DNA from: Pirellula staleyi DSM 6068 | Lineage (GTDB): Bacteria > Planctomycetota > Planctomycetia > Pirellulales > Pirellulaceae | Length of the DNA stretch: 32,000 nucleotides | Direction of reading: 5' to 3' | NCBI GenBank assembly: GCA_000025185.1 | Contig: CP001848.1 | Span: forward strand, 2,490,001-2,522,000 | In this document: piece by piece, positions 1 to 32,000 of the stretch | Numbering within the stretch: position 1 is the first letter of the stretch | Layout: every line of letters starts with the position of its first letter | Position numbers and translations under genes: made by a program | Notes under the pieces: generated by a model | Told to the model about the DNA's origin: nothing | Databases searched by the model: none | The model's input: the letters and a program-made list of their open reading frames with translations, nothing else

Positions 1-1574
1 GGAAACAGGACGGAGCGAATCCCGTAGTAGATCATTCCCAGAATGCCCGAGCCGATGAGGGCGACCGCGAGAAAACCGAAGGTTTTTTCCCCGGGAAAGT
101 ATTTGCCGTACCGCTGGACGAATCTTATCTCGTGATCGTCCCAAAAGAGTTCGTGGCAATGGGGACAGCGGCTCCCCTCGTAGTAGAGATCGCTCCCTTT
201 CTGCTTGAGGTCGAGTCCTCCGCGACAGGCACTGCAAAGCCCTTGTCGCGCACTGGTACGACCATCGTAGATCACCTGGGCATAGACTGTTTTCGGTGGA
301 TCGGGTTGGCGTGTTGGCGGCGAGGTGGAAAATCTCGTCGCTGGAGGGGCGAGCACGGAAGGAAGGGAGCCCACGGGATTCGGAATGCTGGCCAGACCGC
401 TCGGCATCGACTGCGTCGGAACACTCTTGTAAGGGGACCCGGGATAATCGGTGCTGGGATAGTTTTGCGCCGCCGGAAGTGAGGGAGGAGAGTAGCCCGG
501 CGGTGTGTAAGACGGAACTGGCGGACTATACGAAGGCACGCTCGGCTGAGGATAGGATGGCTGCGGAGAAGAAGGCTGTGGAAACGACGGTGGACTGCTC
601 GGCGTATAGCTGGGCATTCCAGTCGCAGGATTCATCGGCGGGCTGGAGGGATAAGTCGAGGCTGGTGAGGGATTGTTCTCAGGAGGTAAGTAGGGTGGCG
701 GTCCGAAATCGGGCTGTGAAAAAGGAGGGGGCGCAAAGCCACTCGCTTCCGGGCTTGCTGCGGGAGCAGCCTCCGAACGAGCGGCACCGAAATCTCCTGG
801 CGAAGGCTCAAAACCGGGCGTGTTCGGAACGAAAGCCGGGGCCACATCGGGGAGAGGTTGAGCTGGCATCGTGCGGGGATCCCCCGGAACGAGCGCGCCT
901 CCCGGCTGTGCCAGTGGGTCTTTGGGCTTGCCAAGGTTGGCGATCATTTCTTCGGTTGGGAGCGAGTCGAGCGAAATGGTGTCACCCCGTGCGGCGAGAA
1001 GCTGGCGCACATACTCCCGATCATCGACCGACAAGAGGACGAACGAAACCTTCGAGACACGCGAAGCACGTTGCAGCACCACATCCGACCCCACTATCCG
1101 CAGGAACTTACCGTTCACGGTGTTCCCTTGCACATCGGTCCAGTCGCGTGCCACTGCTTCACCTGGAGTCGACTTGCCACCGGTGGGACGGCTGCCGCCG
1201 CCCGCTTTAGGTGGCGAGTCGGTGTGGGACGCCGATTTAGGGGGACCAAACGGATCGAACTCTTGGGCCGACCCACTAGCAGTCCCCGGCGAGGATGAAT
1301 CGTTTTGGGGCGGAGCTTCTTTCCCCTCGGCGAGATCGCGAATGATTTGCTGGTCGGCAGGGGCGAACTTCGAAATCGGCAGCGTGACGAACTTCCCCTG
1401 GGTCAAGAACGTGACTTGATCCCCTTCTTGTCTCACGAAAGTGCCGCGCATGTTCCGGCCATCGGCGCCGGTCCAGATACGCTCCTGAGCCGAGGCCAAG
1501 CCAGCCCACAAAATAACCAACACCAGGTGTAGCGACACGCAAAGCAGTCGATTGGCTAGGTTGGGGCGTTTCAT
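1..1574 (-). CDS. Exported SHD1-repeat, proline-rich, Cys4 and C-terminal TM-anchored protein (3' end cut by window edge); tandem paralog of 1869..3248
   Basis: Hand translation of the minus frame from ATG 1574..1572 stays open to position 1 (at least 524 codons). Sequence: MKRPNLANRLLCVSLHLVLVILWAGLASAQERIWTGADGRNMRGTFVRQEGDQVTFLTQGKFVTLPISKFAPADQQIIRDLAEG ... RDWTDVQGNTVNGKFLRIVGSDVVLQRASRVSKVSFVLLSVDDREYVRQLL ... long P/S/Y-rich tract ... CSAC-x19-CPHC ... FGFLAVALIGSGILGMIYYGI. Domain order matches the 459-aa neighbour and residue identity is obvious. It is absent from the ORF track because no stop lies in the window. The + strand ORFs 296..1210, 858..1298 and 871..1419 are its antisense shadows. 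Confidence 0.8.
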   Translation of the reverse strand, partial: MKRPNLANRLLCVSLHLVLVILWAGLASAQERIWTGADGRNMRGTFVRQEGDQVTFLTQGKFVTLPISKFAPADQQIIRDLAEGKEAPPQNDSSSPGTASGSAQEFDPFGPPKSASHTDSPPKAGGGSRPTGGKSTPGEAVARDWTDVQGNTVNGKFLRIVGSDVVLQRASRVSKVSFVLLSVDDREYVRQLLAARGDTISLDSLPTEEMIANLGKPKDPLAQPGGALVPGDPRTMPAQPLPDVAPAFVPNTPGFEPSPGDFGAARSEAAPAASPEASGFAPPPFSQPDFGPPPYLPPENNPSPASTYPSSPPMNPATGMPSYTPSSPPSFPQPSSPQPSYPQPSVPSYSPPVPSYTPPGYSPPSLPAAQNYPSTDYPGSPYKSVPTQSMPSGLASIPNPVGSLPSVLAPPATRFSTSPPTRQPDPPKTVYAQVIYDGRTSARQGLCSACRGGLDLKQKGSDLYYEGSRCPHCHELFWDDHEIRFVQRYGKYFPGEKTFGFLAVALIGSGILGMIYYGIRSVLF

Positions 1575-1868
1575 ACGCGCACGCACTTCTACATAGTATA
1601 TGGGTGGTGAATATCCCCAATGGTGACTATTTTCAGAGGCCGAGTCAACAGAATTAACTCAGCTATTGGCGAAAATTTACCCACTCAGGGTGGTTCTTTG
1701 GTCGCTCTTGTAGGGGAAGCGTCGCCGGTGACTACCGGTCAGGGAGCTACCCCCTCAAAAAGCAGCCTTGGCTGGGGACGCGATCGCAGCTGGGAGAGAG
1801 CCTCAGGGGAGAAAACTGCGATCGACTGACAGCAATCAACTGATAGTGAGCCAGTCTGTCAGGTACGT

Positions 1869-3248
1869 TTAGTACGTTCTGGTTTCGGGCTCGCGCGACC
1901 AATTCGCCAGCCGCATTCCGATGCCAATCACGGCGACGATACCGATGCCAGCAAACATCCCGGCGTAGACCACCCAGGAAGGGATGCCGCTATCGATCCA
2001 AAAATCGGCGGTGTGCGCGTCCCACCACTCGGCACCGCAACTCTTGCATTTGCTCCCCTTCGTCTGATTCTTGTTAAGGTCCACCTCGGCCGGAGTGAGG
2101 CACTTGGTGCACACACCCTGCTCGCGACCGTGTCGCATAACTACAAAAACGATCGGGTAGTCCTTGTAGCGTTCTTGCATCGCCTTCACTTCCAAGTCGT
2201 CCGTCGATTCATTCATGCCGGGCGACATCGGGCTGCCATAAGGTGCTGGCATCACCGGGGTAGGCATGCTCGGTGGACTGAAGTTCGAGGGGGGCATCGA
2301 CGGTGGACTTCCCGACGAGAGCCCGCTGGGAGGTGTATAAGGAGCGGGCGGCGTGTAAGGAGGTGGGCTGAACCCTGGATTTCCGCTTGGAATCGACGAA
2401 CTTTCCTCAGGCCGCGTAGGCATTTCAAACGGAGGTGGCGTGAACGAGGGTGTTGTGGGAGGAACGACGCCGGGGATGCTGCCGTCGGGATTCGGCATCG
2501 GGGCAATCGGCGCTGGATCGAAGTTTGGGGTCAGTGGCAACGGTGGCGGTGTAAAGCCTGGGCCAACACCCGGGCCAGGGATTCCGCCAGGGCCGGGCAT
2601 CGCTCCAGGACCAGGCACACTGGGAACACCAGGGAAACTGGGGGCTCCTGGAATTGCACCGGGATTAACACCAGGGTTCATGCCCGGATCGATTCCCCCC
2701 GCGCCACCAATCGAGTTCTCGGCTGGAAGAGCAGCGAGGGCAGCTTCGTCGCCGCGATCGGCGAGCATCTGCCGCACGTAAGCTCGGTCGTCGGGACTAA
2801 GGTTAATAAACGGGATCTTGGTCACGCGCGAGGCACGCTGCAGCACCACCTCGGGACCTACGACACGCAAGAACTTGGCCGTCAGCTTATTTCCTTGCGT
2901 GTCGGTCCATTCGCGCGACGTGGCAGTCGTCGACTTCGGCTTTTTCGTGCTCGAGGCCTCGTCGTCGTCGCTCGAATCACCGGCTGGCGTGGTGGTTCCA
3001 GAGGCCAAATCGCGGATCACCTGCTGATCCTCCTCGGAAAACCGGGTGATCGGTAAAGTGATCTCTTTCCCTTGGAAAATGAACGTGACATCGTCGCCGC
3101 TCGAGCGCACAAACTCGGCCTGCATCGTGCGGCCATCGGCGGAGGTCCAGGTCCGTTCCTCGGCGGCTGTCGAGGCCACCAGTACCAAAACGCAAAGCAG
3201 GGCAAGGCTGCGGGACTTGGCCAGACGTTTCAGTACGAGGGCGTTCAT
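1869..3248 (-). CDS. Exported SHD1-repeat, P/G-rich, Cys4 and C-terminal TM-anchored protein
   Basis: 459-aa ORF with a signal-peptide-like N-terminus (LALLCVLVLVASTAAEE). Two SHD1-like modules: RTWTSADGRTMQAEFVRSSGDDVTFIFQGKEITLPITRFSEEDQQVIRDL and REWTDTQGNKLTAKFLRVVGPEVVLQRASRVTKIPFINLSPDDRAYVRQML. These are followed by about 170 aa of P/G-rich low complexity (about nt 2250..2720), CTKC-x17-CKSC, and a TM helix IPSWVVYAGMFAGIGIVAVIGIGM with a short tail. Confidence 0.85.
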   Translation of the reverse strand: MNALVLKRLAKSRSLALLCVLVLVASTAAEERTWTSADGRTMQAEFVRSSGDDVTFIFQGKEITLPITRFSEEDQQVIRDLASGTTTPAGDSSDDDEASSTKKPKSTTATSREWTDTQGNKLTAKFLRVVGPEVVLQRASRVTKIPFINLSPDDRAYVRQMLADRGDEAALAALPAENSIGGAGGIDPGMNPGVNPGAIPGAPSFPGVPSVPGPGAMPGPGGIPGPGVGPGFTPPPLPLTPNFDPAPIAPMPNPDGSIPGVVPPTTPSFTPPPFEMPTRPEESSSIPSGNPGFSPPPYTPPAPYTPPSGLSSGSPPSMPPSNFSPPSMPTPVMPAPYGSPMSPGMNESTDDLEVKAMQERYKDYPIVFVVMRHGREQGVCTKCLTPAEVDLNKNQTKGSKCKSCGAEWWDAHTADFWIDSGIPSWVVYAGMFAGIGIVAVIGIGMRLANWSREPETRTY

Positions 3249-3604
3249 CGAAGTATTCCGTTTGCCAAAGGAAGGATGGATGTAGTTTGGTGAAGTGGCG
3301 GGGCCAGGTCAAATCGAAGTTGTCACTTTTTTCGCAGCGGAAAAACCTTGAATTTCACCTCGATTTTGGACTCGACCGGCAAGATCGGGGGCTATCGGGC
3401 GAACCTGGAACTGCAGCGATGCGACCATTCCTGACAAAGAGGCTCTCGAGAAAGGTCGCGTGGTGAGTTGGCATCATTTTCGGATGCTAGCCGCCCGTAG
3501 CCTGAAGGCGATTCGTTGGTTAAACTTCGATCTTGGGGTGATTCGGAAGATTTTTCCCGATTTCTGGCATCAGCCAGATTCGGCCAGACGACACTCCCTC
3601 CCAT

Positions 3605-3686
3605 GGCCACTTGGTGAAATTGGCAGACACGCAGGATTTAGGTTCCTGTGCCGCAAGGCGTCGGGGTTCAAGTCCCCGAGTGGCCA
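3605..3686 (+). tRNA. tRNA-Leu (anticodon UAG), type II with long variable arm
   Basis: Cloverleaf folded by hand. Acceptor GGCCACT (3605-3611) pairs with AGTGGCC (3679-3685). The D stem is 3 bp (GTG/CAC) with an 11-nt loop. Anticodon stem CAGGA/TCCTG; loop TT-TAG-GT with the anticodon at 3639-3641. Variable arm TGCCGCAAGGCGT; T arm CGGGG-TTCAAGT-CCCCG; discriminator A3686. CCA is not encoded. Confidence 0.93.
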
Positions 3687-3748
3687 CTGCTCGAGCGCTC
3701 TTGCTGGGGGCGATGCTTGATGTTTTCAGCTCGGACCCACGAGCCGGT

Positions 3749-5284
3749 TCACGGCTGACGCTCCAGCTCCAAGCGAAACTGCATCACACCCCCGCCGATC
3801 AACACGCGGCTGACGGTCCCGTCCTCGTTAAGTCGCTCAAGAGATCTTGTTTCCCCTTCGGCTGAAACCAGGCAGTTCATTCGCCTATTGTCTAGCGTGC
3901 AAACGAACTCTCGTCGCACCGCACCACTCGGCGAGCGTTTGTTCGACGAGAACTTCAGCGAGCTCTCTTCCCAGCGAACATTGGTTGCTATCTCGCCAGC
4001 GACGGCTCCGGTCGACATCTCTTCCCAGATCGAAACCGCAAATACGCCGTTCTCTTCTTCGATCGAAAGACGCTGAATCGATCCCGGCTGGATGTTGAGG
4101 TTCCTCCATTCGCCAGCATAGGGATGGGGCGGCACCACCGGTTCGGTACCGTCGCTGAAAAGCAAACAGCCTCCGATGCCCAGCAGCAGCATCAAAGCGA
4201 TGGCAGCAACCACATAGAGCCACCAGCGTCGCCCAGCAGGAGGTGCTGGTGGCTGCGAAGTGGCTATCGAAGGAGCGAGCGATTTGGCTTGAGGGGCATG
4301 GCTACGAAGCAAGCGAAACACGCCAGGAACAAACGCTTGTCGCTCGGAAGTTTCGCCGATCATCGCAACAAAACAGCCGAGCGATGTATCGCCAAGTTCT
4401 TCGCTGATGGCATGAAAGGCTAGTCCCGTTTTGGCGAGAAGCGAGCGTTTCTCGGCGATACCACGAATCTTGATCGAGAGGGCAATGAGCGCACGGTTGC
4501 GGACATCGATCGCTTCACCCGTAATTGCCTCTTCGGGACCAATCAAACTTTGATGGATTTGATTCGGTAACTCGACACAGAAGAGGTTTTCGAGCGATTC
4601 CGATAAGAACTCGATAGCCTGCTTGGTCGATGATAGACGAGGAATCACCCACTCATATCCGAGGCAATTTGCCCGTAGTTCTGAAGTCGATCGCTTCGCC
4701 AGAACAGGTCCGCCGCGATAGCTTTCAAGGCCGTAGAGCACTATTGCTAGCCAGCAGTTCACCTGCAGTGTTTCGCGTAGCGCGATGAGTTCCAGTCGAA
4801 AGTCGTTCTTCAGTCGTCGTCGATCTGTGGAAGGTTCTGCACCGGCATTGCTCCACAAAGATTCCCCAGCAATCCAAACTGCGACCCCACTAGCCGCAGG
4901 CAATTTTCCGCGCGAGCGGCGGAGCAATTTGCCAAGTTGTCGCAAATCGGCAGTTGCATCTTCGGCGGACGCTTCGCTGTTTCCATGCCAGAACAGGTAG
5001 TGTGCATGATTGGCCGATTTGCGATGTCCGGTGGCAATGGTGAATCGAGTTGCGGGGTTCTCAGCGACTGGCTGATCGACCGTGAGGTCGGCCGAAGCCA
5101 TCAAACTGACGATGGAGTTCCGCTCGATTCCTAGGATGAGGAACAGATGGCAGTCCGTGATGGAGCGCCCTTGCTGCTCCAGCGTTTCGAGGGCTGTTTT
5201 CCATTCGCTATCGAGCGAGATTGATTTGCTGGGAATGGGGGAGGAGGTCGCCGGAGAAGTCGAAGCAGCCATGGATGAGTTCAA
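3749..5284 (-). CDS. IcmF/TssM-like N-terminal NTPase-fold protein with degenerate P-loop, single TM helix and ~130-aa C-terminal extracytoplasmic domain
   Basis: 511-aa ORF. By-eye alignment to the TssM cytoplasmic NTPase region gives four matches. TDCHLFLILGIERNSIVSLMASADL aligns with LPWYvIGppGSGKTTaLlNSGL. LGKLLRRSRGKLPAASGVAVWIAGESLW aligns with FLdLLkkhRprrPlNGVivaiSlsDLL. RLELIALRETLQVNCWLAIVLYGLESYRG aligns with RiqELyerLgirfPVYvlfTKcDlvaGF. LGYEWVIP aligns with WGFTFP. Walker A GxxGxGKT is replaced by GIERNSIV (nt 5108..5155). The TM helix is RRWWLYVVAAIALMLLLGIGGCLLF (about nt 4150..4235). Confidence 0.5.
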   Translation of the reverse strand: MNSSMAASTSPATSSPIPSKSISLDSEWKTALETLEQQGRSITDCHLFLILGIERNSIVSLMASADLTVDQPVAENPATRFTIATGHRKSANHAHYLFWHGNSEASAEDATADLRQLGKLLRRSRGKLPAASGVAVWIAGESLWSNAGAEPSTDRRRLKNDFRLELIALRETLQVNCWLAIVLYGLESYRGGPVLAKRSTSELRANCLGYEWVIPRLSSTKQAIEFLSESLENLFCVELPNQIHQSLIGPEEAITGEAIDVRNRALIALSIKIRGIAEKRSLLAKTGLAFHAISEELGDTSLGCFVAMIGETSERQAFVPGVFRLLRSHAPQAKSLAPSIATSQPPAPPAGRRWWLYVVAAIALMLLLGIGGCLLFSDGTEPVVPPHPYAGEWRNLNIQPGSIQRLSIEEENGVFAVSIWEEMSTGAVAGEIATNVRWEESSLKFSSNKRSPSGAVRREFVCTLDNRRMNCLVSAEGETRSLERLNEDGTVSRVLIGGGVMQFRLELERQP

Positions 5285-5391
5285 TCAGTTGGATCATGCA
5301 GCCAGTGCGGAAGAAAACGCAAAAGAGTGTTGAGTCGCGTGAATCGAGCGGAACGGACTTTAATGTTTCAAGGGGATCAGAGTGTGAGCCC

Positions 5392-6168
5392 TTACCGCCG
5401 CGAATGCTCGCAATGACGAATCAGAATTTCGCCCCCGGGAAACGTTTGTTCCTCGGGAAGATGTATTTGGGACGAGCCATCGACGAGAGCACGGACGCGG
5501 CGTGTCCAGCGCGCGGGAGGTTCGCGTCCATCGGGAATGAGTTCGACCGGGAAGGTGGAACCAAAACCGAGGTCGACGCACAGGAGGTAAACCTCGAGCG
5601 CCTCGAAGTGACGCAGGGATTCGGTCAGCTGAGCTTGCTCCCAGAATCGTTCTGCGCGAGCAGGGGCCCCGAAGAACATCCCTTCGAGCGGCATCTCGAT
5701 CCAGCGCAATTGCCAGCGAGTACTGGCGTTGCTCAAAAGGTCGTCAATCCAGCAGACAATGGCGTAGCGAATGCCTAGCTGACGCTCGTCGAAAGCTGCT
5801 TCGGGATCGAGTCCATGATCGATAGCAATCAGATTTCCGAGGAGCGGACCGACTTGAGTTTGGGCATGCTCGATCTCGGCCCGAATGGCAGCTTCGTAGG
5901 CCGTTCGCAGGAGTGTGGCTTGCCGCGGTGAGTCGGCAAAATGCGTTGCAATCGACTTTGTCAAAGTTTCGCGACTGACTGTCCGCTGCAGCACTTGCGC
6001 CAGCTCGTCGATGACAAGTGGATCGACCGATTTACCTGCCAGCGCTTGCTGCAAAGCGGGTGTGAAATCGAGATCGGTGAAGACCGGCTCGCTTGATTCG
6101 AGCTTATCGAGCCAACCCCACGTGAGCTCCAAAATGGGATAGAGGGCGTCGAGTACGGAGGCTTGCAT
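5392..6168 (-). CDS. DotU (TssL cytoplasmic domain)-like protein lacking the usual C-terminal TM anchor
   Basis: 258-aa ORF. IRYAIVCWIDDLLSNASTRWQLRWIEMPLEGMFFGAPARAERFWEQ ... ALEVYLLCVDLGFGSTF (signature at about nt 5540..5610) matches the DotU pattern aRYALCAllDEavlnT.WG...W...sLl..ffg...gGe.FF..l......LLEvyylCLaLGFeGrY. No hydrophobic helix follows the signature. Confidence 0.55.
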   Translation of the reverse strand: MQASVLDALYPILELTWGWLDKLESSEPVFTDLDFTPALQQALAGKSVDPLVIDELAQVLQRTVSRETLTKSIATHFADSPRQATLLRTAYEAAIRAEIEHAQTQVGPLLGNLIAIDHGLDPEAAFDERQLGIRYAIVCWIDDLLSNASTRWQLRWIEMPLEGMFFGAPARAERFWEQAQLTESLRHFEALEVYLLCVDLGFGSTFPVELIPDGREPPARWTRRVRALVDGSSQIHLPEEQTFPGGEILIRHCEHSRR

Positions 6169-6385
6169 AGCAAACGCTTTCAGCCACCAGAACTCTCACC
6201 AGTCGCTGGAATGTCCACGACTGTTTTGCGAGCTGATAGCGGACGCATTCTAGTGTGAGCTAGCGGCCGAACTCAAACAAATCTGACATTCGGCAGCAAG
6301 ATTTTTTCAGCACTAATAGCGGGGTAATTGCCAGCCTACTGGTGGCAACAGCTCCTCGATGGGTGAGTCTGCTGCCAGCTACTCG

Positions 6386-7723
6386 TTACACCAACTCAGG
6401 CATCACGGGGTGGTGATCGACGAGGTACTGAGGGCGCCCGCTGAGATCGTTGACGGTCGATTCGGGGTTGATTCCGAGGCGGTGATAAAGGGTGGCCAAG
6501 ACTTCGCCGAAGTGGACGGGGCGCGAAGTCGGTTCGCCCGCGATTTTGTCGGTGGTTCCAATCACTTGACCGGTCTTCATGCCACCACCTGCCAGCACGG
6601 CACAGCCGACTTGAGGCCAATGATCGCGGCCACCATCTTTGTTGATGATCGGGGTGCGGCCAAACTCGCCCCAGGCAACGACGGAAACATCTTTGTCCAT
6701 GCCTCGAGCATGCAGATCTTCCACCAAAGCGCTGAAGCCTTGATCGAACTGAGGGCCGTGCGTGTTCTTGAACTCCGAGAAGTTATTGCTGTGGAAATCC
6801 CAGCGTCCGAAGTTCAGCGTGACGACGCGAGCGCCTGCTTCCACCAAGCGTCGAGCCATCAAAAAGTGTTCGAGGTTGCGTGGTGCACCGTCGCCATAGT
6901 TGCGTGGATCACCCTTGCCATAGCGCTCGCGAACTTTCGGATCTTCCTTCGAAAGATCGAGGGCATCGGCCAGACGGCTGCTCGTAAGGACACCGAGTGC
7001 CTGCGAGGTGAAGGTGTCGACCCCCGAGAGCATTCCGCTGTTATCGAGGTCGCGTCGCAGTCGATCGAAGCTTCCCAAAAGTTGACGACGATCTTGCAGT
7101 CGATCGGCCGAAATGCCGTTCAGCAGCAGATCGGCAGCACCTTCGCCATTGGGCCGAAATGCCGAATGCGAGGGCCCCATGAAACCGGGATGCCCAGGTG
7201 AACCGTAGGGTGGATGACCAGCGCGAGGCGAGAGTCCGACAAACGGTGGCACGCTCGGATTGGCGGGGCCTTTGAGCTTCGAAACCACACTGCCGAGCGA
7301 GGGCCAACCACCGGCGGGCTGACGTTCGAACGAGCGGCCGGTGTAGCAGATAAAGGAGTCGTGATTGCCGTTGGGTGATCCGACCACGGTCCGAATGGGG
7401 ACCAGTTTGTCCATGATTTTGGCCATCTGCGGCATGTGCTCGCAGATTTGAATGCCGGGGACATTGGTGTCGATCGGGTTGAACTCGCCACGAATTTCGG
7501 CCGGAGCATCGGGCTTCAGGTCGAACATGTCTTGGTGGGGTGGGGCTCCACACAAGTAGATCATGATCACTGCTTTGTGCGATTTACCCACGCCAGCAGC
7601 CTCTTCTGCGCGAAGCAGATCGGCCAGGGTGAGCCCCGACATACCGAGAGCACCAATGGTGAGTGCTTCGCGTCGCGTCATGCCTTGGCAAAGGCGTTTG
7701 GGCTGTCCGGTGATGCTGAGCAT
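6386..7723 (-). CDS. DUF1501 domain-containing protein (sulfatase/phosphatase-fold, Tat-like signal)
   Basis: The ORF is open to 7813, but the family-typical N-terminus MLSITGQPKRLCQGMTRREALTIGALGMSGLTLADLL begins at ATG 7723..7721. Motifs: VIMIYLCGAPPHQDMFDLKPDAP, VAWGEFGRTP, GGRDHWP. Confidence 0.85.
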   Translation of the reverse strand: MLSITGQPKRLCQGMTRREALTIGALGMSGLTLADLLRAEEAAGVGKSHKAVIMIYLCGAPPHQDMFDLKPDAPAEIRGEFNPIDTNVPGIQICEHMPQMAKIMDKLVPIRTVVGSPNGNHDSFICYTGRSFERQPAGGWPSLGSVVSKLKGPANPSVPPFVGLSPRAGHPPYGSPGHPGFMGPSHSAFRPNGEGAADLLLNGISADRLQDRRQLLGSFDRLRRDLDNSGMLSGVDTFTSQALGVLTSSRLADALDLSKEDPKVRERYGKGDPRNYGDGAPRNLEHFLMARRLVEAGARVVTLNFGRWDFHSNNFSEFKNTHGPQFDQGFSALVEDLHARGMDKDVSVVAWGEFGRTPIINKDGGRDHWPQVGCAVLAGGGMKTGQVIGTTDKIAGEPTSRPVHFGEVLATLYHRLGINPESTVNDLSGRPQYLVDHHPVMPELV

Positions 7724-7916
7724 AAGCGAGGCGAGCCTCCAAAAGGCGGTCGGCCGCAGCGAGTCGAGTGGTCGACAGTGGCGGTCGAAGCTTGGGGGAT
7801 GATGGGCGGGCAAGGCGAGGCAGGAGTCCGCAAACCACTTTGGGTGGTAATGACGACTGCCTTAATCTATCGACATTGGCTTATTGATGCGAGAAGAAAA
7901 TCGACTTTCTCGAGGA

Positions 7917-8453
7917 TCAGTTGCCGCCCGCGCTGCCAGAATTGCCCGAAGATAAGGCTGCGGAAGAGTTTGCGGCCTGTTTTCGGGTCCACTGGTCGCC
8001 GAACTGGATGATCAACACGGCGGAGATCAGCATGACGGCACCGATGATGCGAGGGATCGAGATCGGGATGGTTTTGGCCCCGATGAGCCCAAAATGATCG
8101 ATCGTGATCGAGCCAATCAGCTGACCGGCGACGATCGAGCAGATCATCACCGAGGTTCCGAGGCGGGGAGCCAGAACGATGTTCGAGGTTACGAAAATTG
8201 CCCCGAGCAAACCACCCGCCCAAATCCAAATCGGAAATCCGGCCATCTGTTTGACGTCGGGAGCCGACGCTTTGCTCCCCGCAATCAGCATGGCGCAAAC
8301 GGCGAGCATCACAGCAGTTCCGACGATAAACGACATCAGCCCCGCCATCGCTGGATGGTTGAGTTCTTTCCCCAAGCTGGCGTTCACGCGGACTTGCAGC
8401 GGAATCAACAGCCCAGCAACGAGCGCCGACACGATCAAGAGCCACTGCGACAT
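7917..8453 (-). CDS. DMT-superfamily small transporter (DUF606 / YdcZ-like)
   Basis: 178-aa polytopic hydrophobic ORF. N-terminus MSQWLLIVSALVAGLLIPLQVRVNASLGKELNHPAMAGLMSFIVGT matches the YdcZ-family pattern (..aG....Q..vN..L......p..a.l.sF.vG.). The second half repeats the motif (TSNIVLAPRLGTSVMICSIVAGQL). Confidence 0.7.
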   Translation of the reverse strand: MSQWLLIVSALVAGLLIPLQVRVNASLGKELNHPAMAGLMSFIVGTAVMLAVCAMLIAGSKASAPDVKQMAGFPIWIWAGGLLGAIFVTSNIVLAPRLGTSVMICSIVAGQLIGSITIDHFGLIGAKTIPISIPRIIGAVMLISAVLIIQFGDQWTRKQAANSSAALSSGNSGSAGGN

Positions 8454-8723
8454 AAACGTATTTCCGGGGGAGATGCACGAAGGGGCGTTCTCTTTACAGC
8501 GCTCCGCTAGTGAACCACACTAGAGGGCTACCATCGAATCCGCTTCAGTGCGCGGAGTTGATGCCCGCCGATTCTGTCGCCAAACCTGGGCGGCAACAAG
8601 TTCCCACCCACTAGTCGCCTGCTTGAGCCGAACAGCTTTCCCTTTCCTGATGGGAATGTGACGCGCTTGGTCGTCGCCGTTTTTTGTTCCGATTGCACAC
8701 CTCTGCCCATGCAAAATTTCGCC

Positions 8724-11700
8724 ATGAATTCACGTAACTTGCTTCGCACGGCGATCGCTCTGGTCGCGCTCCTGCTTCCGATGCTCTCGCACGCCGAAGA
8801 GCCCGCCAAGAGTGTGAAACCGATTCGCGCTCTACTCATCACCGGCGGCTGCTGCCACGACTACACCCAGCAGAAGAAAATTCTGCCAGCAGGCATTTCC
8901 GAGCGCGCGTTGGTCGACTGGACCATCGTGCATCAAGGTGGGTCGACCACCGACACGCAGATCCCGTTCTACGAAAATGAGAAGTGGTACGAAGGTTTCG
9001 ACGTCGTGGTGCACAACGAGTGCTTTGCCGGTGTCACCGATCCCTCGTGGACCGCGCGCATTCTGAAAGCCCATCGCGAAGGGGTGCCGGCGGTGGTGGT
9101 CCACTGCGCTATGCACTGCTATCGCGACAAAACCGACGCCTGGTTCGAATTCCTCGGTGTCACCTCGCATGGTCACGGCGCGAACTATCCCTTCGACGTC
9201 ATCAACCTCGAGCCTAAGCATCCTGTGATGGAAGGTTTTGGCGACAAATGGTCGACACCCAAGGGAGAGCTCTACATCATCAAGAAGCTCTGGCCGACGG
9301 CGAAGCCACTCGCGCATGCCCTCAGCCGCGATACCAAGAACAACGAAACGGTGATCTGGACCAACGACTATCACGGCACACGTGTGTTCGGCACCACGAT
9401 TGGCCACCATAACGAAGAGCACAGCGACCCAGTCTTTCTGAACTACATGACGCGTGGCTTGCTCTGGGCTTGCGACAAACTCAGCCCCGAATATCTGGTT
9501 CCGTCGAAAGAGCCCAAGTTCGATCATGTGCCTGATCCCACCGCCAAGACCCCCAAAGGCCCGATGGGAACGCCAACACCGGCCAAAGGTGGTGCTACGA
9601 AGGAAGTGATGATTCCCAAGAACTTGGCTGCAGGGAAAACAGCGACCGCTTCCTCGCATCAGCAAGATAATTCGGTGAATCATCTCCCCGCGAAGGCGCT
9701 GGACGGCGATCTCTCCACACGCTGGTGTGCCGATGGCGCTTCGGTCCCGCAGTGGCTAATGGTCGACCTCGGCGAACCGCAAGAGGTGAACGGCTGCAGC
9801 ATCACGTGGGAAATGAACGAGCGTGCTTATGAGTACATCGTAGAAGCTTCGACCGATGGCAAAACGTGGGAAAAAGTGGTCGACGCCACTTCGAAAGATC
9901 CCAAGCCACAAGATTGCGAGCACAAATTCAATCGCCCCAACACTCGCTATCTGCGGGTCACCATCTCCGGCTCATCGCCCGGCGCTTGGTGCAGCTTGTA
10001 CGAGTTTCAGGTCCACAGCAAAGAGCTGGTGAAGACCACCATCAGCGCGAGCACACAGCCGCGCTCGATTGTTACCGGCGGCAAGAATCTGCTCGCTGGC
10101 ATCAAGGCTCCCGATGGCTTTCAAGTCACGCTGTTTGCTGCTCCTCCCGACGTCGGTTATCCCACCTGTCTTGCAGCATCGGCGAGTGGTGATGTCTATG
10201 TCGGTGTCGACGAAAATGGCTCGCTCGATGCCAAGCCGAATCGTGGGCGGGTCATCAAGTGTGTCGATAGCAACCAAGATGGCGTGGCCGACAAATTCAC
10301 CAGCTTCGCCTCGATGGATAGCCCGCGCGGCGTGGTTGTTGATGGAACCAAAGTCTATGTGCTCCATCCTCCGGCGATCACGGTCTACGAAGACACCAAT
10401 AGTGACGGCGTCAGTGATCGCGAAGAGCGACTCGTTGATGGCCTCGGCTTCGATCTGAAGTTCCGCGGCGCTGATCACACCACCAATGGAATGCGACTTG
10501 GCATCGATGGCTGGCTCTACATTGCGGTCGGGGACTACGGCTTCCTCAATGCAAAAGGGAAGGATGGAACCGAACTGCAGTTGCATGGTGGCGGTGTAGC
10601 GCGTGTCCGGACTGATGGAAGCGGTCTCGAGATGGTTTCGTACGGCCAGCGCAACATCTACGACGTCGCAGTCGATCCGCTGCTGAACTGTTTCACCCGC
10701 GATAACACCAACGATGGTGGCGGCTGGAATGTTCGACTCAGCCACGTCGTTCCCACAGCCCGTTATGGCTATCCCTCGCTCTACATCAATTTTCCCGATG
10801 AAATTGTTCAGCCGCTGGCCGACTACGGAGGTGGCAGCCCTTGCGGTTCGCTCTTTGTCCACGACGATCGATTGCCTGCACCTTTTGCGAGTGCTCTATA
10901 CACCTGCGACTGGGGGCGAAGTGTTGTTTATCGCCATCCACTCAAGCACGACGGTAGTTCGTACATCGCCGAGCAAGAGCCGTTTGTCGAGCTTCCTCGT
11001 CCCACCGACATGGATATCGATGGTCAAGGCAATATCTACATCAGCAGCTGGCGCGATGGCGGTTTCACTTACAGCAATCCGAACGTCGGTTACGTCGTGG
11101 CGATTCGTCCCGAAGGGATCGAACTTGCTAAGGTAAAAGCGGCACGAGATCAATCGACTGAGGAACTGGTGAAGCAGCTTGCATCGGGCTCGCATGTCTA
11201 TCGTCTCGAAGCCTCGCGCGAACTCGTTCGTCGCGCAGAAAACACTGCAGATCTTCGGGAAAAACTCGCTGCTCTCGCCTCCAGCAGCGCGGCGCTCGAA
11301 GTTCGTGTCGCAGCGATTAGCACACTCGCTCAGGTGGGTAAAAGTGAGGCGATTCCTGCCCTCGTGAAGCTGGCCGATGACAAATCAGTGCGCGAGTACG
11401 CGATTCGTTTTCTCGCCGATCATCCCGAGCTCGCCAAAGCTGCTCCTGCCGATCTCTTCACGAAAGCTGCCGGCGATACCGATCCACGCGTTCGCCTCGC
11501 TGCAGCGATTGCGATTGCTCGCCGTGGCGAAGTCGGACTAGCCACCGCACTGGCGCCGCAGCTGGCCGATAGCGACAAGATTGTGCAGCATGTGGCGATT
11601 CGAAGTCTCGTGAAACTCGCAGCTCGCGAAGTTGCCCTGAGCGCGCTGCTCAAGGGAACCGATTCACACACAGCCGCCGCTGGTCGTGTGCTGCAAGAGT

Positions 11701-13097
11701 TGCACGACGAGTCGCTCGTCGACACGCTAATCACCACGCTTGGTGCCGCTGATCTATCTCCGGCACGTCGCGCAGTCGTGATTCGCACCGTCGCTCGCCT
11801 GGGACTTCAGGAAGCTCCTTGGGATGGTAAGTGGTGGGGAACTCGTCCCGACACTTCGGGGCCCTATTACAAGACGGCGCCTTGGACGAAGACCGAGGCC
11901 GTCATCGCCGCCCTGACCGACCTGGCCGCCAAGAGCGACGCGTCGACCTCGCGCCTTGTCCTCGCCGAGATGTCGCGGCACAAACTTCAAGCCACTTCGC
12001 AGGCCGCATTGGCGGTGAAACTGGCCCAGGATGATCCGGCGTTTCTCGCCACCGCTGCCGAGATCATCACTGCAGCGAGCGACCTCCCCGACGGTGCCTC
12101 GCGACTGCTCGTCGATGTGGTGCGGGATGCCAAACTGGCTCAGCCGCTCCGCGCAAAAGCTCTGAAAAAACTGACCGGTTCGAGCGATCTGCAAGCCACG
12201 ATCGATGCCCTCGATGCGGTTGGCTCAGTGAGTCAGATTCAAGATCCTCTCGTGCAAACTCGCCTCGAATTTGCTCGTAGTGACAAGATGCGAGCTTCGC
12301 TTCACGATGCCCTCGCCCTCGCTGCTGCCGATCAACCAGCACGCAAGCAACTCGGCTATTTAACGCTGCTGGCGATCGAAGCGGATGGCAAAGCGAGCCC
12401 CGAAGATCGTGCGAAAGCCCGTGAGGCGATCACTGCCGCATGGACCAAAGAAGCTGCTGCTGAAGCAGCCCTTGTTGCGATTGGACAAAGCAAAAACGAG
12501 CAGTATGTGCTCGCCGTGACGTCGCAGCTGAAGAGCCCCAGCGAAACGGTTCGCAAAGCCGCCACGCTCGCAGCCGATCAACTTGCTATCGACCTCAACC
12601 CGGTCGGTGATGGTGCCAATCGTGTGACGCTTGCGGGTCAAGAAGTCGAAAAAGTGATTACGCAAGTTTCGGCGAAATCGGGCGATGCGAAACTCGGCAT
12701 GCGACTCTTTGCACGTCAAAGCTGCGTGCAGTGCCACACCGTCTCACCGACCGAAACCCCACGTGGACCATTCCTCGGCGGCATTACCCAGCGCTACAAA
12801 AAACATGAGTTGATCGAAAGCATCGTCAAGCCGAGCGCCAAGATTGCTCAAGGTTTCGAGACGCAGATCTTCGTGACCGTCGATGGCCTCGTAATCGAAG
12901 GTTTCGTCACTCGCGAAGCAGGTGATGAAGTCGAGATCCGCAATGCCAAGGGTGAGCAGATCATCCTCAAGCAGGAAGAGATCGAGCAGCGTAAGAAGGG
13001 GGAAGTCTCCGTGATGCCAGCCGGTCTCGTCGACAAGCTCACTGCCGACGAACTCGCTGCGATTCTTGCCTTCCTTGAAACATTACCTGGTAAATAA
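8724..13097 (+). CDS. Secreted ThuA-like / F5-8 type C (discoidin) / PVC-type membrane-bound-dehydrogenase beta-propeller / HEAT-repeat / cytochrome c (CxxCH) fusion protein
   Basis: The ORF is open from GTG 8658. The signal peptide MNSRNLLRTAIALVALLLPMLSHAEE starts at ATG 8724 (alternative ATG at 8709). ThuA motifs: IRALLITGGCCHDY, VVHCAMHCY, TRGLLWACD. Discoidin motifs: ALDGDLSTRWCA, QWLMVDLG. Propeller motifs: FQVTLFAAPPDVGYPTCLAASASGDVYVGVDENG, YGQRNIYDVAVDP. HEAT-like motifs: DPRVRLAAAIAIARRG, IVQHVAIRSL. Heme site CVQCH at 12723..12737, with a downstream SVMPAG. Confidence 0.85.
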   Translation: MNSRNLLRTAIALVALLLPMLSHAEEPAKSVKPIRALLITGGCCHDYTQQKKILPAGISERALVDWTIVHQGGSTTDTQIPFYENEKWYEGFDVVVHNECFAGVTDPSWTARILKAHREGVPAVVVHCAMHCYRDKTDAWFEFLGVTSHGHGANYPFDVINLEPKHPVMEGFGDKWSTPKGELYIIKKLWPTAKPLAHALSRDTKNNETVIWTNDYHGTRVFGTTIGHHNEEHSDPVFLNYMTRGLLWACDKLSPEYLVPSKEPKFDHVPDPTAKTPKGPMGTPTPAKGGATKEVMIPKNLAAGKTATASSHQQDNSVNHLPAKALDGDLSTRWCADGASVPQWLMVDLGEPQEVNGCSITWEMNERAYEYIVEASTDGKTWEKVVDATSKDPKPQDCEHKFNRPNTRYLRVTISGSSPGAWCSLYEFQVHSKELVKTTISASTQPRSIVTGGKNLLAGIKAPDGFQVTLFAAPPDVGYPTCLAASASGDVYVGVDENGSLDAKPNRGRVIKCVDSNQDGVADKFTSFASMDSPRGVVVDGTKVYVLHPPAITVYEDTNSDGVSDREERLVDGLGFDLKFRGADHTTNGMRLGIDGWLYIAVGDYGFLNAKGKDGTELQLHGGGVARVRTDGSGLEMVSYGQRNIYDVAVDPLLNCFTRDNTNDGGGWNVRLSHVVPTARYGYPSLYINFPDEIVQPLADYGGGSPCGSLFVHDDRLPAPFASALYTCDWGRSVVYRHPLKHDGSSYIAEQEPFVELPRPTDMDIDGQGNIYISSWRDGGFTYSNPNVGYVVAIRPEGIELAKVKAARDQSTEELVKQLASGSHVYRLEASRELVRRAENTADLREKLAALASSSAALEVRVAAISTLAQVGKSEAIPALVKLADDKSVREYAIRFLADHPELAKAAPADLFTKAAGDTDPRVRLAAAIAIARRGEVGLATALAPQLADSDKIVQHVAIRSLVKLAAREVALSALLKGTDSHTAAAGRVLQELHDESLVDTLITTLGAADLSPARRAVVIRTVARLGLQEAPWDGKWWGTRPDTSGPYYKTAPWTKTEAVIAALTDLAAKSDASTSRLVLAEMSRHKLQATSQAALAVKLAQDDPAFLATAAEIITAASDLPDGASRLLVDVVRDAKLAQPLRAKALKKLTGSSDLQATIDALDAVGSVSQIQDPLVQTRLEFARSDKMRASLHDALALAAADQPARKQLGYLTLLAIEADGKASPEDRAKAREAITAAWTKEAAAEAALVAIGQSKNEQYVLAVTSQLKSPSETVRKAATLAADQLAIDLNPVGDGANRVTLAGQEVEKVITQVSAKSGDAKLGMRLFARQSCVQCHTVSPTETPRGPFLGGITQRYKKHELIESIVKPSAKIAQGFETQIFVTVDGLVIEGFVTREAGDEVEIRNAKGEQIILKQEEIEQRKKGEVSVMPAGLVDKLTADELAAILAFLETLPGK

Positions 13098-13129
13098 CGC
13101 GAGGCTCTGTAACTCGTTCATGTTCCATG

Positions 13130-13161
13130 TCGGCCAAGAGTTCTCCGTAGCTCTTGGCCGA
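13130..13161. terminator. Hairpin between convergent genes (candidate intrinsic terminator)
   Basis: Perfect 11-bp stem: tcggccaagag (13130-13140) pairs with ctcttggccga (13151-13161), with a 10-nt loop. It sits between the stop of 8724..13097 (+) and the stop of 13209..13634 (-). Downstream is moderately T-rich (atatcgttgtcttg) but there is no clean U-tract. Confidence 0.45.
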
Positions 13162-13208
13162 TATCGTTGTCTTGCGGAAATCTGCCGCCTTACCTTGGTG
13201 TTAATCGA

Positions 13209-13634
13209 CTACTTGGCAGGTGCCATGTAGTCGAACACCACGACCTTCTCGCGACGATCCTTCACCACCTTCACGTATTCGTCGTGTGCTGGATGGGTCA
13301 GGTACTTGGCTCGCCCCGCTTCATCGCGAAACGTGACGACAAACGCATAGGTCAGTCCATCGCTCTTCCCTTCGGGGCTGTTGTTGGGGCCATGTTCGAA
13401 GTCGATGATCGTGTCGATCTTGCTCGGCAATGCCGAGAAGGCATCAATCACTTCTTGCAGTTGTGCAGGTGTCACTTCTTCTTTGAATTTGTAGAGGACG
13501 ATGTGACGCAGCACTTTCTCTTCCTTCTCGGCGCGGGCGGAACCTGCCGTGGCGATCAACGCTCCTGCAGCGATCGATAGTGTCACAAGTAAAGCGAGCG
13601 AGCTGAATACCTGGCGTGAAAACAGCGAAGCCAT
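13209..13634 (-). CDS. Dabb (stress-responsive alpha/beta-barrel) domain protein with N-terminal signal peptide
   Basis: 141-aa ORF. Hydrophobic leader SSLALLVTLSIAAGALIATAGSARA. The Dabb core is LRHIVLYKFKEEVTPAQLQEVIDAFSALPSKIDTIIDFEHGPNNSPEGKSDGLTYAFVVTFRDEAGRAKYLTHPAHDEYVKVV. Confidence 0.8.
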   Translation of the reverse strand: MASLFSRQVFSSLALLVTLSIAAGALIATAGSARAEKEEKVLRHIVLYKFKEEVTPAQLQEVIDAFSALPSKIDTIIDFEHGPNNSPEGKSDGLTYAFVVTFRDEAGRAKYLTHPAHDEYVKVVKDRREKVVVFDYMAPAK

Positions 13635-13703
13635 GGTGAAGTCCTTCAGTGATAGAGTGAAAAATTGCTTGGGCGAGATTATCTAGTGACTTAAACCGGC
13701 GAC

Positions 13704-14276
13704 TCAAAACGTAAAACCTAGCGACCGAAGTATCGAGGTGACCTCGATCAACGGAAGTCCGACAATCGCCGTGTGATCGCGACTTTCGATCGCTGAAAAC
13801 AGCGTAATGCCGCGACACTCCAGCTTATACGATCCGGCGCAGTCGAGCGGCTGATCCGCTTCGAGATAGCGAGAGATTTCTCCCTCGGTAAGGGGCCGCA
13901 TTGTCAGCCGCGTGATATCGCAAAAGCCGAACAGTTCCCCGCGTGCGGCGATCGTCACGGCGGTGATCAGCTGATGCGTTCGCCCGGACATCAGTTGGAG
14001 TTGCTCCATCGCCCGCGCATGGGTTCCTGGTTTACCGAGGATCTTGCCGTCGATAGTCGCCACTTGATCACTTCCCAGGATCACCGCGTCTGGAAATTCG
14101 GCAGCTAGGCTGAGCGCTTTGGCGGTGGCCAGCGTGGTGGCAAGTTCGCGTGGCGCCAGTCCCACCGCGAGGTAGGATTCTTCATCACAAACGGGCGAAA
14201 CAGCCTCGAACGGGATACCGAGCCGTCCGAGCAATTCTTTGCGATACTTCGAAGTGCTCGCCAAAATCAGTTTCAT
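13704..14276 (-). CDS. maf: Maf-family nucleoside triphosphate pyrophosphatase (YceF-like)
   Basis: 190-aa ORF: MKLILASTSKYRKELLGRLGIPFEAVSPVCDEE ... VILGSDQV ... ILGKPGT ... DCAGSYKLE ... GLPL. These are classic Maf motifs. Confidence 0.85.
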   Translation of the reverse strand: MKLILASTSKYRKELLGRLGIPFEAVSPVCDEESYLAVGLAPRELATTLATAKALSLAAEFPDAVILGSDQVATIDGKILGKPGTHARAMEQLQLMSGRTHQLITAVTIAARGELFGFCDITRLTMRPLTEGEISRYLEADQPLDCAGSYKLECRGITLFSAIESRDHTAIVGLPLIEVTSILRSLGFTF

Positions 14277-14425
14277 CGCTACCTTCTACTACCGATCGCA
14301 CCCAGCGACAGTTTCCCAAGACTCGGGGAGCGAAATCGTCGCGCGACGACCTCGATAGATCGCTAGAATAAGGTCCCTTGCCAGCCGCCACCAGCGGCAA
14401 GCTTCCTCTCGCTTTGGTTCGAGTC

Positions 14426-15358
<933 letters not shown>

Positions 15359-15382
15359 ACTGTCTGAAAGGAGCCAGCCGGT

Positions 15383-18300
15383 CTAAAGTTTGCTGACGAT
15401 GGCCGCGAGATTCTTTTCGAGTCGCTGCACCGAAACCGGGATGCTGGTGCCGAGCTCTTGGGCGAACAGCGATACACGCAGCTCTTCGATGCTATAGCGA
15501 AACTCTTCGAGTGCTGCTGGCGCAGTTCCTTGTGCCCGCTCGCGCTCGACACGCTCACTCCACGACTTTTGGAGCTTTTCGACCCCGGCAAAGTTTTGCT
15601 TGTCGCGCGCTAGTCCCCCTGCGAGAAGTTTTCGCAAACGAGCCGAAATTCCCTGGAAATAGCGAGGAAACTGGAGCAGCCAGTTCCAAGGGGTTGCGGC
15701 GAGAAAGCCATCGGGGGTCAGCATCGCGAGCTGAGCTTTCACATCGGCCAAGGCGTAAGCAGCTGTCGATAATTTGAACTGTTCGATCCCTAGCCGCGCC
15801 TGATGGTAGGCCTCAAACAGGAGAGGCAAAAGTTTAGCAACATCTTGCGCTGCTGCTGGAAGATGCTTGGTCGCCATGCTGATATGCAGCTTGTACGTAT
15901 CGGCCGAGCGCGGCAAATCGGGATAGCCCATCGCGAGCGCGCGGCTCGCAATCAGCAGCTGAAGTTGATCGTCGAGAGGAAACTTGCTGCAGAGCGGCGC
16001 CGACCACATCCGCAGCTTCGCCAGTTGAGGCAGCCAGCTCACGTGGCCACGAATCTCGCGGTTCTGCTCGATCGCAAGGAAGCGGCGCATCCCGCCGCGC
16101 GAGAGGGCTTCGGCTTGCAGTGGTGTCTCAGCCAGTTGCAGTGAAACGGAGTCGCCGTCGTCGACAATTGCTGGATAACGTGCGAGTTTCACGCCACCTG
16201 CCGTGGTGACGACCTCGCTCGGCAGGTCGCCGAATGTCCACGACTTGAGCTTCGACTGGCTCCAGCGTCCCGACGTTGCAACAGGAGCAGCGGCAGCTGC
16301 AGCCGGTCCTGCGACAGCTTTCACTTCGGTCCACTCGCGCGACGCGGTGATCACCTTCCCTTCCGCATCTTTCACCCGCACGTTCATCGCCAAGTGAGGC
16401 GGTAGGCGAGTGAGATCGAACGAATCGGCTTCGATTCGATCTCCGGTATGCGATGCCAGCTTAGTGGCCAGCACTTGAAGCAGTCGACCTTCAGCGAAAC
16501 GAAGTGTGCTGGCGATCTCGCGCGCGACCTGGGGCGCGGGGATGATTTTTCGGCGAATATCCTTCGGAAGTGTCCGAATGAGCGCCTCGATCTTCTCGGC
16601 CAAGAGCCCCGGAACGAGCCATGCCAAACGCTCTGCCGAGAGGTGCGAAACCGCAGCGGCGGGAACTTCCACCGTCACTCCATCGGACTCGGTTCCGGGT
16701 TCGAAGTGATAGGCCAGCGGGAGCGATGCGCCGGGAACTTCGAGTTTGTCGGGATACTTGGTTTTCACATCCCGCTCGATCTCGTCGTCGAGCAGGTCGT
16801 TCATCGTCAGCTGAAGCGTTTTACGTTCGAGGTTGGTGGCTTTGTTCCACCAGCGCTCGAGCGAATTCATATCGATCACCTCGCGCGGCAATCTTTTCCC
16901 GTAAAAGTCGACCAGCTTTTGCGGATCGATCACGAGGTCGCGACGTCGTGTTTTGGCGGCGAGTCGAGCGATCTCTTCGAGCACTTTTTCGTTGTCGCGC
17001 ACCACCGCTGGCTTACGCGGCAGCAGACCTGCTGCGAGACCTTGCTCGATGAACAGTTCGCGCGCGGCACTCGGATCGATCGGCGCGAGTGGCACAGGTC
17101 GATCAGCGGCGAGCGTCAGACCAGCGAGGACGAGTCGCTCGCTCGCCATCGCCTGGCCCCGTTTCTCGCTCCAGCGATAGTCGCTGTAATGTTTGTTGAT
17201 GAGATGCAGGGCCAATTCTTCCAGCCACTCGGGCTGAATACGGGCGACGCTTCGCGCAAATTTTCGCGAGGTCTCGACTAGTTCGGCCGCAACGATCCAT
17301 GCGGGGCGTGAGTGCTGCACGCCACTACCGGGCCAGAGAAAGTATTTTTGACCGCCGCAGGCTTGATACTCCGACGTATCGGTGCGTCGCGCGATGCTCG
17401 TGAGCAAACCTGTGAGGAGTGCGCGATGTATCGCCAGGTAAGCCGGAGACTCGACCCGCGAGGCTTCGTTTTTCGAGCCCCGACCAGGTTGACGACCACG
17501 CTGCGGAGTGCGCCCCGTTGGCTGCTGCTGCAATTCCTCTTCGTGATCGTGGGGGGGCGGAATTTGCGGCGAAATTCGTTTGCCCACCTGCAGGCCTTGC
17601 TCGGTTGCCATCTCGAGTAGTTGGCGATGCACATCCTGCCATTCGCGCACACGTGGCTCGGAGAGGAAATTTCGCTGCATCGCCATTCGCAGCTGACCGC
17701 GCGAGAGTTTCTCTTTGAGACCGTGTAGAAAATCCCACAGATGGAGCCAGCTTAAAAAGTCGCTGTCGGGGTCGCTCCACTGCGCATGAGCGGCGCTCGC
17801 TTCCTGCGCTTTATCGCTGGGCCTGTCACGTGGATCTTGCACCTCGAGCGCTGCTGCGATGATCAGCACATCGGCCAGCGCATGTTCGGCGCTGGCCGCG
17901 AGCAGCATTCGCGCGATCGAGGGATCGACCGGCAGCCGCGCGAGTTTGAGACCCAGCGGAGTGAGCTCGCGCTTGTCGTCGATCGCTTGCAGTTCAAAGA
18001 GAGTTTTGAATCCATCGCGGATCGCCTCGCTTCGCGGCACATCCAGCAGAGGAAACTCCTCGAGCGGACCGAGATCCAGCGCCAGGGACTGAAGCAGCAC
18101 AGCAGCCAGATTGGTCCGCTGAATTTCGGGCGAGGTGAAAGGATCGCGTGACTGAAAGTCTTCCTCGCCGAAGAGCCGAACGCAAATGCCTGGTGCGATG
18201 CGACCGCAACGTCCCGCGCGCTGATTGGCCGATGCTTGCGAGATGCGCTCGATCGGTAATCGCTGGACTTTACTGCGCGGTGAATAGCGGCTGATGCGGG

Positions 18301-19408
18301 CTGTGCCGGTATCGACCACGGCCGTGATGGCGGGAACCGTGACCGACGATTCGGCCACGTTGGTGGCGAGCACAATCCGCCGCTTCGCATGCGCTGCAAA
18401 AACTTTCTGCTGATCGGCCAGCGACAGCCGCGCGTAGAGTGGCAAAATATCGATCGCACCACTCGAGGCGACTCGGCCCCGCAGCACTTGATGGGCGATG
18501 CGAATATCCCGTTCAGTAGGCAAAAACACAAGGATATCGCCGCGCGTTTCACGCAGCAGTCGTTCGGTGGAATCGGCCACCGCCGTGATGAGTTCCGCGC
18601 CTTCAAGTTGTTCTTCGGCTGGTGGTTCGTGACGAATCTCGACCGGATAGCTCCGCCCCGAGACCTGCACGATCGGGGCGGGACTTCCTGTGTGGTTAAA
18701 GTGTGCCGCAATCCGCTCGGCATCGATGGTGGCCGAGGTGATGATCAGCCGCAGGTCGTTGCGTTTGTAGAGGAGCCGATGCAAGTAGCCAAGCAAAAAA
18801 TCGATGTTCAGCGAGCGTTCATGCGCTTCGTCGATGATCAGTGTGTCGTACTGATCGAGGAAACGATCGGTTTGTGTCTCGGCCAGCAAGACACCATCGG
18901 TCATCACTTTCACCAAGGTGCGATCGTCGGTTGAATCGTGAAATCGGACCTTGAAGCCAACTTGTTTGGAGCCTTGCGATCCCAGTTCTTCGGTAAGACG
19001 GGCCGAGATACTGCGGGCCGCAATCCGGCGTGGCTGGGTATGGCCGATCCAGCCTCGAATGCCACGTCCCATCTCGAGGCAAAATTTGGGGAGCTGCGTC
19101 GATTTTCCCGAGCCCGTTTCGCCGCAGACGACGACTACTGGATGGGCTTCGATGGCGGCGATGATTTCGTCTTTTGCGGCAGTTATCGGGAGCGAAGGGT
19201 CGTACTCAAGTCGCGGTTTGATCTGCGCGCGCTCTTCGCGTTTGAATTCCGAGGTGGCGAGCGAATCGAGGAATTTGGCGAGTCGTTCGTCGAATGGCTG
19301 ACCACGTTCTTCGGCCGTTTGAATCGCGCGGAGTGTATTGCGCAGCCGATGACGATCACGCTGCATGGCGCGATCGATACGCTGTTCGAGCTGGCGGTAG
19401 TACGTCAT
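15383..19408 (-). CDS. hrpA: ATP-dependent RNA helicase HrpA (DEAH-box)
   Basis: Motifs: Walker A GETGSGKSTQLP, DEAHERS, SATID, TNVAESSVTV, QRAGRCGR, followed by a long HrpA-type C-terminal region. The ORF is open to 19450. ATG 19408 (MTYYRQLEQRIDRAMQRDRHRL) aligns better with E. coli HrpA (..LQQRLDSLMLRDRLRF..), so the start is uncertain by 14 codons. Confidence 0.92.
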   Translation of the reverse strand: MTYYRQLEQRIDRAMQRDRHRLRNTLRAIQTAEERGQPFDERLAKFLDSLATSEFKREERAQIKPRLEYDPSLPITAAKDEIIAAIEAHPVVVVCGETGSGKSTQLPKFCLEMGRGIRGWIGHTQPRRIAARSISARLTEELGSQGSKQVGFKVRFHDSTDDRTLVKVMTDGVLLAETQTDRFLDQYDTLIIDEAHERSLNIDFLLGYLHRLLYKRNDLRLIITSATIDAERIAAHFNHTGSPAPIVQVSGRSYPVEIRHEPPAEEQLEGAELITAVADSTERLLRETRGDILVFLPTERDIRIAHQVLRGRVASSGAIDILPLYARLSLADQQKVFAAHAKRRIVLATNVAESSVTVPAITAVVDTGTARISRYSPRSKVQRLPIERISQASANQRAGRCGRIAPGICVRLFGEEDFQSRDPFTSPEIQRTNLAAVLLQSLALDLGPLEEFPLLDVPRSEAIRDGFKTLFELQAIDDKRELTPLGLKLARLPVDPSIARMLLAASAEHALADVLIIAAALEVQDPRDRPSDKAQEASAAHAQWSDPDSDFLSWLHLWDFLHGLKEKLSRGQLRMAMQRNFLSEPRVREWQDVHRQLLEMATEQGLQVGKRISPQIPPPHDHEEELQQQPTGRTPQRGRQPGRGSKNEASRVESPAYLAIHRALLTGLLTSIARRTDTSEYQACGGQKYFLWPGSGVQHSRPAWIVAAELVETSRKFARSVARIQPEWLEELALHLINKHYSDYRWSEKRGQAMASERLVLAGLTLAADRPVPLAPIDPSAARELFIEQGLAAGLLPRKPAVVRDNEKVLEEIARLAAKTRRRDLVIDPQKLVDFYGKRLPREVIDMNSLERWWNKATNLERKTLQLTMNDLLDDEIERDVKTKYPDKLEVPGASLPLAYHFEPGTESDGVTVEVPAAAVSHLSAERLAWLVPGLLAEKIEALIRTLPKDIRRKIIPAPQVAREIASTLRFAEGRLLQVLATKLASHTGDRIEADSFDLTRLPPHLAMNVRVKDAEGKVITASREWTEVKAVAGPAAAAAAPVATSGRWSQSKLKSWTFGDLPSEVVTTAGGVKLARYPAIVDDGDSVSLQLAETPLQAEALSRGGMRRFLAIEQNREIRGHVSWLPQLAKLRMWSAPLCSKFPLDDQLQLLIASRALAMGYPDLPRSADTYKLHISMATKHLPAAAQDVAKLLPLLFEAYHQARLGIEQFKLSTAAYALADVKAQLAMLTPDGFLAATPWNWLLQFPRYFQGISARLRKLLAGGLARDKQNFAGVEKLQKSWSERVERERAQGTAPAALEEFRYSIEELRVSLFAQELGTSIPVSVQRLEKNLAAIVSKL

Positions 19409-19461
19409 CCGTGATTCTAAAAAGGTGCGCGTATACGCAAGGAATGTCACAAAAAATGTTT

Positions 19462-20493
19462 CTAACTAGCCAGGGTTGGTTCGTCGTCTCCCAGTAGCAC
19501 GCGCCGCTGAGGATTTCGGTACAACACCTTCGCAAGCAGTTCCGGCGAACCTTGGAATCCGCTCGTGGGTCGTTCTTGATGCCAGTCGCGATGCGTCGGC
19601 ACCATGTCGGGATCGAGTGGCCAAGGATCGAACGGCTGATGACCCAAAGCGGCTGTCAGTTTGCTGCTGTCCATCGTCACATCGCCAGCACGCGGGGGAA
19701 TCGGTCCTGCCTCCAGCCGCATGCATCCCATCAAATGCTCGGGAGCATAGCCACCCACGCGGTTCACAATCTGGGCGATTTCATAAAGGCTTAAGCGACG
19801 CGTTCCACCAGCGTGATAGAGACCCGGCAATTCGCGCGCGAGAACTTCTTCCAGCAAGGGATTAAGACAATCGGTGTACGTCGGGGTTCGCAGCTCGTCG
19901 AAATAAAGTGTCGCCGGTCGATGTTTTTTGAAACGCGACTGAATCCAGTCGATCGCACCGGCATGGCCGTTAAAGCTCACCCCCATCGGCAAACTTATGC
20001 GCAGGATCGTAGCTTCGGATTTATCGGTCAGGATCAGCTGTTCTGCTTCGGCCATCGTACTGCCGTAGATCGTGACCGGATCGGGGGTCGCATCTTCCCG
20101 AATGTTTCCTGGGCCAACTCCGGAGAAGACAAGATCGATCGACAAGTGGACCAGTCGCGTGCTGGTGCCTCGCATCGCGCGTAGTAAGTTTTCAACACTC
20201 GTGATATTCACCCGGCGCGCCATCGAAGGATCGAGTTCGCAGCTCTTGAGTTTGCATGTCCCTTCGCAGTTGAGGACCGCTGCGAATTGATACTTCTCGA
20301 AGAGTCGCTGCACTTGCTCGAAATCGTCGAGATCGCAAGGAACGATGCCGGGGAGCGCGAGGGGCCAGTTATCGGTGCGGCGGACAGCAACAACCCGGTC
20401 GCCATAGCGGCGCCGAAGGTAGGAAAACGCGTTGTAGCCCGCGACACCCGCGACACCAGTTAGCAGCAAGGGGAGGGGAGGTGTGTACGTCAT
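19462..20493 (-). CDS. RmlD-like (dTDP-4-dehydrorhamnose reductase fold) extended-SDR protein with non-canonical catalytic residues
   Basis: Rossmann motif LLLTGVAGVAGYNAF sits directly after ATG 20493; the track ORF extends to 20610 and would overlap the upstream gene's end region. LVHLSIDLVFSG...IYGSTMAEAEQL aligns with RmlD VVHYSTDYVFPG...VYGKTKLAGEKAL. Confidence 0.75.
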   Translation of the reverse strand: MTYTPPLPLLLTGVAGVAGYNAFSYLRRRYGDRVVAVRRTDNWPLALPGIVPCDLDDFEQVQRLFEKYQFAAVLNCEGTCKLKSCELDPSMARRVNITSVENLLRAMRGTSTRLVHLSIDLVFSGVGPGNIREDATPDPVTIYGSTMAEAEQLILTDKSEATILRISLPMGVSFNGHAGAIDWIQSRFKKHRPATLYFDELRTPTYTDCLNPLLEEVLARELPGLYHAGGTRRLSLYEIAQIVNRVGGYAPEHLMGCMRLEAGPIPPRAGDVTMDSSKLTAALGHQPFDPWPLDPDMVPTHRDWHQERPTSGFQGSPELLAKVLYRNPQRRVLLGDDEPTLAS

Positions 20494-20545
20494 GAGGATC
20501 AAAAAACTGTCGTAAAGCGAGGGAAATGCGAGGATTTTGGCGGCG

Positions 20546-23392
20546 CTAGCGGATTCGGAGTCCGATGGGAAGCGACTCGCCAAAGACATGACGTTGTTGC
20601 AGCGAGTCAAGGTCTCCCCCTTGCTCGACGAGTTTCAAACTCTCGTCCGAAGCGCCACTGGCGGTGAGCTGAGCAGCGATTGTCGTGCGTAGTGCTCCGC
20701 TGATATCGCGAAATCGATCGTCGGTTTTTCGGGCGAGCTGAACGATCGCTAGTTGCAGTGGAACATCGAGTGGCGCGGTCGCTAGAAGTTTCTCAAGCCA
20801 GGTTGCGACTTCACTGGCGGGGAGCACCGTGTTGAGAGGGCCGTAGACTGGAACGCGGCTCCCGAGTCGGCCGATGCTCCAGGCCAGTGCTGCGCGGATG
20901 TTGGCGAGCTTGGGCCGACCGAGTAGTTCGAGGAACATCTGACCCAGGGTGATTTTGGTCGGGACATCTAGTAGTTCGAGCGATCCGACGAGCCTCACGA
21001 GTTCAATCGACTCGTGAGGCGAGAGCATCGGTTCGCTCGATTTGCCCGCCGATGTGGCCCGCTTATGAAAGGCTTTGAGCGTGGTGAGCATCGGCTGCGA
21101 GATCGCTTTTTGCTGACCAGCGGTGAAGCCTCCCGCAATGCGGCGCCACAAAATGAGGGACTCGGTGCGGCTGGTCGGAACACCATGCGCTAGTTTGCCA
21201 TGCACGAGTTTCCATGTTTCAGCTACACGCCAGTCGTCGACCGCCAGACCATACCCGGGGCGAAGTGCATAGCCAAGCAGATTGAGCCAGCGCGCTTCAT
21301 GCGCGGGCGAACGTCGTCGTCCCTCTTCGAGAGCGATGAGCGCCTCCCAAATGCGGCGCAAAAGCGAAGTGGGCCACTGCTCGCGATCGCTTCCAGCTGC
21401 TTCGACAAGTCGTTTGATCAGGCTGTCGGGGTGCTCGCGTCCTGTTCCAAACGTTCCCTCGAGTACGCTGTAAATCGCTTTCCAAGCGGATTCTTCGATA
21501 AAACCTTGCGCTTCAGCGGCCGATTCGTGCGCTTCAGCATCGGTTTCGGTGGCGGAGCGAACATCGAACTCAAGCCGCCACTGACGTTCTCCTTCGGCTT
21601 CACTGCACCACAGTTCGAGCGTGCCGATTTCGGTCAGCAGCACGTTGAGATGCACGGCAATCGTGCCACGCTCGCCGCGCGTGCGCGTTTTGAGGGCGGT
21701 TCGAATGGGTGGAAGCGCCGACATCTGTTCGGGATCGATCGGCAGCACCTCTCCCGCGCGATCAGCGAGTCGCAAGCTCGAAACGAAGAGTGGAAACTGA
21801 GCAGGCTGCGAGACCAAAAGCTCGAGCGCAGGCTGCTTGAGCGTAATGGTTTCACCCGGCTGTGCGCTACCCGGTACGAGGCAGATCGCTTGCGGCGGTG
21901 TCCCTTCGAGGCCGAGGTAATAGGAGCGGGCCAAACTTGCAGCGATCTTGACCCCGAGACCACGACGTACGAGTCCGTAGTAGGCTGCCCCGCGCGCCAC
22001 GGCGAGATCGAGTCGGTCGTTGTCGAGCAGACGAGGCTGCCAAGGTGTGGCACGATCGCCGGTGAACCACTCGCCGATCGTTTCGAGCAAACGGCTGACC
22101 AGCAGCGGCGAGCTGAAAACGCCACCGTTAAGGAGCACGAGGTCGGGCTTAGCGGGGTCGAGTGGTGGAGTTGGTATCGCTTGGGGATCTGCTGGCGGAT
22201 CGACGTCGGCATAGCGATGCCGCGCAAGGAACTGGGCTAAGTAGCGCGTGATGGCTGGGTCGGCTGCATAAGGGAGACCAAACTCCTGAAAACCGCTACG
22301 TCGCGCTTGAGGCCGCGCATCGCGGGGGACTTTCGGAAAGAAACCTTCGACCAATAAGGTCGCCGCTTCGTCGCGCGTAATCGTTGTTTGCAGCGAGCCA
22401 CCAATCAGTCGCGAACCACCCGAGGCGATGCTAATGGTGCGCTCGGTGGGGCTCGCTTGGCTAAGGAGTTCTTCTTTCGATGATCGGCTCGCGCGCAGCA
22501 GTGTGTCCCACTGACGAGCGTCGAGCCCTTTGGTCGCTGCGAGCTTTTCTTCGAGGTGCTTCGCTAGTGCGAGATCAAAATTGTCGCCGCCGAGGATCAA
22601 GTGGTCGCCGACCGCGATGCGATGCAGCTGAATCTGTCCCGTCTCATCCTGGCGAACTCGAATGAGGGTGAAGTCGGTCGTGCCACCACCGACGTCGCAG
22701 ATCAAGATTTTCTGACCGACCTTCAGCTCTGCCTGCCAGGTGTCGCGATGCTTGGCGATCCAGGCATAAAAAGCTGCTTGCGGTTCTTCGAGCAGGACGA
22801 CGCGCGGAAGTCCGGCACGCTGCGCTGCGCTGATCGTCAGTTCGCGAGCTACTTCGTCGAACGAAGCGGGAAGCGTCAAGACAATCTCTTGCTCTTCGAG
22901 TGGGGCCCCTTTGAACTGGTGATTCCACGCCGCGCGAATGTGAGCCAGGTAGCGGCTGCTCGCTTCGACGGGAGACATGCGCTCGACATCGGGGGCCGCT
23001 TGCCAAGGGAGGACATCGGCGAGCCGATCGACACCGCGGTGACAGAGCCACGATTTGGCCGACGAAATGACCCGTCCCGCCGAGATCGCGCCAGCATCGC
23101 GGGCCATCGCACCGACGATCGGCTGGGAATCGTCGTTCCACGGAAGTTTGCCGAGTGCCGCGCGATCGGCAGCGGGCTGATAGAGGAACGATGGGAGGGT
23201 GTCGAGTTTTTCGACGACATTGGCTGCGGTGAACTGTGGGATCGCGAGGACCTCGACGCGCGATGTATTGCGCTCGCAATCGACGTAGCAGACAGCGGAA
23301 TTCGTGGTACCCAGATCGATACCGACGACGTAGCGGCTAGGGGCTCGCTCGAGCGAAAGTTCGTCAGTCGTAGGTCCACCAAGCGCGCTCAC
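20546..23392 (-). CDS. Atypical Hsp70-family ATPase, long form (NBD + non-canonical beta-rich domain + ~330-aa C-terminal extension)
   Basis: 948-aa ORF with a GTG start at 23392..23390; no in-frame ATG precedes the NBD. Motifs: VVGIDLGTTNSAV, LLEEPQAAFYAW, CDVGGGTTDFTLIRV, LLNGGVFSSP. Shared paralog signature: GTLELWCSEAEGERQWRLEFDVR (about nt 21560..21625). Confidence 0.85.
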   Translation of the reverse strand: MSALGGPTTDELSLERAPSRYVVGIDLGTTNSAVCYVDCERNTSRVEVLAIPQFTAANVVEKLDTLPSFLYQPAADRAALGKLPWNDDSQPIVGAMARDAGAISAGRVISSAKSWLCHRGVDRLADVLPWQAAPDVERMSPVEASSRYLAHIRAAWNHQFKGAPLEEQEIVLTLPASFDEVARELTISAAQRAGLPRVVLLEEPQAAFYAWIAKHRDTWQAELKVGQKILICDVGGGTTDFTLIRVRQDETGQIQLHRIAVGDHLILGGDNFDLALAKHLEEKLAATKGLDARQWDTLLRASRSSKEELLSQASPTERTISIASGGSRLIGGSLQTTITRDEAATLLVEGFFPKVPRDARPQARRSGFQEFGLPYAADPAITRYLAQFLARHRYADVDPPADPQAIPTPPLDPAKPDLVLLNGGVFSSPLLVSRLLETIGEWFTGDRATPWQPRLLDNDRLDLAVARGAAYYGLVRRGLGVKIAASLARSYYLGLEGTPPQAICLVPGSAQPGETITLKQPALELLVSQPAQFPLFVSSLRLADRAGEVLPIDPEQMSALPPIRTALKTRTRGERGTIAVHLNVLLTEIGTLELWCSEAEGERQWRLEFDVRSATETDAEAHESAAEAQGFIEESAWKAIYSVLEGTFGTGREHPDSLIKRLVEAAGSDREQWPTSLLRRIWEALIALEEGRRRSPAHEARWLNLLGYALRPGYGLAVDDWRVAETWKLVHGKLAHGVPTSRTESLILWRRIAGGFTAGQQKAISQPMLTTLKAFHKRATSAGKSSEPMLSPHESIELVRLVGSLELLDVPTKITLGQMFLELLGRPKLANIRAALAWSIGRLGSRVPVYGPLNTVLPASEVATWLEKLLATAPLDVPLQLAIVQLARKTDDRFRDISGALRTTIAAQLTASGASDESLKLVEQGGDLDSLQQRHVFGESLPIGLRIR

Positions 23393-23395
23393 GCG

Positions 23396-25183
23396 TTAGT
23401 TCTCCGCGTCGTCGCGCACGCTGAATTCGAGTTTCCAGCGAGACTGATTTTTGGTTCCCACGCACCACAGTTCGAACACACCGAGCTCGGTGATGTGCGA
23501 CTGAAATTTCACCGGCACGTAGTCGTCGTCCATCGATTCTTCGCGCGCGAGCATCGTCTCGAGCGAATCGGTTTCGGCGATCTCGTCGTCGCTCCAATGC
23601 GTGACAAGTTCGCCCACAGCATCTTGCTTGCGCGTGGCTGAACTGAAAAAACGAAACGTCGCTTGCTCGCCTACCACCAGTCCGATTTCGCCCGAGGGAA
23701 CATCAGCCGTATTCCCTTCTTCCATTCCAAACGGAACGACACAAAGCGCGCGCAGCGGGCGCGGCTGACCTGGAATTGCTAAGCCCGATGATTCAATCCC
23801 GACGTAATAGCTGCGGGCTGTTCCACCCCGAATGCGAACGCCGCCGTGCAGTTTGGCCCAGCCGTAGTAAGCAGCGCCTCGCGCCACGCTGTGATCGAGA
23901 TCGTGAACGCCATCAAGAACGCGCGGCGGTGCATCGGGAGACCACTCGCCAATTACTTCCATCAAGCGATCGCGGAAAATCGGTGACTTAAATACGCCAC
24001 CGTTGAATAGTACGTGCGAAGGGCGAACCGGTTGCCCGTTGCTGCCGTGAGCTGTGAGGAACGCCGCGAGATGACGCGTGACAGCGGTGTCGGATTCAAA
24101 CGGCAGACCAATCTCTTGAAAGCCCGACATACGGCGCTTTTGCGGACGGTCGCTCGCCGAGCATTTGGGAAAGAAACCTTCGAGCAGCAACTGAGCGGCT
24201 GATTGTTTTTCGAGATCGATCGACACCGTGCCACCGATCAGTTTGCTGCCACGACCAAGAACACTCAAAGGATGCGTTTCAGCACCTCCGGGAGCGAGCA
24301 GCGCTTCTTTCGCTTGGCGACACATGTGCCATAGCGAAACGCTTTGCCAAGGGTCGAGCTTCACGTTCTTTTTGGCAAACTCTTCCGATGCGTGGAAGGC
24401 GAGGGCGAGATCCATGTTGTCGCCACCCACCAGCAGATGGTTGCCCACTGCGATGCGTCGCAGCACAAGCTCACCATTTTCTTCAGCGACACCAACGAGA
24501 GTGAAGTCGCTTGTGCCACCACCGACGTCGCAAACCAGCAGCGATTCTCCTACCTTCACACTGCGACGCCAGCGTTCTCCCATGGAGGTCAGCCACGCAT
24601 AGACAGCTGCTTGCGGTTCTTCGAGAAGGATCAAGTTCGCTGGCAGTCCCGCTGCGAGAGCTGCCTCGCGCGTTAGTTCACGAGCCGCCGCATCAAACGA
24701 AGCGGGAACGGTAAGAACGACAATCTGTTCGGCCAGCGGCGCGTCTGGAAACTTCTCCGACCAGATGCTCACCAGATGTTCTAGATAGCGGCGCGAAGCT
24801 GTGACCGGCGAAACCTTGGCGACCTCGGCTGGCGCTTGCCAAGGCAAGATCGGCTGATGGCGGTCGACCTTGCTGTGACAGAGCCAGCTCTTCGCGGCAG
24901 CCACGCTGCGCGTCGGATTTTCGGCCGAGAGTCTCCGAGCAATTTCACCAACGACATAGCCCGCCGGAGCTGCTCCGGGCATCGCATACGCAGGGGACTC
25001 TGCCTCGCCAGGAGGTGGTAAATAGAGGAATGACGGGAGCGAGCTGCGCGGCTCGACCACACCAGCTGCCACCAGCTGCGGAATCTCGAGAAGCTGAACG
25101 TCCGGCTTCTCGGTGCCGAGGTCGGCATAGGCGAGCACGCTGTTCGTGGTTCCGAGGTCGATGCCGATCACAAACTTGCTCAA
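23396..25183 (-). CDS. Atypical Hsp70-family ATPase, short form (NBD + non-canonical beta-rich C-terminal domain)
   Basis: 595-aa ORF with a TTG start at 25183..25181. The in-frame upstream codons back to the TAA at 25240..25238 contain no ATG, GTG or TTG. Motifs: FVIGIDLGTTNSVL, LLEEPQAAVYAW, CDVGGGTSDFTLVGV, LFNGGVFKSP. It ends GVFELWCVGTKNQSRWKLEFSVRDDAEN. Confidence 0.88.
   Translation of the reverse strand: MSKFVIGIDLGTTNSVLAYADLGTEKPDVQLLEIPQLVAAGVVEPRSSLPSFLYLPPPGEAESPAYAMPGAAPAGYVVGEIARRLSAENPTRSVAAAKSWLCHSKVDRHQPILPWQAPAEVAKVSPVTASRRYLEHLVSIWSEKFPDAPLAEQIVVLTVPASFDAAARELTREAALAAGLPANLILLEEPQAAVYAWLTSMGERWRRSVKVGESLLVCDVGGGTSDFTLVGVAEENGELVLRRIAVGNHLLVGGDNMDLALAFHASEEFAKKNVKLDPWQSVSLWHMCRQAKEALLAPGGAETHPLSVLGRGSKLIGGTVSIDLEKQSAAQLLLEGFFPKCSASDRPQKRRMSGFQEIGLPFESDTAVTRHLAAFLTAHGSNGQPVRPSHVLFNGGVFKSPIFRDRLMEVIGEWSPDAPPRVLDGVHDLDHSVARGAAYYGWAKLHGGVRIRGGTARSYYVGIESSGLAIPGQPRPLRALCVVPFGMEEGNTADVPSGEIGLVVGEQATFRFFSSATRKQDAVGELVTHWSDDEIAETDSLETMLAREESMDDDYVPVKFQSHITELGVFELWCVGTKNQSRWKLEFSVRDDAEN
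23402..23405 (-). promoter_or_regulatory. Shine-Dalgarno-like GGAG, 9 nt upstream of the GTG start of the long Hsp70-like gene (inside the 3' end of the upstream gene)
   Basis: The minus strand reads gcGGAGaacTAAcgcGTG. Confidence 0.4.
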
Positions 25184-25192
25184 GGTGCCAAT

Positions 25193-25196
25193 CTCC
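25193..25196 (-). promoter_or_regulatory. Shine-Dalgarno-like GGAG, 9 nt upstream of the TTG start of the short Hsp70-like gene
   Basis: The minus strand reads tcgccGGAGattggcaccTTG. Confidence 0.4.
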
Positions 25197-25237
25197 GGCG
25201 AATAGGGACGAGAACGGGGCGCAAGAAGTGCAGCCGC

Positions 25238-25801
25238 TTACTTGGTTTCCACTTCTGCAGGAGCGATCACTTTGGCAGCCGCTGCGGAACCGGTGTAGGT
25301 TGGCAAGTTGGTCGACTTTGCCTCCCACCCACCATGCACCAGTGTTCCTTCGAGTGCGGCCGTCGCTCCCAAACTTCCCACCACTTTGTACCGACCTGGA
25401 TCGTAGCCCGGCGGAACGCTGACCGTCGAACCCTCTTCACCAGCCGCGATCCGCTGGAGGGAAAAGAGCCGATCGAGGACAGCCGCCGAGTCCTTCAGAA
25501 CCCCCCGAGCAGCGGCTCCGATTTGGGCATCGGAATAGTCAGATAAAGGCTCTTGGATCAGATCCACCAGACGAGCTTCGCGCTGCAGCGTAGCTAAAAG
25601 TGCAATCGCATCACTCTGAAGTGGGGTTTTGGGCTCGGGTTTAGGGGCCGGTGTCGATGTTGCAGAATGCTGCTGCGTTTTCCCTTGCTCGGTGACTTTT
25701 GGCAACATGTTGCCTTGGAGCGCCGTGGCGACACGACCGGCAGTATCGCCGCTCGCTAGGCATTTAAAAAAAGCTGCAAAGGCAGTAGAGATTCGTCCCA
25801 T
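25238..25801 (-). CDS. DUF2760 domain-containing protein
   Basis: 187-aa ORF. N-terminus MGRISTAFAAFFKCL. Core: SDAIALLATLQREARLVDLIQEPLSDYSDAQIGAAARGVLKDSAAVLDRLFSL ... EEGSTVSVPPGYD ... GTLVHGGWEA. This fits my memory of the DUF2760 consensus (LQreGRlvDFl.ed...ysDaqvGAAaR.vh ... h.GW.a). Confidence 0.75.
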   Translation of the reverse strand: MGRISTAFAAFFKCLASGDTAGRVATALQGNMLPKVTEQGKTQQHSATSTPAPKPEPKTPLQSDAIALLATLQREARLVDLIQEPLSDYSDAQIGAAARGVLKDSAAVLDRLFSLQRIAAGEEGSTVSVPPGYDPGRYKVVGSLGATAALEGTLVHGGWEAKSTNLPTYTGSAAAAKVIAPAEVETK

Positions 25802-26310
25802 CTGGTTTTCTCACAACAGCTTGCGCTTAATTGCTATGTTTTGTGTGGAATTTGACTAAGCAGGGAACAGAGCGAAAATAGAGGGTCTGGACCGGCTTTT
25901 GCATCCACTTGCCCAGGTCAGGCGAAATCGGCCGCAAAAGAGCCTTCCAAAGCTCCCCCAGGCAGGTTTCGCGAGACCTCAGTACAACGCCCGCGATGGG
26001 GAGGTGTCAACCGTCCCTCGGATCCCGGCGCTGCTGAGCCCCTTAAGCCGAACCGCAGAAGCCGCAAATGTCGGCCAAACGCATGACTCGGTTGCAGGGG
26101 ACCTGTAAGGTGAATGGATCGGCCAGCGGCCCATCGGCGGGGTGGTGAACCCACCACTTCCCTCAGATTGGCAGCAGTTGGCCTGCATGGCGAGATCGCT
26201 CGACTGGTGACCGGAACCACGAGTCGCGCGGATGACCTTCGTCGTGATGATGCCCCCGCAGCATCGCACGGACGATGTGGCTGGAATACGAGAAGAGCAC
26301 TCTTTACTAG

Positions 26311-29300
26311 ATGACAACGATGATCCACCGACTACTCTCCGCCGGAAGTCTGTTTGGAAAAGTACGCCAGCTCTGGAAGCGTCGCCGCGACTTGGATCGT
26401 CGGCGGACCGCTTCGACTCGTACCCTTTCCGGTGGTCTGGTCGAACGGCTTGAAGACCGCTCGATGATGGCGATTGACGTCGGGAACCAATTGCCGGTTC
26501 CTGATCTCGACAACAGCGTGTCGTACTACGCCGACTATTCGATGGTGGGGAGCAATGTCGCCGGGGGAGATTCGGCTGAAGGAGAAGCTGGTTCCGACGC
26601 CGCTGAAGGTGAGCCCGCCAATAACCTTGTGCAGTTTGCCAAAAATCTCGCCGCTGCTGGCGTGAAGTTCTACGGCGCTGCCTGGAATGCCGACACCACA
26701 GCTCAGCGCAACTTGTTTGGCGATGGTGGCCAGTTCTTGCCCTTCATCGAAGTGACGAACAACGATCGCAGCGTCAACTCCGTTGCGACCACCAATAACA
26801 TCACCGTCTATCCAACGTGGGTATTTCCAGACAACTCGCGTCTCGAAGGGATTGCTTCGCTCGAAACGCTCGCCACACGCAGCGGTGTTGCGATTCCACA
26901 ATCCGAGAATCCGACGTTCGCCAACATCGGCACACAGAACCTGCTCGGTGGCTCACCCCTATGGGTTGGCATCGATGGCTATGATCCCAACGGCGGCGCA
27001 CTCACCTACACCGTCACGAGCGACAACCCTCTCGTCACCGCTTCGATCAGCCCCAGCACCAATCGCAGCGTAGCGATGAACGTGCAAGGCTTCGGCACGA
27101 TGGTTTTCCAGCTGTTCGATCACCTTGCCCCACGTGCCACGAATCGCATCGCTGAACTCGCGAATGCCGGATTCTACAACGACACCGCCACCAACACGGT
27201 CGGTTTCCACCGCATCACCCGTCAGTCGTCCCTCACCGTCATCCAAGGTGGTGATCCCCTCGGCAACGGCACCGGTGGTTCGAACCTGCCCGACTTCGAC
27301 GATCAATTCAACTTCGATTTGCAGCACAACTCGGCTGGCCTGCTCTCGATGGCCAAGAGCTCCGACGACACCAACAACTCACAGTTCTTTGTGCTCGGCG
27401 CATCGGCTCGCCACCTCGACTTTAATCACACCGTCTTCGGCATGCTGACCGAAGGGGACGCCGTTCGCGCTGCCATCAACGCCGCAGCCACCAACACCAG
27501 CGACGCCCCACTCGTTCCCATCATTTTCGACACCGTCCAGATCATTAACGACACGGAAAACGCCGTCCTCAACCTGAAGGCTGCTGAAGGTGCGACAGGG
27601 AGTGCCAACGTCACCGTCACGGTCACCGATGCCCAGGGCAATTCGTACCAGCAAACCTTTGCGGTGAATGTCACCCCCGACACCATCAATGGCGGTCCGT
27701 TCCTGTCGGAAATCGATACCGTTCGCACCACCACCGGCACCAACGCGACATTGCAACTCGTCGGCAACGATGTGGAAGGGAACGCCCTCTACTTCGACGC
27801 CGTGAAGCCTTCCGACGAGACGGTCAACTACACGGTGACCGTCAACAACGACACCGGCTTGGTCACCATTACTCCCCCCTCCGGTTTTGTGGGGAGCTTT
27901 GAAGTGCTGGTGGGTGTCCGCGCCGCTGCGGGCTCGAATACCAGCGACGCTTTCGACACGCAGCGTGTGACGGTGGAAGTGGCTCCCGTCGCTCCGGCAC
28001 TTCCCGACCTTGCGGATGCTTCCGATAGCGGCGTTTCCAACACCGACAACATCACGAACACCGCTTCGCACACGTTCACCATCGGAGGCGTCACCAGTGG
28101 TGCCGTCGTCAAGCTCTATCGCGGCAGCACCTTGCTCGGCCAAGCCACGGCCAGCGGCACCAGCGTACAAATCACCACGACAAACCTCGCCTCGTTTGCC
28201 GATGGAGTGCAATCGATCACCGCCACGCAAACCGTCGGCGGTGTCGAGAGCGTAGCATCCGCTGTGCTGAGCGTGACGCTCGATCGCTTGGCTCCTGTGG
28301 CCCTGACGTCGACCGCTCCCACCGCTGCGGAAGTCGGAATCAATCTGAACTACAACGCTCAGCATCCCGATGAATCGACAACGGGCTTTCGCTATTCGCT
28401 CACGACTCCTCCCACCGGCGCCACCATCGATGCCGTGACCGGCGTTGTCTCGTGGGTCCCCACCGCCGACCAAGTCGGCACGCGTAGTTTCGGCGTTGTT
28501 GCCACCGATGCTGCCGGTAACATTCGGACACAGTCGGTCACCGTCAGTGTCACGCAGCCTGTCGTGCAGTTGGTCGATGTGATCTTGCGAGTGGTCGACG
28601 CCAACGGCAATGAGATCACCAGCATCGCCAACGGTGGCACGTTCTTCTTGCAGATGGTGGTCAAGGATTTGCGGCCAGGTGGTAGCGATGCTGGCGTCTT
28701 CTCGGCCTATGCCGATGTGGTGTGGAATGCCGCGAAGGCTAACGCCACAGGCTCGCTCGTCTATGGATCGTCGTATACCTCGGCTCGCAGCGGCGTGGTT
28801 TCCGCTGGCTTGATCGACGAAGTTGGCGGCACTGCAAGTCTCTCCCCTCTGGGGCCAGGCGAGTTCGAGCTCTTCAAAATCCAGATGCAGGCCACTCAGT
28901 CCGGCACTATTACGTTCAGCTCAAACCCAGCGGACAATAACTCGGCCCGACCTGTGTTGCTCTACAACTTGTCCGACGATCAATTGACCGATCAGACCCG
29001 CTATGGCTCGGTTTCGCTGAATGTCGATCTGCCGTTTGATGCGGTTAACGACACGTTCAATGTCAACGAAGACTCGAACAACTTCACGCTTAATCCCCTG
29101 CAAAACGACACGATTGTGTCGGGCAGCGGCAGCGTGCTGACGATCGATTCGGTCGGCACCACCTCCAGTGGCGGCACCGTGACGGTGGCGGGTAACGGAC
29201 TCTCGCTCCTCTATACACCTGCTGCGAATTTCGTCGGCACTGAGACCTTCACCTACACCGTGAAGAATCAAAATGGCGACACCGACACTGCGACCATCAC

Positions 29301-31539
29301 GGTGCAGGTGGCCAATGTCAACGATCCACCGGTCGCGACGAACGATACCTTCACGGTCGCTGAAAACTCGGCAAACACCACACTCGATGTTCTCGGCAAC
29401 GATCTGCAAACCCCCGATACCGGCGAAACTCTTCGCGTGCAGAGTGTGTCGGCTGGTTCCAACGGCGGCACATTGTCGATCGGCGGTTCAGGTTCGCACG
29501 TGGTCTATCGTCCTGCCAACGGCTACATCGGTACCGAGACCTTCACCTACGTGGTGAGCGACGGTAATGGTGGAACGGCCACAGGGACCGTGACGGTGAA
29601 CGTCACCAATGCCAACGACAATCCTGTTGCTGTGACCGATCAAGTGACCGTGGCCGAAGATAGCGACATCACGCTCATCAACGTGCTGGCCAACGATACC
29701 ACCGGCAACGACACCGGCGAAACGCTCACTGTCACTGCGGTTGGAGTCGGTTCGAAAGGTGGCACCATCACCATCGTCTCGGGTGGTACCGGTGTGAACT
29801 ACAAACCGGCTGCCAACTTCCAAGGTTCGGAAACGTTCACCTACACCATCAGCGACGGCAATGGCGGCGTGGCTTCGGGAACGGTGATCGTCACCGTCAC
29901 GAACTCGAACGATAACCCCACCGCTGTGGCCGATGCAGTGCAAGGTTTCAAGAACACCACCAGCGAGTTCAACCCGCTGGCCAACGATACTTCGGCACCC
30001 GATCCTACGGAAACCCTCACGATCACCACCGTGACGCAAGGGACCGCTGGCGGTACGGTCGCGATCACGCAAAACGGCACACGGGTGAACTACACTCCTG
30101 CGTCGAACTTCAGTGGCACCGACACCTTCACCTACACCATCAGCGATGGCAACGGTGGTACGGCAACGCAAACAGTCACGGTCAATGTCCTCGAGTTCAT
30201 CCCGAGCCAGTTGCGTGGCTATGTCTACTTCGATTCGAACAACACTGGTGTTCGCGAAGAAGGTGAATCGCCAATCTCGGGCATTACGATCACCCTGACA
30301 GGAACGGCCACTGGTGGCACCGCTGTCAACCGCACCACAACGACCTCGACGACCGGTTTCTATGAGTTCACGAACCTGGCACCAGGCACCTACACCATCA
30401 CCCAAACGCAGCCTGCGTTTTTGCTCGATGGTCGTGAGCAGATCGGATCGCAAGGTGGAACGAGCACGGTCAACGACAAAATCGTGATCAACCTGGCTCA
30501 GAACACGAATGGTCAGAACAACAACTTCGGCGAACTCGGTCTGCAGGTTCAGCATCGCACGATCAACGACCTGTTTGGTTCGAGCTTCCGCACCAATGCA
30601 GTCGCTTCGGTCAGCACGACCGCTGGCAGCAGCTTCTTTGCTCCTCGCGGAACCGCTTGGGCAGGCTATACCAACGGAACGGCTGAACTTGTCAACAACA
30701 GCACGCAGCTGCGACTGACGATCACTAATCCAGCTGGTCAGCGGGTGCAAACCACACTGGCAATCACCGACAAGCGGCTGACCCTCCTCGCCTCGCAAAC
30801 CGGCGGCAAGCTGTTCCGCATCAATGCGTTGCCCACCTCGCTCGGCTTCACGGTGGTCACCACCAGCACAGCTAACACCAGCGGCGGTGAAGGTGAACCA
30901 GCAGAAGGGGAATACACGCCAAATGCATCGGCGATGGCAGTCCCCTCGATGGATGATGCCGAAGGGGAGCCGACTTCGAGCGACGACGATGCTTTGGTGC
31001 AAGCCACTTCGGTGGTCGAGGAAGAAGGGAACCTCGCTGATGACTCGCTCATCTATGCTACGAGCGGGGCCCCCGAGAGCAGCAGCACACTCTCGGCCAT
31101 TGGGGAGTTCAACACGCCTATCGTGTCGGCCCTCGATGTAGGCGAAGGAGAACCCGCCGCGATTGTGAGTGCAGCTTCGCGGAGCATCAGCAGCCAGCCG
31201 AGCAGCACGACTCTCGCAAGTCTCAATCCACTGCTGACAATCGAAGTGGGCTACAGTGCCTCGCTCGAACCATCGGCCGCGCCACTGCGGGGCTCGATCC
31301 TCGAAGATTTGCTCGACAATGACGACGATAGTGCAAGCGGCTCATCGGCCGGTTCACTGCCGGGTGCTTCGGTCGAAGAATCGTCGAAGTTGATCGACGA
31401 GGCATTCTACGAAAGTGAAAAGGACGAGCTCGATTGGTCGCTCGACCTGTGGGAGGAAGAACTCGCTAGTGACGATGATTACGAGGCGGCTCTCGCCATC
31501 GTGTTGCTCGAACTAGCTCAAGAACTCGCGGCGATCTAA
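26311..31539 (+). CDS. Giant (1742 aa) secreted adhesin-like protein: N-terminal LE-R---A motif, cyclophilin-type PPIase domain, multiple Ig/cadherin-like domains, 4 tandem ~98-aa repeats, SdrD-B/Cna-B-like domain, acidic low-complexity tail
   Basis: Cyclophilin motifs lie at about nt 27070..27490: GTMVFQLFDHLAPRATNRI, FHRITRQSSLTVIQGGDPLGNGTGGS, GLLSMAKSSDDTNNSQFFV, HTVFGML. Dystroglycan/cadherin-like 'putative Ig' module: YSLTTPPTGATIDAVTGVVSWVPTADQVG (about 28390..28520). Big-like module: SDSGVSNTDNITN... . Tandem repeats: 29038..30213. SdrD-B-like module: LRGYVYFDSNNTGVREEGESPISGITITLTG...GFYEFTNLAPGTYTITQ (about 30210..30470). Confidence 0.9.
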   Translation: MTTMIHRLLSAGSLFGKVRQLWKRRRDLDRRRTASTRTLSGGLVERLEDRSMMAIDVGNQLPVPDLDNSVSYYADYSMVGSNVAGGDSAEGEAGSDAAEGEPANNLVQFAKNLAAAGVKFYGAAWNADTTAQRNLFGDGGQFLPFIEVTNNDRSVNSVATTNNITVYPTWVFPDNSRLEGIASLETLATRSGVAIPQSENPTFANIGTQNLLGGSPLWVGIDGYDPNGGALTYTVTSDNPLVTASISPSTNRSVAMNVQGFGTMVFQLFDHLAPRATNRIAELANAGFYNDTATNTVGFHRITRQSSLTVIQGGDPLGNGTGGSNLPDFDDQFNFDLQHNSAGLLSMAKSSDDTNNSQFFVLGASARHLDFNHTVFGMLTEGDAVRAAINAAATNTSDAPLVPIIFDTVQIINDTENAVLNLKAAEGATGSANVTVTVTDAQGNSYQQTFAVNVTPDTINGGPFLSEIDTVRTTTGTNATLQLVGNDVEGNALYFDAVKPSDETVNYTVTVNNDTGLVTITPPSGFVGSFEVLVGVRAAAGSNTSDAFDTQRVTVEVAPVAPALPDLADASDSGVSNTDNITNTASHTFTIGGVTSGAVVKLYRGSTLLGQATASGTSVQITTTNLASFADGVQSITATQTVGGVESVASAVLSVTLDRLAPVALTSTAPTAAEVGINLNYNAQHPDESTTGFRYSLTTPPTGATIDAVTGVVSWVPTADQVGTRSFGVVATDAAGNIRTQSVTVSVTQPVVQLVDVILRVVDANGNEITSIANGGTFFLQMVVKDLRPGGSDAGVFSAYADVVWNAAKANATGSLVYGSSYTSARSGVVSAGLIDEVGGTASLSPLGPGEFELFKIQMQATQSGTITFSSNPADNNSARPVLLYNLSDDQLTDQTRYGSVSLNVDLPFDAVNDTFNVNEDSNNFTLNPLQNDTIVSGSGSVLTIDSVGTTSSGGTVTVAGNGLSLLYTPAANFVGTETFTYTVKNQNGDTDTATITVQVANVNDPPVATNDTFTVAENSANTTLDVLGNDLQTPDTGETLRVQSVSAGSNGGTLSIGGSGSHVVYRPANGYIGTETFTYVVSDGNGGTATGTVTVNVTNANDNPVAVTDQVTVAEDSDITLINVLANDTTGNDTGETLTVTAVGVGSKGGTITIVSGGTGVNYKPAANFQGSETFTYTISDGNGGVASGTVIVTVTNSNDNPTAVADAVQGFKNTTSEFNPLANDTSAPDPTETLTITTVTQGTAGGTVAITQNGTRVNYTPASNFSGTDTFTYTISDGNGGTATQTVTVNVLEFIPSQLRGYVYFDSNNTGVREEGESPISGITITLTGTATGGTAVNRTTTTSTTGFYEFTNLAPGTYTITQTQPAFLLDGREQIGSQGGTSTVNDKIVINLAQNTNGQNNNFGELGLQVQHRTINDLFGSSFRTNAVASVSTTAGSSFFAPRGTAWAGYTNGTAELVNNSTQLRLTITNPAGQRVQTTLAITDKRLTLLASQTGGKLFRINALPTSLGFTVVTTSTANTSGGEGEPAEGEYTPNASAMAVPSMDDAEGEPTSSDDDALVQATSVVEEEGNLADDSLIYATSGAPESSSTLSAIGEFNTPIVSALDVGEGEPAAIVSAASRSISSQPSSTTLASLNPLLTIEVGYSASLEPSAAPLRGSILEDLLDNDDDSASGSSAGSLPGASVEESSKLIDEAFYESEKDELDWSLDLWEEELASDDDYEAALAIVLLELAQELAAI
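29038..30213 (+). repeat. Four in-frame tandem repeats, exact 294-nt (98-aa) period ('tandem-95'/cadherin-like VCBS-type units) inside the giant gene
   Basis: The anchor codons (N/T/A)D of the unit motif x-V-A-x-(N/T/A)-D-x-(F/V)-x-V-x-E-(D/N)S fall at 29047, 29341, 29635 and 29929, exactly 294 nt apart. Each unit ends (T/S)ETFTYT(V/I)(S/K)DGNGG(T/V)A(T/S)GTVTVNVTNxNDxP. The end coordinate is approximate. Confidence 0.85.
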
Positions 31540-31565
31540 GTCGCTCCGCACGGTTAGTCGCCCCT

Positions 31566-31625
31566 AAAAAATACGAAAGCGGCCGCTGGCAAGTTATTGA
31601 TTTGCCAGCGGCCGCTTTTTGTTTC
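31566..31625. terminator. Bidirectional intrinsic terminator between the giant gene (+) and the converging beta-barrel gene (-)
   Basis: Perfect 17-bp stem: aaagcggccgctggcaa (31576-31592) pairs with ttgccagcggccgcttt (31602-31618), with a 9-nt loop gttattgat. An A-run (31566-31571) lies upstream and a T-run tttttgttt downstream, so both strands read as hairpin plus U-tract. Confidence 0.8.
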
Positions 31626-31663
31626 AGCCGATTTTTATAAGCGGTGCCTTTGGGCAACTCGCA

Positions 31664-32000
31664 TTAGAAATCGTAGGTCACTCCGAGATTCAAACCTTGC
31701 AGCCAGAAGGCCGAGGTTTCGAATTCGAATTCAGGACGAGTGTCGTTGGCAGTGTCGAGGAACGGATCAATTTGATCGTCGGCTCGCACAACGCTCGAGA
31801 AGAACATGAAGTTGTAGGCGATCGACAGTTGCGTGTTCTTGCAGATGTTATAGCCCAGCGACAGGTTGACTTCAGGAACGGCACAGAAGTCGGTTTGCGA
31901 GTACGATCCGCTGTTGCTCCCTTGAGCAAACAGGCCGGTATCGGTTCGCTGCTGATTGCCAGCGACATCGGTGAAGACCGACGATCCATTGATGCCAACG
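31664..32000 (-). CDS. Outer-membrane beta-barrel protein, C-terminal part (BBP7-like; 5' end outside window)
   Basis: Hand translation of the minus frame ending at TAA 31666..31664: ...VGINGSSVFTDVAGNQQRTDTGLFAQGSNSGSYSQTDFCAVPEVNLSLGYNICKNTQLSIAYNFMFFSSVVRADDQIDPFLDTANDTRPEFEFETSAFWLQGLNLGVTYDF*. It shows alternating beta-strand patterns and a terminal aromatic F. The track ORF 31690..31998 is a different, implausible frame. Confidence 0.7.
   Translation of the reverse strand, partial: VGINGSSVFTDVAGNQQRTDTGLFAQGSNSGSYSQTDFCAVPEVNLSLGYNICKNTQLSIAYNFMFFSSVVRADDQIDPFLDTANDTRPEFEFETSAFWLQGLNLGVTYDF

Follow-up and report, generated by a model that had tools for sequence, protein, structure and literature searches.

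In the proteobacterial T6SS-i, TssM is a protein of about 1100 aa with three transmembrane (TM) helices and, in many systems, a Walker A NTPase; its large periplasmic domain binds TssJ and spans the envelope. The Dot/Icm T4BSS of Legionella uses a DotU-IcmF pair made up of a membrane-anchored DotU and a full-length, TssM-like IcmF that carries a periplasmic domain. A divergent pair, formed by DotU and the IcmF-like PdpB, the latter without Walker A, belongs to the Francisella T6SS-ii. The Francisella pathogenicity island was treated as atypical by Boyer 2009 (PMC2660368), and the same study already listed Rhodopirellula baltica for T6SS. By its title, a preprint attributes the polar targeting and assembly of the Dot/Icm T4BSS to T6SS-related components (bioRxiv 10.1101/315721).

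We analysed a 32,000-nucleotide stretch of the Pirellula staleyi DSM 6068 chromosome (hereafter the window), for which an earlier note had described two adjacent minus-strand genes resembling DotU (TssL) and IcmF (TssM). Both genes are present as described, and ORF B starts 107 bp downstream of ORF A on the same strand (Table 1). The further claim that the window holds no other T6SS gene was borne out, and no T4BSS family was found among its other large ORFs. Around the pair, one flank of 3.7 kb and another of 26 kb are free of T6SS genes. The gene upstream of ORF A encodes an unrelated DUF1501 protein and no TssK is found there; running PADLOC on the window, we obtained no defence-system match. 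The promoter match near ORF A is at chance level, with one site against 0.9 expected in shuffles. The pair is an orphan within the 32-kb window but perhaps not in the whole genome, for which the published T346Hunter count is 1.

Table 1. Positions, in the window, of the DotU/TssL-like and TssM-like genes and of neighbouring features.
Feature	Position	Strand	Basis and remarks
ORF A, DotU/TssL-like	5392-6168	minus	258 aa, soluble; ORF call and Pfam DotU
DotU core of ORF A, aa 129-230	5479..5784	minus	Pfam match coordinates
Spacer between ORF A and ORF B	5285..5391		107 bp
ORF B, TssM-like	3749-5284	minus	511 aa; Pfam IcmF-related_N, AlphaFold model
Cytoplasmic domain of ORF B, aa 20-335	4280..5227	minus	GTPase-like alpha/beta fold and helical IcmF_N region
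Single TM helix of ORF B, aa 358-376	4157..4213	minus	Predicted N-in/C-out
Extra C-terminal beta-rich domain of ORF B, 135 aa	3752..4156	minus	Predicted outward-facing
Sigma-70-like promoter match	6247..6276	minus	About 80 bp upstream of ORF A; weak
tRNA-Leu	3605..3687	plus	ARAGORN; bounds the two-gene unit downstream

Performing Pfam searches, we found that ORF A matches DotU (PF09850) at E 1.1e-10, with 41.9 bits against a gathering cut-off of 27. The matched region, aa 129-230, corresponds to positions 52-153 of the 205 in the profile. The DotU signature that had been quoted for this protein, RYAIVCWIDDLL ... ALEVYLLCVDLGFGSTF, is indeed there. The core motif reads RYAIVCWIDDLL..W..PLE..FF..RFW..EALEVYLLCVDLGF, and these columns are invariant in an alignment with 16 planctomycete T6SS TssL proteins. 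The DotU core is 35-45% identical to planctomycete TssL across 70-107 aa (E 1e-8 to 1e-11), and the overall identity is 26-33%. The whole DotU domain can be aligned to TssL from planctomycete T6SS clusters, and the N-terminal TssL helix motif is found as well; ORF A has in addition a 34-aa N-terminal extension and two insertions. A profile made from ORF A and the 16 TssL proteins matches the solved TssL/DotU structures 6y4r, 4v3i, and 3u66. A direct phmmer search of the PDB with ORF A returned marginal TssL matches only, and its single-sequence AlphaFold model was unusable (pLDDT 44). ORF A did not pass the NCBIfam models TIGR03349 (31.5 bits against a cut-off of 89.95) and T6SS_TssL_short (17 bits against 180). 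We detected no TM anchor in ORF A, where the maximum 19-aa hydropathy is 1.48, and its alignment stops at the point where planctomycete TssL carry the C-terminal TM. Judged from its sequence, ORF A has a DotU domain but lacks a membrane anchor.

[quoted passage not shown] Pfam IcmF-related_N (PF14331) matches ORF B at E 1.6e-18, with 67.4 bits against a cut-off of 25. This match spans aa 108-314, about 207 aa, in agreement with the by-eye alignment of about 200 aa to the TssM cytoplasmic module in the earlier note. Pfam gave nothing besides PF14331 even at E up to 10, and hence no IcmF periplasmic domains; the TssM model in NCBIfam did not match either. A phmmer search of the PDB found nothing for ORF B, and the short-TssM profile (see below) likewise found no solved relative. 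The partner families DotU and IcmF-related_N lying side by side at such E-values cannot be put down to chance. The outcome in which neither family gives a profile match, leaving the by-eye assignment spurious, did not occur, as both proteins score above the Pfam gathering cut-offs.

The AlphaFold model of ORF B has a mean pLDDT of 75, and its cytoplasmic domain lies mainly at 85-94. Searching with this model in Foldseek, we obtained matches that were nearly all P-loop GTPases (G-alpha, GIMAP7, Toc34, FeoB, and Arf/Rab; best E 7e-4). The Walker A motif [GA]xxxxGK[ST] is absent from ORF B, where the strand at that place reads LFLILGIERNSIVSLM, and it is also absent from all 26 planctomycete short TssMs. 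The only TM-like segment of ORF B has a hydropathy peak of 2.72, and its N-side and C-side flanks carry net charges of +2 and -2, respectively; the model places a helix at 350-376. In the short-TssM family alignment, the columns of the N-terminal TM hairpin are empty for ORF B, and past TM3 only the P. staleyi protein continues. The domain that follows, absent from canonical planctomycete short TssMs, is modelled with beta strands at 391-476 (pLDDT 55-70) and is weakly similar to P0007, a partial fragment from another organism. A fusion with c5, a small protein encoded downstream of canonical tssM, was considered as the source of this domain and rejected, since no BLAST or HMM similarity was found. 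ORF B is a predicted single-pass inner-membrane protein, with a cytoplasmic part of about 335 aa that is TssM GTPase-like plus IcmF_N and has no Walker A.

The tssL/tssM junction of canonical loci encodes both the TM anchor of TssL and the TM1-TM2 hairpin of TssM. All three of these TM segments are missing in the P. staleyi pair. We ruled out a recent frameshift that would hide the TssL anchor in the 107-bp spacer, since there is no hydrophobic reading frame in it. Compared with the copy in a second strain (L001), the spacer shows two substitutions and one 1-bp indel, as non-coding DNA would show.

Performing an exhaustive HMMER search against 1.84 billion representatives, we obtained 28 matches to ORF B. 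These are ORF B itself, the partial fragment P0007, and, for the rest, short proteins of the TssM type, which range from about 250 to 670 aa and mostly have 440-620 aa. A total of 27 members match at E 1.9e-8 to 8e-4, the best at 28% identity. Identity to the canonical short TssMs is 21-28%, and the full-length members in the phmmer output lie at 23-31%. The similarity extends over the cytoplasmic domain and TM3, and all 26 aligned members of the family match IcmF-related_N. Detectable relatives of ORF B are confined to this roughly 550-aa "short TssM" family.

The phylum had been taken in the earlier note as not known for T6SS. Our results do not support this: T6SS is in fact common in the phylum, and related short TssM occur in 164 species-representative genomes, nearly all labelled Planctomycetota. 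In 80 planctomycete loci, the short TssM belongs to tssK-tssL-tssM modules, and for two thirds of these, tssA/B/C/E/F lie no more than 10 kb away. Both tssK and tssL adjoin the short tssM in 66-68 of the 74 loci with enough upstream sequence. Neighbour clustering and Pfam give the gene order tssK-tssL-tssM(short)-sigma-tssA-tssB-tssC-tagJ-tssE-tssF. When we took the 36 loci with 8 kb on both sides, tssB/C lay within 10 kb of the short tssM in 24, and 12 had an isolated tssKLM far from the sheath genes; split T6SS loci are thus normal in Planctomycetota. The TssM of these clusters as a group is short and stops at TM3, and their flanks showed no TssJ. A literature search on short TssM in planctomycetes found nothing.

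By sequence comparison, ORF A and ORF B are both most similar to the TssL and TssM of genuine planctomycete T6SS clusters. The proposed TssL/TssM descent of both proteins is supported by the Pfam matches, the short-TssM matches, the TssL alignment, and the profile matches to TssL structures. In the alignments, the P. staleyi pair is a long-branch derivative of planctomycete TssL and short TssM, and no relative exceeds 28% identity.

For a T6SS of P. staleyi itself, we found count tables only in the literature and no gene lists. For NC_013720, the published T346Hunter tables count a single T6SS-like cluster, defined by 4 or more core genes in 70 kb, and TXSScan reports no T6SS there. R. baltica also scores 0 in TXSScan despite many T6SS genes, so the TXSScan zero carries little information. 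In a TssC homologue search, the 120 closest clusters listed were all at least 77% identical, and none from the 6,196,199-bp chromosome was among the matches listed.

We also checked how far the pair has spread. Apart from P. staleyi, we found it in one metagenome contig at 99% identity and, further removed, as one partial fragment, and nowhere else. With ORF A and ORF B as queries, word-indexed homologue searches gave nothing beyond the proteins themselves or the 99% copy, and no P. staleyi-type relatives appeared in two metagenome scans. The fragment (P0007/L082) comes from another, more distant organism and shares with ORF B the arrangement of a TM followed by an extension. The pair had been proposed as a minimal, repurposed TssL/TssM-derived module and, if conserved, an undescribed two-component system. 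Its derivation, the adjacency of the genes, and the lack of T6SS neighbours in 32 kb stand. The conservation does not, given the almost complete lack of spread in the HMMER search of 1.84 billion sequences and the two metagenome scans; in our reading, the pair is not an independent, conserved two-component system. Its near-restriction to one lineage fits a dispensable function.

Both ORFs are uninterrupted and full-length in two strains that share 99% nucleotide identity. ORF A shows 5 synonymous and 2 non-synonymous differences between them, and ORF B shows 10 and 8 (8/18 non-synonymous). Both are below the neutral expectation, which we set at roughly 3:1 non-synonymous. The neighbouring DUF1501 gene has 9 synonymous differences and no non-synonymous one, and by this comparison ORF B appears to be under relaxed constraint. 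Intact ORFs and mostly synonymous differences suggest that the pair is probably functional but weakly constrained.

We read the pair as a lineage-specific, topologically remodelled descendant of the planctomycete T6SS tssL-tssM module that serves as a docking pair, and we give this reading a probability of about 0.5. ORF B would hold ORF A, the soluble DotU-like partner, on the cytoplasmic side of the inner membrane. The two proteins together may recreate the TssL-TssM cytoplasmic docking surface, which recruits TssK and the baseplate in canonical T6SS, and the 135-aa outward-facing beta-rich domain of ORF B may contact a periplasmic or envelope partner. Since the NTPase of ORF B appears dead, the pair would act as a scaffold and not as an energiser. 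Most likely, T6SS components whose genes lie elsewhere in the P. staleyi chromosome use it as an accessory or alternative anchor.

Several observations argue for the remodelled descendant. Both Pfam cut-offs are passed, and all other matches of ORF B are short TssM-type. The DotU domain of ORF A aligns fully with planctomycete TssL, with invariant core motifs. The absence of Walker A is common to every short TssM, and the fold is GTPase-like. The ORFs are intact in a second strain with fewer non-synonymous differences than neutral. Split tssKLM loci in the phylum and the T346Hunter cluster count of 1 in NC_013720 are also in line with it. Against it stand the missing TssK, the three lost junction TM segments, the TXSScan zero, the relaxed constraint on ORF B, and the near-uniqueness of the pair to one lineage.

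Some of the same observations could mark a relic, the alternative offered in the earlier note, that is, a remnant of a tssK-tssL-tssM module after the loss of tssK and the TM-encoding junction, with no current role and drifting towards loss. TssK is missing, as are the TM anchor of TssL and the TM1-TM2 hairpin of TssM, and since the lost TM segments are encoded contiguously at the junction, one rearrangement could explain their loss. The very long branch, the essential confinement to one lineage, the score of ORF A below the NCBIfam cut-off, and the non-synonymous differences in ORF B (8 versus 10 synonymous; 0 versus 9 in the DUF1501 gene) point in the same direction. However, both ORFs are uninterrupted in two strains, synonymous changes still exceed non-synonymous ones, and the DotU core motifs and IcmF_N columns are kept despite the divergence. 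ORF B has moreover gained a predicted folded C-terminal domain, which is not a product of decay, and P0007/L082 of the more distant organism carries the same TM-plus-extension arrangement. We consider a relic unlikely, though it deserves serious weight.

Quite unlikely, in our estimate, is a repurposed T6SS-independent module, in which a signalling or localisation scaffold would consist of the DotU-like soluble protein together with a single-pass TssM-like pseudo-GTPase that has acquired a periplasmic sensor domain, much as the Legionella type IVB system co-opted DotU/IcmF. The flanks of 3.7 and 26 kb without any T6SS gene, the remodelled topology with its new outward-facing domain, and the TXSScan result for P. 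staleyi would fit such a module. DotU/IcmF reported as polar targeting factors outside the T6SS offer a precedent (bioRxiv 10.1101/315721). But the pair has no conserved partner genes, its neighbours being the unrelated DUF1501 gene and a tRNA, and its almost absent phylogenetic spread gives no sign of a successful new system. The T346Hunter T6SS-like cluster in the same chromosome and the isolated tssKLM as a normal part of split planctomycete T6SS loci speak against it, too. We regard as very doubtful a functional exaptation, in which the DotU protein would be held by a dead pseudo-GTPase TssM-like protein whose periplasmic domain senses or binds an envelope component, making a sheath-independent localisation or signalling scaffold. 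If true, it would be the second re-use of TssL/TssM outside the T6SS, after the Legionella T4BSS.

It is very unlikely that a split P. staleyi T6SS, with sheath and baseplate genes elsewhere, has the pair as its only TssL/TssM: a T346Hunter count of 1 with a TXSScan count of 0 for NC_013720 is the pattern expected if a sheath/baseplate module without L and M misses the 11-of-14 quorum, and tssKLM lies apart from tssB/C in 12/36 planctomycete loci, but the TXSScan zero is little informative, as R. baltica also scores 0, tssK always accompanies tssL-tssM in split loci and does not do so here, and a working T6SS is expected to keep its anchor conserved, so that the extreme divergence and the three lost TMs, set against a TssC at least 77% identical across the 120 closest database clusters, count against it.

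If functional, the remodelled descendant would show how far a TssL-TssM docking module can shrink, with no NTPase, anchor, hairpin, or periplasmic channel, and would be a natural minimal construct for the study of the TssL-TssM cytoplasmic interface. For now, the P. staleyi pair is an oddity confined to its lineage, and public databases already carry a T6SS-related label for it. The short TssM, a by-product of this work, is perhaps more useful than the pair itself. With a short TssM and no TssJ in the flanks, the crossing of the periplasm and outer membrane by planctomycete T6SS becomes a question, and we found no paper on it.

We also compared the pair with described systems. Francisella DotU and PdpB belong to an entire pathogenicity island that also encodes homologues of sheath and baseplate proteins; the P. 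staleyi pair lacks such surroundings, and our HMMER search gave ORF B no specific sequence affinity to Francisella proteins. Legionella DotU-IcmF, a pair used outside a contractile system, shows that the module is re-usable. It belongs to a large T4BSS regulon, whereas the 32-kb window has no T4BSS genes, and the P. staleyi proteins are closest to proteins of the T6SS and not of the T4BSS. With the proteobacterial T6SS-i TssJ-TssL-TssM set (TssL 3U66, 4V3I; PF09850, PF14331, PF06761, PF06744), the pair has in common DotU, IcmF-related_N, and gene adjacency. ORF B differs from T6SS-i TssM in its single TM and in the absence of Walker A and of IcmF periplasmic domains, and unlike T6SS-i TssL, ORF A is not membrane-anchored.

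The closest sequence relatives of both ORFs are planctomycete TssL and short TssM, for example those of the Bythopirellula sp. chromosome OZ245849 (locus L030). Canonical planctomycete TssL has about 215 aa and a C-terminal TM, whereas ORF A has 258 aa and is soluble. Canonical short TssMs have two N-terminal TM helices and end right after TM3, whereas ORF B has no hairpin and continues into its 135-aa outward-facing domain. Upstream of the canonical pair there is a tssK in 66 of 74 loci, and tssA/B/C/E/F are usually close by; the P. staleyi pair has neither. The order tssL then tssM and the DotU core motifs are common to both. Short TssM and ORF B likewise share an 'LFLxLG' strand without Walker A, followed by IcmF_N and then a TM helix, and both do without a periplasmic IcmF-related or IcmF_C domain.

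The DotU/TssL-like ORF A and the TssM-like ORF B (together, the pair) form a two-gene unit in the window. Running Pfam, we found that ORF A matches DotU (E 1.1e-10, 41.9 bits against a cut-off of 27, aa 129-230) and ORF B matches IcmF-related_N (E 1.6e-18, 67.4 bits against a cut-off of 25, aa 108-314); neither protein passes the NCBIfam models for TssL and TssM, which are stricter. The profile scores and the adjacency of both genes rule out a chance resemblance to DotU/IcmF. ORF B, which is Psta_1942 of Pirellula staleyi DSM 6068, already bears a UniRef name as a type VI secretion system component. Pfam detected no T6SS/T4BSS families among the other large ORFs of the window, and PADLOC gave no match on the window. 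These ORFs are ordinary planctomycete genes, encoding DUF1501, a YdcZ-type exporter, a ThuA/HEAT/cytochrome c giant protein, Maf, a deacetylase, HrpA, an RmlD-like enzyme, an Hsp70-like trio and a cadherin/Ig giant protein. The earlier note had described a DotU/IcmF-like pair with no further T6SS-like genes in the window, and every factual point of that description was borne out, from the coordinates and the Pfam families to the gene content of the window.

tRNA genes are frequent sites of integration and rearrangement, and the tRNA-Leu at the 3' end of ORF B may have a bearing on the isolation of the pair. It also sets the pair apart from an SHD1 protein with a signal-like N-terminus, two SHD1 (SLA1 homology) domains, a long Pro-rich linker, a CxxC...CxxC motif and a C-terminal TM helix. 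A three-gene set in the window (a DUF2760 protein, an Hsp70-like protein, and an Hsp70-like protein with C-terminal DUF3731, 'DnaK-related') looks like a conserved non-canonical Hsp70 module.

Location of the pair, of other features in the window and of related sequences
Feature	Location	Strand	Length	Remark
ORF A	window 5392-6168	-	258 aa	directly upstream of ORF B, same strand
ORF B	window 3749-5284	-	511 aa	100% identity to Psta_1942
Spacer ORF A/ORF B			107 bp	
tRNA-Leu	window 3605-3687	+		abuts 3' end of ORF B, opposite strand; downstream limit of two-gene unit
SHD1 protein	window 1869-3248	-	459 aa	
Hsp70-like three-gene set	window 20546-25801	-		
P0007, ORF B-type fragment	L082:1-702		196 aa	Logan ERR7850096
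Short TssM, Bythopirellula sp. (OZ245849)	L030:10001-11584			
Helical protein and sigma-70-family factor	L030:11541-12673			
Tandem TssC paralogues	L030:14802-16298 and L030:16462-18027			

Word-indexed searches with ORF A and ORF B returned no matches beyond the proteins themselves. Searching 1.84 billion representative proteins exhaustively with HMMER, using ORF B as the query (E 1e-3 or better), we obtained 28 matches: ORF B itself, the fragment P0007 and 26 others of about 250-670 aa (most 440-620 aa; best E 1.9e-8, 28% identity). These relatives are a coherent family, here termed 'short TssM', and PF14331 is matched by all 26 aligned members. Members have two TM helices at the N-terminus, followed by a conserved FPDID..AW..PLFLVLG segment that lacks Walker A and by the IcmF_N region, and they end after a third TM helix. 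Scanning one genome per GTDB species, we detected 164 relatives, nearly all labelled Planctomycetota (chiefly Pirellulales and Planctomycetales), the other labels being one Candidatus Nealsonbacteria and one 'bacterium'. The sequence labelled as Nealsonbacteria, which is a CPR lineage, (L032, JABMRB010000793.1) holds a complete planctomycete-type tssK-L-M-A-B-C-E-F locus and is most likely a mis-binned planctomycete contig.

We retained 80 loci from the genome scan for context analysis, deriving gene order by ORF clustering with a Pfam check on a Bythopirellula chromosome. The conserved order is tssK (T6SS_VasE) - tssL (DotU, full length, 93 bits) - short tssM - small helical protein - sigma-70-family factor - tssA (ImpA_N) - tssB (VipA) - tssC (VipB, often two copies) - tagJ (ImpE) - tssE (gp25) - tssF, with Hcp present too in some loci. 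Where enough upstream sequence was available (74 loci), TssL adjoins short tssM in 68 and TssK lies beside it in 66. Among the 36 loci flanked by 8 kb or more on either side, tssB/C lie within 10 kb of short tssM in 24 and the tssKLM module is isolated in 12; split T6SS loci are therefore common in Planctomycetota. The earlier note was wrong in stating that T6SS is not known from the phylum, given the 164 relatives, the loci joining tssKLM to sheath genes, and the listing of Rhodopirellula baltica among T6SS-bearing genomes already in 2009 (PMC2660368; see also PMC5394234).

In every planctomycete T6SS cluster recovered (L002-L081), the TssM is short (about 520-560 aa), stops right after TM3 and carries neither a periplasmic IcmF-related/IcmF_C domain nor Walker A. 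The 10-kb flanks of these loci showed no TssJ-like gene. We found no paper describing a T6SS with such a short TssM, and this observation possibly deserves more attention than the P. staleyi pair. Between tssM and tssA, about 40 of 80 loci encode a small helical protein (about 135 aa) that matches no Pfam family and then the sigma-70-family factor, which may constitute a dedicated sigma/anti-sigma-type regulator of the T6SS. In many loci, a single TssB is followed by two TssC (VipB) paralogues in tandem.

The pair descends from the tssL-tssM module of the planctomycete T6SS. In an alignment of ORF A to 16 TssL sequences of planctomycete T6SS clusters, the helix motif at the TssL N-terminus is retained, as is the invariant core YA..W.DD...W...LE...F...F....ALEV..C..LGF; ORF A has in addition a 34-aa N-terminal extension and two insertions. 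The profile of ORF A plus this alignment matches the solved TssL/DotU structures 6y4r (2.2e-11), 4v3i and 3u66. ORF A ends exactly where the C-terminal TM anchor of the 16 TssL proteins starts; it has no hydrophobic segment (maximum 19-aa hydropathy 1.48) and is a soluble protein.

ORF B is a single-pass protein with one TM helix (aa 358-376), whose flank charges of +2 and -2 predict an N-in/C-out orientation. Its AlphaFold model, computed from the family alignment (mean pLDDT 75; cytoplasmic part mostly 85-94), consists of an alpha/beta domain with long helices (aa 20-335), the TM helix and a beta-rich domain of about 135 aa modelled with lower confidence. Foldseek matches in the PDB were weak (best E 7e-4) and nearly all P-loop GTPases (G-alpha, GIMAP7, Toc34, FeoB, Arf/Rab). 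Walker A is absent from ORF B, the equivalent strand and loop being LFLILGIERNSIVSLM, and the NTPase site is dead. Three TM segments are missing from the pair, and since their coding sites lie side by side at the tssL-tssM junction of relatives, one rearrangement there could have removed all three; no hydrophobic reading frame is left in the spacer. The extra ORF B domain is not related to the small gene after canonical tssM, and a fusion with that gene was rejected.

We infer that ORF B would tether ORF A on the inner side of the membrane, that the two would recreate the TssL-TssM docking surface, and that the new outward-facing domain would bind some envelope component. The pair may serve as a scaffold, and most likely assists T6SS components whose genes lie elsewhere. 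To this reading as a whole we assign a probability of about 0.5.

The P. staleyi-type pair is very rare. Its sole other complete copy lies on a 4.3-kb metagenome contig (99% DNA identity, order DUF1501 - ORF A - ORF B), and two scans of JGI metagenome contigs gave no P. staleyi-type relatives. Besides that contig, P0007 is the only P. staleyi-type TssM-like sequence found. It is more distant (28% identity to ORF B over 167 aligned positions by BLASTP, 42% over a 72-residue HMMER match) and shares with ORF B the TM helix and the first part of the extension. It is the C-terminal part of an ORF that the start of the contig truncates, and a short-chain dehydrogenase, not T6SS genes, comes next. 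Comparing the window with the 99% contig, we counted 9 synonymous and 0 non-synonymous differences in DUF1501, 5 and 2 in ORF A, and 10 and 8 in ORF B. Because there are about three non-synonymous sites per synonymous site, these small counts show ORF A and ORF B as apparently still under purifying selection; from the same small counts, constraint on ORF B appears clearly relaxed. That the pair is a decaying relic, a reading in line with the relaxed ORF B and at odds with continued selection on both genes, is doubtful.

Published tables disagree on a T6SS in P. staleyi: T346Hunter, for which a cluster takes at least 4 core genes within 70 kb, counts one T6SS-like cluster in NC_013720, whereas TXSScan has none. 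TXSScan, requiring 11 of 14 components, reports 0 T6SS for P. staleyi (PMC4793230, Tables S3 and S7) and 0 also for R. baltica despite many T6SS genes there; its zero is therefore weak evidence. As the window holds just two core components, the T346Hunter cluster is most probably another region or one reaching beyond the window. The matches listed in a TssC homologue search were from other planctomycetes. A repurposed scaffold independent of any T6SS, as proposed in the earlier note, sits poorly with the T346Hunter cluster, and we hold it improbable. Even with split loci common in the phylum, it is very unlikely that a pair so altered supplies the only L and M proteins of a split T6SS.

The accessory scaffold that we favour departs from its relatives in several ways. 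Unlike the planctomycete tssK-tssL-short tssM module, the pair has no tssK. ORF A lacks the C-terminal TM anchor of planctomycete TssL, and ORF B lacks the TM1-TM2 hairpin of short TssM and has, where that family ends at TM3, an additional C-terminal domain predicted to face outward. The absence of Walker A and of the periplasmic IcmF domain is common to ORF B and the entire planctomycete short-TssM family. Against the TssL/TssM families, the pair fails on the TM anchor, the three TM helices, Walker A, the periplasmic domain and the NCBIfam cut-offs. It is lineage-restricted, already T6SS-labelled in databases and without supporting partner genes. In summary, the pair derives from TssL/TssM and would work like it, and is neither a bona fide TssL/TssM nor a new system.

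Follow-up and report, generated by a model that had tools for sequence, protein, structure and literature searches.

A DUF2760 gene linked to two divergent Hsp70-like paralogs: a candidate specialised Hsp70-type module in Pirellula staleyi

Genes at the locus

The window, a 32,000-nucleotide stretch of Pirellula staleyi DSM 6068 DNA, holds three minus-strand genes (Table 1) in which a DUF2760 gene lies directly upstream of two Hsp70-like paralogs, an arrangement that the initial annotation had already described and that the ORF list and Pfam bear out. A P. staleyi DSM 6068 protein matches the DUF2760 protein at 100% identity and homologues number in the thousands in database searches, which marks the three ORFs as genuine genes and not chance ORFs. 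The 595-aa and 948-aa proteins align at 43% identity over 615 aa (E 1e-155), and they are therefore true paralogs across both the nucleotide-binding domain (NBD) and the beta domain. A GGAG stands 9 nt 5' of the TTG start of the short Hsp70-like gene, and the 3-nt gap between the two Hsp70-like genes suggests translational coupling. The divergent region upstream of DUF2760 is the presumed promoter region of the module; a consensus scan for promoter sites in these 509 nt gave counts no higher than chance. The initial annotation had allowed for a published characterisation of this triad; no functional study of a module with DUF2760 and two Hsp70s was found in the literature, and the set, shared by widely separated bacterial phyla, is uncharacterised.

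Table 1. Features of the DUF2760/Hsp70-like locus, with positions in the window and the basis of each assignment.
Feature	Positions	Strand	Basis
DUF2760 gene, 187 aa, first gene of the module	25238..25801	-	ORF; Pfam; AF2
DUF2760 aa 2-28, two N-terminal helices	25718..25798	-	AF2, alignments
DUF2760 aa 30-60, Pro/Ala-rich linker	25622..25714	-	AF2, alignment
DUF2760 C-terminal domain, aa 62-185	25247..25618	-	AF2, alignments
Spacer between DUF2760 and 595-aa genes, 54 nt	25184..25237	-	sequence
Short Hsp70-like paralog, 595 aa, TTG start	23396..25183	-	ORF; PF00012 on NBD only
595-aa protein, NBD, ~aa 1-445	23849..25183	-	alignment to E. coli DnaK
595-aa protein, divergent linker and SBD-beta-like domain, ~aa 446-595	23399..23848	-	homology to long paralog
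3-nt gap, 595-aa stop to 948-aa GTG start (TAA cgc GTG)	23393..23395	-	sequence
Long Hsp70-like paralog, 948 aa, GTG start	20546..23392	-	ORF; PF00012 + PF12531
948-aa protein, NBD, aa 20-476	21965..23335	-	AF2, DnaK alignment
948-aa protein, nine-strand beta-sandwich, SBD-beta-like, aa 490-609	21566..21925	-	AF2, Foldseek
948-aa protein, all-helical C-terminal region, aa 611-947	20552..21562	-	AF2: 16 helices
948-aa protein, Pfam DUF3731/PF12531, aa 695-947	20552-21310	-	264.9 bits, E 1.2e-78
Divergent intergenic region, module to 1742-aa gene, 509 nt	25802..26310		ORF layout

Domain architecture of the three proteins

The HSP70/PF00012 matches of both large proteins are confined to the NBD, in which the catalytic set of DnaK (D8, T11, T12, K70, E171, D194, G196-198, T199, D201) is intact in the 595-aa protein (D9, T12, T13, K98, E189, D219, G221-223, T224, D226) as well as in the 948-aa protein (D26, T29, T30, K113, E203, D233, G235-237, T238, D240). 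Because every one of these residues is invariant in both paralog families (56/56 short-type and 21/21 long-type orthologues), ATP hydrolysis by both proteins is plausible, as first proposed, and the motifs then quoted (GIDLGTTNS, DVGGGT(S/T)DFT, LLEEPQAA and NGGVF(K/S)SP) are all present. At the sequence level, the J-coupling determinants are lost from both paralogs: in alignment GVRIRGG or GV(R/K)IAA takes the place of the DnaK linker VLLLD (the divergent linker of the 595-aa protein reading GGVRIRGG), and V/I, E and Q stand at the positions of DnaK R167, N170 and T173. Searches for DnaJ, GrpE and HscB domains among window ORFs of at least 150 aa were negative, as was a six-frame phmmer search of the window with E. 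coli DnaJ and its J-domain (best J-domain E 1.7), in agreement with the earlier statement that the 32 kb hold no dnaJ, grpE or hscB. Canonical DnaJ and GrpE from elsewhere in the genome might still act in trans.

The region beyond the NBD had been described as unlike a substrate-binding domain (SBD), a view that structural modelling does not bear out at the level of the fold. The AF2 model of the 948-aa protein (mean pLDDT 75.1) places a nine-strand beta-sandwich there (pLDDT mostly 72-83), and its best 50 Foldseek PDB matches were all Hsp70 chains with an SBD, aligned over 630-820 columns and headed by full-length DnaK and BiP, with lid-truncated, domain-docked BiP reaching a target-normalised TM-score of 0.66-0.70 at an rmsd of ~7 Å. 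As modelled, then, the post-NBD region of the long paralog is an Hsp70-type beta-sandwich, with which the beta domain of the 595-aa protein shares 32-36% identity. The signature ELWC...W(K/R)LEF(S/D)VR that had been reported for both proteins is indeed present and corresponds to the last two strands of this sandwich. Because similarity of the beta domain to the DnaK SBD was undetectable by sequence comparison, peptide clamping would rest on a predicted fold of moderate confidence. The 595-aa protein stops 5 residues past the last conserved strand, and it consists of an NBD plus a beta domain with no helical lid; in the 948-aa protein ~330 helical C-terminal residues stand where a lid would be, for which a profile search found no sequence relative in the PDB and which include the match to PF12531, described in Pfam as 'DNA-K related protein'. 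The initial annotation had missed both this ~330-residue helical C-terminus with DUF3731 in the long paralog and the complete lack of a lid in the short one.

The 187-aa protein matches DUF2760/PF10816 at 142.7 bits (E 6.6e-42; Pfam cut-off 25 bits), and its AF2 model (mean pLDDT 85.6) divides into three parts. Two N-terminal helices (aa 2-16 and 18-28, pLDDT 87-92) come first, of which the leading one is hydrophobic to amphipathic and carries the pattern G(R/S)xxxAF(R/K)AFFxxLF, conserved in two family alignments; with a mean hydrophobic moment of 0.43 against 0.21 in control windows, its calculated amphipathicity is only moderate. Most members of the family have such an amphipathic helix, whereas 12 of 150 family representatives have predicted transmembrane (TM) segments (1-4 helices) in its place and one has a MarR DNA-binding domain; these TM and MarR variants are few in number. 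The helix could alternatively be an Hsp70-binding pseudo-substrate and not a membrane anchor. The linker (aa 30-60) is predicted to be disordered (pLDDT 46-66), varies in length and is weakly conserved. The C-terminal domain consists of four short strands and three helices, modelled at pLDDT 89-98 (~93 over most of it, ~66 at aa 141-150), with Q73, R74, R77, D80 and an H156-x-G-W159 motif among its invariant positions. Structural relatives of this domain were found neither in the PDB (best E 2.4) nor among viral models (best E 0.33), and a PDB sequence search with DUF2760 gave zero matches, such that the domain is, as predicted, a confidently modelled new fold. Structure and PDB sequence searches ruled out a J-domain, GrpE or BAG identity for DUF2760. 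A C-domain that a disordered linker connects to exchangeable N-terminal modules would, by analogy, follow the logic of an adaptor, and J-domains are likewise combined with targeting modules.

Conservation of the gene linkage

A neighbourhood census showed that linkage of DUF2760 to Hsp70 is kept in other genomes, with the short Hsp70 gene directly following DUF2760 in 49 of the 58 PVC/Fibrobacterota genome loci with enough sequence (84%) and, in an independent census, in 31 of 37 metagenome loci (84%). The same succession of DUF2760 and a 595-type Hsp70 occurs in 11/11 proteobacterial plasmids or chromids and in both Chromatiaceae chromosomal loci (2/2), and the two genes share a 4-nt stop/start overlap in Burkholderia, Caballeronia and Chromatiaceae. 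Because the short gene so regularly follows (49/58 and 31/37), DUF2760 is the best candidate for its dedicated partner, a role that the initial annotation had anticipated. The full triad in the same order is found in 21 of the 58 PVC/Fibrobacterota loci (~36%), spanning Planctomycetota, Verrucomicrobiota and Fibrobacterota, and in 10 of the 11 proteobacterial plasmids or chromids. DUF2760 lacks an adjoining Hsp70 in 9/58 genome loci, the 948-aa-type gene sits alone in Anatilimnocola aggregata and one further genome of 7.8 Mb, and it is missing from the Chromatiaceae locus.

Judged by gene order, the conserved core is the pair of DUF2760 and the ~600-aa Hsp70, the 948-aa-type gene being often unlinked; since most PVC genomes and the Chromatiaceae either lack that gene at the locus or carry it elsewhere, the data do not call for a complex in which all three subunits are obligatory. 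No fourth gene family recurs across 91 loci, and no J-protein or GrpE gene appears as a module member in the examined loci. The description of a self-contained three-gene module therefore holds as regards conservation and gene content, but has to be narrowed to a pair with a frequently separate third gene.

Interpretation and comparison with known systems

The best explanation, which we put forward tentatively, is that the module is a specialised Hsp70-type machine without a J-protein, made up of two ATPase paralogs and DUF2760 as their dedicated adaptor or non-J co-chaperone. The hydrophobic N-terminal helix of DUF2760, or TM segments in some relatives, would attach the protein to the cytoplasmic side of the membrane, with the flexible Pro/Ala-rich linker holding out the conserved C-terminal domain into the cytoplasm, where this domain would recruit or regulate the lidless 595-aa Hsp70. 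In an ATP-dependent cycle, the beta-sandwich of the latter would clamp a segment of the client. The 948-aa paralog, its sandwich capped by the helical DUF3731 domain and not by a lid, would pair NBD to NBD and so act as a further subunit or as a regulator, comparable to Hsp110 or Ssz1 for eukaryotic Hsp70, and may provide a lid or client platform in trans. In this scheme we infer the physical interaction, the membrane localisation, the heterodimerisation and the client; pairing of paralogs has precedents in the Hsp70-Hsp110 and Ssb-Ssz1 systems (PMC13580251).

It is also conceivable, if unlikely, that the paralogs are auxiliary co-chaperones of canonical DnaK, one or both of them binding the DnaK NBD and boosting nucleotide exchange or disaggregation in the manner of Hsp110, with DUF2760 as a regulator or targeting factor. 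Hsp110 exchange activity has no strict need for hydrolysis, and the retention of all catalytic residues and of a conserved beta-sandwich in both paralogs argues against an Hsp110-like role. The paralogs resemble Hsp110 in their diverged linker and J-contact residues, and Sse1/Hsp110 is also among the Foldseek matches (E ~1e-15), although DnaK and BiP outscore it. A 2026 review suggests just such a role for those bacterial DnaK derivatives that contain an NBD, noting that they are confined to genomes with a bona fide DnaK (PMC13580251), and groES-groEL lies ~1 kb downstream of the triad in one Bradyrhizobium plasmid; linkage to dnaK, however, was seen in none of 91 loci, and a system with its own paralog pair and its own conserved partner that moves as a unit on plasmids looks self-contained.

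Another reading that we doubt takes the module for a regulatory switch instead of a folding machine, with Hsp70-like ATPases that, via DUF2760, sequester or set free a transcription factor or signalling protein, and envelope, exopolysaccharide or biofilm behaviour as the output. DnaK handles sigma-32 or HspR in this way. The MarR-DUF2760 fusion and a MarR gene directly upstream of the triad on one Bradyrhizobium plasmid count in its favour, yet each is a single case, and the PVC loci show no recurrent regulator gene. Myxococcus xanthus StkA, a ~540-aa Hsp70-like protein that is not heat-induced, negatively regulates exopolysaccharide (PMC4319316), but the stk locus differs in gene content: it has no second Hsp70 and no DUF2760, StkC is of 89 aa, and StkB, which the initial annotation had described as an adjacent DnaK-like protein, is a 141-aa SCP2-like protein (PMC4319316). 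Closer in layout is VC1373-VC1375 of Vibrio cholerae, a three-gene operon with the promoter at its small leading gene, VC1375. It is a probable counterpart of the module; VC1373 and VC1374 are both annotated 'DnaK-related protein', matching the wording of the Pfam DUF3731 description, a likeness at the level of annotation. Knowledge of this operon concerns expression and regulation only, as the quorum-sensing regulator HapR binds and activates its promoter in vivo and in vitro (PMC10328515) and its genes are among those repressed in biofilm (PMC9201469). The switch reading overlaps with the specialised machine without a J-protein and does not exclude it.

Very improbable, finally, is a role in anti-phage defence or conflict, as a mobile system whose Hsp70-like ATPase senses infection: conjugative Bradyrhizobium plasmids carry the triad, the pair on Thiodictyon plasmid pTs485 has as its neighbours DUF1156, DUF3780 and PLD genes with anti-phage annotation, VapC and a TIR protein, CoCoNuT restriction systems include Hsp70-like NBD/SBD and HEAT-like helical proteins (PMC11090510), and the PADLOC candidate PDC-M61B gives a weak match (E 8.6e-6), but this match spans just ~90 NBD residues, the module neither contains nor consistently adjoins an effector domain of the nuclease, TIR, pore or protease kind, DUF2760 occurs on only 11 of 72,556 plasmids (mostly megaplasmids or chromids) and in no phage record, and ~60% identity of orthologues across Pirellulales together with housekeeping neighbours (e.g. 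holC, pepA and lptF in Thiohalocapsa) is a pattern typical of vertically kept cellular functions.

The module resembles DnaK-DnaJ-GrpE in its actin-fold NBD with all catalytic residues and in the order NBD, linker and beta-sandwich. It departs from that system in the low identity of its paralogs to DnaK (22-24%), in their NCBIfam DnaK/HscA scores of 42-90 bits against cut-offs of 620-1019, in the replaced J-coupling positions, in a lid that is absent from one paralog and replaced by the helical DUF3731 domain in the other, and in having, in place of a J-protein or GrpE gene, a partner with no known fold relative. HscC/DjlC/DjlB, whose genes are adjacent in E. coli, and HscA-HscB likewise combine a divergent Hsp70 with a short or absent lid and a small partner gene alongside, but they have one Hsp70 where the module has two, and their partners are J-domain proteins whereas DUF2760 has neither a J-domain fold nor an HPD loop. 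DjlA, a J-protein that is anchored in the inner membrane and recruits DnaK there, parallels the proposed layout of DUF2760 with its N-terminal membrane element, flexible linker and C-terminal Hsp70-interacting domain, which in DjlA is a J-domain and in DUF2760 a fold without known relatives, the membrane and Hsp70 contacts of DUF2760 being proposed only. The shortened lid is described for both HscA and HscC (PMC13580251). CnuD/CnuCD of CoCoNuT systems is like the 948-aa protein at the level of architecture only, with an NBD, an SBD-like domain and then a long helical region, but its partners are McrB/McrC homologues and HEPN nucleases, no genes for which were found in the module, and its ATPase motifs are degenerate where those of the module are intact (PMC11090510). 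Hsp70-Hsp110 (Sse1) and Ssb-Ssz1-Zuotin (RAC) join two cooperating paralogs of the Hsp70 family, as is proposed here; the linker of the larger or atypical member has diverged and its C-terminus is extended (PMC13580251). These pairs are eukaryotic, encoded by genes that lie apart and without a DUF2760-like component, whereas the module, in which a heterodimer is an inference only, is bacterial and retains the full catalytic set in both paralogs.

Gene content and conservation of the module

The initial annotation had claimed a three-gene set of a DUF2760-type gene and two Hsp70-like genes without a DnaJ/GrpE partner, and the open reading frames bore this out, with Pfam assigning DUF2760 to one product and HSP70 to the other two and with no J-domain, GrpE or HscB protein encoded in the 32-kb window. 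The 187-aa protein has 100% identity to one P. staleyi DSM 6068 protein, and its gene is spaced 54 nt from the 595-aa gene, which has a GGAG ahead of its TTG start. The two Hsp70-like genes are set 3 nt apart, and their products (the short and long paralogs) share 43% identity across 615 aa. A promoter and terminator scan returned site counts no different from chance expectation.

Features of the Pirellula staleyi window and of related loci, each in its own coordinates
Feature	Position	Strand	Description
Three-gene module	window 20546-25801	-	Filled by the three ORFs below
DUF2760 gene	window 25238-25801	-	ORF, 187 aa, PF10816 match
Short Hsp70-like gene	window 23396-25183	-	ORF, 595 aa, TTG start, Pfam HSP70 over the nucleotide-binding domain (NBD) only
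Long Hsp70-like gene	window 20546-23392	-	ORF, 948 aa, Pfam HSP70 over the NBD only, plus DUF3731
RRSGFQE(F/I)GLP(Y/F) insert	window about 22265-22303	-	aa 364-376 of the 948-aa protein; equivalent in the 595-aa protein
RmlD-like reductase gene	window 19462-20610	-	Longest ORF, downstream of module
Giant gene	window 26311-31539	+	1742 aa, divergent from module
Giant gene, locus L098	215-5260
Giant gene, locus L006	3398-9565
IcmF-related and DotU genes	window 3749-6168	-	Adjoining; PF14331 (IcmF-related N-terminal) and PF09850 (DotU) domains
1479-aa protein gene	window 8658-13097	+	ThuA, F5/8 type C domain, DUF7133, HEAT repeats, cytochrome c domain
Genes flanking the pair, Thiodictyon pTs485 (L084)	1-8406, 13004-15100
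DUF2934 gene, Chromatiaceae (L094)	8481-8747
DUF2934 gene, Chromatiaceae (L096)	8461-8811
groES-groEL, Bradyrhizobium sp. CB82 plasmid (L087)	15390-17434
MarR-family gene, pCC829_3 (L083)	8483-8767
Transmembrane-type DUF2760			P0273, P0280, P0284, P0296, P0298, P0304, P0335, P0350, P0352, P0366, P0246, P0249; L104

A scan of one genome per GTDB species, with an alignment of diverse DUF2760 proteins as the query, revealed at least 580 stretches encoding a DUF2760 relative. We scored neighbours by phmmer in the best 80 of these at least 580 loci (from Planctomycetota, Verrucomicrobiota, Lentisphaeria, Kiritimatiellia and Fibrobacterota) and counted arrangements in the 58 of them with at least 6 kb downstream. 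DUF2760, the short Hsp70 and the long Hsp70 with DUF3731 lay on one strand and in one order in 19 of the 58, plus 2 with a frameshift-split short gene, while 28 had DUF2760 and the short Hsp70 only and 9 had DUF2760 alone. The linkage suspected in the initial annotation therefore held for the pair of DUF2760 and short Hsp70 (49/58 genome loci, and 31/37 loci at the same frequency in an independent metagenome scan), with two Hsp70s in 21/58.

Plasmids carried the DUF2760 gene rarely (11 of 72,556; Burkholderia, Caballeronia, Bradyrhizobium, a Comamonadaceae member and Thiodictyon), and 10 of these 11 held the complete triad in unchanged order, often with 4-nt overlaps. Two triad plasmids, from Bradyrhizobium, are conjugative, and the triad was confirmed on replicons of Burkholderia cenocepacia and B. 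multivorans. Chromatiaceae chromosomes have the pair only, amid housekeeping genes. In Anatilimnocola aggregata and another 7.8-Mb genome the long paralog is solitary elsewhere in the genome, and the syntenic site in a sister species retains only the pair. Clustering of all neighbours across 91 loci found no further recurrent family. From this census of neighbours we conclude that the module is real and self-contained, with the pair as its invariant core and the long paralog as a frequent but separable third member. Linkage retained between phyla so far apart, with reading frames that overlap, is a strong argument for a functional link.

Several genes around the module and its relatives were recorded. 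At its longest, the open reading frame of the RmlD-like gene shares 65 nt with the 3' end of the 948-aa gene, and its true start probably lies downstream of that, close to the MTYTPP... methionine; this gene and HrpA were rejected as module members, with a counterpart absent from all 80 related loci searched. The 1742-aa protein has a cyclophilin domain with Big_9, cadherin-like and SdrD repeats, and in Anatilimnocola sp. NA78 the DUF2760 pair likewise has a divergent giant gene of this kind beside it. Giant genes resembling it number 4 in the neighbour-cluster set, the window counted, and represent local synteny in Pirellulaceae only. Elsewhere in the window, the IcmF-related and DotU genes resemble those for the membrane complex of type VI secretion, here in a planctomycete, and a multidomain 1479-aa protein is encoded. 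In Thiodictyon pTs485 the pair sits between anti-phage-annotated DUF3780/DUF1156/PLD genes, a VapC toxin gene and a TIR-domain gene; upstream of the pair in two Chromatiaceae genomes is a small DUF2934 gene in divergent orientation; and on the CB82 plasmid the triad is followed after about 1 kb by groES-groEL, a single instance among the loci.

Two Hsp70-like proteins with conserved catalytic residues

Both large proteins belong to the Hsp70 superfamily by their PF00012 matches (56.4 and 74.1 bits against a Pfam cut-off of 20.6), and neither is placed in the NCBIfam DnaK/HscA equivalogs, where they score 42-90 bits (best 74 and 90) against cut-offs of 620-1019. Phosphate-1, phosphate-2 and adenosine motifs align to DnaK in both paralogs, and in the E. 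coli DnaK alignment both keep D8, T11, T12, K70, E171, D194, G196-198, T199 and D201. These catalytic equivalents are invariant in 56/56 orthologues of the 595-aa protein (short type) and 21/21 of the 948-aa protein (long type), which upholds the initial suggestion that ATP hydrolysis is plausible; judged by these residues, both paralogs are probably active ATPases.

The Hsp70 ATPase cycle is, as a rule of Hsp70 biology, driven by J-domain proteins and nucleotide-exchange factors, and R167, N170 and T173 of DnaK are the NBD residues that contact the J-domain. At the equivalent positions the short type has V/I, E and Q (E and Q invariant) and the long type V (12/21), E (invariant) and Q (19/21). 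The hydrophobic interdomain linker of DnaK (389-VLLLD-393) is not retained either: the short type has GGVRIRGG there, with R450, I451, G453 and G454 invariant, and the long type has GV(R/K)IAA. As read from these alignments, the DnaK elements for J-protein coupling are gone from both paralogs, and in Hsp110 a similar linker divergence has been tied to lost J-stimulation (PMC13580251). Ahead of the adenosine motif both paralogs have an insertion made of the invariant motif RRSGFQE(F/I)GLP(Y/F) and an extra helix; in the AlphaFold2 model of the 948-aa protein pLDDT is <50 at aa 366-375, yet G367-L373 are invariant, and the insert may be a partner-binding element.

In that model (mean pLDDT 75) the NBD spans aa 20-476, nine strands at aa 490-609 form a beta-sandwich, and an entirely helical region follows, up to aa 940. 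Foldseek against the PDB returned Hsp70 chains with a substrate-binding domain (SBD) as 50 of the 50 best matches, with alignments of 630-820 columns; lid-truncated, domain-docked BiP reached a target-normalised TM-score of 0.66-0.70 at an rmsd of about 7 Å. Because the far more numerous NBD-only Hsp70 chains rank below those containing an SBD, the modelled post-NBD region appears to fold like SBD-beta, and an SBD-beta sandwich after the linker is likely in these paralogs. We grade it no higher because the beta-domain sequence has no detectable similarity to the DnaK SBD: a 43-sequence beta-domain profile matched nothing among all PDB sequences up to E 10, and the hhalign probability against aa 385-638 of E. 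coli DnaK was 0.3%. By-eye likenesses to the DnaK SBD (GIES versus GIET in strand 1, and ELWC...WKLEF versus beta7-8) had no statistical support and were dropped.

The paralogs share a homologous beta-domain (32-36% identity), and the "private signature" that the initial annotation saw in both is present, as the final two strands of this sandwich. The accompanying view that the post-NBD region is unlike a DnaK SBD plus lid needs revision for the likely SBD-beta fold and stands for the missing sequence similarity and lid. Neither paralog has the alpha-helical lid of DnaK/HscA (SBD-alpha, about 100 aa): the 595-aa protein terminates 5 residues past the last strand, and in the 948-aa protein about 330 helical residues take the place of the roughly 100-residue lid. 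Overlooked at first was the DUF3731 domain of this long paralog (PF12531, "DNA-K related protein") at aa 695-947, which matches at 264.9 bits against a cut-off of 25 over profile positions 1-248 of 248; a profile of this helical region gave noise only against PDB sequences.

The DUF2760 protein

The 187-aa protein matches DUF2760 (PF10816) at 142.7 bits against a cut-off of 25, over positions 2-124 of the 124 in the profile, and the family amounts to about 1,600 clusters at 50% identity. Pfam and NCBIfam held nothing for it besides DUF2760 itself, and DUF2760, DUF3731, PF10816 and PF12531 are named in no searchable paper. In its AlphaFold2 model (mean pLDDT 85.6), two N-terminal helices cover aa 2-28, aa 30-60 form a disordered linker rich in Pro and Ala, and the C-domain, modelled with confidence, is built of three helices and four short strands. 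Foldseek gave a best PDB E of 2.4 and likewise no structural relative among viral models, and profile and single-sequence searches matched no PDB sequence. Because these searches yielded no structural or sequence relative for the C-domain, we rejected DUF2760 as a cryptic J-domain (four-helix, HPD loop), GrpE or BAG.

The N-termini of the family are modular. The first helix has the conserved pattern G(R/S)xxxAF(R/K)AFFxxLF and is hydrophobic and moderately amphipathic, and in 12 of 150 representatives one to four predicted transmembrane helices stand in its place, with the usual Pro/Ala linker and the C-domain after them. The metagenome scan added a single transmembrane-type locus, on a contig ending before the downstream genes, and Chromatiaceae DUF2760 proteins have longer Trp/Arg-rich hydrophobic N-termini. 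In one representative (P0261) a MarR DNA-binding domain is joined straight to the C-domain, the N-terminal helix and linker missing, and on the Bradyrhizobium barranii plasmid pCC829_3 the gene immediately upstream of the triad is of the MarR family. DjlA is a membrane-anchored J-domain protein, and by analogy with it a constant C-domain on a flexible tether with interchangeable localisation modules follows the design logic of J-domain proteins. It is because of this tethered C-domain with swappable N-termini that our preferred model has DUF2760 as a usually membrane-associated adaptor of the short Hsp70.

Interpretation and comparison with known systems

The observation made in the initial annotation is confirmed and its interpretation partly supported. 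The reading that we tentatively prefer is a self-contained, J-independent Hsp70-type machine with DUF2760 as partner, in which DUF2760, usually membrane-associated, would recruit or regulate the lidless short paralog and the long paralog, on the model of Hsp110 or Ssz1, would be a second subunit or a regulator. The analysis shows the architecture, the intact catalytic residues, the lost J-coupling determinants, the gene linkage and the modular DUF2760 N-termini; the interaction, membrane localisation, heterodimerisation and client of this machine are what we infer.

It is unlikely, in our judgement, that the paralogs are instead Hsp110-like helpers of canonical DnaK, a role put forward for DnaK derivatives generally in a 2026 review (PMC13580251). 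We give an equally small chance to a regulatory switch, for which the MarR links (one fusion, one Bradyrhizobium plasmid neighbour), Myxococcus StkA and the data on Vibrio cholerae VC1373-1375, a probable counterpart, would speak. A defence system, suggested by the one defence-island context on pTs485 and by plasmid carriage, is very improbable, as an effector is lacking, the module is absent from phages, rare on plasmids and strongly conserved vertically, and no support came from PADLOC, PHROGs, the phage collection or the frequency on plasmids (the sole PADLOC-DB v2 match was a partial one of the long paralog's NBD, aa 224-311, to PDC-M61B at 22.7 bits, with DUF2760 and the short paralog unmatched).

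Returning to the J-independent machine, a bolder and more doubtful version would make the DUF2760 C-domain an unrecognised class of Hsp70 co-chaperone, analogous to the J-domain and of unrelated fold, which, attached to amphipathic-helix, transmembrane or MarR modules, would drive a J-independent two-paralog membrane cycle in hundreds of species of at least five phyla. As a variant of the Hsp70 system, the module itself is widespread and uncharacterised, and its partner protein has no known fold. It consists of this small partner, without a fold relative in the PDB or viral models, and two paralogs with catalytic residues intact; gene order is kept from planctomycetes to Burkholderia, and the J-coupling determinants are lost. 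Tractable organisms probably carry it, Burkholderia being confirmed and V. cholerae probable.

Among named systems, none of the CoCoNuT Type III partners (McrB-like GTPase, McrC/DUF2357, HEPN) is present in the window ORFs or recurrent in the 91 loci. CoCoNuT CnuD combines an Hsp70-like NBD/SBD with HEAT-like repeats (PMC11090510), and the 948-aa architecture is alike, with ATPase motifs that are intact here, unlike in CnuD. The Myxococcus stk locus has Hsp70-like StkA, then SCP2-like StkB, then a small StkC of 89 aa (PMC4319316), which corrects the description of stkA/stkB in the initial annotation as adjacent DnaK-like genes; compared by gene content, the downstream gene here is an RmlD-like reductase, not an SCP2-like StkB. 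A homologue search seeded with gammaproteobacterial DUF2760 had Chromatiaceae only among its matches. In V. cholerae, the annotation "DnaK-related protein" is shared by VC1373 and VC1374, which sit in one operon with VC1375; HapR binds between VC1375 and VC1376 and, in vivo as well as in vitro, activates the promoter of VC1375 (PMC10328515), and the VC1373-1375 operon is listed as repressed in biofilm (PMC9201469). From gene order and annotation wording, this operon is quite probably the counterpart of the triad. If DUF2760 is indeed a non-J activator or adaptor, it would constitute a third kind of Hsp70 cofactor, and the module would be a bacterial example of the paralog pairing that yielded Hsp110 and RAC in eukaryotes.
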